Notes under the pieces: model-generated | What the model was told of the DNA's origin: nothing | Seen by the model: only the letters and a program-made list of their open reading frames with translations | Databases searched by the model: none | Translations under genes and position numbers: made by a program | Shown: piece by piece, positions 1-64,000 of the stretch | Layout of the letters: each line of letters starts with the position of its first letter | Position numbering within the stretch: position 1 is the first letter of the stretch | Source of the DNA: Marsupella aquatica | Taxonomy: Eukaryota; Plantae; Marchantiophyta | DNA: 64,000 nucleotides | Reading direction: 5' to 3' | Assembly (NCBI GenBank): GCA_973895155.1 | Contig: OZ316899.1 | Location: 4,591,241 to 4,655,240, forward strand

Positions 1-265
1 AACCATCTAATTACATTCTCCGTAGGGGTCACCCTTTCCCAAAAGGCTGTCTTTTCCCAAACACCCAGACTCAAATCAACTGGATCGAAGGGGAGCTCAT
101 CAGTTTGGATAGTGTCCCCCGCACAAGCCACTGCAGCTAGATCTCTACCTAGTGAATAAAAATGAGTCATGGCAATATGACTGAATTGGGGTAGAACGAG
201 GAGGTCTACAAAGCTCATCCACTCGTTGGTTACTATAGGATGGGAGGTGTAGTAAGGATTGAAAA

Positions 266-3161
266 TCACACTCGTCCCATTTCTCTCTCGTTGTGCCATC
301 CGACCGTTTGGAGGAAAGTAACTAGGCGGGGCAGAATATACTTTCCACAGTTGGTGTGCATTTCTCTTGCCGCCCAGGACTTCATCACTACTTCTACTAA
401 ATCAAAGACTTTCCTATGTACTGCCAAACTATAGAACCAATGGAGTTTCCGCGCCGGACAGTCGAGATGCATAGTATCTGCATTTGCCATGAGGGCCACA
501 TAATGGGGGTGGCCAGCGTGCTCCCGCTCCAGTTTGGACAGTGAGATTTGCGTGACTCTGCTGTTGGCCCTTCCTCCCAATCTAAAATACAAGTCTGTGG
601 GTTGGGTGAACCCAATGGCTCCCGACCATTCAAAGAATGGAAGCATAAATCTGATCCGGACCGGGATATCGTACCAAATCCGGTCGCAGTCGTCCGGACA
701 AATAGCCCTCTTGTTAATCCCTGTTGCGGCCAAAATAACACGGAGGGTTTCCAACCCCATAGCTCCATCAACTTCAATAGCATTTTGAGATGCTATCTTC
801 TGCCCCGTGAATAGTTTCCACGAGTTTACACTCACCTTCTTGAATTGTTCCAGCCTCCTCTTGTGCACCAAATCTGCCAGTGCATCCTTCAATAACTTAG
901 CTGTCGTGGCAGCCACATGCTGCAGGCTCTGCACTTCTAGGTCCCAGGCCTTGTAAGTGTCCATCAAAATCCGGACCACCTTACTGCATTGTTGGACGAG
1001 CTTCTTACGTGCTACTTCCTATAGCCATCTCTTCCTCTCCTTTTCTCTTCTTCCTCCTTCTTCTTCCAACGCAGCAACGTATGCCTGCTTCTCCTCTAAT
1101 TGTCCTTGTAGCTCCTGATTCACTCTCCTTACTTCTTGGAGCTTCTCCTCACACTCCAAAGCCCCTAGTCTGGCTGACGCCTCTTTCTCTACGAGCTCTT
1201 CCGTTCTTTTCCCCTGCGCCGTCAGCTGGTCGAACAGCCGGAGTGCCAATTTTTCTCCTTCCCCTACTCTCTGTTCCAACTCTTCAATTACCCTTTGCAG
1301 CTCATCGGCCTTCTGTTGGGACACAAAACTGCACTTTGCATGCTGGGTGGTTACCTCCTCTTACTCCTCTTTGGCGGTCGACAAGAGGTGACTCCATTCT
1401 TCCTTCTTGTCAACCAACAGCTCCTGCAGCTTCTTTCTCTCCTTCTGGGCCTTTCCTAACTTGACCTTTAGGGCCTGTGTCCCAACCTTCTCCGTCCGGA
1501 CCGCCTCTCGGGCCTGTTGTAGGGTTGTGGTTGTTTCCTCATTTTTCTCCCTCGCTTTGTCGAGCAATCCCTCTGAGTCCTCCAGCTATTTCAATGCGAG
1601 CTTGTTAGATTTGGATTTCTTATGTACCTTTATATATGAGGAGTCGCTCAACCTTCTCTTCTGCTACCCTCAGCCTCTCCATGTCCCGCATCTTGCCTTC
1701 AGATTCCAAGATTGCCATCCTCGCCATTGCCTTGCTCTCCTTCAAATCCCTCAACTAGTAACGTAGATCCCTGGTGTTGGGAATTGGCTTCCCACTTCCC
1801 TATGAATGCCAGATGTTGGGTGGGAGTCCTCAACTCTACCAGATTGGTGGTATCCGGAAGTTTGGACAGCGTGGGTTGTTGGAAGGTGGCATTCCTTCCT
1901 TCTTCTTCTTCTTCATCTTTGTCTTCATTTTCCTCCGGGAGGGTTACTGCCCTCCGTTTCCTTTTGAGGCTCTTGTGACATTGCTCGGCCTGCTCACTCA
2001 GGTTTCGTAGGCTTTTGCTCCTCCCTCACTCTCTGCATCTGAGTTTTGAGGTGCTTCGCCCTCCTCTTCCTCCTCGTCAGTCTCAAAATCCTCTTCATTG
2101 TATTCCGGTGGATCCACATTAACATTAGCTATGGATCCCAACTCCGCCCTTACTGGTACTATCTCCTGGGCTTCTTCTTGATCTTTTGACTCTGATTCTC
2201 CTGAGTTTGAATTGTCCGGTGGAGCTCTACTAACCGTCTCCAGGATCTCAAAAACATTGTGTACTACAACTCCTAGTTGATACGCTAATAGTGATGTGAA
2301 CTTCGGACAGCCCTTCGCATTGATCACAGCTGATACACTTGCCTTCCATAGTTGAAGCGGATGGAGGGATCCCACAAATAGGGCCCTTGCAATGGCAATT
2401 CTTGGTAGTGTGGCATGATGGTACCCGCTCTTAACCATCACCCACTTGGTGCAAAACTCTATGAAGTTGCAATACTCCTTCTGCTGGATGGCACCAGACT
2501 GTATATTTCCCTGAGCTTCTTGCAATAGGCGAAGGTCCGGATATATCGCCTGTTGCAAGAAGCTCGCTATGCCTGATTCCTCCAGGGGGTCTACTTGGTA
2601 CGTGAGAGGCAACCCTCCTACCCTAGGAAGATCGAACATTGCACAGAGTTTTGGTTGGAGAAAGTATAAGTCTTTTCCCAGTACGTAATAAACATCCCCT
2701 CTGGTGACACTGTTAGCTTAGTGATTCGTGAACAGATTTCTCCTCCTTGAGATGTTGATAGATAGCGGTCCATTCGGACCAGGCCGTAAATCCTGGCTCT
2801 GTCAAGTAGTGGTCAACTTTCCTTGATATGTTGGACCTCTGTAATGGAGTTGCGGATCTTCTCTTTGGCCGATAGGGCTCCCTTCTTGTTCTTGGCCGGG
2901 GGAACCTCTGTTCTTTGTGCTCTTGCCGCTTCCATTTTTGCTCAATGTAAGTGAGGAGTGAGTGGATGATGCGGATGATCGCCAAGTGCTCTTGTAAGAG
3001 GGAGGGGTGGTTTGTCGAGCGTTTTGATGCATTATGGGACAAGAACTAGCCCGCCCCTTTGCCTTAAGCTCAAATGTGGTGCCTCTTTGGTTCGCAGACG
3101 TCCAGACGAATGGGACGGTTGTTGTCTCGTAATCGTGAAGTGCCTTGGTCAAGCGGCCCAA
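266..3161 (-). pseudogene. Interrupted retroelement-type extra ORF (PMD/Transposase_32-like N-region, acidic linker, coiled coil, unknown C-terminal domain)
   Basis: Collinear minus-strand ORF pieces 2713-3042, 1998-2639, 1361-1567, 1019-1324 and 266-979. Reading through the stop at 2713 gives YYVLGKDLYFLQPKLCAMFDLP, similar to LLYGKVFKLTPALIEAVFALP in the 55.7 kb ORF. Followed by EEDFETDEEEEE and E/K/Q-rich heptad segments. The family assignment is inference. Confidence 0.45.
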
Positions 3162-3370
3162 TTCTGACGATCCTAATCATGGCGTTATTTTGGTGGCGCA
3201 CATAATTGTCCCCTTTGCTCATGACTTGGTAAAGGTACGGTACCTATTGTGGCTGTGTACGTAGCTTCCTCTTCCTTTGTTGACGGCGGTATCTTAAGTA
3301 CATATTATGGCTATCCTAACTGTATTATGGTAATAACTAGCCCCATGCCCGTGCATTGCACAAAAGACAT

Positions 3371-3985
3371 CGAGTGAGGGCAAGATTTTGAGTGAGAGCA
3401 AGACTTTGAGTGAGGGCAAGATGCCGAGGTGAGAGCAAGATGCCGAGGTGAGGGCAAGATTTGGAGGTGAGGGAAAGATGTCGAGGTGAGGGCAAGATTT
3501 GGAAGTGAGGGCAAGATTTCAAGTGAGGGCAAGATGTCAACGTGAGGGCAAGATTTGGAGATGAGGGAACGATGTCAAGGTGAGGGAAAGATGTCGAGGT
3601 GAGGGACAGATGTCGAGGTGAGGGCAAGATTTGGAAGTGAGGGCAAGATTTCAAGTGAGGGCAAGATGTCAACGTGAGGGCAAGATTTGGAGATGAGGGA
3701 AAGATGTCAAGGTGAGGGAAAGATGTCGAGGTGAGGGAAAGATGTCGAGGTGAGGGCAAGATTTGGAAGTGAGGGCAAGATTTCAAGTGAGGGCAAGATG
3801 TCAACGTGAGGGCAAGATTTGGAGATGAGGGCAAGATTTCAAGTGAAGGCAAGATGTTGAGGTGAGGGCAAGATTTGGAGATGAGGGGCAAGATGTCAAA
3901 GTGAGAGCAAGATGTCGAGATGAGAGCAAGATGTCAAGATGAGAGCAACATGTGGAGGTGAAGGTAAGATTTTTGAGGCGAGGCA
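3371..3985. repeat. Minisatellite of 18-19 bp monomers (TGAGGGCAAGATNTNNAGG) with a ~132 bp higher-order unit, just inside the Helitron 3' end
   Basis: Direct inspection. The spurious ORF 3337-3891 repeats a 44-aa (132 nt) unit, SSPNLALTLTSCPHLKSCPHFQILPSPRHLSLTSTSFPHLDIFP, about three times. Confidence 0.95.
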
Positions 3986-4104
3986 AACATGGTTGTGCAT
4001 TGCAAACTATATTTCAGGCAAAAAGTCAAAGAGATTAATACAAAAGTGATACAATCTTTATTTAGGTGTTCAATAAAGAACCTCATCATATACAACATTT
4101 TTTG

Positions 4105-7100
4105 TCAACTTTGCTTGACCTCCTCAGAATCTGAAAGTAAAACCTTGATAGTTGTAGGTGATGTTGCCCTTGAGAATGCTAAATACAATTGTAAATGACT
4201 AAATACAGGCTTTGAAAGTTTCAACCCTACATGTTCTAAAGTCTGACCTTGAGCCTTGTTTATGGTCATTGCATATGCCACTCGAACAGGAAATTGGACC
4301 CTACGTAATAAAAAAGGAAGTGACTCATCAGACGTCAACGGAATCCGTGGGATGTATGTAAGGGTCCCTGCATGTTTTCCTACAAGAACACGTGCCTCAA
4401 TGACACGACGATTCATTGCTCTCACAATTAGCCGAGTACCATTGCACAACCCCAAAGAGTGATCTATATTCCTAAATAAAATGATAGGGCATCCAACCTT
4501 CAGTACCAGCTTATGAGGCGGCAGACCACTCCAGGTGAGTGTATTCAAGAACTCTATAGGGTAGAAATTCTCCCCTTCAAGCTGATCTGGACGATCTATG
4601 CTAAAAAACTCACTTGATTCCCCGGGAAGTCCTTCTAAGATAGAGTCGTTAATTTTTAGTGCCTCATCATTTGTTGGTGCCAGGATAGTTCTCTCACTTA
4701 AGAACCTATCATCCACATTAGCAAGAGTTGGGTATATTGCCTGAATCAATGATTCCACTCGTCCCCCATCCACCACCATAGACTCAGGGCAAGTAATAAG
4801 ATTATTTGAAGGCCCTCCTTTTGGGAGTTTATCATCGCCCAATTGTAGTAGCCACTCCGCAAATGTAACATTACCAAATTCAAGAGAGGCATTAGTTCCT
4901 CTTGCCCGCATATTTTCAGTTAGCTTCAAAGTCCGTATACTACTCCACACATAAGACTTCTTCAAACACGACCCCACAATCTCCGGACTTGCCTTCACTA
5001 GAAGCACTTGTCAAAAACCACCTGCAAATACAACTACAACCCCTCCAAAGATTTGGTCGTTATCTCGTATGTCACGTAAAGTTCTATCCAATGCCTCCAC
5101 TCCATGCCGATGGATCATGGGTGCTTCATCCCACAAAATAAAAGTTGCCCTCCGCAATAATCTAGCAAGGTCAGATTGTTTTTGGATGCCGCATGTTGAT
5201 GTCAAGATTGGTTTCAATGGTAGCTTGAATCTTGAGTGTGCGGTGCGACCTCCATCTAACAAAAGACTTGCAATACCCGAGGAAGCTACGGCCAATGCAA
5301 TGTCCCCATCTGCACGGACTCTCCAAAGTAGAACATTCTCCACAAATGTTTTGCCCGTCCCCCCCGATCCATCAATAAAGAATGTTGATCCATCTCGAGC
5401 CCTCACCGCTGCAATTATTGTAGTGTACGTTGCCCTTTGACCCTCGTTCAACAACGGCTCCTGCTCTTATCAACCGGTTTCTATTTTCTTCCTCTTGGAA
5501 AAACTCCATACCTGGTTCTGGAAGACCAAACTCTAGCAATGTTATACCCACACTTTTCAAAGCCTCATCCATCAAATGTAGAGCAAAGCTGTGTTGCTGC
5601 TGCTCCATAGAATCTAAGAAGCCCATTGATTGCAAATGATACCTACAATCATCACTCAAATTGGATGCATGTTGTGTGCACAGGGCGCACGGCTTGGAAA
5701 ACTCTCCAAACAACAATATTGTGATAAATAGTTGCCAAATTTGCGCACTGGTGTGCATGCTTGCTGCTTCTTGAAGCCATCTATCCCACTCCTCATCGTT
5801 CTCATACAAACCCCGGGCAAGAGCGGCGGCCTGAAAGGTTGGGTATACATTGCCCTCAAATGTGCGAAGGTTGATGAATGATGTTGCACCTTTGATGTGA
5901 AGAAGAAGCGCCCTCAAGTAGTACCGTTCACCCGCCGCTGGTGGCACAAAATATATCCTACCAATGCTAAACCCTCTTCTTCGTGGGTTCCATGCACGGG
6001 AGGATGCATCCCACACAAACTCATTGGGGAAATTGTTGTAGAAAAGTTGTTTCGCACGTTCATGTAATATGTTAGCTCTGAACCACCCTGTGAGGGTTGT
6101 GTCCCTATGAGATTCTCGTTGGACCACATCATTGATCTCAGAATCCTCATTGAACATTACCAATTGTTCCCCCTCATAATGCACTTGCAACCTTTGGACT
6201 GAAGTAGTACTCTCAGACATTTCAAACTGATTGATGTGCCATACTCTTTCAGCAACAGACACATATCTGGCATCTAAATGTTCCTTTACTTCGTCTCGTT
6301 GCTCAACCTCCACCGTTGCTTTATCGTGCCCTTTATAACAGTACTTATATAAATACTTGATTTCTTTAATTGAAGAACAAATCTCCACATTGATATGAGC
6401 ATTAAATATCATGCTCAAATATGGACTATGAGGAACAACCCACCTATTGTCAAACTTAAATGTGCTTCAATCTTTTGATAAACTACGGCCATCGTCCCGA
6501 CGTCAATACATAGGATACCCATCATCTCCAAAAACTGTTTTGGATGAAAATGATTGCGGATAGCCCTTGCTGCACTGTCCGTCGACCATGCAAGGTGAGT
6601 TTGGATACCCGCAACCGCATGGACCATGGACTTCTTAATAGTCTGATATAATTGGGGATATACTCGTGCATCCGGTATCTCTGCCGAAACCAATTTGTCA
6701 ACCAACTCCGGGGTGCGCAACTTATGTCGTTCCACCAATATTATCAGTATGTGGGCGTGCGGCAAACCCCTCTTCTTAAATTTGATGACATACATAAATC
6801 AATAGGTCTACCTAATACCCTTGCCTAAATGTCCGCCAACAGGGCCTTCAACTTAAGTTTGAACACTCTTGCCATAATGTCATCGCGGTCGGCCGGGGTC
6901 TGGTAGGGGTAGCACTCCGCTCTGATTTCAGGCCATTCAGGATTGCACGTAAAAGTTATGAAAAGGTCTGGAGGCCCATACGTTCGAACAACCGCCATGG
7001 CATCTTGATAGGCCTGCATCATATGCTGTGCACTACCTCCATAGGTTGATGGTAGAATATAGGTCCTACCCACATCACTTGCTCGTGCGTCCTCATTTTG

Positions 7101-9280
7101 AACTGCATCTTGTAGCCCTTGATACAACTCGGTCCTTAGCTTCTTCTGATTATTACGAATGTAGGTGAGTCATGTTTGATCAATACATGCATAAGCATCC
7201 ACAATGTATTGCTTGAGAAATCATCCTCCACGAAGCAACCAATCATCTCCCCACCTTGCATGTAACCTATACGCATAGTACTGAAGTTAGGTCACCTTCT
7301 TAGAACCATTTTGTCCACCCCTTGCTCCTACTTCAACAGCCACAATAATTCCATCTTGGAATTCATGGCCTGCCAATGGGATGTCATAAGACCACCCATC
7401 TTGTCCATGAGGAAAAAGCAAAACATAATGGAGGGGAGCATACAACCAATGCCACTCACAAATCCTTTGTAGGCCACCATTCCTCTTCCTTAGGATTATG
7501 TCCCTACCACGTGTTTCAATATCTTCCTCTCCCACCATAATCACGCCAATTTCATTTGTGGTAGGCTTATTATAGCGCCTAGGGTCAGTATCTCACTCCG
7601 CTATAATACATAGCGATACCTCTGCCACCTCAGTGCCATCGATGCGGCTCCCCGTATTTTTGAAGAGCCCCATATATGGATTGTACGTATGCAGTATGTC
7701 TTGCAGTAAAGCTAACACAACATGATCCAATTGTGGCATCCTATTCATCCTACAACCCAAGAAAAAACCATGAGACACAACTTACTTGAAACATAGTTAC
7801 TTAGAATATTAAAGGAAAAACCTTTCAAGAATGTTGCACATATTACTTATTTACCCGTTTCCCAACTCATTTTCTATATCATGAATATACAGTTGAGCAA
7901 ATTTTGGTCCTTCTCCATCAGGCGACAAGAGGCTACCGACACGATGATATAATGCTCCTTGGATACGAAAGGAATATGGGCCTTGATTACCACCCCTTTC
8001 ATAAATTTTAACACCTAGGGACGTAAATGCCAATGCATTATTGTAGCCTCGAAGATTCTTTCGGAATGCTGTAGCTACGGCATTGGTACCAATCAACAAA
8101 CTCCGTAGAGGTTCAGGGGGATCACCAAGTTCAGACAATACCACCTTCCCTCCGGCGCAGCATATGGTAAAGAACGGGTTGACTTGCACTCTTTGATCCA
8201 ATGAAGCGCTTTGCATTGTGGGCATTCAATGTTCATGCGCCCCAAAAGATGTCGACCCATTGAAGGGTCCAACGGTTGTCTTGCCTTCGGTAACCATTGG
8301 ATCTGTTCCAGTCTTTGGCGCTCCTGCAAAACAACATGTGGATTGGGTTGAGCTGGAGTATCCGGCGCAAGATTTTTGCCTCCCATTTCCTCTTGGAGCA
8401 TATGCTCAATTTCCTCTTCTCCATCTTTGTTTGACAAATCCAAGGTGCCCTCAACAAACGTGTCAAATTGATCACCCCCATCATCGAGGATCGGATTTGG
8501 CCCCTCGTGAAGAGCACCATGAATGAGCCAATCTTCATCAAAGATGTCAGGGTCGGACTGTTCATTGTTTGGTATGGATTCATAGGGCGGGGGCTGAGCC
8601 ATAAAGGCAACCCCATCTTGTACAGCGCCATCAATGAGCCAATCCTCTTCAAAAACGTCCAGTTGTTGTGACCCATTGTTGGTTATGGGCTCGCACAGTG
8701 GGCCAATGGCAAAATCCTCTGAAGGCTGGTCAACCCCACATGCATCCAAGGCACCATCAATTAGCCAACCTTCACCAAACATGGGAGAGTTAGATAATCC
8801 ATTCACAGGATCTTGGCTAGTACCAATAGCGATGGATCTGGCCGATGCCTGTTGAGCAGCCCTTGCTTCACGACGAAGTTGCCTTCCACTATTTGTGCGT
8901 GCAGATGCCAAAGTTGGTCCCCAAGTTGGTCCTGTACTTGCCCCCTCAAAGGAGGCCAATGATGTTGCTAGTGCCCGCCGTAGTGCCCTTGCTTCGTGCC
9001 GTAGTTGTTGACCACTAACTGTGCGGGCAGACACCACACTTGGTGCAGCACTTGTGGCACTTGGTTCTAGTACCAAAAGTATCACACTTGGTGGAATACT
9101 TGCTACCGCGACCAAAGGTCCCACAGTTGGTGTGGAAGTTGGTTGTGGCATAGTACAAATTTCAGCCCTCTCTTGTAGCCGTCGCTCAGCATATCGTTGG
9201 CGATGCCTTGCATTTGTGACTGCCCTATTCTGGGCACGCCACTCCCGATCATCTTCCAGTCTCTTGCGTGGGGTCCTCAT
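4105..9280 (-). pseudogene. Helitron RepHel (Zn finger, HUH Rep, PIF1 helicase), with stops, frameshifts and an intron
   Basis: Motifs MNIECPQCKALHW, ICCAGGKV, FRKNLRGYNNALAFTSLG, YQDAMAVVRTYGPPDLFITFTCNPEWPEI, KRGLPHAHIL (HUH), YLYKYCYKGHD, FFIDGSGGTGKTF (Walker A), WDEAPM, QFPVRVAYAMTINKAQGQTL and QLYLAFSRA. Confidence 0.95.
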
Positions 9281-9929
9281 GGTCCAGGTTCTCTCTTAAA
9301 CCCCGTCATTGTTTGCATCCAACCCACAAAACCTATGAGAATTTTGTATGCACCCGCAATTAAGCTAACAGACCCCTAACTATGTTGAACGCTGGTTGGG
9401 CCACACCTTTGCAAGAGACCTAAGACATGTGAGGAGACCCAATATCTGTGAAATATATCGCCTACCGCAGTCCCTTGTCTTGCCCTCCCAACCTTTGTGG
9501 CGACCATCCTGCTTCCAGGACGTCTCTTGCCCCTATGGTATCCACTTAGCAGGCATTGGCTGATGCAAGCACCACAAAATGATCACAATGCCTGTGTCCC
9601 ATTTTGCCCCCGGATCATCCAAAAAAGAAGGGCCAAAAATAGTGGGGGTCACCCAAAAATATTAGAGGGGCAAATTTCTGATGGCAGCCACATCCCATGG
9701 TGATCGCCCCCAGACCACCCAAAAAAGTAGAGGTCCCACAAATTCCTATGTCAGCCACCCCATGCGGATCCCTCAAAAAATCTGCCCCCCAAAATTGCCG
9801 ACACAATCACAAACCCATTTTTGTGGTCCTCACCCCTTCCCCGGGCCATCACCATTAATAGGATGTGCTTTGGCCGTTTCCATGTTTGGCCGGGTCCCAT
9901 ACCGCCCCGGGGTGTGGTCGTCGTTTTCC

Positions 9930-10065
9930 ATTTTCTGGCAGGTTCCCATATGCTCCCATGATCTGTCCGTTTTCCATTGTGTGTCCATTTTTGCTCACCG
10001 TGGTCTGGCCGTTTTCCATTGTGGGTCTGTTTTCGCTCACCGTGGTCTGGCCGTTTTTGCTCAAC
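9930..10065. repeat. Short imperfect direct repeats (~45 bp, CCGTTTTCCATTGTG...GCTCACCGTGGTCTGG)
   Basis: Two to three copies visible upstream of RepHel. Confidence 0.7.
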
Positions 10066-10429
10066 TCTTATAGTCAAGTCCCCTTATATATACTTCTGGG
10101 GTGCTGCCACCCCTGGACCACTTCTTGCCACGTATTTTTGGCCTCCAGCCCAAAAATACTCGAGCATGAACACAACTCAAGCCACTATCGATGCCAAGGT
10201 ACACTTGACGATGCGCCGCGCCGCACCTGGACTAATTTATGCGCAAGAATGGAGGGCGTGCGCAAGTAGTTACCGTGTGAGTCCAGGCTTGGGTGCAATG
10301 GCAACGCAATGTTAGGTCCCGAGAGGGTGTCGATCTTGTTGACAGCGTCAGGTCCCGAGAGGGTGTCGGGCAGTCTGCCTGGCAACATCAGGCCTAGGTG
10401 AGAGTCAACCTCGCGAGGCAAGCGAGAGG

Positions 10430-10960
10430 GAAGGGAAGGCAAGGCATGCAAAGGGAGGAGGGGGCGAGGTAGGTGGCGAAAGGAGGAGCAATTGCAGCCT
10501 GCCATTGCAGGCGAGCAAGTGCATGGGGGAGGGGAAGCGCATGGGGAACGGGGAAGGGGTTTTAGGGGCAAGGCAGGTGGCAAAAGGAGGAGCCAGGGCA
10601 GCCTGCCATCGCATGCAAGCGCAGGCATATGGGGAAGGAGAGAGCCGGAGAGGGAGCGCAGGCCACAGCGCAGGCACATGGGGAGGGGGAGAGTCGGATA
10701 GGGAAGGGGGATCGAGAGGCAGGGAGCGCAGGCCAGGGCAGCCTGCCATTGCAGGTGAGCACAGGCGCATGGGGAAGGAGGAAGGGGAGAGCCAGAGAGG
10801 GAGCGTATGCGGAAGGGGTTTTGAAGGGGCAGGGAGTGCAGGCCATCATTCGCCTAGTGGCCATGGGAGGTAGCGCATGGGAGGGGGGAGGAAGCGCACG
10901 CGTATGCAGGAGGGAGCACATTGGGAGCCCTTGGGGAGGGAGCACATCGGGAGCGCATGG
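10430..10960. repeat. G/A-rich imperfect repeats containing GCAGCCTGCCAT(T/C)GCA and GCGCATGGGG(A/G)AGG
   Basis: The GCAGCCTGCCAT core recurs near 10494, 10598 and 10738, each followed by purine-rich tracts. Confidence 0.7.
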
Positions 10961-11419
10961 GGAGGGAGTGCCTCTTTTGCCTGTGGCCCATGAGAAGGAT
11001 TCAAATGGCCATGGAGTCAGGAGCGTATCTCACTAAAACGCCTAGAGTCAAATGCCGCCAACAATGTTGACATGTCCAAGCTATGGTTGGCGACGGCAGG
11101 AGGATTCAAATGGCAAAGTCATCATCCAAGTAAAATGCCTGGAGTAAACTTTTGCAAGTGATGCTAACATGTCCAGCCTGTGGTGGGCGAGGGCAGAAGT
11201 ACGTTTTGAAATAGTGGAGCATAAAACGCCTGGAGTACAGGCGCAGCAAGCAAGGGGCCTTGCAATAGCCTTGCGCGCTTGGACACAATCCTATTCGCGA
11301 TCGAATGGCTCTAAAAAACAGTGAAAGAATCTAACCCACATGGATTACTCCCGCCCACTGCTGATTTCGTAAACAAACAAAGATGAAAAAAGGGCAGCAT
11401 CAGATATTATAGTGTTAGA

Positions 11420-12960
11420 TGGTGCTTTACTAAAAGAGACAAAAAAGATGGGGTCCGCATAAGTATGCCATGTGTATCTGTGGTGAGTCGCTGGAACATT
11501 CTAATGCCTAGGTGGCCCAATCTTTTGTGCCAGATCTCGGTGAGTGTATTTTTATGTGCTTTTGTGTATAAACTGTAAGTTATGGTGACATAAAAGCCAA
11601 TCAAAAAAGCTGGAAGAGTCTCTTTTATTCCAGTATGGGTGGGCGTTTGGGATATGATATACAATACTTCCTGTTTGTCTGAGACACCCGTGTGTATGTG
11701 GAAGCTGTTAGCTCTAATATCTCGGAAGCTAAGTAAGTTTCTAGTTGCCTTTGGTGCATAAATTACAGATTGGATTGGTGTGCCCTGGGGTAAGACAACA
11801 GTGGCGGGTCCATGCCCTTTCTCTATCTGATGTTGGCCCATAATGGTAGTGACCTGCCCGTGGGAAGGCGTGATTTGAGTGAAGTATTCTTGGTTTTGTA
11901 GGAGGTATTCTATAATGCGAGCAAACAAGAATTTTGTTAGCGAGGGGAGTATTGTTAGCGAGACACTTGTGGTTTTACCTTTCTTTTGCTTTTTGCTGCT
12001 TTTCTATTTTTTGGTGTTTTTTATGACTCTAGATGCCTAGCGAGATAGCTAGCAAAAAAAGGAGTCCCCAAAATGGATGTTATCAACAAGTTTCTTGTTA
12101 GCAAGGCAATTGCATATAGAAAATTAGGGGTCTTGTGAGGAATTTTTTTTCTCATGCGAGGAAAATTTCTACTGTTTCCTCGCACGCTATAATGACCCAT
12201 TTTGTAGTATGGAGTGGGATGTGGCGCTGTCAACTATGCAGTAGTGGGGGTCATCCAATGGTGAATGAACAAAAGGGGGTATCACCACATGTATTTCAGG
12301 TAGGATTTCAGCAGAGTCTGTGAAAGTACCATATATGTTTCAGATTTGTTTGAATTTAAGCTTTTCTTGTAAATTGCAACAAGATGTGTTGGTGCTCTAC
12401 ACGTCTTCTTTATGTGCCCCTTAGTGTGGGTATAGCCGCGGAGACAGGAAACAGGCAAACAAGAAATTTGTTTCATGTTTCTAATATGCTGTTACTAGGA
12501 AAAAATAGCTTGTACCAGGGGGAAAAAACACATGTATCATGAGTTTGTTAATTATTTATAAGCGTAGAATTGTAAATTTTGGGAGTAGTCCATTGCGGTT
12601 GAAAAGTTATGGAGGATACATTGTCATCAATTGTTGAGATGTAAACAAACATTCGGGGAAGTTGGCCTCAAATAATAGTTGAATATGAAATGATTGTGTT
12701 AATGTATCAATTATTTGCCATGTTTCTCAGTGTCAAACTTGAAGCACAAAATAATAGAACCTCATATCCCAGAAAAAAGAAGGGGTGCATTCATACAAAT
12801 GCCAAGGAATGCGCACAAACATGGTACGTCCCACCACAATTGAGAACAAAATATATGAAAATAACACAATATGAACCCAGGACAAACATTTATCGTATTA
12901 TATGCTCCAAAATAAAAGTGAAAAATTTCTTGACTAGCTTCTGGCACTAGTTAACCAATA
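11420..12960 (-). mobile_element. Ty1/copia fragment, Bianca-like (gag zinc knuckle, protease region, GAG-pre-integrase)
   Basis: GHIKKTCRAPTHLVAIYKKSL (12340-12420), YAPKATRNLLSFRDIRANSFHIHT and WHKRLGHLG (11407-11928). RNLLSFxDIRxN and CRxPxHLV are characteristic of the Bianca lineage. Confidence 0.75.
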
Positions 12961-14314
12961 TTTTAGAAAACAAATAACTAGGCCATGAAAAAATCAGGCA
13001 CAACATGATGAAAACACATGATGTTTGCCAAAAGACAAAATTAGCAGCGCTTGGTGCTAACAAAAACATGACGAGACATACATAACACTATACTATTGAC
13101 ATAATGAATATAACTGTTTGGACCAATAGGACAACCGAGAGCATCATGATTCAAACTATAAACCATGAGCATTTTGCCTCTCTAATATGAGTCGGACCTC
13201 TCCAATAGTGAGAATTTGTTGGCTGGTCAAAGCAGATTCCTTAGCGTCTAGTTTGAAAATGGTAAGGAAAATCCAATACAAATGTTTGCAAGACATATAT
13301 GGATGTTTTCAAGAATGTCAATGATAGACATCCTCACAAGAGCAAGTTGGGAAAATGCAAATTTGGACAAAGTAAGAATTTGGCGTCCTCAGATTTTTTG
13401 TGCGTTTGCACCTTGAACTGCTTTCCCCATGCATTCCCAATCGCGACATCCCACTCTCCCTGAATGGACATCGTCTCTTTTTGTGCAGACGCAATTCTGT
13501 TCATGTGACCTTGGGTAAGAGTCGACCGAGGAACCGTATTCCTCCCATTTTGGCTTTGGAGACAAACATTGGCTTTGAGAAGATTGACATTTTCTGGAAA
13601 GATATTGACATTGATCTAAAGATCAAAAACCGACGGGCGAGTAAGAGCACGTTCACTTCCTTGGACTAGGGAGATCCCGTTCTCAACAAGATAGTGCATC
13701 TCGTCTTCCAAAACATGTGTGCCTTTAAAATGGGAAGAACATCAAGGGAAGGGGGCAGGTTCAATACACCACAACACGGACGAATTTTGTAACATGTATT
13801 GTTTGGGCAAAACCAAATCATTTTGGTTACGGGTTCCCCCCTGAACATGCATTGTCCTTTGACAACAATGTCGATAACACCATTTGCTGAGGGAAATCCT
13901 ACTTTTTCCCCCAAATGCGACACTTGTCTCATTCCAAATTATGGGCAAATGATCCGTTGCACTGAGGACCAATGCCAAATTTTGAAGTGCGATGTAATTG
14001 CCATGCAGTTGGAGTAATCTCGGTCTCTAGGACAGGACACTCTTGTAACGGTTGCTGAAGCATTGTGGGAGCACTCTGGGGTTGCCTTGTTGAACGCGTT
14101 TGATCTCGAGCAGGAGGGGTATTGAAATCAACATCTTCTCCACCCCACAAAATGTCACTTCCAGACAGATTAACAACAGGAACAACCTGAGGTTTGGGGC
14201 CATGAATAGCATCAAATGTCGTGCGACTGAGATTAATCATGTTCATTGATCTAGTATTTGGCGAGGTGACAAGGATTTTATCATGCCTATGGGAGTCTTG
14301 TGGCAAGATATTCC

Positions 14315-14657
14315 TGTTAGGTATTTACTCAAGGTCTAGGGTTACGACATGTAACTATAGTTAGGCTAACCATAGTCAAAGATGTGGTTAGGTTACCTAG
14401 GATGCACACTATATGCCAAGCGGTGTTTGCTTGGATAAGTGGAACTTAGGCTCAATGTTACGGAGCCACTTGAGAGATGAGGAGAGCTTCCACTATGGAG
14501 ACTTGGTATAGCCGACGGGCTTAGAGTTTAGTAAAGCTCTCTTGTGTGTTCCCGTGAACATAGCCTCGAGGAGGTGAACCACGTATCTCTTGTGTCGACT
14601 ACTTGCGCGTTGGATGTGTCATGTGCTTACCATTGTGATTGTCGTCTATGCTCAAAA
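14315..14657 (+). repeat. Copia 5' LTR (343 bp)
   Basis: Starts TGTTAGG and aligns along its length with 33447-33784 (TTACTCAAGGTCTAGGGTT...GTCTATGCTCAA). Confidence 0.93.
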
Positions 14658-14659
14658 AT

Positions 14660-14671
14660 TGGTATCAAAGC
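14660..14671 (+). other. Primer binding site (tRNA-iMet type)
   Basis: TGGTATCAAAGC, 2 nt after the LTR; canonical form is TGGTATCAGAGC. Confidence 0.9.
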
Positions 14672-14879
14672 ATGCCTGGGAGGTGACGTTGTTTGTGACG
14701 GGATTTTTGTGACGGTTTTTCCAACATTGAGTGTTGGTGGATTTCCCAAAGTTTTGTCGCGTGGAACTTGAAGTTTATGGGCTCAGCAGATAGATCGGGG
14801 CAAGGGCTTTCCAATGGTGTGAATGAATTTCTAAACGGAGTTTGTGGTGCGGAGAGTTGGTTGTTTTGGTAGCTCATTT

Positions 14880-16640
14880 GTTACCAAGTGAGTACCGTGT
14901 GCGACGGGATGAGCAAAAGAAGTGTTCTGATTTTTTGACCGGTTATGGAGTCCTATTTTGCTTGAGAGAGGTTTCTTGTCGTTGCGCTTGACTTGGAGGG
15001 AAGTCACGGAACTTGACTACCTTAACACTTAGCTCCAACGTCGTTGACTCCGACGCCGAGCTCCCTTATGGTCCAAGCCCGGATAGGCCATCCGGGGAGG
15101 ACTTAGCATGGGGAGACTTGTGGGCGATGAGACATGGCACTAGCAAAGGCAAGGAGCCAAGTTGGTGACACACACTAAGGACTTAGGCTAGCTGAGAGCT
15201 GGTCGGGTCAAGGGGAAAGGGGCTGGACTCAAGGTCGACCATCCGGGCCCCCAAACGGACTTTGAGTTATGAGAGCTTGAGTGTGAGCTCCTCTTGGGCC
15301 CAAGGCCAATGGAGTTGACACCATGGGCAACGGACGCTTGGGGCATGAGTTATGGCCCGATCCGGGTTGGGCCAATTGGGGGCCCCAAGCGGCAATGAGA
15401 CCTGAGGGCCTAGGCATGAGCATTAGGTCGGCCCAATCACAACGGGCTAAGGCACTCCGCTTGCGGACATCTAACGAGAAAGTTATGGACGTTGCCAGTT
15501 GGTGGCGCGCCCACTATGCGCAAAAGGATCCGGGTTGGAGGCCAAATGTTTAGGGACCAAAGTTGGTCTGGGGGTGGCAGGTCTCTAGAAACATATATGA
15601 GGGGAGTGGTGTCTCCTTGGGGGCCAAGGGCAAGCCGAAATCGTGAGCCGCGGCAGTCGCGACACTAAGGGAAAGCGCCAAATGGAAATGACAATATCTT
15701 TCCAACGGGGAAGTCCGTTGGAGGACTTCTTGGGTACGTTGAAAGCTGTCAAGGAGGGTTAGTCCTCCTGAGCTCAATTGGGTCTAGGGGCGCCATGGGT
15801 TCTTGAGGTTTGCGGGTGTTAGCTCACCCGCTTGCCAAATCTTACCGAATAGTAGCCAAGCCGAGTTCAGTCCGCCAAGGGAGCTAGCGTTGGGGAGGCA
15901 AGGCCAAGTAGGCATGGAGGTTGAGTTCCAAGGGTGCTCGGCCCCTAGACCATCAGTGGGGCAAACTGGAAGTTGGTTGCTAGAGTCGGGGCCATTCTAG
16001 TCCCGGCGTGTTGGGGCAAGCTTGGGACAAGTTTTAGAACAAGCTATGCTACTTGGGCCATGAGCATGTCCTGGGGTCAGGGCGGTCAGTTGGTGATGGA
16101 TAGATACAAGGGGGAACCCGGGCCGCCCCCAAGGAAGGAGCTGTTTTGGATGAGCAGTGGCCGTGGGTTCTGGTTTTGGCTTATGGCATTGGGAGGACCT
16201 ATCGCTGACCTATTTACCAATGTTTGTTGAGCTTGAGTTAGGATGCTAGACTAAGCGAGTTCTAGATCCTGAAGGGTTACTTACCGAGGTGCTTGGTTGC
16301 TTGTGCAGGCAATGAGGACCGTTGAGTAGCGGTTGTGTTGGAAAGCAAGTGTGGCTTCGTATGGGAGGGGCCGCTGGCGGTGCAAGGGACACTAGGTTGC
16401 TTGCTTGAGGTATTCCGTGGAGGCGTTCAGGCACCAGGGGCACTTAGGCGTGGGTGCTGGGATTGGTGAGGGTGCTAAGTGGCAAGGTCCACCACTAGGG
16501 AGAAACGTGAAGTGTTTGGGCTGAACGGAGAGATCGCGGCATGATAATCGTTTTGAGTCCAAGATTGACGTTTTTGCCCATGGGAGGAAGGAGTTCTGAA
16601 TTTTTGCCACTGATCAACCTGCTCATGGTTGTCGTGCGCA
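14880..16640. mobile_element. GC-rich degenerate insertion in the copia leader, possibly an LTR-retrotransposon remnant
   Basis: Abrupt change in composition and only short broken ORFs. No diagnostic domain recognised. Confidence 0.25.
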
Positions 16641-18141
16641 AATCACTCTAACTCACCAACATCAACTTTTGATTCGTCACCGTAATCCAAACATTACAAG
16701 GTGCAAGCTCTTTTTGTTTGATTTCCACAAGCATTTTTGGATTTCTTATGGGCAAATTATTTGTTCAAAAAATACTCCATTTACAACTCTCTCTCTCTGT
16801 GTATTGTAAGAAAATATGAAGTACATGGATAGAATACAAAACTACCCATTCAAGACTTTAATACTAGGATGTTATCACGGTCACACTGGCCACCATGTGA
16901 TGGTCATAACTATACATATGATCATAAGTATACTGGGTATAAATACTAGTGAAATACTTTGCCATACACAATGGGCTGGTGCCCCATGCCCTAAAAATAT
17001 TCCCCGATGAACGGTGCCAAAGTGGTCCGTTGTTGCAATGTCCACCAGAACCCCTATTTCTAAACAAGTCACCACACATGACCAGGTAAATGCTAAAGCA
17101 TAGTGAACAGTGTGAACACCGTGGGAAGCTTTTAGACAACCAATCCTCTGCTCATTTCCATGAAAGTTGTTGTGTGAAGCTTTTATGATGCTATATACTC
17201 TGCCAACTCCGGTAAGAGCAATGGTGCTCTGAGAAGTCTGCACCAGCAGGAATGCTTTGATTGATAGCGTGTGGGGTCTGCCAAAAGGAATCACTGTACA
17301 CTGCTCCAAGCCAGACAAGGAATCACTGTACACTACTCTAGGCCCAGCTCGTGGGTCCGCTGTCTGAAGATCACAATGGCCACCAACAGTCCAAAGGTGC
17401 ACAACAAAAGCACAATCTATTCCATCTCATTTCTTTAATATTGTATGCATGTATCCAAATATGTTTGATTCACATAGATTGGGTAGGGACCAGACAACTT
17501 GCTTTTCCTTGGGCCATGTCTCCCCATGGCAGTCCGGACAAGCTACAAAAACATGGTACCTGAAAAGATTTAAATATAAATCATTTTCAACCTGGTGGCG
17601 GGGGCTGAATGACGGCACCAGGGATGTGGATTATCTAGGTCTAATAATCCCCGAGGAAAAACTATGGTCTATACTCTGTGCCCTGAGACTAGGCACATGA
17701 GTATACTGTCGTATGGCCATCCAGGGTAAATAATTTACCCAGGGAATAATTTGATGTACAACTAGCTCTATGAGATCACTACTAATATGTTTATAAAGGA
17801 ATGGCTGTATGTATATCAAGAATAGACTTCCGGATCAATGATTTGCTATGGACATTGCCCAATAGCCTAGAAAAATGGACTCTGGATGTTGTATGGAAAC
17901 CCAGTGTATGAAAATGAATGGAACGTGTTCAACAACGGCCTCTGGGTCATCCAATACATGATCCCCTAAGGCCCTGGATGATGAGTTTTGAGCTGGTGCA
18001 TATGTAGGGTTACACAGGTAAATATGCATATAAGTATTAGTATATGTGGTGCTATGGTATGATTATGATTTTATGAGCTATAGCAGTGAGTAACAGTGGG
18101 ACCTAAGTTTATCAGGATGTGATATCCGTATTGGTATATTT

Positions 18142-18147
<6 letters not shown>

Positions 18148-18202
<55 letters not shown>
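18148..18202. repeat. (CT)n microsatellite
   Basis: About 27 CT units. Confidence 0.98.
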
Positions 18203-18206
<4 letters not shown>

Positions 18207-18959
18207 CTTGGAGGGGAGAGCCTTTAGGGCCCTTGCCGGTGACGAGTGTATATTTGGGTTCTTTGGTGGTTTTTTCCTTTGTATTTTTTAGGGGTCCCCA
18301 CACTTTTGTGTGTTTATACACACACAAACGTGTGTATACACGCACGTTTACTCACCCCCAGCCCCATCGATCCGTTTTCCCCCCGCCACCCCGCCCTCCT
18401 TGCTGCCTACGCGCACCACGGACAGTTTCCCCCCCTCACATGCCCTTTGTTGCCCGCCAGCAAGCCTGCCACCCACAGGCTTTTGCTCCCCGTCCAGCGA
18501 TCCTCTTTGTGGCCGTGCTTTCTCGGCCGGTGCCTCCTGCCTGTACGCAACCGCCCGATATCCCACCCCGGCTATACGCCTGTTTTTTATAAAGGGGCTT
18601 TAACCCCCTTTAGGCCTTATTTTTATTTCTTTTCCTCCCTCTCCATTGGCTGCCGCATCTCGGGACCTGCCACCCTCCACTTTAATCGCTTGAACAGGGG
18701 GAACGGCCCCCTATGAGCCCTGCTGCTTTGTGCAAGAATATTCCCAAAAAATAGAGAGCATGTTTTTGCCCTTCGTCAAAGATTCCGTCCGCCAAATGGT
18801 AATTTTTTTCATTTGTCTTTGGCAAGGAGGTAGCCATCAGAGTTGGCCACATGGTGCACTAATCAAATTGCATTTTTGATGTCGGGTACTAATTCACATT
18901 TTGGTTATTCCCCAAGGTGGTCAAAATGGGGGAGAATTCACTAGTACATTTTGAGGCAT

Positions 18960-19375
18960 TTTACCGATTGTATTTCCATCGGACGCCTTCAGGAAATCCG
19001 ACGCAGAAATCTCACCTGTCCGATACCAAAAGAATCGCATTTTCCAATATACTTTGTATCGGAAAACAACAATCGAAAACCAATTGAAACTACCGATACC
19101 AAAACATTCGGGAGTTCCGTCCTCTAAACTGTCGGAAAACACTATGTCCGATGCCCGTTTAATCGGATGTCTGTTCCACGCATTTTTTGTTAATGGAGGC
19201 GTCCGATTCTAGACCGATATTCTGGACATGGAAATGCCCGATTGTTTTAACATCGGAAATGTCCGATTTTGTTTGGAATGGAAATTGCAATTATAGTAGA
19301 ATCAGACTTTGCGATACGTTTGGGATGGAAAAGTACGATGATTGTGGCATCGGATATGGATCGGTATCTATCGAA
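18960..19375. repeat. CACTA left subterminal repeats (ATCGGA/TCCGAT, both orientations)
   Basis: More than 15 ATCGG/CCGAT motifs in ~400 bp. Confidence 0.9.
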
Positions 19376-19732
19376 AAATATTTGGCGAGCTTGATTGGGC
19401 CTATTTTAAATGAGGGGCTAATTGGGGGTTTAATTGGGGTGCAATTTAATTCTTTAACTGAGTTTTTATCTAGGGTTTAGAGAGGTTATTTAGTCAAGAG
19501 AGACTATCAATTTTGATTGCACACTATGTACCTTGAAACCTGGGCATGACACGGCGTAACTATATCTTATATACAAAAATGAAATATCCAGGGCAAAAGT
19601 ACAAAAAATGGAGAACATCTCCATGCATAGTGCCAGCTATGCTAAAGGCTGGGCATATCAAATGGACATAATGCCCTCCAACTATCCACCTTGCTAGCCT
19701 GGTACTAGATCTATATATGTCTACCTAGTCCA

Positions 19733-22300
19733 CTATCCATACAAGCTATGTCGCGTCTTCCTCTTCTTCACACGGGAACGACTAGGCTGCTCTGCTCTAT
19801 GAGTCTCTACCGCTGACACCCTAGGTAGCACATCATGGTCGTGGCTACCTGATCTGTCTCCATCGTCATGTGGATGAGGTGCAGAAGCAATCTCTGGTAC
19901 TCCCCCACCTCCAGATGCGCCTGAATTGTCGCGAACCAGCTGGTACACTACCAGGGCCAGCCTAAACTGACAAGGTGCAACAACTCCACCACTACCCCCC
20001 TCAGGACGAGACTCACCTCCACCACTACGGCCGGAACCTCCAGACTGGATGCCTACACCACCACTATGAACAGGAGATGGTGTGGGCACATGACCACCAA
20101 GGCCTCCCCCGGACTGTCGTGAACCAGCTGGTACACTACCAGGGCCAGCCCTAAACTGACGAGGTGCAACAACTCCACCACTACCCCCTCAGGGCGAGAC
20201 TCACCTCCACCACTACGGCCGGAACCTCCTGACTGGCCAACGACACGACCAGTATGAACACCAGCCCGTTGTCGAGACCCACCTGGTACAACACCAGGGC
20301 CAGTCCTCACTCGACCACCTGCTGTGGCTAGAACTCCGGACTCACTTCAAACCCCTCGGTTGTGACCTACTGTGGCTGGAACCTGGGACTCACTCCGTCC
20401 ACTCCTACCGGCTAATCTCTGACAAGAAGGAGGCATATCACCTGCTCTATGCTCCATCCGGCGAGTGGAGCCACCTACACCCCGACCAGACTGGTGACGT
20501 CCACTCTCTCGGGGTCCTGACCGGCCACGCGCACCAGTAGAACCTCGTACTGGAGCCTCAGCCACACTCCCCTCTGAAGCACTATCATCCTCCGCATCCT
20601 CCTCGTCCTCCTCCCCCTCACCATCCTCCTCACTCTCCAAGTCCTCCTCACCCCCTGACTCATCCTGCACATAGTAAACAATCTCAAATCCATATGTCAT
20701 TCCGCAACATACGTACCAGCATGAAGCCATCTTTCAAATCATTCTAATATCCGCACTTACCGAGGCCAACATGTCGTCCATGTGAATCTTTAGCGCCCGA
20801 GCACCATGCTCCTTTGCCAGCTCTCTCTCTGCCGGCAACAATGGTTGTCCGTGCTCTCTCTCCTACACACCCAAACCATATGCCACCCCCAATACTAAGG
20901 TCAATTATAGCAACCCTACCCTGGCCTAATTAAACACCTATATAAACCCTTCACCGTCAAAGACCCATAAGAACACTTAGCCGTTCATGCACAAACTATT
21001 CAAAAATTTGAATATGTCCGATACTAGTAGAATCGGTACCCTCGACAGTTCCAATTCTTTTTTATTGTCCGATGCTGCATCCGATACTTAAAGGATCGGA
21101 CTAGAATCGGACCTTACATGCCAAAAGCAAAAAAAAACTAAGGCATGATTGAGCAACCTACGGGCATACAAAGACCTGTCCCGGGTTTGGCAGGGTTAGG
21201 CATTCGTCAATTGGCCTTAGGTGATTAGGGAGGAGGAATGCTGCTGAAGGAATGCATGGAGAGGAGGGGAATGGAGCACTTACAAAATCGGCCTTGAGAC
21301 GCTGTGATCCGCCTTGCCCCATTCTGTGAGTAACCTTTGGCCTCTTTGTTACTCTCAGCAGAGCTTTCATTAGCCAGGATGGTGGGTCTCCAAGCACGGC
21401 TGATTTTGCTGACCATTCTTCAAGTTCTTGATGCATGGGTGCAGTATTCACCATCTCTCCTTGTTTAATCTTCTTCTGAGCTGCTTGAATTTCAGCTTCC
21501 CAGCGTTGTGTGGCTTGCCAAGCTCGAACCTACAACTCTTCTTCAAGCCAAGCACACCAAGCATCCTCAGGAATCTCACCGGCTGGGCTTCCACCTTTCC
21601 TGATCACCTCCTCATCCAGTTTGCATTCAGCCAGGTACTTTTGCATCTTCTCTCGTACATGATTTTGCATGTCTACAAGTGAGACTAAGATCTTTTGTTT
21701 AAGAATCGATCGTCCACAAACGACCCATTCAAAAATCTCTCTTTGATTTGCTCTCGAATTCAAAATCTCTCATCCTGCTTCTTCTTCCCCCAGTAGTCCA
21801 TCAGGCCAAAATGAGACCTCACAATCTGCCTAACTTGACTCCCAAACAAACGATAACTCCTGGAGAGTGGAGCACCTCTCTCATTCAGAAACAATTTTGG
21901 CCTCTTGGCCCTATCCTCTGCCTTCTTTTGTTCCTCCTGAATTCTCTGTTGTTCTGCAGCCCGAGCCTCCCTCCTTAGGCTCTTCTCCTTTTGTCTTGGT
22001 GATAGGGCTTCCACTGGCCTCTCTCTCTCATCCTCCCTAGTGTTACGTTTCCTCTTCCTCTACAATCTCTCCTCCTCGAGTCTGGCTTGGAAAGCTTTTT
22101 CTGCATTAGTGATGGCTACCTTCTAGGAGCTGTCGATCAGTCCTTGAGTGAGCTGAGCTACCTGCAATGCAACCTCCGGCGAGAGCCCCACCTTCTCCCT
22201 AAACAATTGAGCCATGACTTCACCATAGCTGCTTGATGGCCCGGCACCATCTCCCATCCCTCCCGCATTCCCTTCCATCGCTACGAGCTCCGCAAAGGTA
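19733..22300 (-). pseudogene. CACTA second gene, TnpA/Transposase_24-like, multi-exon, divergent from TnpD
   Basis: Pieces 22014-21760 and 21763-21530 (GEIPEDAWCAWLEEEL) read through a TAG into 21454-21283 (KVTHRMGQGGSQRLKADF|GTAAGT donor). Next exon EREHGQPLLPAERELAKEH (~20870-20770), then an acidic, G/R-rich tail. The W...H-x-x-G-x-x-G pattern matches TnpA-like proteins. Confidence 0.6.
19936..20235. repeat. ~110 bp segment duplicated at ~190 bp spacing in the TnpA-like 3' exon
   Basis: CCAGCTGGTACACTACCAGGGCCAGCC...CACCACTACGGCCGGAACCTCC at ~19936 and ~20125, with a partial third copy at ~20281. Confidence 0.85.
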
Positions 22301-23343
22301 TCGTGAAATGCTCCCGATGCTTCTCTCGACTAGAGTGCCTTCGCACTTTAGTTGGGTGACCTAAAAACCCAAAGTGCATAATGTCCAATACTTTCTGCAT
22401 CGGAAACTCCGATTCTAGGTCAATCGGACTAAGTATCGGACCCCTCCTCCAAAGTATCGAACTTAACCCTCCCAATGTATTTTCTGATGGTTTGTGAATC
22501 GCATGACCTTGGCATTTGGACTTTGGCATTTGGATCCCATGTATACTATAATGTCCCCCTTTATGTTAGTTGGGGGTTAATTATGCTATATTGTGGGCTT
22601 ATTAGGTGTGCGATGCAAAACAGGCATATCAACGTATAGTTGTCGTGACAAAGCTAGCACACTATTTTTTGGTGGGTATGGATGATCATTGAATGTATGT
22701 ACCCAGATCTATTTTCAGTTTGATTTTAAATGATTCCCATTTTGACCATGAGGCAATGCTATATGCATGGTGCAACTTTTGGGGACTATAAGAAGTCACA
22801 AATTAAATTAACACTCTAGTGCCGTTTTGTGCAGTTTTGTATTTTTTGTTTTTGGAGGGTCGGGTCGTTGCTTTTCCTTGGTTTTCTTAGTAGGGTTTAT
22901 TTTTGCCAATGCATTATGCACAGCGAGAGTACGCGCATCCAAAAGGTATGACATATATGATCCTCCAAAATGTATTGAAAATATTTGACATGATATATGC
23001 GTTATTTGTGGGAGTTTATAATTGGACATCCAACTCGTCATTGATTTTTATTAATTTCAATAATTATTGGTTTGTTACTTAGGTTTGCATGTATGTCATC
23101 TCATCTTTCAACTTCCCCACCTACCCTGTATGTGCAGGTTTTTTTGGATTGGCCTTAGCATATAGTCTAAGGCTTAGAGCCTAGTAGGCACTATAGAGCT
23201 CGGATATCATTCAGGTACTAATTAAGTCCAACACTGCAAATTATTAACATACTATATATTTCCTGTTTGGGTTTACCTCAAGTTAGGGTGATGAATCAAT
23301 CTTGCATTTTGGTAAAGACTTGTTTGTGTGTAATTGGCAGACA

Positions 23344-23574
23344 ATGTCGACTTCTGAGAGTTTGGATATAGATTCCGACTCTGACTTGTCTTCCTCTGAG
23401 GGGGACATTCCTCCTCCCCCTCAACAGCCTCGAGCACCCCCTCCATTAGGCCCTATTCCATGCTGGTGTCTTAGATGTAAAGGACTGGTGGTTCATCAAG
23501 CGTGGCAGTCCATTGAACACATCGAAAACTATGGTCGACATGAGGGTGATTTACCAGGATATTCAGCTCGCCAG
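23344..23574 (+). CDS. First coding exon with CACTA transposase-associated zinc-finger (CxCxxC...H)
   Basis: Acceptor GGCAG|ACAATG at 23340 and ATG at 23344. Encodes PCWCLRCKGLVVHQAWQSIEHIENYG, resembling the TnpD N-terminal CPCxxC...HLxxxG motif. Donor CAG|GTATTG at 23574/23575, phase 0 (77 codons). Confidence 0.75.
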
Positions 23575-23684
23575 GTATTGCTTGACATGAACTCCGCTAT
23601 ATATGATACACTATCATAATAGTTGGCTGGTTTGAGACCTTTTAGGAGACAAGTATTAATTTTTGTTTGTTTATGATTGAATAG

Positions 23685-24647
23685 GTGCCTTGTAGGGCCC
23701 GTCCTCCATTGGTCTCTAGTCAACTATGGCATGATGCATTCCTAGCTGGTGCTAGACAGTTGCTTGCATCATCAATTGAAGACCCCGAGCAATCATTTAC
23801 CCCCGCACATGTTCAGGCAGATGTTGTTCATGAACCCATAGTGGTAGAGTTGGGGCATGGTAGGGATGATGCACCGCCCCCTACTAGGGTTCTACGCACA
23901 AGACCACGTTCTCATAGACATCGACAACAACATGTAGTTCTAGACACAGACCCATCCCATGAGCACTTTAGAAGGAGTGTTATGCCTCCACCAGGGGAGG
24001 AGTACATAGAAGTTGAAGGGAGGTTGGGCTTATCATATGTGACGGGAAAGGCAATTAGTGTCTTCAAGGATTTTGACCCTGAGAGTTTTGCGATTCCTCG
24101 TGGCCTAGCCATTGATATCCCTGTACATATATGGGGTCGGCAATGGATAGTGAAGGCATCGACCCTTGGCGGGAAGGTTGGATTAGGCTTATTTGCTTTG
24201 GAGGACATTGAGGTCCCTCCAAAGCCTTGGCGTCGTGGCTATGATGGGGAACACCTTTTCCCTTACATTGGGCCTGTGTATACATCCAAGAGTTGGAACA
24301 TCCTCTTGCGCCAACATCCAGCTTGGGGGGTATATGCATTGCAGATGGACTCAGACCCAGATGAGGTCCTAAGGAGGCCTTGGCATTGTAGGATGATTGA
24401 TGGGGACCCTGTGCGTTTAGATAACATAGTTGGGTACATCAATAGTACACATGGTAGAGGGAGTGGACTCCAGCCTAATGTAGAGTGGGCTCAGATTTTT
24501 GGCCCACCCACTCCGCCTTACTATGTCACACATATGGATGATCATGTTATGACAGTAGCCATACGGACCATTAGGGCGGGTGATGAGTTGTTTTGTGACT
24601 ATGAATGGAACGCACCCAAGATGGGCATTCGATCTGGCCACACTTAG
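23685..24647 (+). CDS. SET-domain protein exon (putative lysine methyltransferase) inside the CACTA
   Basis: Uninterrupted 320-codon frame after acceptor AATAG| (23684). SET motifs lie in order over 24144-24608: VKASTLGGKVGLGLFALEDI, LFPYIGPVY, YALQM, IDGDPVRLDNIVGYINST, PNVEW, VAIRTIRAGDELFCDY. Confidence 0.85.
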   Translation: MPCRARPPLVSSQLWHDAFLAGARQLLASSIEDPEQSFTPAHVQADVVHEPIVVELGHGRDDAPPPTRVLRTRPRSHRHRQQHVVLDTDPSHEHFRRSVMPPPGEEYIEVEGRLGLSYVTGKAISVFKDFDPESFAIPRGLAIDIPVHIWGRQWIVKASTLGGKVGLGLFALEDIEVPPKPWRRGYDGEHLFPYIGPVYTSKSWNILLRQHPAWGVYALQMDSDPDEVLRRPWHCRMIDGDPVRLDNIVGYINSTHGRGSGLQPNVEWAQIFGPPTPPYYVTHMDDHVMTVAIRTIRAGDELFCDYEWNAPKMGIRSGHT

Positions 24648-24755
24648 CACATATGTGTATTCCCCATTTTTGAAGTAATATAAGAATATTGTAGTTTTTT
24701 AGGAACCCATGGGCTAACTCAAACGTATATATCTGTTTTGTGCGTTGTATGATAG

Positions 24756-27700
24756 AATGCATATGTTGAGCCGGATGTTGGGGTGTTACCACGAGCTATG
24801 TGCCAACACCTTGTGCAGGCCATGGAAGATTGGCGACATGCCTCTCTACCACCAGATGGCAATCCGGATGTTCCAAAGCAGGAACCAGATGCCTCCCAAT
24901 CAAGAGTTGATGAAGATAGGGCCATGGATGACTTGATGCACCAATTCTATGACATAGAGGATGCTGATCATGACATGGCTGATGGGGAGAACATTGAGGT
25001 CCCACTTCCACATCAAGAAGGTTCAAGGAGTTCAGCCTCCAAACAGTGGGAGGAAGCACGTCAACATGCGCAAACTCGGATATTTGATGGATCACGCTTG
25101 TCTCATCTTTCAGCAATAATGTTGTTGTTGAACTTGCAGCAAAGACATGGAGCAAGCAACCTACTTCTTGATGATCTCTTTCGGACATTGCATGATTGTA
25201 TCTTGCCAGAAGGAAAAAACTTGCCAGACTCTTGGAAAGAGGCAAAGAAGGTGTTGAAGTCCATAGGTCTGCAGTACGAAGTCATACATGCTTGCGTGAA
25301 TGATTGCATTCTGTTTAGAGGCACTTATAAAGATGCAACGTCATGTCCTACATGTGAGAAGCCGAGGTATCGTGAGGACATGTTGACGGGAAAAGTTCCT
25401 CAGAAGGTCATGAGGTACTTTCCTCTTATACCTCGTTTGCGCCACCAATATAGATGTGCTGAGTTGGCTGAGTATATGGTTTGGCATTCCCAAAATCGCT
25501 CAGATATGAGTTCACAACCACCCACCATGCGCATGATGGTTGACTCCCCTGCAAACAAGTTTGTGGAGGAGAGATGGGGTGAGTTCCAAACTGACCCACG
25601 TCATGTTTGCCTAGGATTGGCAGCGGATGGCATCAGCCCATTTGCACTAGTAGGTAAGGCCCAACCATATTCACTATGGCCAGTGGTCCTTACTAATTAC
25701 AACATCCCTCCATGGATGTCCATGAAGAAGGGTCATTTGCTCCTTTCGATGATTATCCCTGGTCCTAAGCAAGTGAAACAATTGATGTGTACTTGCAACC
25801 ATTGATTGAGGAGCTACAAAAGCTTTGGAGGGGTGTGGATTGCTATGATGGTCGAGTGCAAATGGGGGGCTTACGTCAAGAATTTAAGTTGAAGGCCATT
25901 CTTATGTGGACCATACATGATCTTCCATGTATGAATCTTTGTTAAATTATCCCTTCCCATAGCTAGGCAACCGTAACTAGCATACTTTGTTATGTATTGA
26001 GTTAGCTAGGAGCACATATATCTTTTAATAAACTTATTTACTTATGCATGGGATATATATTTATATGCAGGGTTTGGATATATTTCTGGCCTGACCACAT
26101 CAGGATATCGAGCTTGCCCAACTTGTGGACCTGATTTGGAAGGAATAGCACGGCCAAAGTCAAAGACCTTGAGGAAGATAGTGTATATTGGTCACACCAA
26201 GTACCTCCCTCCAGACCATGATTGGAGGAGAGACCCCTGTTTATATGACACTGAGGATGGCCAACCAGATAGACGACCACAACCTATTCCAAAAGATCCT
26301 GCATATTGGAAAGAGGTATGGGAGAGAGTATCTAATCCAGATGACCCATTGCAGTATGCCCAGTGTGGCATGACTTGTTTGTTTGCATTGTCACAACTGC
26401 CTTATTGGGCTGAGATGCCACTTAACCATTTATTTGACCCTATGCACATTGAGGGAAATGTTGGGAGGTCCTTGATTCCCCACCTATATGGAGAGAAAGA
26501 CAACAACTGGAGAGAGAGTTGTGAACAGATGGGGATGCATGGACCTCATGGTTTTTGGCCATCTATGGATCCCAATAATGCCCCCCTTACTATTCATCCT
26601 CCTTGGGTTTTGACACGAGGTGAGCGGACCGAGTTTCGCAAACACATAGGGTCTATGCGATTTCCTACAGGGTATGGTGCCAATCTTTGCAAGGCATTTG
26701 GTGGACTTGACTCTCCAAAATGGCCAGCTTTCTTGAAGACCCATGATTATCATCGCTTATTGCAACATGTTATTCCAGTTGCTATTATTGGATTGGGTAG
26801 TGAGGATCTTTGTGATGCCCTTTGGTCGTTGGGTAAGTTGTTGAGATGGGTGTGTCAAAAGGAGGTGAACAAGGATGAGGTTGCAGCAATGGAGGTGTTT
26901 GGAGTGGAGGTTGTGTGCAAACTTGAAAGGGCCCTTCCTCCTTCATTTTTTGATGGTCAGGTTCATTTTCTACTACATCTAGTGCGTGAGGTTGGTATTG
27001 CAGGCCCTATACATTGTCGTTGGATGTACTGGGTAGAGCGGTACATGGGAGTGATGAAGTCCTATGTTTCAAATCGCGAAAGGGTGGAAGGTAGCATTGT
27101 TGAGCGTCATCTTGGAGCAGAGAGCATGTTTTATTGTACAAACATTATTGCTACACTTGATTCAAATGCTCCAAGGGGGTGGATAGATGAGGCATCAAGA
27201 GAAGCAGACTATAAGGATGACCGTTTGACAGGTGCAAAGGGAGAACGGCTTCTTGACCCTAGTGAGCGCACTAAACTCACTGCATTCATGTTGTATAACT
27301 CTCCAGAGATTGTTGGGGAGTGGACCACATTTTATGAGGAGGATAAGCACAATAGTCAACGACCACGCTTATTTCCCAAATTCCACATGTACATGAAGGG
27401 GAAGTTGTTAAAAGTGGATGCCTTGGTGGCTGCTGGGGAGAGTGTATCACACTTCCCAATGGTGACTGATAAGTTGTGCACCTTGGTTCATGGACCTCTA
27501 CTTACAGTTACAACCAGGACTGCCATGTGGTCCAAGGGGAGACACTTTCGTGTGGAACAACTTGATGACAAGAGGGCAGCTACACAAGATTGTGGGGTGA
27601 TGGGTTGGTTCACCCAGGATTCTGTAAGTAGCAGATCTCACACAAATCCCATCCGTTCTACTATAGCTCACTATGGAAAGATAGAGGAGATCCTTGTTGT

Positions 27701-28022
27701 AAAATACCATGCGCATACAACATTGGAAGAGATGGTGTTGAAGTGCAAATGGTTTTGGATGAACCTTGTTGGCCACAATCGGACATGTGAAGAGGATGCT
27801 TGCGGCTTCACACGACTGAAGACAGGGGCTGTCATCAGCTCAAATTGGAGGGCCTCAGATCCTTTTGCATTTCCTCATAATCTTGAGCAGGCATTCTATC
27901 TCCCTTATCCAGATGATCCTGAGTGGTCCATTGTAATGCCTTACATTCCTCAATCCCGATCCATAGTCCAAGAACAGCCAAATGTAACTATTGTGGAAGA
28001 TTTGGAAAATGAGAACAACTAG
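24756..28022 (+). pseudogene. tnpD: CACTA TnpD/TNP2 transposase (Transposase_21, DUF4218, DUF4216 regions), one frameshift
   Basis: IHACVNDCILFRG, KVMRYFPLIPRL, LGLAADGISPF, YSLWPVVLTNYNIPPW, IIPGPK, then a frameshift near 25780 into IDVYLQPLIEEL...LMWTIHDLP. Intron ~25929-26070. Then GYRACPTC, DPMHIEGNV, KTHDYH, PPSFFDGQVHFLLHLVRE, RWMYWVERYM, VEGSI, YGKIEEI and DPFAFP. Confidence 0.95.
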
Positions 28023-28312
28023 CTACTTAGGAATTTCATGGTAAAAGCTAGGTAGCTAGCACTAGCTAGACCTAATTAATGACCTCTTCCCTCCATGTAT
28101 TGATTTTTTCGGCATATATATGTTATCTACATTGTCATTACCAACTTTTTTGTTGCATGTTACTTTACTTATATATACCACTTAAATCTCTGGGCTCTAG
28201 CTGTGGCTATATATTTGTGCTTTTAATATATATGAAATGAAAGCTTCCAATTCATTTCAAATTGACCCTAGTTGAGTTCCCACATACTTCAAATGGAAAT
28301 GGAGTCAAAAAC

Positions 28313-28810
28313 CTATCGGAAACACAACATGCCTTAATTAGAAGCTAGCAAGATGATAAAACCCTCAAAAAACCCCGGCTCTACTGAAAACCGATATTTC
28401 CAATATTCAAAGAAACGGAACTCATGTGCCATACTACAGGTATCGGGAAACTTTGCCATTTTTACCACATCGGAACCAACGTCCATTTGTAATGGTTTCG
28501 GACAAAAGTCGGAACACATTTCCAATTCCACAAATATCGGAAACTTTTTGTCCCTCAGTTCATCTGAACCAACATGCAATATTTTCTTTATCGGATGCCT
28601 CTTGCGTCGCGGCAATCTCACTGTCCGATGCAGGTAGAATGGGAAAGGCTCCGATAGTTTTTAAATGGGAAACTATTTCCGATTCTAGTAGTATGGGACA
28701 GCATGTGTCCGATGTAGAATGTATGGTAAATCCCCGATGCGGAGACAATCGGAGAGTACCAATCTTCTCTGTATCGGAAAGTGTTGTCGACCGAAAGAAG
28801 AGCATCGGAA
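28313..28810. repeat. CACTA right subterminal repeats (ATCGGA/TCCGAT)
   Basis: More than 12 ATCGG/CCGAT motifs in ~500 bp. Confidence 0.9.
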
Positions 28811-29060
28811 AAACCCAAAATATGTACCAGTGATTCCAAATTTTACCCACCCGACCAAAAAAATGAATAAGTTTTACGTTGGAGTTTTGGTTTTGATTCT
28901 AGTTTTCAACGTTGGAGAGCTAGGCTTGTGGGCTACGCGGCAATGATAAGTTTTGAGTTTTTTTGAAGAAGTTGAGAAAACGTCATTTTTTCTTGCATTC
29001 TCACATGAGTCATTCGGAGGAGATTTTTGAAGATGTGGAGCTTGAAGCACGAAGATCACC

Positions 29061-32000
29061 ATGACGGTTGAGGTGGAGAGAGAGGAGCAAGGGGAAGCGC
29101 ACGTGACACCGATACAATCATCGGTGCAGCGAGTAGAGGGGGTTGTAAAGGAAAAAGAGATGGCATCCAGGTTCAAAGGTGTCAAGTTTGAGGTGGAAAA
29201 GTATGTCGGGCATACGGACTACTTGCTCTGGGAAAAGCAAGTGAAAGGAGTTCTTTGTGCTATGGACCAAGATCATCTTCTCTCTACACAAAAGATGTAT
29301 GATGATGAGGAGGAGATTCCCCTCAAGAAATGGAGGCAAGAACAAGTAATTGCAGTGAATGCAGTGATGTTTTATCTGAAGCCGCATATCATCAAAAAAA
29401 TTGGATGACTATGCAGATTGTGCATCTCTGTTCAAAGCCCTAAGGGAGAAGTACTATCGGGAGGATGCATCAGACCGATTGTACAAGAATTTTCTTTTGA
29501 TGAGCCTTAGGCTCAAGGAGGGGAACAAGCTTTAGGATCACTTAGATGAATTTGATAGTCTAGCTGTTGATTTGTCTAATCTTGGTAAGGGCGTTGAAGA
29601 AAAGGACAAGGCCTTGCTTCTTCTCAGTCCTTACCCCCATCTTATCAGGGTTTGAAGCAGGTTCTCTTGTATAGAGACCTGAAGTTTATTTCGTACGATG
29701 AGGTGGTAAGCTCTTTGCTGTCAGATGATGCATAGAAGAAATTGTGTCAAACCCAAACAGCATCGTCATCTGGTGCTGCTCTGAATGTGAATCGTGGGAG
29801 GTCACACCGGCGTCCCGAGCAACGCACGAATGGCAAGGGACGAAGTAAATCTAGGACAAGATTTTCTTCAAGGGGGAAGTCCCAGGAGAGAAAGCCAGTA
29901 GTCTGCTAGAAGGGTCACAAGGTTGGTCACATTAAGAGGGATTGTAAAGATAAGGCAGTTGAATCTTCATCAGCCAATGTGGCTAGTGTTGATGGAGAAG
30001 TTGATTAACTCAATGATGATATGTTTTATGAAGCCAAGAGTATGCCCTGTGCACATCATCTAGGAGAGTAAACAATGTGTGGATTCTTGATTGTGCTTGC
30101 TTCTTTCACATTTGTTATATTCACGAGTATTTCAACTCTTACTCTGTGTCAAACGGTTCAGTTTTGATGGAAAATGATCATTCCTGTCGAGTTGAGGGTA
30201 TTGGGTCTGTAAAGATTCAAATGTTTGATGACATTGTGCGCACAATATTTGGAGTTAGGTTTGCACTTGACATGCGTAAGAATTTGATTTCACTCGATGT
30301 GTTGGATACAAATGGGCATCAATGACAAGTAATTGATGGTGAACTTCAAGTCATGTAGGGAGAGACATTGATTTTGAAGGGGAGTAGATAGAAGAATTTG
30401 TATATGTTGTAGGGCAGTACAATATGTGGAGAGGCCAATGTAACCAAGTCTCACAAGAAAATGACTCAACTGTGACATTCACGGTTAGGCCACATGAGTG
30501 AGAAGGGTTTGGCTATCTTGCGGAAGAATGGGCTCATTTTTTATTTGCAATCTTGTAAATTGAATGTCTATGAGCATTGCATTTTTGGAAAGTAGCATCA
30601 TCATGCTTTTGGTGTTGGAACTCGTTGTTCCAAAGCGGTTCTTGAGTACATACATAGTGACGTGTGGGGACCATCCCCAACTCCCTCACACTCTAGATTA
30701 CTATTGATGATTACTCGAGATTTGTATGGATTTATTTTATGACCATTTTTACGAAGTGGAAGGCCCCAGTGGAGAATCAGATGGGAAACACGATTAAGTG
30801 TTTGAATACAAGGGTGAAGAGTCTGAGGTCAGAAAATGGCGGGGAGTACACTTCAATAGAATTTGAAGAGTATTGTGTAGAACATGGATAACTCGCCATC
30901 TCACCATAGTTTATACTCCGCAACAGAATGGTGTTGCTGAGAGGCTCAATTGAACATTGTTGGAGCGGTCATAGAGTATGCTGAGCCAATAAGGTTTATC
31001 ACAAGAATTTTGGGTAGAAGCTATCAATACTGTAGCTTATTTGGTAAATTTTTCTCCTTCTAGTGTAATCCATTTCAAAACACCGTTTGAAATGTGTTAT
31101 AAGCCGCAAGCAGATTATCATGGCTTGGTAGTTTTTGGAAGTGATGCATATGCTCTCATACCAAAGTATAATAGGACCAAGTTGGATCCTATGTCCAAGA
31201 AATGTATTTTTCTTGGGTATCAGAGTGGTATGAAGGCCTATAGGCTATGGGATCCTATTACCTGTAAGCTTGTTGTCAATAGGGATGTTTCCCTCAATGA
31301 ATCCAAATTATTTAAGGAGAGGATGAATACTCAGGTCTCCCATACTGACAAAGGAAAATATCCTATCTCGGATCTTGTTGAGAGGGAGATTGATCATGAA
31401 ATGCATGATCGGAGAGAATGAAGTGCTCCAAACATGGAGCTAGTTCCTGTGCCAGAGGAACAAGAGGAGTTTGTTGATGTTGGTGAGCAACAAGTGGATG
31501 CTGCTAAGCTTCAAATTGTACTAGTAGACGCAATTCAATCGGAGTCATCAACTAGAAGAACATTTGGTCGCACTGTACGCGCTCCTCCTAGGTATGGACA
31601 GTGGGTTGATTCATCTAAATTGCAAGAGGACAGTTTTGCAGTTGATGATGAGGGTGACACGTTAATTTTGGAAGAATGAGAGCCTTCTTCATTTCATGAG
31701 GCCAATGCTTCAAAGGAGAAGCAAGAATGGACTGCAACAATGCAAACAGAGATGCAGTCACTGAAGAACAACAGAACGTGAGAGCTTGTTAAGTTGCCTA
31801 AGGGTCAGGAAGTGGTGGACAACAAGTGGATTTACAAGCTGAAGGATAATTCAACAGGAGGTGGATCAAAGGTCTACAAGGCTAGGTTGGTAGCCAAGGG
31901 ATTCACACAAGAGAAAGGTGTGGAATACAATGAGGTCTGTTCACCAGTTGCTAAATACTCTACAATATGGCTATTATGTGTACTTGTTGTAATGTTTGGT

Positions 32001-33253
32001 TTGTTGCTAGATCAGGTGAATGTTGTCACAACTTTCCTCTATGGCACCTTGGAAGAGGTGATATTTATGAGACAGCCGCTAGGTTTTGTGAAGAGAGGAC
32101 AGGAGGAAATTGTTTGTAGATTGTTGAAATCCTTGTATGGGTTGAAACAGTCACCAAGATAATGGAACAAGCGGTTTGACGATTGGATTTAGACACAAGG
32201 TTTTCACAAGAGTGTGTTTGACCCTTGTGTATATTTGAAACTGGTAAAGAATGTTGTCTTTGGGTTCATTATTTTAGTACTTTATGTGGATGACATGTTT
32301 ATTGCGTCTGAGATTGTTAAGTTTCAGCCACTGCTCAATGCAAAGTTTAAGATGAAGGGCCTAGGGCCAGCTAAGAGGATTTTGGGTATGCAAATCACTA
32401 GGGACTTGGAGGCTGGTAAGCTATGGTTGACACAAAACAATGATGCGAGGAAGGTAATTGCTAGGTTCAACATGGGGGATAGTAAGCCAATAAGTACCCA
32501 TTTGGCTGTACACTTCAAATTGTCATCAACTTTTTGTCCCACAGATGCGATAGAGATGGGGCTGATGTCAAAGGTTCCTTATGATAAGGCAATGGGAAGT
32601 CTCATGTATTTGATGACTTGCACTAGACTTGATCTTGCCATGGCTTTGGGCAAGGTGAGCAGGTACATGTCAAATCCAAGAAAGGTACATTGAGAAGCAG
32701 TGAAGTGGATTATCAGGTATGTGAAGGGTACCATGGATCATGGTCTTTTATTTGATGCAAATGAAAAAAATCTAGATCATTGATTGGCTATGTAGATCCT
32801 GACTATGGACAAGATCTGGACCAAAGGATATCAACAACAGGGTACGTGTTCACACTTGGCGGTGGATGCATAAGTTGGAGGTCTACTTTGCAGAAGTGTA
32901 TTGCTCAGTCTCCTATAGAAGCAAAGTATGTTGCAGCAATGGAAGCAGCAAAGGAAGCGATTTGGTTGGATAGACTTATCACTGAAATGAGATTGCCACA
33001 GGGGAATGTGAAGCTCCATTGTGATAGTTAGAGTGCGCTCCACCTTGCTGTGAACCAGGTGATGGACAGTAGAGTGAAGCACATAGACGTCAGGTACCAT
33101 TTTATCAGGCAGGCTTTGTCTAATAATTTGTTTGAGCTAGTCAAGATAGACAGTAAACTCAACCCAACTGACGCATTTACCAAAGTGATTCCTTTGGAAA
33201 GTTTCTCTAGACATCGTGACGTGCTACAAGTTTTGCAATTGCATCACAAGTAG
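29061..33253 (+). pseudogene. Copia gag-pol (gag, Zn knuckle, protease, integrase, RT, RNase H), many stops and frameshifts
   Basis: KFEVEKYVG, GHIKRDC, WILDCAC, RLGHMSEKGL, HSDVWGP, KKCIFLGY, YKARLVAKGFTQ, LLKSLYGLKQSPR, LYVDDM, GYVDPD and KHIDVRYHFIR. Confidence 0.95.
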
Positions 33254-33435
33254 GGTTTTTTTTAACATTCACTGTAATATTACTGATATATGCTCTTCTT
33301 CACTTCTAGTAATAGGCTACGGCTTAGTTCTGGTTTACTCTAGTTAGAGAGGGGAAACCGTTTTGGATTTTGTCCAGAACTTCCCGCTGAGGAATCATAT
33401 AGGTTAGCAGTATTACCCTCTCCTAGACCAGAGTC

Positions 33436-33446
33436 AAGGGGGAGAT
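33436..33446 (+). other. Polypurine tract
   Basis: AAGGGGGAGAT immediately before the 3' LTR. Confidence 0.9.
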
Positions 33447-33784
33447 TCTTATTACTCAAGGTCTAGGGTTATGACATGTAACTATAGTTAGGCTAACCGT
33501 AGTCGGAGACGTGGTTAGGTGAACTACGATGCACACTATATGCCAAACAATGTTTGCTTGGATAAGTGGAACTTAGGCTCATTGTTACGGAGCCACTTGA
33601 GAGATGAGGAGAACTTACACTGTGGAAACTTGGTATAGCCGACGGGCTTAGAGTTCAGTAAAGCTCTCTTGTGTGTTCCCGTGGACGTAGCCTCAAGGAG
33701 GTGAACCACGTATCTCTTGTGTCGACTATTTGTGCGTTGGATGTGTCATGTGCTTACCGTTGTGATTATTGTCTATGCTCAAGA
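33447..33784 (+). repeat. Copia 3' LTR (338 bp)
   Basis: Aligns with 14315-14657 and is followed by the TSD ATTCC. Confidence 0.93.
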
Positions 33785-34800
33785 ATTCCCAGATGCATGT
33801 CATTTCCTCTTCAAAGATTTGGTGACAACGTCTCCATTGAGAGGTGCCCGTCTCTCTAAGTCAAACTTGGCAGCGTTGGACAATAGCATATTTGTTGCTT
33901 CTTCAAACAACTTGGGGGAGCCTGCCTGGTCCGCTGACCGGAAAGCCAATTCCCAAATCGTTGGACCTTTTCCTCTATTCAACCCTTTCCGATACGTAGT
34001 GTAAGCTGCAACCTTAGAAATAGCTTGATTTTGGTCCATTTCACATGCCTCAAAGAGCCCAACCTTGTTTTTCATTACCCACGCTTTCATACTTGCGTGA
34101 ATGGACTCTGATCTTGTACAGTTAGGAATCTTAGCTCCTTTGGCACTCTTGTTTTGCAATAATATAGATTAAAACGCTTGTTAAGCAACAAGAAAATACT
34201 AGCGCCAGGCGCTAGAGAAGTGGAGCCGGTACCTAGAAGTAAATATTTGCAATGTAGATGACGGGACGGCTTATTGTGTCCAATTGTGTCATCTGGCAAT
34301 TGGAATAAATAATAGTGCCAGGCGCTAGGAATAAAGGACACTATGGTATTGTAAAATTCAACGTTTACACTGTCAATACAATCATTCTGTAATTTTACTA
34401 TACCAGCACTTGGCGCTAGTAATATTCCAAAAATGAAGAGGAAAATAAAACAACTTACCAAACTAATAAAATTTCCCCATTGCCTCCACTTGACAACCCA
34501 CCAAGAAATCCAACTCTAAAGCATTTGAAGCTCTCCTGGGACATGGTTACCGGACTACCACCACAAATCAATCTCCCTTGAAAGTCGGTAAGCCTCTACA
34601 AACATGGAGGCATTTCGCATTTTATCCCAAAGCCTACGATGCTTTGCTTGACTCTCGTCCAAGTAACACTCCTTCAACTGAATGGTGATGGAAGGCTTGG
34701 TAGAAATGGAATGCGTCTGTTTGCTCACGCTTTGGGTTTGGATGCCTCCAAAAAAGATGTTTTGGGTTGCCAACCACCCAGCTTGGGCGTTGTCCGCCAT

Positions 34801-35087
34801 GAAGCCATGAATGATTGGATTTTCTAACCGATTCTCCTGGGACACCTCAATCATTAGTCTCCAAGCCTTCTCAAAGGACTTGGTATCCTCAATTTTTAGT
34901 TTGCAGGTGAATAAAGTACACAAAGCACGATAGTTGTGGTCGTAACTATGTGCACTAAAAGTAACCCAATCTTTTGTAAGTCATTTCATCACATCATGAA
35001 GCCATGAATGATCGGATTTTCTAACCAATTCTCCTTGGACACCTTAATCATTAGTCTCCAAGCCTTCTTGAAGGACTCAGTATCCTC
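34801..35087. repeat. 197-bp tandem duplication within the MULE transposase; copy 2 (from 34998) is split by the LINE and resumes at 39904
   Basis: GAAGCCATGAATGAT...AGTCTCCAAGCCTTC at 34801 and 34998. TTTTTAGTTTG...CACATCA at ~34890-34995 and ~39906-40010. Confidence 0.85.
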
Positions 35088-35447
35088 ATTTTATTTTATT
35101 TTATTTTATTTATTATTATTAATTTTGAAATTTTGAAATTTATTCCGCGTGAACCCCACGGATGAGGGAAACAGGCAATCCAAAAGGCGGCAGGCCATCA
35201 AGGGCAGAAAAAACATACACATCAAAGCGGTAGCACAATCCACAAGAGAGCAAGTCCGAATGAAACTAGGGATCAGACTGAGGATCCCAAGTGTCAATCC
35301 GAGTCAAAAGGAGTATTCCTAGGGATCAGAGTAGTCCCAATCTCAGGAGAACATGAGGCAAAATCTAAGCAGAAGCAAGATTGCCCAGTCTAGCTACATC
35401 AAAGTGTCAACCTGTCAAAGGCAAAAAGGCAATGGAGTAACCAGGCT

Positions 35448-38400
35448 TCAATGAGTTGCAGTACTCCGAGTATCCCGACCTAAAATCCTAAGTTGCTCTA
35501 CTTCAAGGAGAGATCTTGCCTTGGTAAGGCGTACATGTTTGTTGCTCCGGGGTGAAGCTAAAGCAACAACATTCAGATGGTCAATAGTTTCAGAGAAATC
35601 TTGCCATTGATCAAAAGTCCTCAGTCTAGTTCTATCAAAAGTGTGCCCATTCCTAGCTAACCAGATAGACCACAGAGTCTGGAATAGAAGAAAGGTACGT
35701 AGTGTAGTCCGAGGGGCCTTCCCAGACGTGGAAAGGAGTAAGCCCACAATGCTCATCCTGCCAATCGCTAAAATTCCATGTATCTAGCCGCTAGCAGTGA
35801 CCCAACAATGGATGGCATGCCTGCATAAAAGAAATATGTGCGGGATGGTCTCAACTGTTCCCGTGCAGAGCGTGCAGCAGCCATCAGATTTACCAATTTG
35901 TAGCGCCCGTGACCCTGAGAAGAGGCCCTGCGCCAAGATCCTCCACAAAAAGGTTTTGGCTTTCGTGGAGAGATCAGCAGTCCAAACCACTTTCCAGATA
36001 TACTTCCACTCAAGCTCCATCAGAGTCTCATGCCAAATTTGATTAAGTCTAATAAAGTCAGAGCCCTTTGGGCGGAGCATCTTGTATACCCTACTATTAG
36101 GTATACTGAAGCGCACGGGCACCGCCTCCTTATCAAGCCAACGCCATTGCCAATCCAAAGAGTCAAAGGCACTGCCCCGATATCCAGATTGAAGAACAAC
36201 ATTGAGGAAAGCGAGGCCCCAGTTCTTCTCAGCACCAGAGAAGCCTCTAAATCTAAGAAGTCTATCTTCAAAGTTCCTCCAAACCCCGTCCACAGGGGAC
36301 CATAAATCACCAACAACTCTGACTCCTAACCTTCCACATATCTTGACAATGGCGAGTAGGTCTATCTCAGCGAGATTGTAGAAGCCTATCAAGCAGCGGA
36401 GCAGGTCTTCAATACCCCAGTGGCCTGGAATAGCAATCTCCCCAGGAAAGAAAAGCAGATTAGCTCTTACCTCCATCCAAGAAGTCCAGATCTGACCAGT
36501 GTAAATTAGTCGGCCAACAAACGGGGAGTACTGAGCAGCATCTTATCTGACATAGAATATCTGTTCCTGCGGACCGTCTTATAGTTCCTCCATTTAACTA
36601 AGTGTATATTCTCAGCAAACAATCGGGCCCACTCAGAATACGGATGATCCAGTGCACCAGTGAACTACTTACTGAGAAGAGCATTCGAATGCCTTTTGAA
36701 ATCCTTCAGACCAAGCCCCCCATCAGCTTTTGGTCGGGATAATTTATCCCAGGCAACCAGCGGAATACGCTTCCCTCCCTGGTCATTAGTACCCCATAGA
36801 AACAGTCTACTCAATGTTGTCAGTTTCTTGGTTAACAAATTAGGCAATCGCAAAAACATCATATGATACACTGGAATGGCCTGAAGTACATGTTTGACCA
36901 ACAGTAATCTACCAGTGAAAGAGAGGAACCGTGTCGACCAGGATGAGAGTCTGGCTCCAATACGGTCTAGACAGAAGTTGTGAAGTTGACTTTCAGTCAA
37001 TCCAGTGCCAAAGGGGGCTCCCAAGTATTTTTGCACCGAGCCTGGTTCAGAGATCACACATCCAGTGGCGCGAAGCTAATCCGGGATCCCATCTAAAGCA
37101 ATGGGTATAACAATTGACTTCTGTAGATTCAGCTTAGCTCTTGTAGCCGTCTCGTAGCAGTGAATGGCAGTTCTAGCCTGTTCAAAAGCCACTTCTGTGG
37201 CTGGGATGAATAAACCCAGGTCATCGGCAAAGAGACGAAAACAAATATTCAGGAATTCAGAGATCTTTATGCCTTGCAGTCTCCCAGCATCTATCTCCGC
37301 ATTGAAAAAATCCATAAGCGGTTGTGTGGAAATAGCAAAAAGTAAAGGTGACAAGGGGCAGCCATGTCTAACTCCATAGAGCATATGTACATCTTCTGTC
37401 CACAGACCATTCACTAGAGCCTTGGAGCATCCATGACTAAGCAGGGACTTCACAAGAAAGATAAAATGTGAGCCAAGCCCAAGCAGATGCATTGTCTCCC
37501 AAATATAGGAGTGGTCCACTCTGTCGAATGCTTTTTCAAAATTGAGTTTCAGGAATAGGGTAGGGGTTTTAGTGCAATTAAGCTAGTCATGCATAAGCCA
37601 TGTGAGAGAGATATTTTCAAGGATATGGCGACCAGGGATGAAGCCAGTCTGCTGCAAATTGATCATTCGAGGTAGAAGTATCTTCAGTCGCATGGCAAGC
37701 AATTTAGCAATAAGTTTGTATGTGATAGTCAACATAGTTAAGGGGCGCCAATCCCCAAGTCGTCGCTTGTCAGTTTTCTTGGGGATGAAACGAATAACAC
37801 CATCCTTGATGCAGGATGCCAACAGGCCAGTACGCCAGAAGTCACAGACCATATCATACATGTCTTCCTTCATAAATTCCCAGCAGGCAGAAAGCACTTC
37901 AGCGGTCATCCCATCAATGCCCGGTGCTTTGTCAGTTGGCAGCAGAAGTACAGTATTATGTAGTTCTTTTAATGAAGGTAGCTCTGCAAGTCGCCTGATC
38001 TCAGCTGTAGTAGGGGCAAAAAAAGTGTGACTGCAAAGCAAGCGGCGAACAATAGTCCTCTCAGAGCAGTGCTCTACATCTAGCTCCAAAGGGTAGTAAA
38101 GTTCTTCACAGTGTTTGTGTACCTCTTCTAGAATGAGTGTTTCATCTAGGATCACCCGATCACCCGCAACCGTGAGGGATTCCATCTGTTCTTGCTAGCG
38201 TTGGGTATAACCACCGTGACAGCAAACAACAAACAGCAAACAGCAAATAGTTACTCGTAACAGCAAACGGGTGGTAAAACTTTTGGAATTTTTTTGGGAA
38301 TTTTTTTGGGAATTTTTTTGGGGGAATTTTTTTTGGGGAAAAAATATAAAAAAAAATTTGTGAGTCGATATTTTTTGGCTAGCGCCCGGAGCTAGTAATA

Positions 38401-39753
38401 GTATCGCCTTACACTAGCAAAAAATTGTCATGTTTTAAATTATTTTGAAAATTGTGACTTTTAATGACACATTTTTAGATTGTCTAGTTTGCTTGTAACA
38501 GTAAATTTTTGTTCGTAACAGGAAAATTTTTGCTCGTAACAGTAAATTTGTTTCCTATGTGCTGTCACGGTGAAAACCCTTGTTGGCGTCTAGCCTTAAC
38601 CATGGAAAAGTAAAATTTAGAGAGCTTGTCCCCTTGACCAAGCCATTTAATCCGAGAAAGCCGACGGTAGTGATGTGCCGCTTCCAAGTCCAGCGCCCGG
38701 ACACACTCCTCCATGGAAACATAGTCACGGATGCTGCCCATAGAGTAATCCTCCATAATGCTCATTTTCAGTAGGCGTAGCTTATCTTTTAGTAATGCCA
38801 ATTCCACCTCTCGAGGTTGTTTAACAGTCTGAAGCTCCATGTAGCAGATACAGAACCTTTGATAAGCCTGGGCAAATTTTTAAGTGTGGGTCAGCAATAG
38901 GTCCCACCTCCACCACCCAAGCCAATCTAAGTTTTTCCAAATTGGCAGTGTCTCGTAGCACGGCAGGATTAGCCTTAAAGTAAGTGGCTCTTCGAATTCC
39001 AGACTCAACCACGCAAATGGGACCCAAACGGAAAGTCACAATCACCAGATCATGATCAGACAGAGCCGAAGGCCCATCATGGGCAAGCTCAATTATTTTG
39101 TCCGTCCATCTCCCCTTATCATTGAAATAGAACCTGTCAAGATGTGATTGGATCAACAAACCACGGCGTACCCTGCGCCAGGTGAACCTAGACCCAGTAA
39201 TCTTGTTCAGAACAGTTAACACATCTTGTAAATCCAAACGAGTAGATAGAAATCTCCAGAATTCCAGTTCTCTCCCACCAATCAAAGAGGAGAGACCAGT
39301 TGAGTCACTCCACTACTCTGTCATGTTAAAGTCCCCACAAAGAATCCATTGATCACAAAGCAACTCATCTTTCAGTTCATTCCACAACTGTAGACGCTCT
39401 CCAGTAAAATTTGGTGCATATATATTAACCAGGCCAAAATTTCCTTCATCGTGTGCAAGTTGCACCCATACAGCTTGACCCTTGTCCAACCTACCAGTAG
39501 CAAGGATAGTGAAGGAAGGATGAAGGAGTGCAGTGCCCCCCCTGCCATCATCAGGTGACAAAAAGAAGTGATGGTATGAAGGTAAAATGGTTCGTAAAGC
39601 AAGATCCAACCTAAAGCCATCAGCTTTCACTTCTTATAGCGCCAAAGCCTCCAAGGGGCTACGAAGAGAGGAGATCCATCTAAGAATCACCAATTTTCTA
39701 TCAGGGTCACAGAGACCGCACACATTCCAAGAAGCAAAGTGGAAGACCTTCAT
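35448..39753 (-). pseudogene. LINE ORF2: APE endonuclease, reverse transcriptase, zf-RVT
   Basis: MKVFHFASWNVCGL, WILCGDFNM, SHLDRFYF, LSDHD, KAPGIDG, WRPLTML, QTGFIPGR, FEKAFDRV, GVRHGCPLSPLLF, LFADD, KYLGAPF, CTLC...ETIPHIFLLC and WSIWLARN. Confidence 0.95.
38203..38579. mobile_element. MITE (~377 bp) inserted in LINE ORF2
   Basis: TIRs GGGTATAACCACCGTGACAGCA and (reverse complement) GGGTTTTCACCGTGACAGCA. Flanks are a degraded ~11-bp duplication (TTGCTAGCGTT / TTGTTGGCGTC). Removal restores KARRQQEQMESL. Confidence 0.8.
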
Positions 39754-41699
39754 CTACCACCATTCCGACAGGAGTGTTAACTCCGAGTGTATTTGACACT
39801 CCCTAGATTACTGTAGCACTTGGTCAACAGCAATTCCGCAAGCAAGGTCGGTCAGAACAGTCTCCACGGGGGGTGTGTAGGATTGCAGAATCAGAGTATC
39901 CTCGGTTTTTAGTTTGTAGGTCAATAAAGTACACAAAGCACAATAGTTGTGATCGTAAATGTGTGCACTAAAAGTAACCCAGTCTTTTGTAAGTCGTTTT
40001 ATCACATCAAAACTTACCCATGCACCTTCCAGACTCCCACCAGGTTGCATTTGTCTCAAAAGATCAACGCCTGATTTATGACTGATCAAAGTCATCTTGA
40101 ATATGTGAGGACGGTCTCCTTGAGATCCTTGACCTGGTAGGAGGTACCTTTGGAGGAAAGGCATGTTGATATTTCTTTGATATTGAACAAGAAAATCTAA
40201 TTCACCACGACCTTTCTGGTCCTGTCTAAGACTACAGAAAAGGGACGCAAAATTTGGGGGTGTAGAAACTACCACGAGCGACTCAAAAATCTCTGTATCT
40301 TCAATATCTTGAATATCTTCCATACTTTCACACAAGGACTTCACAAAGGACCATGTCGCAACATTTTTCCTTCCAATTTCTTTTTGATAACCTCCTCAAA
40401 AATCTTCTCTGCGCTCCTCAAAAATACCTTTCTTGACGGATGGTTGTGGATACCCATATGAATTGCTAAGCGGGACATTTGAGTACAGGTTTTTGAGTCA
40501 AGTATAACCTGAGGGTACATGTAAAATAACCATGCTAGACAGGAACACAAAATGGGACCTGATCACAAAATTGGCAAACAACTTCACCTTCATCAATGAA
40601 TGAGCCAACACGATGTTGCCCGCCCAGTTTGGGGGTTCCAGCCCAAGCCTTTTGGTTCCTCCTTTTCTTCCGCCAAAAATAGTCACAACTATTATTCCTA
40701 CACTCAATGAAACCCGCGCACGTTACTTTACCAACTTCCCAATATTTTTTGGGCTGGACGTTAGCTAATGTAGGAAATATTCTGGTCCAGATGTAGCAAT
40801 CTTTTGACCGGTCCATGTTGCATAGGTGTGACCCCTTTGAAAGAGCTCTCGGTGCAGGAGGCAACTCAAAATACAACATTTCCATTGTATTTCTTTGGCA
40901 AACAGTCGACTTGCTCATGCCAAAAGTCCCCAACTCCGATGAACCTTGAGATTTCATTGAAACCAGTTGACTTGAGAATGGTATCCATTGCACTTCTCCG
41001 ATACATGGTGCATTGCAAGATTGAGGACTGCCAAAGGAGGCAAAAAGTCTCCAGTCCTTTCACTAATCCAAAAGGACTGTCAACGGCCAAGATTAGCACA
41101 TCTAAAGTCAAAAAGGACTTAAACAAATCAAATGCGTATAAGACGCATTCATTAGTATTTCAACTCCTGAGGTAACCCCTTTCTTGTTGCAACTATAATT
41201 TATGAGTGAAGGACAACCGATTTTCTAGGAGAGTGCTGACGCTATTAGTTCTGCATGGAGGACTTTTCAAAAACAAGGAGTCAAAGTCCTTTGGGGAAAC
41301 TCATTTTTTGTCCCGACATGTAATTTATAGTTGGACAACTAGTTGTGTGGGAGAATGTCGTCGGCGCTACTAGTTCCGCAGGGAATTTTGAAAATATAGG
41401 AGTGAGAGTCCTTCTCACTTAGGCGCAAGCTACAATTTGTTCAGAAAGTATCAAAGCCGAGCGCAAGGGTCCATACTTACCCTTGTGAAGCACAAGATGG
41501 ATGCCTCTGTGAGAATTCACTCAAGAGTAGTTGTGCGATGATGTGAGATTCAAGATGTTCTAATTTGTGTTTCCTTCAAAGCATGGGGAATGAGCTCATG
41601 CAAAAAGCAGGGTAGGGTTTACCTAAAGCTCTGCCAAACATCCAATCAAGCTGCAAATTTAATTTGCGTCTGAAGCTTTGCGGATGACATTCAAATCCG

Positions 41700-42600
41700 A
41701 GCATGAGCAAGGGGAATGAGCGCAAAAAGGAGGGCGATGAAGCTGCAAGTTTTATTAGGGTCTGAAGCATTGCTGATGATGATGGGAACTTTGGGAAAGA
41801 GTGCAAAGGAGGTCTGAAGAGGATCAAAGGGTTGAACATTGACTCAAATCACTCACTAGCAACCATCATCGGCAGAATTGAGGTAAATATATGTCTCAAT
41901 GCTTTTGTTTTCAAAGAGGAGGTTTTTCTTTGCATTGAAGAAGCAAGGACGTTGGACAGAGTATGTGATGATTGACAGAATCAAAGTAACTTAAATTTTG
42001 AAAGGCTTTGTTTGTTAACAAGAGTTCAAGTTGCGTTATAGTCTGGAATGACCAACAATGGCCTTTAAAATACCTAGCCTTGTGGAACGCAAAATAGGTA
42101 GCAACTCTGGAAAGTTCTATGATTGGGTTAAATTGATTGAAAGAGCAAGATCCATGGTATGATGTGAGATCCATGCTCTGATAAATCCGTGTTGCCTTCA
42201 GAGCATGGGGAATGAGTGCAAAAAGGAGGTTCAATGAAGCTACAGATTTATTAGGGTCTGAAGCTTTGCTACCGACGTACATTTGAATCCAAATAGGAAC
42301 TTCAAGAAAGAGCATGGAGAGGAAGGTCAAGTAGTCAATCAAATCAGTATTGGTAGCTATTGTGAACAGAATTGAGGTACATTAAATTAAATTGATTTGC
42401 TTTTGTTTTGAAGAGGAGAAGTTGCTTTGGACTGGAGAAGCAAGGACACTAGCTAGACACAGTATTTGATGATTGGCACAATTTAGGGAGTTCCCAGTTT
42501 GAAAGGCTTTTATCAGGGCTTTTCTTTTTCAAGAGGAGAAGTTGCATTGGACTCGATCAGGAAGGGTAGCAAGTCTAGAGATTAAATGTGATGATTTTGT
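41700..42600. repeat. Diverged ~500 bp direct duplication plus shorter AAGAGGAG...GATGATT repeats
   Basis: GGGGAATGAG(C/T)GCAAAAAGGAGG...TTATTAGGGTCTGAAGC...CAGAATTGAGGTA at ~41710-41885 and ~42205-42380. Confidence 0.75.
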
Positions 42601-44199
42601 GAGGTATATTCTAAGTCATGAATTGAAATTGGATCCCTGGTACGTAGGTGAATTTGATTCTATGAGGGTCGGCGGCCTTTGATTGGTAAAGGAAGTTGAA
42701 CACCCCAACGTATTTGATGCTCCGTGATTAGGCTGAAATGGCTACTCTTAATCAGGTATCCAATGCCCTAGCAAGAGAGAGGTTGGAGAAGCGAAGGTTG
42801 GCAAATTGCAAATCCAAGTTGAAAAGACAAGAGCAAATAGCAAACGGTCAGCACATAGGTGGTCAACAGGCAGTTCCCACTGATGAAATGATTCATGAAA
42901 CACAACAACAGTGCAATCTCATGATGGAGAGTGCTAAGCAGCAATGTCAAGATTTAGTGATTGATGGCAACCAAAGGCAAAGAGAGTTATTGGCTGCTGC
43001 GCAATCAGAGGGAATGAGAATTACTAGTGAGGCTCATGAAGCTGCCGCTGTGATGTTGCGTACAGCCCGGGAAGAAAGTGAAAATCTCAAGGAGGCTGCG
43101 CATTCATGCCATTTTGAGATTTTAGAGTCTAGGCAGAGGACCCTAAGGGCAAGCATTCCAACACAGGTCAATGCCCACATTCAAATGCCGAGGCAGAGGA
43201 CCCAAACTGCTTGCACTCAAGTGCATGCAGCCCACCTTCATCCACTAAATGAAGGTGAGCACGATAATTGTGGTTGTGATGACCAATTGGAGGAAGATTC
43301 CATTCTTGAGAAGAGGAGGAAGGATGCAGACAGGAAGAGATTTGAGTACCAAAGGAGCAAGCGCTCTGTTCCAGAAGACGGTGTAACTCCCAACCGAAAG
43401 AGAAGGTGCATTACAATTGTGTTATCAGATATAGTTAGGTACATTTTGGAGAAGACCGCTACATTCAATGTAGGTGCAAGGAGGGCAGTACTATCTGGTA
43501 TCTGGTTGCACAAATACTTGAAGAAGTACCAGCCTACAAGACTAGGTTCGCCTAAAATGGATTGGGTTGTAGCTGCTACATTATGTGATGTGAGGAAAAC
43601 CTTGAGCATAGTGAAGCAAGGGAAGCGCAAAGACCATCTTGCTGCAAAGTACCAAGTTTTGTCAGCACTTGTAGGAAAGACATGTGTAGATAGAATGTAG
43701 CAGACCTCTCTAGCTCAAGCTTTGGGTATACAACGGCAAAATCTTCATAGGACATCTAAGATCAGGACGCAGATTGATGAAGATTGTGAAAAAACTTATC
43801 CTATGGGGGAAAGAAAGGTACGTCGAGATAAGATTTCTGATGAAGTTCGAAAACAGGTGGAACACTTTTGGGAAACCCACACTCGGATTTCTCCATGTAA
43901 GAACAATGAAGCCAGATTGCGACTAGGGCGGAAAATGTATGAAACACATCAAGTGCACTGGCTGGAGGATACACAGGTGAGAATTCTCCATGATTGATTT
44001 GCCACTTTTGATTTTAACTCATAATACGATCTGCAGATGTTGAGAAGTAGTTTTCCTTCATGTGTGCTTTAGCCATTGTGCTCTACTGTAACCGCCTAGT
44101 TTTTTTCTTTAAGGTAGGATCTGAATAATTTTGTGAGACCTGACGTCCTATATAGCCTAGTAGGATGGACTCTGTTCCAGGAAAATTCCTTCAAGACTG

Positions 44200-45460
44200 A
44201 CTATCTAGGCCTTCAGGAAGCACTGTTGAATCCTTGTCAAGTGAAGTCTGGCATGAGAAACGAGTTGAGTCCTTGGCAAAGTACTATCTAGTTAATCACT
44301 AAGGACTATATAGTCCTTGACTCAGGAGTATGGATAGCAGTGAAGTCCTTAGTCAATTGAAGTACTTTACTCCTTGGATAAAAACTATACTCCTTAGCCA
44401 AGGGCTTCACTAAGCGTCAAGGACTATATAGTCCTTAGCCAAGGACTCTACTCCTTTGCCCAGGACTATATAGTCCTTATCAAAGGACTTTACTACTTTG
44501 TAAAGGACTATAGTCCTTTCTGAAGGACTTTACTACTTTGTAAAGGACTATAGTCCTTTCTGAAGGACTTTACTACTTTGTAAAGGACTTCAGTCCTTTC
44601 TAAAGGACTTCACTCCTTTGTGAAGGACTATTAATAGTCCTTACTCGAGGACTTTACTACTTTGTAAAGGACTATAGTCCTTACTCAAGGACTTTACTAC
44701 TTTGTAAAGAACTATAGTCCTTTCTCAAGGACTTTACTCCTTTGTGAAGGACTATTAATAGTCCTTACTAAAGGACTTTACTACTTGGTAAAGGACTGTA
44801 GTCCTTACTCAAGGACTTTACTACTTTGTAAAGGAATATAGTCCTTTCTCAAGGACTTTACTCCTTTGTGAAGGATTATTAATTAATAGTCCTTCCCCAA
44901 GGACTTTACTCCTTCCCCAAGGACTTTACTCCTTTGTAAAGGACTATAGTCCTTTCTCAAGGACTTTACTCCTTTTAAAAGGACTACTAATAGTCCTTGG
45001 ACTTTACTCCTTGGTACGGGCCTTTGTAACGGACTATAGTCCTTACTCAAGTGTTTACTCCTTTGTAAAGGACTATAGTACTTACTTAAGGACTTTACTC
45101 CTTTGTAAAGGACTATAGTCTTTATTCAAGGATTGTAGTCCTTATTGAAGTACTTTGCTCCTTTGTTTAGGACTTTAGCCCTTGTGTAAGGATTGTAGTC
45201 CTTATTGAAGTACTTTACTCCTTTGTCGAGGACTGTCTTTAGTCCTCATCCGAGGACTAAGTAGTCCTTCGATAAGGACTTTAATCCTCTGTCAAGGACT
45301 ATAGTCCTGGGTTGTGTTACATCTATAGACTAGTCCTTTGTCAACGAGTGAAGCGCTTTGACCAAATGATTGTAGTACTCCTCCCCGATGAACTTTAGTC
45401 CTTAAGCTTTGCTGGTAGTCTTCCAATGAGGATTCCAACCCTTACTGAAGGACTTCAGTC
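44200..45460. repeat. Intronic array of palindromic motifs (AAGGACTATAGTCCTT / AAGGACTTTACTCCTTT)
   Basis: Dozens of GGACT and AGTCC/ACTCC half-sites with ~17-19 bp spacing and ~35-75 bp higher-order units. Confidence 0.92.
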
Positions 45461-45558
45461 TAAAAGTAAGTAGTACCCAGATATCTAGGGATTTTGGATG
45501 GCTGCACATTTGAGGGTGTCTATTTGCTATAGTATTTCTAATAAAACTGTCCTGTATG

Positions 45559-45582
45559 TTTAGGGTTTAGGGTTTAGGGTTT
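45559..45582 (+). repeat. Interstitial (TTTAGGG)3 telomere-like repeat abutting a splice acceptor
   Basis: TTTAGGG x3, then TTTACAG|exon at 45587. Confidence 0.9.
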
Positions 45583-48500
45583 ACAGTATCAATTCTATTC
45601 AGCATTTTGTGACTGGTGCACAAGGGAGCAGAATGGGGTGTTTGTAGGGATGCGGTCATTCATATACTTCAAGCCATATTATGTTCGCAAGATGAAGGAC
45701 CAAAATGTTTGTTGCTGCAAACAACATGTGGAGATGGACTTACTGAAAGAGGCAATTAACAAATTTAGGTGGCACCAGCACAGTAAGGACTATCCTTGTG
45801 AATGTGATATCTGTAGACCCTTAGGTGTTGTACCCATTTCTTCTTGTATGGCATCTACAAAGTCCATAACCTCAGTTCGTGGTTGGATAGAGGAAGCTCT
45901 CTGTCCTAGATTGCCTGAGAACGAGTGGCACCAAAAAGCCTGTATTATAGGTGAATGTGACAAATGTGGAGTAGAGAAGTTGGATTGGTGCACTCAGGAG
46001 TTGGACCCTGCACAGAAACAAATGATCGATTGGCAGTTGTTTGAATCCTGGATGACACTGCCCAACAAAAGAGAGAGAAAAAGAAAGGGTATGAAGAGAG
46101 CGCAACAACGAAGGCTAGGCGATTGAGGATGGTTTATAAGAAAACTCCCATGGTAGATTTTAAGAGGGCGGTGTTGGATACCATGAAAACATTTATTGTG
46201 CATAACTTTTGAGCACATTGGCAGTCGCAACAATTTAGACAATGTCTCAAAAATTTCCAAGAGGGACAATTGTTTCTTCAATAGATTTTTCAGAAAATTA
46301 CACTTTTTTGCCTCAAAATGAGATTCAGAGTCAACATTGGGACAATAAGCAAGTGACATTGTTAATCCATGTTACCTATAGACATAGGGAAGATGCCGAT
46401 TCACTTTGAAGTTGTAGTGGGTAGGCCTGTGAAAGCAGCACAAAATGCTGACAGGACTCATGATATTATAGCCGATTACCATTTCTACATTAGTGACGAT
46501 AACTGTCACGACACTCTTTTTGTGCAACATTGCATGGATGCACATTGGGAGTGGATGGCTAATCAGGGCATTCATGTTGATCAACATTGGGTTTGGTCTG
46601 ATGGGGCTGACTCTCAGTTCAAGGCCTGCAGACCATTTTATTACGTCAGTAGGTACTACCCAAGGTTTGGTGCACGGATGAAATAGTTCTTCCATGCCTC
46701 TGGCCATGGGAAGGGTGTTGTTGTGAGTATCTTTTGAACACACTTTGCAACCAATTCTGTGAATACCCGCCTTTCAACTGAAGTGTAGTAAGTTTCTAAT
46801 GGAGTTGGATGTCCAGACTTGCACACCTAAGAGACTTCTAATTTGTGTTACTGGTATGCTGTAATAGGATGCTCTCGGAGGTCACATCAAGACTGGGCTT
46901 GCAACTGAGCAACTGAAAGGCATCAATGGTCATCGTCTGGAGGGTGCATCAGATGTGGTGAAGTTTTGCAAAGACAAGTTTGTCGTTGGTCAATTGCAAG
47001 AGTATGGTGATGTGCAACTCGTTCGACGTGTTTTTTGGGAAATTCCAGTTGGCACTGTAAACAGAAGGAAGAAGTGGGATTGTGATCCAATCAAGGATTG
47101 GAGATCTTTGCACTGCTTTGATGGATTTAGTAAGAGTTTGTCAACATTGTTGCAAGTTCAAGAGCTCAGTTGTTTTTGTGTAGCTTGTGTTGATGATGAT
47201 CCAATGAATTGTGAGAACAAGGAATGGGTAGGCAAGTATCGCCTGGAGATGGTCAAAGGGGTATTGGAGGCAGATGTTAGACCTAATGTACAGAACATGG
47301 GAGAGGGTGAAGGACTGCTTGACGACATCTCTCTGCCAAAATGTGTCCAATTGGGAGATTTCTATGCATGTCGTGCTCGTCAACCGAATCAAGATAATGT
47401 AGATTTCTACATTTATCAGTGTGAAGAGGTGCTCCACACAGTCACAAAGAGTTTTGCTGATGGGTACCAGGTACAATTCAAGGCAGGGGACATGGCCTTA
47501 AAGGGGAGGTGGTTCCAACCATATCCAGGATCAGAAAACAAGTTTGTCTTCAATTCTGCTTCTCCTTTCAGCTACTGCCACCCAGGGGAAGTCATTCACA
47601 TTCAATTTGGTTTGACACCATGTGACGTGCCCAAGGGAGGCAAGGGACGAGGTGCTAGATTTTACACACTAGACTCAGACACTATAGAAGCCATTTATGA
47701 CTTGCTGCAGGTGTAGGTTCTGTAAGACTTGGATGTGTGTGATGAGGATATTCAAAGTTTCAATCTCGTAGGTGAGGCTAGTTTTGTCTTACATGAAGAT
47801 TCCAAGAATTCTGTCTCGTAGGCGAGGCTGGTTTTTATGGAACTGTAAAATTGTTCAGAGATTTAAGGCGCGCGTTGACTTATTTTTCACCTTCATTTCA
47901 TTTTAGCATCAACAATGGTTGGTCACAACCCTTCAGGCAGAACCAGTAACATTGTGTAAGTACTGTTGTAATGGTAGTCTCCCTCAACAGTGTCGGAATG
48001 ACTAAGTGTCATTATACTTTTTTGACAAAACATACAAATCTATCATCTTTGACTATTTTTCACTTCTAATCATAAACTCCAAAAGTGGTGAATCTTAAGC
48101 CGTGGCTTCTACTATCTACAATCTCTATGCTAACAATTTTTAAGACTTTTTCTGAGTAGCTAAAGTGCCTCAATAAAATTGCAGAAAAGTGCTTACGTAG
48201 CACAAACCCTAAATCCATCCATATCCATGAACAGATTCCTTGTCGCCTAAATACTTGATGTCTTCAGGTTCTTTCCATGGTTTCCCATTCTACTCGTCCG
48301 ACCCTGAAGGGGCTTTACTAGGACAATATTGAATATCTATCCCAGTGGGAGTTTTATTGGTTTTGAGGCAATTGGTCTCTCAATTGAGAGAGTTAAATTA
48401 TCATTTTCGCATGTACTCAATATTACATATTCAATATTTCACCGGCGGGGCAATAATTTTGATCACGTTGGGGACACCCGCATGGTTCTGTTGCTCGCCA

Positions 48501-48925
48501 TGACTAAAGAACAATAGAAAAAAATCACATAAACCATAATAATGCACTTTGCCAGTAGATCAAAGTAAAGCGGGTCTGGAGAAGTGTCCCATGTTGAAGC
48601 CAGACATTATCCCGCAAGGAATTTGCAGCACCCACACGTAGACAGGATCTTAGTGGAAACAAAAGATGAAATGTATGGAGCTTTCGTGACCAAACCACTC
48701 AATTATAATAGACATGAATGTGGGCATGAATAACATGTGTGGTTTTCTTCAAACTCTGTAAATTGTAACCAGGGACCAAATTCTGAGATGAATACATAGT
48801 TGGTAAGAAAAAGTCTTACAATGAAAACAAGGCTCCCAAGGCCTCAATCCCCAACAAAGTATCATCCAAAACCAGATGATTTAACCCAGCCATCCGAAAC
48901 CCTTCCTCTTGTATAGTTTGACTGC

Positions 48926-49497
48926 CTACTTTTTGATGCTAAAAGACCTGAATGTCTCCCGTATGTCTGACCCTAGGTCAGCAACAATATTCTTAAGCTT
49001 GCTAAGGCCAACTTTGGCCACAGACGACTTGTCTGCTGGAGTCTCAACTTTGATTTCTTCAAAGTACAATGCTCGAGGCAGATCTCCTCCTTTGTCACCC
49101 TTGACATACCTGATGATCCAAGTCCTTGCCAAAACCTGATCCCTGATCTCATCTCTCCTCTCATCATCAGAATCCCTATAGTCCTGGCCCGAGATCCCCA
49201 TCAACTGCAGACCATTAGCTTCATTCACTTGAAGCACCACATCGCCAACCTGCACAGCAAAACAGTACCATCCCTAGAACAAGAGTGCTGGAGTCTGTTG
49301 CGTGATCGAGGACCTAAAGGTGACTCAGGATTCTGCATTCTCAACCTCTGTTTGTGCTTTCCCAAGGTGCAGGGACGGCCGTCACTCAAAACTCCCCCAC
49401 AGCCTTCATAAGTAAAGGCTCCAGCACATAGACCCCATATCTGATCAATCCTGACCTCATGGAGAGTATCATGTAGGCTAAGCTTCTCCATCTGCAA
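48926..49497 (-). CDS. Possible RPA1 C-terminal (DBD-C)-like OB-fold ORF, frameshifted
   Basis: Acceptor TTTTGCAG|ATG. Reads AFTYEGCGG...GRPC, then WYCFAVQVGDVVLQVNEANGLQLMGISGQDY...QVLARTWIIR. This resembles the YxxC...C...Y-x-F-x-V-x-V-x-D...G-x-S-A pattern of Rep_fac-A_C. Confidence 0.4.
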
Positions 49498-49564
49498 AAC
49501 TGAAGCATCTCATTCTCAAAATCAAGAATTCAACAGTTTGAACCAAACTAACTAACCAAAGACT

Positions 49565-50015
49565 CTTGCACTTTCTCACTCCACAGACTTTTGCAAGGAT
49601 TTCTCAAGTCCTTGGTAAATCCTTAGAGTCCTTACCAAAGGACTTAGCCAAGGACTTAGTGTTCTTGTCAACGGACTAAGTGTCCTTGCCCAAGGACTCC
49701 AGTCCTTTCCCAAGGACTCCCTATCCTTGACCAAGGACTCCCTATCCTTTCCCAAGGACTCAGTGTCCTTGACGGACTCCCTATCCTTTCCCAAGGACTC
49801 CGTGTTCTTTCCCAATGACTACTAGTCCTTTCCCAAGGATTCTGCCCAAGGACTCCAAGTCCTAGTCATGGCCGAAGGACTCCCAATCGTTGCCCCACGA
49901 CTCCAATAAGGACTTCAAGTGCTTATGAAGGACTTCAAGTGCTTATGAAGGACTTCAAGTGCTCAAGCGAGAACTGAAAGTCCTTAAGAAGGACTTGAAC
50001 TCCTTGGCCCTTGTT
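49565..50015. repeat. Second GGACT/AGTCC motif array (CCAAGGACTCCCTATCCTT; AAGGACTTCAAGTGCTTATG x3), in a predicted intron
   Basis: Lies between a minus-strand donor CAG|GTAACT (~50110) and an acceptor at ~49495. Confidence 0.88.
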
Positions 50016-50132
50016 GTCCGAGTCCTGCTAGAGTGACAAACCATAATGACAACCAAAGGCAAACAAATAAAGGACAAAAGAACATCACAAGGTAGGAAAC
50101 CCATAGTTACCTGCTTGATCTCTACAACTAGT

Positions 50133-52746
50133 TCACAGTAGTGGCTCTTGTTTTCCGCCCTGATTTAGTTTGTTGCAGATAAAACAATTTTCTATATTAT
50201 TCAGTTTACAGCACCCAGAGAAAAACCTTCTTCCTTTTGCTACGGGTCTCTCACAAGAAGTTGCAATCTTTTCCTGGAGTTTGATGACTTGGGAGGAACA
50301 ACTTGGGATTGGATTGCACTCCTGGACTGTGGAGGAGATGTTTCTCATGCTTCAGTTTGAACGAGGCTCAATAGTTGCCTGAATGAAACATGAGAGAGAG
50401 ACTCAGGAGTGAAGGGCAAGGTGCCAAGCTCAAGAGGTGTCAATGGGGCACTGGTCACCTTGCTAGCTACTTCACTCTCCTGCTTCTGTTTCTTCCTCAC
50501 ATGCAGTCCGATGGCTGCTGTGGAATTGAACACTGGCATTTCAGGAGACTCATCCACTGGGGCACCCTGTTCATGCACCACACTAGTGTGGTCCACATTG
50601 TTCAACAACACAGTTGCTTGGACCTCGGCTTGTTCTTGCACACACAATGACGACATTCACTTAATGGCCCAACTAAAAACTCAAACTGTCCAACTACCTA
50701 AACATGACCTACAGGCCTAGTCTGGTTATACACATACCACTGCTTGCGTGGACTGCATCTGTTGCAAAAGGTGATGAAGTGTGCCCAATTGGGCACTGTT
50801 AGCCCCATATGTTGCCTTCATCTCCTGAATATAGGAGCCTTCACCTGACGGCAGCTTGTCTACCGCTCTCTTTGGAAGACCCCAACTTCGAATCCAATCT
50901 TCACAACAGGGTTCCCCACAAGCAAAGCAACAACTTGTCCTTGTTTTATCCCCCAACAAGGTAAATAAACAATGCGGATGATAGGCGTGGCCACAACTTG
51001 CTGGAACCCAATTGAAACAATGATACCCGTGGCAACAAACTGGACAATTACTCACAAACACTTCAGTTCCCACTATCGCAGTTGATGTGGGAACAAATCA
51101 AGGCTGCAATGCTGGACATGGATTGGACAACACAGGCTCCAAAATGGCCAATTCAGCCTTTTGAGCTGCTGCAGCCAACTCCAAACGCTTCACATGTCCT
51201 TCCAACTGTGATTCCACAACTTTCAAACGAGCCACCTTGTGTGGTAACTGTTCAAAGCGCTTCTTCCTGGTCTCAATGAGCTTCTCAAATGTAGCCATCC
51301 CCTTTAGAATAAATTGCTCAGATTCCTTCAAAGCCTCCATGGCCTTGTTACCCTCCTCCAACTTCTGTTGCAAGATAACAACATAGCTTTCCTGCCCACC
51401 CCCAAAAAAATATGCACACAACAACGTTATTTGCAGCTCATCGTCAATGCATCAATGCCTCGTCCTGCTAAATTGAATCCAACATCTCAACTAAACATAT
51501 ATATCTAGCCTACAGATAGTTTGATGGACACAGGGATAGGTATATATATGGTCTGACATTGTACCTCCTCATCTTGCTCTCCTCAAGCTCTATTTCCGTT
51601 GACATATCATCATACAAGGTGTATGCGGCCTTCACTTTGATTCTCACATCTTGCAATTCTTGCTGTAGTTTCTGAAGTTGGTCCACCAGACCAGAGCTGA
51701 GTCTTGGATGATCCTTGTTTGCTGCCTCCAAGTCTTGCATAGTCTTCTGAACCTTACTGATGCTCTCATGGGTGTCTCTAAGACTGCATTTGATCGTGAC
51801 TATTTGCCCATCTAGAATAGCAAGCAAAAGACTTCTTGGCACTATAGGGACAACAGGAGAAATAGGCTTGGCACTATAGGGAGAAGCGTTGTTGCGGGGG
51901 AAGAAAGGGCAGCCTCCAATGGTTTGGGATGTGCGCTCTCGTGTGCACTTCCCTTGCTACCAAAATCCGCTCTTGAATTGGCTGTCCCCGGATGAGCTTT
52001 GTCCCCTGGCGCTTGATGCTTGATACAAATATTTTTCCTAACCCGATTCTGAGTATCTTCACTAAATTCCTGAGGCACTGGTGGCGAATATAGACGCAAC
52101 CTCCTAACGCAAGGAGGCCCATCTGGCTTACCCTTGCCATCTCGCTCCCATTGGGCAATTTGCCCCTTCAGCTTTGACACCGCATACACATGTACCAGTC
52201 CACCTTTTGCCTTTGGATCCTTTCTGCATATGCCCCTTTGATGAAAGTGAAAGACAAGAATCCATTCACTAGTGCATCATAACCATCCACGACTTGGGAT
52301 AGCTGCAAAACCTCCTCAATTGGGAGGCCCACACAGAGACTCAACTTATACCCATTCCTGTCTTTCTCTCCAAACACTTTGGCCAATTGCTCCTTGGAAA
52401 TGTCTTTGATCTTATGAGGATTAACACCTTCACTTGGAAGACCAAATGTGACATGGAAATACTCTGCGTCCTTCACATAATCTTTAGGATCCCATGGCTC
52501 TAGAGGCGGCTCCACCTTAGTCTTTGGTTTTGCAGTTTTGATACTCTCTACAAGAGCTGGAGAGTCGGGAGAAGCACGGTCTATAGCTTGGGAGGCATAC
52601 CATGTTGGTTTGCTAGTGGACCAGACTCTGCTGCTACGAGGGAGAACAGGGCCTGGGACTGTAACTATCTCCATTTCTCCTAGCTCAAGAGTAGGAGTTC
52701 TAGGAGCTTCTAGATTATCAGTTGAGGCATCCATGACGGCATTCAA
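50133..52746 (-). CDS. Multi-exon gene: N-terminal domain of unknown function, coiled coils, RING-H2-like finger, C-terminal Cys motif
   Basis: Exon-like ORFs 52746-52168, 51842-51510, 51424-51098, 51073-50726, 50656-50345 and 50348-50133 with GT/AG-like boundaries. CPVC...SCGHAYHPHC...CFAC at ~50910-51046. Confidence 0.6.
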
Positions 52747-53238
52747 AAATACGCTAGTATAGAGGAAAGTTGTGGTGAAAACTCAAAGTATAAGCAAGCG
52801 TATCGGGCCAACACCTAGATTATTACCTTAGGACTGCTGCGGATTGAAAATGGATGTTGGTTGGATTCAATCACCAATGACTTGGGTAAAATTTCCTCCA
52901 CTGGCTTCAAACAAACCGCCCGCTTGGCCTACATGCATTACACAACGGAATTAGAAGGTTGCATTACTCCAACCAATGTAGCTGACGGATAATCCCGTGT
53001 TAATAGCACGCGAACAGATAGGGGTACATACGACGGTCTATCAGAAAGTCAGCTAAGGAATTGAAAGAATGCTAGCCATCATTTTTGAGAGTTTGATCAT
53101 GTGTAAACCAAACCTATGTCAACGACCCGTCGAAGTGCTCGGCTGTGAAAAAAACAACAAAATTGCTTCCGGAAGTAAGTTGGCCGTCCTCCACTAGCTT
53201 CCCTTTGTTGCCAATAAACTCTGCTGCGACGAGAGCTC

Positions 53239-54462
53239 TCAGGCTGTAATTATCTCAATGGTTTGAATGGACCGGGCCGACATGGACAATCTTGCAATGC
53301 GCAGCAAAATACCTACTCGTTTGCAATTTCTCGTCGCTCTCTCTTCCTGCCCCAACACTCGAACACTACTGATTTTTGCTATGGACCTCAAGCTGCTTGA
53401 TGTCCACCATGAAACACTTTGTAAAATTTGATAGCTTAGGCATAAAACTCTCAATAATACTCCTTTGTCCTCAAGTCCTTACTACTGTTGAGACTATCGC
53501 GCCAAAGTTGGAAGGACTTGGAGTCCTTGTTTTCAAAATGTCCTGGCCGGCGGGGATTGCAAAGACATTTATTGTAGGTTTCCAAGACTTCCAAGTCCTT
53601 TTTTTGAAAAGTAAATGACGGCTACTCACCTTGAGGACATTAAACACATCATAAGTACTCTATATGAGGATACGAGTGCAAGCTTTATTAGGGTCCTACT
53701 AAATCCAAAAAAGTTCATTTAATGGAATCAGTTCACCAGTGCAAATCTAGCCTTTGATATACGTATCCTCAATCTTGGCCATTGAGGGATATGTTGCACA
53801 TTTAATCCAAAATGGCAAGGACTCGAGTCCTTTTTGTGGAGAAAAAAGGAGAAAAATGGTAGTCCTCAATCATGCAATCCACCACATAGTATAATTTACG
53901 GCAGATACAATGGGAACCTCCTCTTTCACAATTGGGTGAGGGATTTTAGGAATTGACTAGGGCAAACCAGAAGGGCCATCATCGTTGCTATCTGAAAGCA
54001 AGACAACATCAACAAAGGGATTGGATGACGATGGGAGATCTGGTACTAATGGTTTCCAAATGATAATAGAATACCGCATTCTTGCATTCAAGTGCCAAAA
54101 ATGAATCCCATTATCAACATCAAAAGAAGCAGAGAAGTTGGACGCTTCATCTACATTTTCCTCCTCCAAAATGTCCTCGATGTCATTCAAACTCAAATCA
54201 AACCTCCCACAGAGATAAGTCTCACTAACTTGCTTGTACACGTCAATGGCAGACAATGGAATGGATACAAGGTCACCAGTAGACGAATGAATAACAACGA
54301 TTGACCTTGACATTGCAAAATCAGGGAACCCAAAACCTCATAGTTCAAGATAATGAATGACGGTTCCGCACTGCCACAATGGTATTCATAGTGAATATAC
54401 CGTTCATCAGAGTCGTTAGAATACGATAGAATCACTACCGGGCAGAAACGCTTTTGACACAA
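53239..54462 (-). pseudogene. Degenerate coding exons of unknown function, possibly 5' exons of a transposon gene
   Basis: ORFs 54462-54193 and 54313-53957 continue as open-looking frames to a CAAG|GTGAGT donor at ~53630. No domain recognised. Confidence 0.3.
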
Positions 54463-55318
54463 TAAATGTTTTTGTCGTTATGTCAACAACATTTACATTA
54501 ATGACTACCAAACTATCCATTCCCAAACACCCTACTCATCCATCTGAAATTGAAATAATTGAGTAATGCTCGACGCTACTAAAAATACACACTAAATTTT
54601 GTACTATAAAGGGGATATTTTATGTTTAGCACCATGTGCTAATATCCAGGATATTTGTAATAACTTCTAAAATTTGAGTGACATTTCAAAAATATTCAAA
54701 ACTTTTTACCAAAACTAAGGAGATCTTATAATAGCGTCGGACGCAATTCTTAATTGGGGATTTCCACATTGATTTTAGGACAAAAGATTCCAAAGTATAC
54801 ATAAATAATGTATTATTTTTTATTATTCACATGGATCTCTATTTCCATATTTGGATAAATTTGTGTTATAATGTGAAGAGTTTTGGTAGCACCCGACACT
54901 ACTATTGAACAATACACAATCACAACTGAAGAATCTTGATAAAATTGTGCACATTCTTTCTTTAATGGTCATATTCAACAATAACTTTAGGTCCCTGTGA
55001 TGCCTTGCCAGGATCACGAAGTACTTAGTTAAGCCTAAAATAATGGTTAAATAAAGATTAGGTAGATAGAATAAGGGAGGAATAAGGATCGAAGCCGATT
55101 GCAACGTGTTCGGGGGAGATTGTGATAGGATCGGACCCAACGGTCGCGATTAAGTGGGATTAGGGTTATGACCTAATCGGGGCTTGATCAGGTAAGCCAT
55201 CAGGAGGCGGCTTCGTAGGGAGGGGACCGACACTCTGTACACTTGTGCAATTGCTTGTTCGATCAACCTAGGGAGGTGGAATCAGCTGCCGATCAATTGG
55301 GGGAGGTGGTTTGGGAAA

Positions 55319-58300
55319 TTGCGCAAGTTCTTGGCATTCGGTGGAATAAACACGGTGAATGAGGTAGGGAAGTTTTGGGGCTATTTGCTTGAAGAAGCAA
55401 GGCAGCTGATACCTACGTATGAAGACGTTGAGCCGGAGCGCGCAGCCAGAGAACGAGCCGAGCTTGCGCAATTGTGGGGAATTCACAAATCGGCATTCAT
55501 AGATACGGAGGAGGTGTTGGAAAAGTTCTCGTGGACACCCACCAGTGCGGAGCTTGACGAATTGCTGATTCGGGAGAATAAGGTTGTGGGGATCAGGGAG
55601 GCAATCAAGAACGTAGGGTAGCCACTTTGGGAATTAAAGGATCATACTGCAAAGTGGACGAAGGCAACTATTCTTGGGGAGTATTCAGGCGCTGAAGAGA
55701 TGAAGCGCAAGGGAGGTTCGGCATCCACAGCTCCAGCAAAGCAAACTAGGTCAGAGAGACCAATCAAGATGGAATCCGGGCCAGTTAGAGATCGGGCTGT
55801 AGAGGATAAAACCATGACAGGGTGGGCGGACAGGTTACCTGCCGATTTACAATTACAGTTTGCAAGAGATGAGGATGAGGTCTTCAGTGTTGTTCAGGAT
55901 AATAAATATGCAGGATATATGAATGACACTGGGTTGGAGGGCTTTGTCAGGTTGTCCTGGAGGATGGTAGACATACCGGATGAGGATTTGTTGGACTTCG
56001 TGGGATGCTGGGAGGCTTCTTCCAACACGATGCTGCTGTATGGAAAGGTGTTCAAACTAACACCTGCGCTTATCGAAGCCGTGTTCGCTCTACCAATTGG
56101 AAGGAAGACTAAGGTGGAGCAGAGGAAGACGTTGCCGGATGACCAGTTCAGGTCATTTCCAGGGCCTTCCACTAAGAATGGGTTTTTAGGAATCAATGTA
56201 CCAACCCACATATAGGGCAGTTGATTGATTTCTTGAGAGTCACATTGCATTGTACCTTGCCGAGAGCAAAAATCGGCAAAGCCCAGGTATTTTTGGTGGA
56301 GAATATCGATGCAAGCCGAGACTACAACGGCTATCTCTTAATGCAGTTGAAGAAGGCATTAAACAAAGAGAAGCAGAGCATTGGGGAGGGAGCGGTATCC
56401 AGACTAGGGTACCATCTGCAATTACTTTGCCGATATGCAAGAAGCCAGTCTTTTGCACCAGTGTTGCCTATACAAGAGCGGATGTAGATCACTGCACCAC
56501 TTGAGGAGGTGGAGGAGGATGAGAAGCCTCTAAACATACGACGCCACGGGAGGAGGTTGGCAACACAGGCAACACAAGAACGGGAGCATTCCCCTATCAA
56601 GGAGCCAGAGGTAGTAACATATGATGTAGTGAGAAACCCATTGCGCAGGCCTACTCATAATAATCCATATGCAGGCATCCAGTTGGTCGAGAGGAAGATG
56701 ACTGCCGAAGAGAGAAAGAAATATGACAAGCGAATGGATTTAGAGACAGATGAGGAGGTAAGCCGAAGCCAGGAGAGGCCGGTAGTAAGAGCTTCTAGTA
56801 GAGCCCATGTGGAGGGACCCGTGGAGGAAGGTCAACCAGCAGCAGCCCAACAATATTCAGAGGAAGAGATCGGGGGCTTTGGAGGAGAGGCCGGCATGCT
56901 AGGTAGTCAGGTTAATATGGATGATTACAACGACGACTATGTCGATCATGGGGAGAGGCCAATACCAGGAGTTAGAATGATGGGAAGGTTTTGTAGAAGA
57001 CTTCCCGCGGTCTTCTATGGCAAGCCGGAGGACCATAAAACACCAGAATCTCCTCCACCAGATGTGACGCCATTGGAATTTGACAAGATGAAGGAAGCTG
57101 AAGCCGGGCTACATGAGAAGATTAAGGAGTGGGGGGCCCGGAATGCAGAACAGGAATGCCAGCTACCAGGAGGAGAGTGGTCGGAAGAAATAAGACGGCT
57201 TAGTAAGAGACAAGCCAAACCTCTCACTGACTTTGATCAATTACGCGCAGAGGCTTGGGAGAGACGACCTCGATGGCAGATGCCAGTATCACCTGGGAGG
57301 TCAAACTATGCAAGAAATCGGGCTAAGGAGTATGGAGACATGTGTGGACTCTTAGCCTTAGAAATCTTCGACAACGAGTTAGAATCCGGGCCATTTCTTA
57401 GAAAAGAAATGGCTGATCAGACGAGACTGGAGGAGGCAATGACATTGGAGCGATTGAAGAAGGAGGAAGTGATCGCTCGGCTTTGCGGCATGAAAGCAGA
57501 GGTGGCTAATTCAAGGGTGAATCAACAAGCACAGCAGGATCTCTTGGCTAAGCAGTAGGAATTGGAAGTGGCGAACAACCAATTGGGAAACTACCAATTG
57601 GATAACCAGCAGATCAAGGAAAAGTTGACAAAGGTAGAGCTGGAGTTAGCCGATTCAAAAGCAGAAGTACAGGGTTTAAATCGCCAAGTTGAGAGGCTCA
57701 GAAAGACGGCTAAGGAGCAGGCCACCCAGAGCGAGAAGGCCTTGGCTGAAGCCCAAAGGAAGTATGACAAGTTACTCGACCGGTTGGAGGCCATGCGTGA
57801 GAAGCATGATGACGCCATGTGCACAGCGGCCAATGATCACCTAAACCGGGTTCAACAGATACGCAAGGAGCTTCAAGAGGAGCTAACTAGGACAAAGCAG
57901 GCATGGACGGACGAGGTCACAAAACTGGAACTTATCAACGACTCCTTGAAGGCAGCCGAAGATAAGCAAGAGTTGGAGGTCATGCAGATCTTAAATGAGG
58001 AGCTGAAGACGGCCAGGGCCAAGATACTACGGCTTAACAATGAAGTTGAAGACGTATCTCAGGAATTGGAGGAGGCCAAGGATAAGATGATCGGGTTGCA
58101 GAGGCGTGCCGACAATCAAACGGAGAAATTGAAGAAGTATGCCAAAGCGGGATATGGGTCACCAACTGAAAGGCTTCCCGTCAGCAGTATGGTAAGCGGA
58201 GTTACAGTAAAACCAAAGCCGAAGCCGAGCTCACTGTTGTCAAGCGTGACTGGGGGCAAAGCCATGCAGTTGGTGGCAGATTTGGCAAAAACATTTCTGG

Positions 58301-58692
58301 GGCCGGGCGATAATAAAGTTAAGCCCCTTAAAGCCACTCCGGAAGAAGTCGAGAGCATGGCCGCTCACATTTGCGGTACTGTGGCCTTGAAGGCAGCTAT
58401 GGTAGAAGTAAGTACTGCGGATCAACTTGGAGCTGCGGTAACAGGATCAGACGATGGTACTGCTTCTATGGACGCCCAGAACATGAAGCCGTGGGTTCTC
58501 AAGACCGAGCGCATTGGGGAGCAAGATTGGATTGAGGAAGTTAAGGCAAAAGCTCTCCAGACCATTATAGAGGAGGAGGAAGCCGAGGCCGAACCCGAAG
58601 CCGTAGTTAACGTGGCCGAAGGAAGTCAGCCAAAGCCAAGTACACGGGAAGGTGCAGAGTCGGACGGCTCGGGATTACCACCGGTCATCTAA
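55319..58692 (+). pseudogene. Retroelement-type extra ORF (~1100 codons with in-frame stops): PMD/Transposase_32-like region, acidic linker, long coiled coil
   Basis: Collinear ORFs 55319, 55700, 56221, 56509 and 57562 separated by single stops or frameshifts. Contains LLYGKVFKLTPALIEAVFALP and extended heptads at 57400-58140. Preceded by GGGGGAGAT|TGTGAT at 55112-55126. Confidence 0.55.
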
Positions 58693-59958
58693 CAATTAAG
58701 GCGGGCCAGTTGTCAGTTGGAAGGAGGACGTGGCGAAAGGAGAAGGGCTTGGGCCAGGAGGGCACGGCCGTTGTAGTATGTGGACAGGGCAAGTCGCTGT
58801 CAGCTTGAATAGTTCGATTAATGTTTGAGGTCCGGATCCATCGGGTTTCCGACTTAGGCAGATTAGTCTTGTTTTTGGTTAATTTGGGATTATCACGGTG
58901 GCAGGTCAGGATTGCTGGGGTAGGCTTTCCGCGCTTCTTTCAGTCACGCTGCAAGGATAAAAACCCGGGCAGCGTGGTGGGGGGGGTTTCTTAGTCAAGG
59001 CTTTATTGTAAATCTGTATTGTTGTGACCACAGGAAGCTCTCGGCTAAATCTAGACCGCAGGGTATCAGTAAACCACCAGTTCCCTTGGATTTCTGAGCA
59101 ATTGTTTGAATTGAGTTGGCCTCATTGCCTAGTTTGCAGATTCTTGCCATCCAAGAAGTTGAGTGTTGTGATATATGTTGCTTGATCGATTTAAGTCAGA
59201 TAGGGTGAACTGTTGAGCAAAATACAATCGCATTATCTTGATTGGAGACTGCCCAATCAAACTCTGAGAGAAAAGTGAGGATTGAGAGTGTTAGTCGGTG
59301 AAGTGTGGGTTGAGTCAGTCTGAAAAAGACCTTCAGCCGGCTTAAGAAATTAAGCCATAGAGGTACATTCCGGGGGCGGAATACAAATATACCTGAAGAA
59401 GTTAAAGAGGAATTGGGTGTCTCAGTTGTGCACAATTCACAAGCCCAGTGAAAGAATCGGTCCGGTAAGTGTGGATTGAAGGAAAGTATAGTGTTTCCAA
59501 GCCGAATAGCTGCCATACGGCAAGAGGACGGACATAAACAAGTGGTTTACGATCGGTTGAGGGTAGTTCTTGGGGTTAGAGGTCTTGGGAAACGTGCCAC
59601 AGTCCCATAATGCTGAAGATAGTTCTCTGGTATACCAATTATGACTAATCCGAAGTTGACAAGTGGCATTTTGGAGAATGTCCTAGATAGATATCAATAT
59701 AGCAAGGGGATAATTTAGAGAGGAAATTCTCTCCACCTGCCTAGTCCACTGTATTTAGGTTCCGTCTGGGAGGTTATTCGTACAAGAATTCTCTAGAAGA
59801 AGCATGGTACGAATGAACTAGTCATCAACTGCAAGCGTGAAAAACTTGGGGTGTGCAAAACATGGACCCTCTCCCCACCACCTCGCATGGGTATAGTGCA
59901 AACGGGCAGACAGACCATTCCCAAACATCTGAGTGTTCATTTTTAGGATCTGTGTATA

Positions 59959-59977
59959 GGGTTTAGGGTTTAGGGTT
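59959..59977 (+). repeat. Interstitial TTTAGGG repeats (~3 units)
   Basis: TAGGGTTTAGGGTTTAGGGTTT upstream of the ParB-MTase-like gene. Confidence 0.85.
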
Positions 59978-60059
59978 TGAGGTCGAGTGACACAATCTAC
60001 TGCATCGCAAACCCCCAAAACAATTGCGGTTGTCATATCGCCAAAGAACTAGAGAGCAA

Positions 60060-63000
60060 AGATGGACGATCTTGACACATATGTAGTGGAAGATTGCGGA
60101 GAAACATCGCTGACAATGTTCGACGTTATCTCCAGACATTTATGTTGTTTGGCGAGGATTTTTGAGGGCACAACAAAGACCCACTGAGGATCCCAATGTG
60201 TTGATTGGTTCACATGGAAGTTGTCTGCACCTTACAGAAGGGAAGTCCTTCAATTGAGAACTTGAAGGACTTTCTTTGGAGCATAGGATACAACTCTAAA
60301 ATCAGAATGCTTTTTTATGTTTAGCCCGCCAATTCTAATGGAAATGTCCAGACGTGTACTCTGGAAATTTGTGCAACCTGGGACCCACTGTGGGTGGCAA
60401 AGAATGAGAAGTTTGAAGCTGAATGTGCGGCCGATCCAGACTTTAGGGTCCTGGGGGATAAAATGTTTTATGTTTTTGATGGTAACCATCAACTTTACGC
60501 ATGGTTGATCGTTACAAAAGAAGATCCCAATGATATCAAGTACCACCCTTGGATGCAATGTACTATTTTCAAGGGTGAAAAGGGGTCTTTGATTGAGATT
60601 GAGGCGGCTATGCATACTGTGAACCAGTAAGTCTCTCTTTGAATTTCAATGTCTTTTGTTCATAGTGTTTGGGGAATCCATTCCATTTTACTAGCATCTA
60701 GCGCTATTTATTGATCTATTTTTCTGTAGACTTGGGCAAGCCATGGTGGAACCTTCTTGGATACTTGACGCTGACAGAATTAAAAGGATTCTGTTGAATG
60801 ATCTTGAATACTATAAGTCAAAATTTCAAGAAGTTTGGGCAGGTGATGGAAAAGACTCAAAAGGGATTGTGGTATACAAAGAAAATGCCTCAAGAAGCAC
60901 CTTTGTATATCTTATGCAAGATTAAATCCTATTCTTGGCAATTCAAGATGGATCTGGAGTCGGCCACCGCTTAGGGAACTCCTTGGTCTCAAGAAGAGAC
61001 GTCAAAACAACATGCCGTCATGATGAAGGAAGCAACAAACAATTGGGCGATCAAGGTCTTGAAGATCACTCCCTTGTTGAGCTCGGAGTTTGAAGACTTC
61101 ATGAGTACTTGTGCTGAGATGTACTCAATGACAAAGGTGAACAAACGGGAGAAGAAACCGGATGCGGTTATCTATACAATGGATCGTGCAAGGTTATTCA
61201 CTGCAGTCTCCGCCCTTGACCCAAAATTGAGGAGTACTTTGTTAGTTATTGTACGCTGGAGCTGAGGAAACAGTTTTTTCATCCACAAAGTGTTAGCGAT
61301 GATCCTGTCAAGCAGTGGTGCCACACTTGGCAAACTTGGAATAGCGTGGAGGGAATTGCCATTGGGATGCTACAGACTGCCCTTCAGCAGGTCAGTGAAA
61401 TAATTCCTTCCAACCAATTGGAGGAATGGAAGTGCAAGTCTTATGACTCACTCATTGAAATAGTCTGTAATGATTTCAAGAAATTTGGGGACGCAGTGAA
61501 AGGCAAGTTTTCAATACCATGTGGATGTCCAAGTACCCAGACAAGGAAGAGTACACACTCAAGAATCAAAAGCAAGTTAAACGATATGTCTATTGTTTCT
61601 TCATGCACATGGAGATTGTGAAGCCTGATTATTTTTGGGCTTACCCAACTGCTTTCCAGAATTGGGTCATCTTCACAGAAGGAGACATTTTGGCCAACCT
61701 GTACTCCATGTATCCTGTTGAGGGAATCCTTCTGCCTAGGAAATTGTCTGAATGGGAGAGAATTCACTGCCCTTGGTATCTTGATACCGACCGATGGGAC
61801 ACTCCTTTTGATGACACTCAGAAAGACGCTTTCCACAAACTATCCAAATCCCAAGTTCCTCCAAAATTTGTCTCCGATATGAAGCAAGGAATTGAGGGAG
61901 ATGTCAATGTATCGACAACTGAATTGCAAAGAAAATGTGAAACCACTGTGGTTCATGTTGATTGAAGTCGCAAACCAAGAGCCAAAGCAAAGGCGGATGC
62001 CCCTGTACCAAGTGCTAGCGCCAAGTCTGGGAAAAAATGTATGTTACACATCCCTATTTTGACTTCATCTTTGGGTAGCGCCCGACGCTATTATGTGTCC
62101 TGCATTTAATATGTTTTATCTTGTATCAATGTTGGTGTTTGGTCAGCACCTGGCGCTATTACTATTTTTGTGTTAAATAACATTCTATTTTTGACGGATC
62201 TGTAGGTGGGAGAAAATTTGATGGTGCCACAAACGACACAAAAATAGATGCCACTTCAAAAGTCTTTGAGGCCAATACTGGTGCCAATCCAGACCCTACC
62301 ACTCCAGTTGAGAAGGGGAAAGCTATAGTTCTTATCGACGCCACAAGCACAAAGAAGAAGAAGAAGAAAAGGGCCATCGATGCTTAGGAATCATCTCGAG
62401 ATAATGCTTGTGGGGCTGGTCTCCAACGAGATGTGGGGAATTTCAAGAGCAAAGTGGGAAGGCACTGTATGATTGAATCCAGCTTGGCAGAATTTATAGA
62501 TAGTGCGATAGTGCTTTTAGCAAGGAGGAGAAGCCAGATTGGGTCGCAGACGCTGAGAAGTGGGATAAGGATTTGATTAAGTCGGGGTGTAGAGATAAAG
62601 GAATCATTAGAGGTGGGAAGGAACAATTTTTGGGGGTCAATGCGGGTTTCATCTATCTTCCAACTAGGTTGAAACCCACCATTGTTGACCGTCGGGTCCC
62701 ATAATGGAATGTAATAGATCACACAACAGCCAAATCATTTTTCCAAGCTATGGATCCTTTCCTTTTGGATGATGGCATGCTAGCTATCTTATATTCGGAT
62801 GACCACGATCAGATTTCCCAAGTCATTGCTACATGTCAGCAGTCCAAGAAGTTCATGTGCATTAATATGCACAATGTTTTCATGCCGGTCCCAATGTATA
62901 GATCCAAGACAGACGTCTAGGTAAATGTTTTCTCTAAGTCTTACTTTATTAGCGCCCAACGCTATTTTTACTTTTGGAGTTCTTCTCTGTTGACTAAGAG

Positions 63001-63471
63001 ATTTTTTCAATCCAATTGGTTTGCCGACTTGTGTAGGTCTTCACTCTTATACTGGATATATTTTGTCAAGTTTCCTTCAAGGGAAAGGTCCCAAAGGATC
63101 CAAGATTCAAGCTATTATCAAGCGCTGAAGATCCTTCAATCTCAAACCTCATTGGGCTCCAATCTTTGAAGGCAGATCATTGTCCTAAACTGCACTTTAC
63201 TGGGAACACCCAATTGCCGGTTGGTTTTATGCAAATTGTCATTGAACTTTTTACAATATCGAGGGATATTGTTATGGATTGGACCGTCGGTTCTAGTAGT
63301 ACATTCATTGTTGGGGATTACTCTGGCCGTTTTGTCATTGGATTGGAAAATCATCGGGAGTTTGTTGAGATTGCTTCAAGGATTTTTTTGGACCTCATTT
63401 CTCCCAAACCTTTGGAGACACAACCTCCCCCTCCTCAAATAAGTGGATGGAAAAAGAAAGATAGACTTTGA
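60060..63471 (+). pseudogene. Multi-exon gene: ParB/Srx-like N-terminus plus C-terminal N6/N4 DNA methyltransferase-like domain
   Basis: KMFYVFDGNHQLYAW (DGNH at 60478, ParB GxHR-like). FLLDDGMLAIL at ~62757-62790. Last exon from TGTAG|63037 reads QLPVGFMQIVIELFTISRDIVMDWTVGSSSTFIVGDYSGRFVIGLENHREFVEIA, matching the KP...L...T..GD.VLDPF.GSGTT...GR..IG.E tail of the N6_N4_Mtase family. In-frame stops are present. Confidence 0.65.
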
Positions 63472-64000
63472 TCTATCCTCAACTTTGACTCAGATGAGGA
63501 GGAAGGTACGCCTAAAGATGACGATCCTGAGGATGTCAATAACGATGGGAAAGATTGAGGAAACCCAACATGAAGGGTCAACGGAGGATAGCAAAGAGTC
63601 TTTTGAGTAATTTTTGTCTCTCATAAGCTCCTTTATCCTTTCAATTGTTGGTGAACCTTTAATTCCACCAGTTCTATCTGCCAAGTACTTACTTCCTCTT
63701 CATCTTCCGTTTCTCTTTTGAGTAGGTCAGAATGGAACCAAAGAAAATGATTTCAACTCCGAAGGAAAGTAGCTTAAAATGTAATCGTCACTCCCTAGAA
63801 GCCCTTTGTGTTGCCATCATACACTAAGAATGTCGCAAGGAAGGCTGAGAAATTTAGGACGCTTTGTTGGGAAACAAAAGGCCTTAGGCTTCTTAGGGGA
63901 GTAGACAAGAAGTTCATGAGGAACCCTTATGTAGATGATGTTTCTAGAAGCAAGTATATTGATGACAAGGCTGAATTGACCGATAGATCTCATAGCTCCA

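Follow-up and report, generated by a model that had tools for sequence, protein, structure and literature searches.

A divergent SET exon nested in the transposase gene of a bryophyte CACTA transposon, predicted to share a zinc-finger first exon with the transposase by alternative splicing

In maize, a single precursor transcript of the transposon En/Spm is spliced alternatively into the messages for two proteins, TnpA and TnpD. TnpD lies within the first intron of TnpA there, the DNA-binding protein TnpA is encoded downstream, and the shared exon is a leader. The 66-kDa repressor of the P element and other truncated-transposase inhibitors are made by alternative pre-mRNA processing and retain the N-terminal DNA-binding domain. 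In primates, SETMAR is a fusion of a SET domain with the Hsmar1 mariner transposase, a domesticated host gene encoding one polypeptide. CACTA transposases are usually headed by a zinc finger, the Transposase-associated domain (PF13963).

In a search of the literature, SET genes borne by transposable elements were found in Harbinger, Helitron and red-algal Plavaka elements. HarbingerS carries a SET gene (Kojima and Jurka 2014, as cited in PMC12730594), and in the red-algal Plavaka/EnSpm elements PAG2 combines a DNA methylase with SET (bioRxiv 10.1101/2025.02.11.637652). The VANC proteins of Arabidopsis VANDAL elements are anti-silencing proteins (Hosaka et al. 2017, as cited in PMC12730594). 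For bryophyte CACTA elements with a SET exon, the full-text literature search returned nothing.

The window, that is the whole stretch of 64,000 nucleotides of Marsupella aquatica DNA analysed here, contains a complete CACTA element of 9.9 kb (18939-28832). A perfect 3-bp target-site duplication of the CACTA type, ATT, flanks both ends (18936-18938 and 28833-28835). The terminal inverted repeats start with CACTA/CACTG: the left one reads CACTAGTACATTTTG (18939-18963, plus strand), the reverse complement of the right end reads CACTGGTACATATTT, and the two, which pair at 18 of 25 bases, were the top pair in the search for ends. Subterminal arrays of short repeats, as expected of CACTA elements, are formed by the motif ATCGGA/TCCGAT, with 9 copies in the 462 nt of the left end (18939-19400) and 11 in the 533 nt that include the right inverted repeat (28300-28832); the 8.9-kb interior has 10, as do the remaining 54 kb of the window. 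The transposase is of the TnpD type (Pfam Transposase_21, E 1.1e-22; DUF4218, E 7.4e-29; DUF4216, E 6.1e-5). A second element gene with several exons lies on the minus strand (19994-22272); it is colinear in tblastx, at 44-54% identity, with a 532-aa Calypogeia fissa gene model (L001:6473-8530), and no Pfam family was found on its ORF pieces. The element is thus a CACTA transposon of the En/Spm superfamily, and its lineage is present in mosses and liverworts.

The transposase gene begins with a short coding exon on the plus strand (23344-23574; 231 nt or 77 codons, ATG at 23344-23346). It encodes Met, an acidic and Ser-rich stretch, a Pro-rich stretch and a zinc finger of the Transposase-associated type, and ends at a phase-0 donor, CAG/GTATTG (the slash marks the splice site). 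These boundaries, first proposed by a sequence-only reading, proved exact to the base, and the CxCxxC...H motif noted there is real, C40, C42, C45 and H59 being invariant or nearly so in 28 family members. The AF2 model of the exon reached a pLDDT of ~90 for residues 37-66. When it was compared by Foldseek with 2.3 million AFDB clusters, at least 20 of the top 30 matches bore the name Transposase-associated domain protein, the alignments covering residues ~35-70 near their N-termini with a probability of 0.9-1.0; some matches were transposases of 878-1145 aa. Single E-values were weak (0.07-0.5) because the domain is short. Both the fold and the N-terminal position are the same as in known transposases. 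In Pfam searches PF13963 matched 10 of the 28 family members, all below the cut-off (best score 19.5 bits, E 0.0011, versus 27.7 bits), and no other Pfam family recurred; the window's own exon 1 gave no PF13963 match, nor was the Transposase-associated domain found in TnpD exons 2-3. An ESM Atlas search with exon 1 returned generic zinc-finger clusters only (scores ≤0.66), and its alignment against metagenome contigs gave 271 pattern matches, 0 confirmed. Judged by its modelled fold, exon 1 is the Transposase-associated finger with which CACTA TnpD proteins normally begin.

Intron 1 (23575-23684, plus strand) is 110 nt long and runs from GT to AATAG; the unspliced frame (ORF 23302-23619) stops within it. 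The Calypogeia gene model P0001 removes an equivalent intron of 122 nt. The following exon (23685-24647, plus strand) is opened by AATAG/GTG at 23684/23685 and holds an ORF of 320 codons that closes with TAG at 24645-24647, so that both the phase-0 acceptor and the separate stop predicted for it hold. It encodes a linker of ~100 aa with a basic RVLRTRPRS motif, followed by a SET domain (Pfam SET, 28.2 bits versus a gathering score of 22.4, E 2.6e-6). In sequence the domain is very divergent: 15 homologues of the exon were found in 5.8 billion proteins, all from bryophytes or contigs. A PDB sequence search with the SET profile gave nothing better than E 0.09, on the C-terminal motif only, and a fold search was therefore needed. 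With AF2 and Foldseek, the PDB structures matched were those of MLL1, MLL3, SETD8, EZH2, NSD1 and vSET, with E from 6e-5 and a target-normalised TM of up to ~0.6 for a model whose pLDDT was only 68. The Pfam score and the fold together place it among SET domains. The motifs GxG (GLGLFA), NS...PN and a final DY with an invariant Tyr are kept. The canonical NHxCxPN reads (Y/F)INS, an insertion, then PN in 10 of 10 SET sequences; as the His of the NH motif is replaced by Ser, activity is not to be assumed, and catalysis by this domain is uncertain.

The SET stop is followed by a spacer of 108 nt (24648-24755, plus strand), which reaches to the second acceptor. It is not conserved and contains several GT sites; in the intact relatives compared, spacers measured 108-225 nt and had no mutual similarity. 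A mini-exon supplying a start codon within the spacer was considered and rejected, since its two ATGs run into stops and no in-phase GT is present. TnpD exon 2 (24756-25928, plus strand; assigned by Pfam and homology) carries Transposase_21 and opens at 24755/24756 with TGATAG/AAT, its translation beginning NAYVEPDVGVLPRAM, as the sequence-only reading had proposed for a second phase-0 acceptor. It ends at the donor CCAT/GTATGA, followed by an intron of 142 nt (25929-26070, plus strand; GTATGA...TATGCAG) read from the sequence, with which the homology frames agree. Exon 3 (26071-28022, plus strand), open to its stop, encodes the end of Transposase_21, DUF4218 and DUF4216 and is 77-80% identical to Calypogeia L001. 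The first intron of the transposase thus spans 1.18 kb and contains the SET exon, and in the window both acceptors (23685 and 24756) are the first codon following an in-frame stop.

The transposase frame of the window copy is broken by a 1-base frameshift at ~25775-25784, inside Transposase_21, which the sequence-only reading had overlooked. The ORF from 24756 consequently ends at TGA 25803-25805, and a ZnF-transposase from this copy would be truncated only. Part of the family's copies in DNA runs have an extra base after 25775, which gives an intact frame. The frameshift and the deletion derivatives seen in the DNA runs (joint 24234 to 25098) could mean that in the present genome the family has been silenced or is dead, that neither product is made now, and that the layout records a past function. 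We consider this improbable: the ZnF-SET frame runs uninterrupted through 397 codons, the transposase carries a single lesion, the target-site duplication is perfect, part of the family is intact at 25775, and intact ORFs are seen in two relatives (L014 and L015). Moreover, such an explanation bears on present activity, not on how the gene is constructed. To transpose, the window copy itself would depend on transposase from a different copy.

To place the layout in a wider context, about ten diverged relatives were compared, including Calypogeia, Riccia, Sphagnum and six further contig lineages. The order zinc-finger exon, SET exon, transposase exon was found in every relative fetched with enough flank, namely at loci with ZnF-SET-Transposase_21 in Calypogeia fissa (L001), Riccia sorocarpa (L007, L008) and Sphagnum jensenii (L012, L013) and at L002-4, L009 and L010, at L005 and L006, and at L014, L015/16 and L017. 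All relatives have a phase-0 donor at exon 1, and where ORF calls from other contigs read through this exon unspliced, its end is followed in 18 of 18 cases by a Val codon (GTN), the donor itself. Acceptor 1 (ATAG/G) and acceptor 2 are both in phase 0 in all lineages read; the latter is mostly ATAG/AA or TAG/GA, with CAG/TT in L005 and AAG/GA in L014. Apart from acceptor 2 of L014, the acceptors of all lineages read are placed exactly at the frame opening. The intron sequences are unrelated among relatives. Since the donor and both acceptors keep their codon positions and phase between introns without similarity, the arrangement is more than chance, and the comparison lends good support to a reading by alternative splicing. 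The finger, SET and TnpD parts diverge in the same rank order, as is expected under joint inheritance. The earlier proposal that SET is not passive cargo is thereby borne out, SET being clearly built into the element lineage: it separates the finger from the transposase in each of the lineages fetched, and its divergence keeps pace with theirs. The occurrence of the CACTA-SET lineage in mosses and liverworts is consistent with an old origin.

A product in which SET and transposase form a single polypeptide of the SETMAR type is contradicted by the TAG at 24645-24647 and by further in-frame stops up to 24756; stops separating the SET frame from the TnpD acceptor were seen in all relatives. Because the SET exon ends with a stop, SET and transposase would be alternative products, unlike those of SETMAR. 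They could also come from two transcription units, one comprising exon 1 and SET and the other a transposase transcribed from a separate promoter, located within the spacer of 108 nt or close to it, and translated from the first Met of the 24756 exon (Met 15 in the window), the in-frame geometry being a relic. The Calypogeia annotation does treat TnpD as a separate gene (P0061) from an internal Met (MRQHLVEA), every lineage has a Met within the first ~25 codons of the TnpD exon, and in L014 an in-frame ATG lies two codons before the conserved motif. A search with the N-terminus of the TnpD exon likewise found only three proteins, all beginning at an internal Met. The position of this Met is not conserved, however: Met 15 is Ile in L002, position 22 has no Met in L001, and no Met is common to all. 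Protein conservation starts at acceptor 2, exactly at the AG after the in-frame stops, with the motif (N/D)xFV(E/Q)P(D/N)..LPR, and among the first 60 residues of the exon conservation is highest in the 14 that precede the Met. An exon conserved from its acceptor and lacking a conserved start codon needs an upstream coding exon, and the phase 0 of acceptor 2 in all lineages read points the same way. A transposase made from its own promoter would also be without the Transposase-associated finger of canonical CACTA transposases, the very domain to which exon 1 is assigned. Two separate units are hence an unlikely arrangement.

Gene models that join exon 1 to SET were found in Calypogeia (P0001), Sphagnum jensenii (P0047) and S. 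fallax (P0052). No protein joining exon 1 directly to the TnpD exon was found in the protein databases for the window-type family, which would also be expected of two units; a search of 1.84 billion representatives with the exon 1 profile gave 30 matches, mostly short unspliced ORF calls, and no ZnF with a full transposase. In Riccia, finger and SET lie in one continuous ORF of 490 codons (a single 490-aa HSP of P0045), and the model P0043, whose donor lies inside this ORF, connects finger and linker to the N-terminal TnpD exon that follows SET. The principle is that of the window, with the introns laid out differently. The Riccia locus raises the question of whether the transposase mRNA also contains part of the SET-exon linker, spliced from a donor within that exon but ahead of the SET domain. 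Two further joins are of this kind: Calypogeia P0033 connects exon 1, linker and TnpD N-terminus, and Sphagnum balticum P0050 passes from inside SET to TnpD. They may, however, be deleted copies or prediction artefacts, deletion derivatives existing at the DNA level, and gene models in general may be ab initio predictions. Inside the SET exon no strong conserved internal donor was found; the phase-0 conserved Val codons of the window, L001 and L002 have a poor donor context, such as AGG/GTTCTA, whereas the donor of exon 1 is perfectly conserved. Linker sharing in the window-type family is therefore given little weight.

A search for RNA runs gave five of unspecified kind, and one restricted to libraries labelled as RNA listed none. 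Four of the five were inspected. Their contigs cross intron 1 unspliced, introns and spacer are covered to a similar depth as the exons, and at 23574 no joint is seen; the runs therefore behave as genomic DNA. Taken together, the sequence evidence favours, with a probability of roughly two in three, one gene whose alternative splicing yields either ZnF-SET or the transposase with a common zinc-finger exon 1. The prediction of both products from one promoter stands as far as the conserved geometry, the SET-joining models and the identity of the finger support it; one of the points against it is that no exon 1-TnpD model was found. According to this one-gene reading, the transposase gene would consist of three coding exons, exon 1 for the finger and exons 2 and 3 for Transposase_21, DUF4218 and DUF4216, with an extra exon in the first intron that has its own acceptor and stop and encodes the linker and divergent SET domain. 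A single promoter upstream of 23344 would give two proteins with identical N-terminal fingers: splicing from 23574 to 23685 a ZnF-SET protein of ~397 aa, and splicing from 23574 to 24756 a transposase of ~1118 aa in intact copies. Both junctions would be used in vivo. The choice could be made by competition of the two acceptors, combined either with polyadenylation inside the spacer of 108 nt or with the use of SET as a cassette exon; the spacer should accordingly hold a poly(A) site or a donor.

The element resembles En/Spm in its terminal inverted repeats, 3-bp target-site duplication, subterminal repeats and Transposase_21/DUF4218, which place both in one superfamily, and in the proposed derivation of two element proteins from one promoter and a shared first exon. 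In contrast to En/Spm, the partner is a SET protein nested in the first intron of TnpD, the shared exon is a coding zinc finger, and a second element gene lies on the opposite strand, so the analogy is loose. As in the P element, a second protein keeping the N-terminal DNA-binding domain of the transposase is the role proposed for ZnF-SET, but those repressors are truncated transposases, whereas the alternative C-terminus is here a separate enzyme-like domain. SETMAR likewise unites SET and transposase in one locus by splicing; unlike it, the present element still has terminal inverted repeats and a target-site duplication. HarbingerS, Helitron and Plavaka, the last also of the EnSpm superfamily, are likewise DNA transposons in which SET is a stable accessory function. 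In their descriptions SET belongs to separate accessory genes, whereas here it is an exon inside the transposase gene, apparently sharing its first coding exon, its sequence is very divergent, and the hosts are land plants (bryophytes). VANC, too, is an element-encoded protein, believed to work on its own family's chromatin by sequence-specific binding; it is not a SET protein but the product of a separate gene of a Mutator-like element, and any chromatin role of ZnF-SET would be conjectural.

The shared finger might take SET to the DNA recognised by the transposase, making SET an element-encoded regulator that could mark the chromatin of the element, methylate a transposition protein or merely compete for binding sites. 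We tentatively propose, while rating it as rather doubtful, that ZnF-SET is a self-targeted regulator of chromatin or transposition: the finger borrowed by splicing would send a methyltransferase to the element ends or the transposition complex, the ratio of splice forms would set marked versus moving, and the system would have been kept in a moss and liverwort CACTA lineage. The layout also matters for annotation, since at the Calypogeia, Sphagnum and Riccia loci present gene calls give 'SET domain-containing' host genes and, as if unrelated to these, fragments of transposase genes. In bryophytes, transposable elements are silenced by a mix of marks that differs from that of flowering plants. 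To our knowledge, few transposons carry chromatin enzymes, and little is understood of how these are directed to their targets. The layout of this gene suggests an answer, namely that an enzyme-like domain would gain the DNA-binding finger of the transposase by alternative splicing. Should transcripts bear this out, the family would provide a case, found in nature and open to experiment, in which a mobile element writes the marks of its own copies or interferes with them.

The sequence-only reading held that one zinc-finger (ZnF) first exon is joined either to a SET exon or to a transposase (TnpD) exon, and its coordinates for exon 1, the donor, both acceptors and the SET stop proved exact when the window sequence was read again. 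On the plus strand, exon 1 runs from the ATG at 23344 to 23574 (77 codons) and ends in phase 0 at CAG^GTATTG, between 23574 and 23575 (the caret marks the splice point). The SET exon opens at AATAG^GTG (23684/23685) and holds a 320-codon frame up to the TAG at 24645-24647, in which Pfam finds SET (28.2 bits, cut-off 22.4). TnpD exon 2 (24756-25928), also on the plus strand, lies between the acceptor TGATAG^AAT (24755/24756) and the donor CCAT^GTATGA; an intron (25929-26070) separates it from exon 3 (26071-28022), which carries DUF4218 and DUF4216. Transposase_21 was detected in the frame opened at 24756 (Pfam, E 1.1e-22). At both acceptors the frame opens exactly there, right after in-frame stops. 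The unspliced frame of exon 1 meets a stop within the 110-nt intron.

These exons lie in a complete 9.9-kb CACTA element. Its completeness rests on one good CACT...AGTG end pair, found in a search for such ends (18939 and 28832, 18 of 25 bases matching), on the same three bases, ATT, flanking both ends, and on the crowding of ATCGGA/TCCGAT into two subterminal regions (9 in 462 nt and 11 in 533 nt, versus 10 in the 8.9-kb interior). A second, multi-exon gene occupies the left half on the minus strand (~19994-22272); a 532-aa gene model of Calypogeia fissa is colinear with it, as are minus-strand genes adjoining the Riccia and Sphagnum copies, and no Pfam family was found on it. The element thus has two divergent transcription units, the ZnF/SET/TnpD unit being the right-hand one. 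Other repeats surround the element. A 300-nt direct repeat (14325-14624 and 33452-33751, 93% identical, 19 kb apart) flanks it and may represent the LTRs of a retrotransposon entered by the CACTA element, or a different repeat present twice. At 3391-3990 lies a long tandem array in which a 19-nt unit (GGGCAAGATGTCGAGGTGA-like) recurs ~30 times, and dense arrays of a 20-21-nt AAGGACT-type repeat in both orientations (44400-45310 and 49640-49925) resemble the subterminal repeats of a further DNA transposon.

Only 15 homologues of the SET exon were found among 5.8 billion proteins, the best being a 344-aa protein of the liverwort Calypogeia fissa (58% identity). DNA of relatives was taken from around these homologues and around matches of an exon 1 profile. 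The order zinc-finger exon, SET exon, Transposase_21 exon was present in every fetched locus with enough flank: in Calypogeia (L001), Riccia sorocarpa (L007, L008) and Sphagnum jensenii (L012, L013), in Logan and JGI contigs (L002-L004, L009, L010), in ENA sequences (L005, L006), and in L014, L015/L016 and L017. Identity to the window for finger, SET and transposase is 84, 68 and 68% in L001 and 33, 46 and 53% in Sphagnum, and the rank order is the same for all three, as would be expected had they always travelled together. The finger exon of Calypogeia fissa falls into two subfamilies, one window-like (P0001) and one nearer the Sphagnum type (P0028, ...GASSSHVGSS...); several element lineages therefore coexist in one genome.

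Splice sites were compared across these loci. All lineages keep the exon 1 donor in phase 0; it reads CAG^GTA in the window, L001, L002, L005 and L006 and GTG^GTAAGT in Sphagnum. When 28 exon 1 homologues were aligned, all 18 unspliced ORF calls continued with Val (GTN) and then diverged completely. Acceptor 1 is (A/T)ATAG^G where the SET frame opens (window, L001, L002, L012, L014, L015, L017). Acceptor 2 is ATAG^AA(T/C) in the window, L001, L002 and L012, TGTAG^GAT in L015, GAAG^GAT in L014 and GCAG^TTT in L005, and is in phase 0 in every lineage read. No similarity was found among the introns or among the spacers.

Alternatively, TnpD may be driven by a separate promoter and begin at an internal Met, as the Calypogeia annotation models it (P0061) and as an ATG two codons before the conserved motif in L014 would allow. 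However, protein conservation begins at the first codon past acceptor 2, with a stretch, (N/D)xFV(E/Q)P(D/N)..LPR, that is more conserved than the following ~35 residues, and no single position holds a Met in all; L002 has Ile in place of the internal Met at position 15. To judge from these alignments, the TnpD exon resembles an internal coding exon, one that needs an upstream exon with a phase-0 end. The nature of exon 1 also argues against a separate promoter. No Pfam family matched exon 1 above cut-off, and the sole recurrent one was PF13963, Transposase-associated domain (10 of 28 members, best E 0.0011, always at profile positions ~30-61). An AlphaFold2 model built from the 28-sequence alignment predicted a hairpin and helix at residues 37-66 (pLDDT ~90). 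In a Foldseek search of 2.3 million AFDB fold clusters, 20 or more of the 30 best matches bear the name 'Transposase-associated domain-containing protein'. The aligned part of these proteins is their own residues ~35-70, and some of them have lengths of 878-1145 aa. Because the domain is short, individual E-values are weak (0.07-0.5), but the enrichment is plain. This domain is absent from TnpD exons 2-3 of the window by Pfam. Given the recurrence, the fold enrichment and this absence, exon 1 appears to be what normally heads a CACTA transposase, which would place the SET exon formally inside the transposase's first intron.

The joining of exon 1 to the SET exon is seen in gene models, which may be ab initio predictions. 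Calypogeia P0001 removes a 122-nt intron and so connects the exon 1 end (...HIENYGRHEGDQPGYSAQQ) with the SET exon (VPHRP...), and Sphagnum jensenii P0047 (344 aa) and S. fallax P0052 have the same join. Independent of any model, Riccia sorocarpa encodes finger, linker and SET in one unbroken 490-codon ORF (L007:10368-11840; residues 12-501 of P0045 form one 490-aa HSP), the intron of the window, Calypogeia and Sphagnum being absent. Another Riccia gene model, P0043, splices from a donor within this ORF to an acceptor past the SET stop and so reaches the transposase N-terminus, the same either/or logic with the introns laid out differently. Together with models P0033 and P0050, the Riccia layout suggests that TnpD may be reached from a donor inside the SET linker; however, the SET exon of the window-type family contains no good conserved donor. 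No database protein was found in which exon 1 runs straight into the TnpD exon. A scan of metagenome contigs for the exon 1 family was blank, and the four runs containing the sequence behave as genomic DNA: their contigs cross intron 1 unspliced, introns are covered to a depth similar to that of exons, and 23574 has no joint. The SET exon may end by polyadenylation in the 108-nt spacer (24648-24755) or be a cassette exon with a donor just past its stop. The predicted alternative splicing of exon 1 to either the SET or the TnpD exon is well supported by comparison, and we assign it a probability of about 0.65.

A PDB sequence search with the SET domain gave nothing better than E 0.09. Its AlphaFold2 model (pLDDT 68) matched MLL1, MLL3, SETD8, EZH2, NSD1 and vSET in Foldseek from E 6e-5, indicating a SET fold despite strong sequence divergence. 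GxG, LFPYxGxxY, IDGDPxR, PN(V/C)EW and the final Tyr are retained from liverworts to Sphagnum, and the usual NH motif is NS followed by an insertion. Long-term selection on the domain is evident; catalysis is putative.

Homology to the relatives shifts from frame +3 to frame +2 at ~25775-25784, inside Transposase_21, where the copy in the window has lost one base; because of this loss the frame opened at 24756 stops at the TGA at 25803-25805. Part of the family carries one extra base after 25775 in the DNA runs. This copy therefore combines an intact ZnF-SET frame with a broken transposase. In contigs from three DNA runs, 24234 is connected to 25098 through 15 other letters; this deletion-derivative subfamily lacks the beginning of the TnpD exon as well as the C-terminal half of SET. 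It may also be that the family is silent at present, which has no bearing on the construction of the gene.

En/Spm provides a known case of alternatively spliced CACTA genes. SET genes borne by transposable elements are described for HarbingerS, Helitrons and red-algal Plavaka elements (PMC12730594; bioRxiv 10.1101/2025.02.11.637652). The literature searched contained no SET exon nested in a transposase's first intron, apparently with a common zinc-finger exon, in mosses and liverworts. What the comparison points to here is a nested SET exon that apparently uses the transposase's zinc-finger exon and has been kept across mosses and liverworts.

Follow-up and report, generated by a model that had tools for sequence, protein, structure and literature searches.

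The window, a 64-kb stretch of Marsupella aquatica DNA, contains a CACTA element of 9.9 kb (18939-28832) whose two ends and flanking ATT duplication were located (Table 1). At the 5' boundary (18936-18949), ATT is followed directly by CACTAGTACAT, and at the 3' boundary (28822-28835), ATGTACCAGTG is followed directly by ATT. The terminal 11-mers are identical at 10 of 11 positions, and their similarity extends inward with a 2-base indel. Allowing one mismatch or none, the terminal 11-mer occurs three times in the 64-kb window, against a chance expectation of 0.68. As its 3' terminus reads CACTG, the element escaped a stringent scan for CACTA...TAGTG termini with extended end matches, and it was recognised instead from clusters of the short motif ATCGGA/TCCGAT. 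This motif is present 40 times in the 64-kb window. Thirty of these lie inside 18978-28804, and 29 of the thirty belong to subterminal clusters, which form two zones just inside the element ends (18978-22435 and 28315-28804). The ATCGGA motif is also found in an intron of a related locus, L006. Terminal inverted repeats of the CACTA/CACTG type, a 3-bp target-site duplication, a TnpD-type transposase and short subterminal repeats are thus all present, as is characteristic of CACTA/EnSpm transposons, and the complete CACTA with both inverted repeats and an ATT duplication that had been described from the letters alone is borne out. A repeat array at 44297-45308, which was considered as an end of the SET-bearing CACTA, was assigned to a different element.

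Table 1. Features of the SET-bearing CACTA element, in window coordinates; a slash within a splice site marks the exon boundary.
Feature	Position	Strand	Basis
Target-site duplication ATT, left copy	18936..18938		Sequence read directly; identical to 28833-28835
5' terminal inverted repeat CACTAGTACAT	18939..18949	+	10/11 bases shared with 3' end
5' subterminal ATCGGA/TCCGAT cluster	18978..19349		Motif count
Second element gene, transcribed away from transposase	19733..22281 (about)	-	Homology to Calypogeia gene
Smaller ATCGGA/TCCGAT clusters, 5' side	21017-21106 and 22399-22435		Motif count
Spacer, ~1 kb	Between minus-strand gene and exon 1		
Exon 1, 77 codons from ATG, phase-0 end CAG/gt	23344..23574	+	Conserved motif and donor
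SET exon, 320 codons, TAG stop at 24645-24647	23685..24647	+	Acceptor aatag/GTG; Pfam SET
Transposase (TnpD) exon 2, N-terminal half of Transposase_21	24756..25928	+	Pfam; acceptor atag/AAT, donor T/gtatga
Transposase exon 3, Transposase_21 tail, DUF4218 and DUF4216, intact	26071..28022	+	Pfam
3' subterminal ATCGGA/TCCGAT cluster, 11 copies	28315..28804		Motif count
3' terminal inverted repeat, reverse complement CACTGGTACAT	28822..28832	-	10/11 against 5' end
Target-site duplication ATT, right copy	28833..28835		Sequence

Besides the exon that encodes a SET domain, the element carries a transposase and a second gene in the opposite orientation. Exon 2 of the transposase scores 80.8 bits against the Pfam family Transposase_21, and its acceptor and first residues are kept in the related loci L001 and L006-L009; exon 3 is best matched by a Calypogeia fissa protein, at 80% identity. 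The frameshift that the sequence-only reading had seen in TnpD is the only one in the window transposase. A 1-base deletion at about 25775-25777 switches the frame at about 25775-25784, and in contigs of four sequencing runs there is one additional base precisely at this site. The minus-strand gene is homologous to an annotated Calypogeia gene of 532 aa (L001, 6473-8530, minus strand), and its window copy contains at least four in-frame premature stops at which the Calypogeia orthologue is open. The lesions that the same reading had ascribed to this gene are therefore real, but the TnpA-like label that it had been given is unsupported, because neither the open reading frame pieces of the window copy nor the Calypogeia orthologue matched any Pfam family, Transposase_24 included. 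The window copy is structurally complete but dead. It differs from other copies mainly by A or T in place of G or C, and its CpG observed/expected ratio is 0.49, values that fit the decay of a methylated, silent copy.

Fold of the SET exon and architecture of the transposase unit

The open reading frame at 23685-24647 on the plus strand runs for 320 codons without an internal stop and, as the sequence-only reading had claimed, contains the SET motifs in order: GLGLFA (aa 166-171), Y194-x-G196, IDG (238-240), N247...YINST (251-255) and ELFCDY (301-306). Residues 1-100 of the product form a basic, poorly conserved linker, and residues 100-310 comprise an N-flank and the SET core. Of the Pfam families, only SET (PF00856) matches the 320-aa product; it scores 28.2 bits, above its gathering threshold of 22.4, and aligns aa 166-306 with positions 1-104 of the 105 in the profile. 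An AlphaFold2 model built from a 34-sequence family alignment reaches pLDDT values above 90 across most of residues 100-310. Searched with Foldseek, this model returned 241 PDB matches at E <=1e-3; the best 50 listed are all SET- or PR-domain methyltransferases (TM by target 0.24-0.74 among these 50), and the listed matches include SET8, LegAS4, MLL1-3, G9a/EHMT1, NSD1, SUV39H2 and ASH1L. Its matches among Swiss-Prot models, giant-virus proteins and language-model neighbours are likewise SET proteins. A sequence search of the PDB with the single SET sequence matched no SET structure; the family profile found Legionella LegAS4 as its best PDB match (E 1e-4), with the GxG, YxG, YIN-x-S and N-x-E motifs and the catalytic Tyr aligned. 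HMM search and structure prediction, the checks that had been proposed for this exon, agree and confirm it as encoding a SET-fold protein, of the lysine methyltransferase type as judged by the predicted fold.

Upstream of the SET exon, exon 1 encodes an acidic and Ser-rich start followed by a zinc-knuckle-like C-x-C-x2-C...H pattern, and both this motif and the donor are kept in L001, L002 and L006-L009. A Pfam search of exon 1 gave no match, and its zinc-binding and targeting roles are putative, with the Cys/His pattern as their sole basis. Exon 1 may resemble the Transposase-associated domain (PF13963); a Pfam search of the N-terminus of one Lactuca TnpD sequence gave no match to PF13963.

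Several features of the splice sites bear on how these exons are combined. Firstly, in an annotated Calypogeia protein (P0001), exon 1 is joined to the SET exon at the identical junction. Secondly, another acceptor (atag/AAT) at 24756, 108 bases past the SET stop, opens transposase exon 2 in phase 0. Conservation of the peptide encoded there (N-x-F/Y-V-E/Q-x-D...VLPRAM) begins exactly at this acceptor in the window, L001 and L006-L009, and no conserved ATG is found at the start of exon 2 in these loci. Finally, three divergent lineages retain the exon 1 donor together with both acceptors, all in phase 0. One donor with two acceptors suggests alternative splicing, with the predicted products being a zinc knuckle joined to SET (ZnF-SET) and a zinc knuckle joined to the transposase (ZnF-transposase). 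Contigs of the four sequencing runs that cover this region are genomic-DNA-like, keep the intron and have no joints at the predicted splice sites. The annotated Riccia and Calypogeia transposase proteins begin within Transposase_21 and are uninformative on the ZnF-transposase junction.

A different arrangement, in which SET lies within the transposase itself and a single ZnF-SET-TnpD polypeptide is made via a donor upstream of the SET stop, appears quite improbable. Two Riccia sorocarpa gene models, P0054 (773 aa) and P0088 (625 aa), do join SET sequence directly to Transposase_21, but they hold only a partial SET, derive from degenerate copies and may be annotation artefacts, whereas models P0001, P0023 and P0026 terminate at the SET stop. 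In nearly all homologues a stop codon follows 2-15 codons after the catalytic Tyr, and no conserved donor lies ahead of the SET stop in the window or in L001. The fused polypeptide keeps some weight because ZnF and SET form one continuous open reading frame in Riccia, without an intervening intron, and because of the two models that join a partial SET to the transposase.

The SET gene across the liverwort family

In each of the eight divergent lineages examined, Transposase_21 is preceded on its own strand by a SET homologue; the lineages are the window, L001 (Calypogeia), L002, L003 and L004 (Riccia), L005, L006-L009, and L010. The gene order is kept even in L010, which has the most divergent SET at 28% identity. 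Lineage pairs with more similar SET sequences also have more similar transposases (Mantel r 0.71, permutation p 0.007). By the Nei-Gojobori method, a comparison of the window with the Calypogeia copy gives an omega of 0.21 in the SET domain and of 0.13 in transposase exon 2; with dS at ~1.1-1.6, close to saturation, both values are approximate. Whether SET is a constant component of the family had been set beforehand as the test of the sequence-only reading, and the distribution, the correlation with the transposase and the low omega all indicate that it is.

An exhaustive phmmer search over 1.84 billion cluster representatives returned only 90 relatives. Those with names all belong to Calypogeia fissa or Riccia sorocarpa, and the remainder are metagenome or Logan contigs; a canonical host SET protein is absent among the named relatives, and a profile search aimed at more distant homologues yielded no hit beyond the family. 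Marchantia polymorpha is not represented in the named relatives either and may be without the family. These searches give no sign of a recent host donor of the SET sequence. In the four sequencing runs, reads and contigs cover SET and transposase at similar depth, and the contigs fall into hundreds to thousands of variants that are 90-99% alike. L006-L009 are intact copies from four different samples that are 99.7-100% identical, with 0-2 substitutions, too few for dN/dS, and their near-identity points to recent activity somewhere.

CACTA elements capture host gene fragments, and the window copy is dead. Both facts would suit a one-off event in which a fragment of a host SET gene was taken up by a single copy (Pack-type) and has drifted neutrally since, the case that the sequence-only reading had named as contrary to its own. 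We regard such a capture as extremely improbable: the same arrangement recurs in every lineage examined, down to the 28% identity of L010, SET has diverged together with the transposase at an omega of ~0.2, the exhaustive search gave no close host SET, and the reads show many SET-carrying copies. The intactness of the SET exon within a dead copy weighs little here. The window element has five lesions per ~1,580 codons elsewhere, and at this rate ~1.3 lesions would be expected per 397 codons, so that the probability of finding none is ~0.28. Taken from sequence comparison, the evidence supports SET as a stable part of a multi-copy liverwort CACTA/EnSpm family, neither a chance open reading frame nor a single capture, and likewise supports purifying selection on the SET domain and its long-term co-inheritance with the transposase.

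Catalytic motifs and predicted activity

Motif conservation was scored over 34 family members. The SAM-pocket glycines are nearly invariant (G166 in 33 of 34 members, G168 in all), as are G196 and Y199 of the YxG motif (both 34/34). E301 is found in 33 members and the catalytic Y306 in 31, while N253 is kept in 29 and the second Asn, N265, in all 34. The canonical NHSCxPN motif is not matched: the family reads YINS(S/T), the Cys is absent, and the loop before PN is 6 residues longer. The loss of the His from NHS, which had been pointed out in the window as NST, proves to be a trait of the family, with the His replaced by Ser in 33 of the 34 members; in four members Gln also replaces the Asn of the equivalent motif. 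The post-SET or C-terminal flank that closes the lysine channel is absent and no Cys cluster is present in the 34 members. The window protein stops 14 residues past the catalytic Tyr, and the median tail in the family is 8 residues. Given the missing NHS His, the lack of a Cys-rich post-SET region and the short tail, activity should therefore not be assumed.

These departures from the canonical domain would be expected if SET were conserved but catalytically inactive, a domain that binds, for instance, histone tails or a methyltransferase complex of the host and regulates the element without writing a mark. A precedent is C. elegans SET-24, described in PMC12886896 as a catalytically inactive regulatory SET protein. 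However, the GxG, YxG, second Asn and catalytic Tyr are almost invariant over deep divergence, as selection on catalysis predicts, and we judge an inactive domain to be unlikely. Among SET enzymes, vSET from a chlorella virus is minimal in size and active. The absence of the NHS His is also no strong argument against activity, because LegAS4/RomA, which is described as an active H3K14 methyltransferase, likewise lacks it (YINFS).

LegAS4/RomA (PDB 5czy, 8swi) is the nearest solved structure by profile. Unlike the liverwort SET, this protein is secreted by a bacterium as an effector and carries ankyrin repeats, and at ~20% identity nothing suggests direct descent. On balance, enzymatic activity of the predicted ZnF-SET is somewhat more probable than its absence. 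The fold does not reveal the substrate of ZnF-SET, since H4K20, H3K4, H3K9, H3K14 and H3K36 are all methylated by one or another of the best structural matches.

Proposed role and relation to other transposons

We lean towards the reading that the window holds a dead copy of a multi-copy liverwort CACTA/EnSpm family whose transposase unit contains a predicted SAM-dependent ZnF-SET, produced by alternative splicing, which tunes the chromatin of the element. As the conserved splice sites suggest, the exon 1 donor (23574) would join one of two acceptors. Joining to 23685 would give a ZnF-SET of 397 aa that ends 14 codons past the catalytic Tyr, and joining to 24756 would give the ZnF-transposase. 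Going by its fold family, ZnF-SET would act as a nuclear SAM-dependent lysine methyltransferase. The N-terminal module that it has in common with the transposase may recruit it to the element or the transposition complex, where it could methylate histone tails, and possibly the transposase itself, and so tune the chromatin state of the element. Such tuning could oppose host silencing or restrain the element's own activity. The CACTA transposons of this liverwort family probably carry their own chromatin-modifying enzyme.

A bolder version of this proposal is possible, and we offer it tentatively as a rather doubtful extension. ZnF-SET may stand in the role that TnpA has in En/Spm, guided by its zinc knuckle to the ATCGGA repeats or to the transposase, and may deposit a histone mark by which the element is kept open to transcription or its landing is steered, an arrangement that would have been kept since before the Jungermanniopsida/Marchantiopsida split.

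Transposons that carry chromatin enzymes show how mobile DNA fights or exploits host silencing, and very few such systems are open to experiment. Other transposon-borne chromatin systems include VANC of VANDAL elements and the fungal TET/JBP carriers. The liverworts offer a land-plant case in which SET lies inside the transposase unit, apparently with a common N-terminal module, and has been retained over deep divergence. Liverwort transposon chromatin also differs from that of flowering plants, in that H3K27me3 marks transposons. Near-identical intact copies (L006-L009) are available in public data, from which the protein can be expressed and assayed.

In maize En/Spm, itself a CACTA element, TnpA and TnpD are made from one transcript. 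The liverwort element resembles it in its CACTA-type terminal repeats, 3-bp duplication, short subterminal repeats and TnpD-type transposase (Transposase_21, DUF4218, DUF4216). It is also similar in that a second protein apparently comes from the same transcription unit, through a common first exon and, as proposed here, alternative splicing. Unlike in En/Spm, the alternative product of the liverwort element is predicted to be a zinc knuckle with a SET methyltransferase-like domain rather than the DNA-binding protein TnpA (Transposase_24), and the element has an extra gene in the opposite orientation.

The primate SET-mariner fusion SETMAR also combines a SET domain with a DNA-transposon transposase in one transcription unit, as described in PMC9062482. 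SETMAR is a single-copy host gene that arose when mariner landed beside a host SET, whereas the liverwort SET sits within a mobile, multi-copy element. HarbingerS and Phytophthora MuDR families are recorded as encoding SET histone methyltransferases (Kojima and Jurka, Repbase Reports 2014, as cited in PMC12730594). Compared by description alone, these are likewise DNA transposons in which a SET gene is a constant trait of the family, but they belong to other transposase superfamilies and other hosts, oomycetes among them. Helitron captures are also among the recorded transposon-borne SET genes.

In literature searches that were incomplete and had Repbase Reports outside their scope, no paper on SET in a CACTA of liverworts or other land plants was found. 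Three aspects appear to be new: the land-plant TnpD-type CACTA elements of liverworts as carriers of SET, an architecture in which SET, as a lone domain, follows a zinc-knuckle exon within the transposase unit, and the evidence of deep co-inheritance of SET and transposase. The family opens no new category, because transposon-borne SET genes are already on record.

The sequence-only reading had known of no SET-encoding CACTA, a statement that goes too far; SET is also on record in HarbingerS and MuDR, as noted above. Red-algal Plavaka elements, of the EnSpm/CACTA superfamily, have an accessory gene, PAG2, with a SET domain (bioRxiv 10.1101/2025.02.11.637652, a 2025 preprint), for which the authors propose chromatin modulation of the Plavaka element. 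Compared by description alone, the transposons that carry PAG2 and the liverwort SET belong to the same superfamily and have in common a conserved accessory Pfam SET domain. In PAG2, unlike in the liverwort CACTA, an N6-adenine DNA methylase (PF01555) is fused to SET, and the gene stands apart as one of three in a cassette, whereas the liverwort SET stands alone behind a zinc-knuckle exon within the transposase unit, next to a land-plant TnpD-type transposase. A PF01555 fragment is present elsewhere in the window, at 63166-63471, outside the SET-bearing CACTA.

Near-identical and probably degenerate copies of the SET-CACTA family

Four contigs from four different samples (loci L006, L007, L008 and L009) carry copies of the SET-bearing CACTA element that are 99.7-100% identical to one another. 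Every ORF in these copies is intact: one encodes a 324-aa SET protein and three encode the transposase. This combination of near-identity and intact coding capacity suggests recent activity of the family in the source organism. The intron at 3018-3256 of L006 is packed with ATCGGA/TCCGAT, the subterminal motif also found at the ends of the Marsupella aquatica element. Comparison of the Marsupella copy with the contigs of other copies across 23200-28200 of the window revealed differences that are mostly A/T in the window and G/C elsewhere, with A>G at 30-39 places and T>C at 18-30 places per run. A silenced copy whose methylated cytosines deaminate would be expected to show this bias.

In Riccia sorocarpa, two public gene models, P0054 (at locus L004) and P0088, combine partial SET sequence and Transposase_21, a Pfam domain of CACTA transposases, in a single protein. 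Degenerate copies are the probable origin of both models, whose existence shows that the annotation of this genome treats SET-CACTA elements as host genes.

A SET homologue among host genes in Calypogeia fissa

P0071, a single-exon protein of 503 aa from Calypogeia fissa (10001-11512 of locus L012), is a homologue of the transposon SET, with 30% identity across the domain and a Cys-rich N-terminus; a second copy is annotated as P0111. The P0071 gene is flanked by ordinary host genes, mL59-like and FtsH, one on each side, and no transposase lies within 10 kb of it in L012. P0071 may represent a domesticated or relic copy, or else be related to the gene that originally donated SET.

Other repeats and possible mobile sequences around the Marsupella element

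Further repeats and ORFs of the window are listed below.

Repeats and ORFs around the CACTA element, in window coordinates
Feature	Position	Strand	Details
Tandem array	3391-3989		period 19 bp, GGGCAAGATGTCGAGGTGA-like units, ~30 copies
Direct repeat pair	14325-14660 and 33452-33787		336 bp, 92% identical, 19.1 kb apart
Copia-type gag-integrase-reverse transcriptase ORFs	29061-33031	+	directly right of CACTA element
Direct repeat pair	34883-34996 and 39896-40009		90% identical, 5.0 kb apart
Dense array	44297-45308		~20-bp units, AAGGACTATAGTCCTT and variants, direct and inverted; starts with CACTAAGGACTATATAGTCC at 44297
DNA methylase ORF	63166-63471	+	Pfam PF01555 (N6_N4_Mtase), 37.6 bits (cut-off 26.7)

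The 336-bp repeats enclose both the CACTA element and the Copia-type ORFs. The CACTA element may be nested inside, or adjoin, a retroelement. The 90% identical repeats, with minus-strand ORFs between them, may be the LTR pair of another retroelement.

The methylase ORF, at the right end of the window, scores above the family cut-off. In the accessory cassette of red-algal Plavaka elements, SET is partnered by ParB-like and N6-methylase domains (bioRxiv 10.1101/2025.02.11.637652), so transposons of the Marsupella genome may carry another type of modifier besides the SET of the CACTA family. Finally, the dense array resembles subterminal sequence from another element with terminal inverted repeats.
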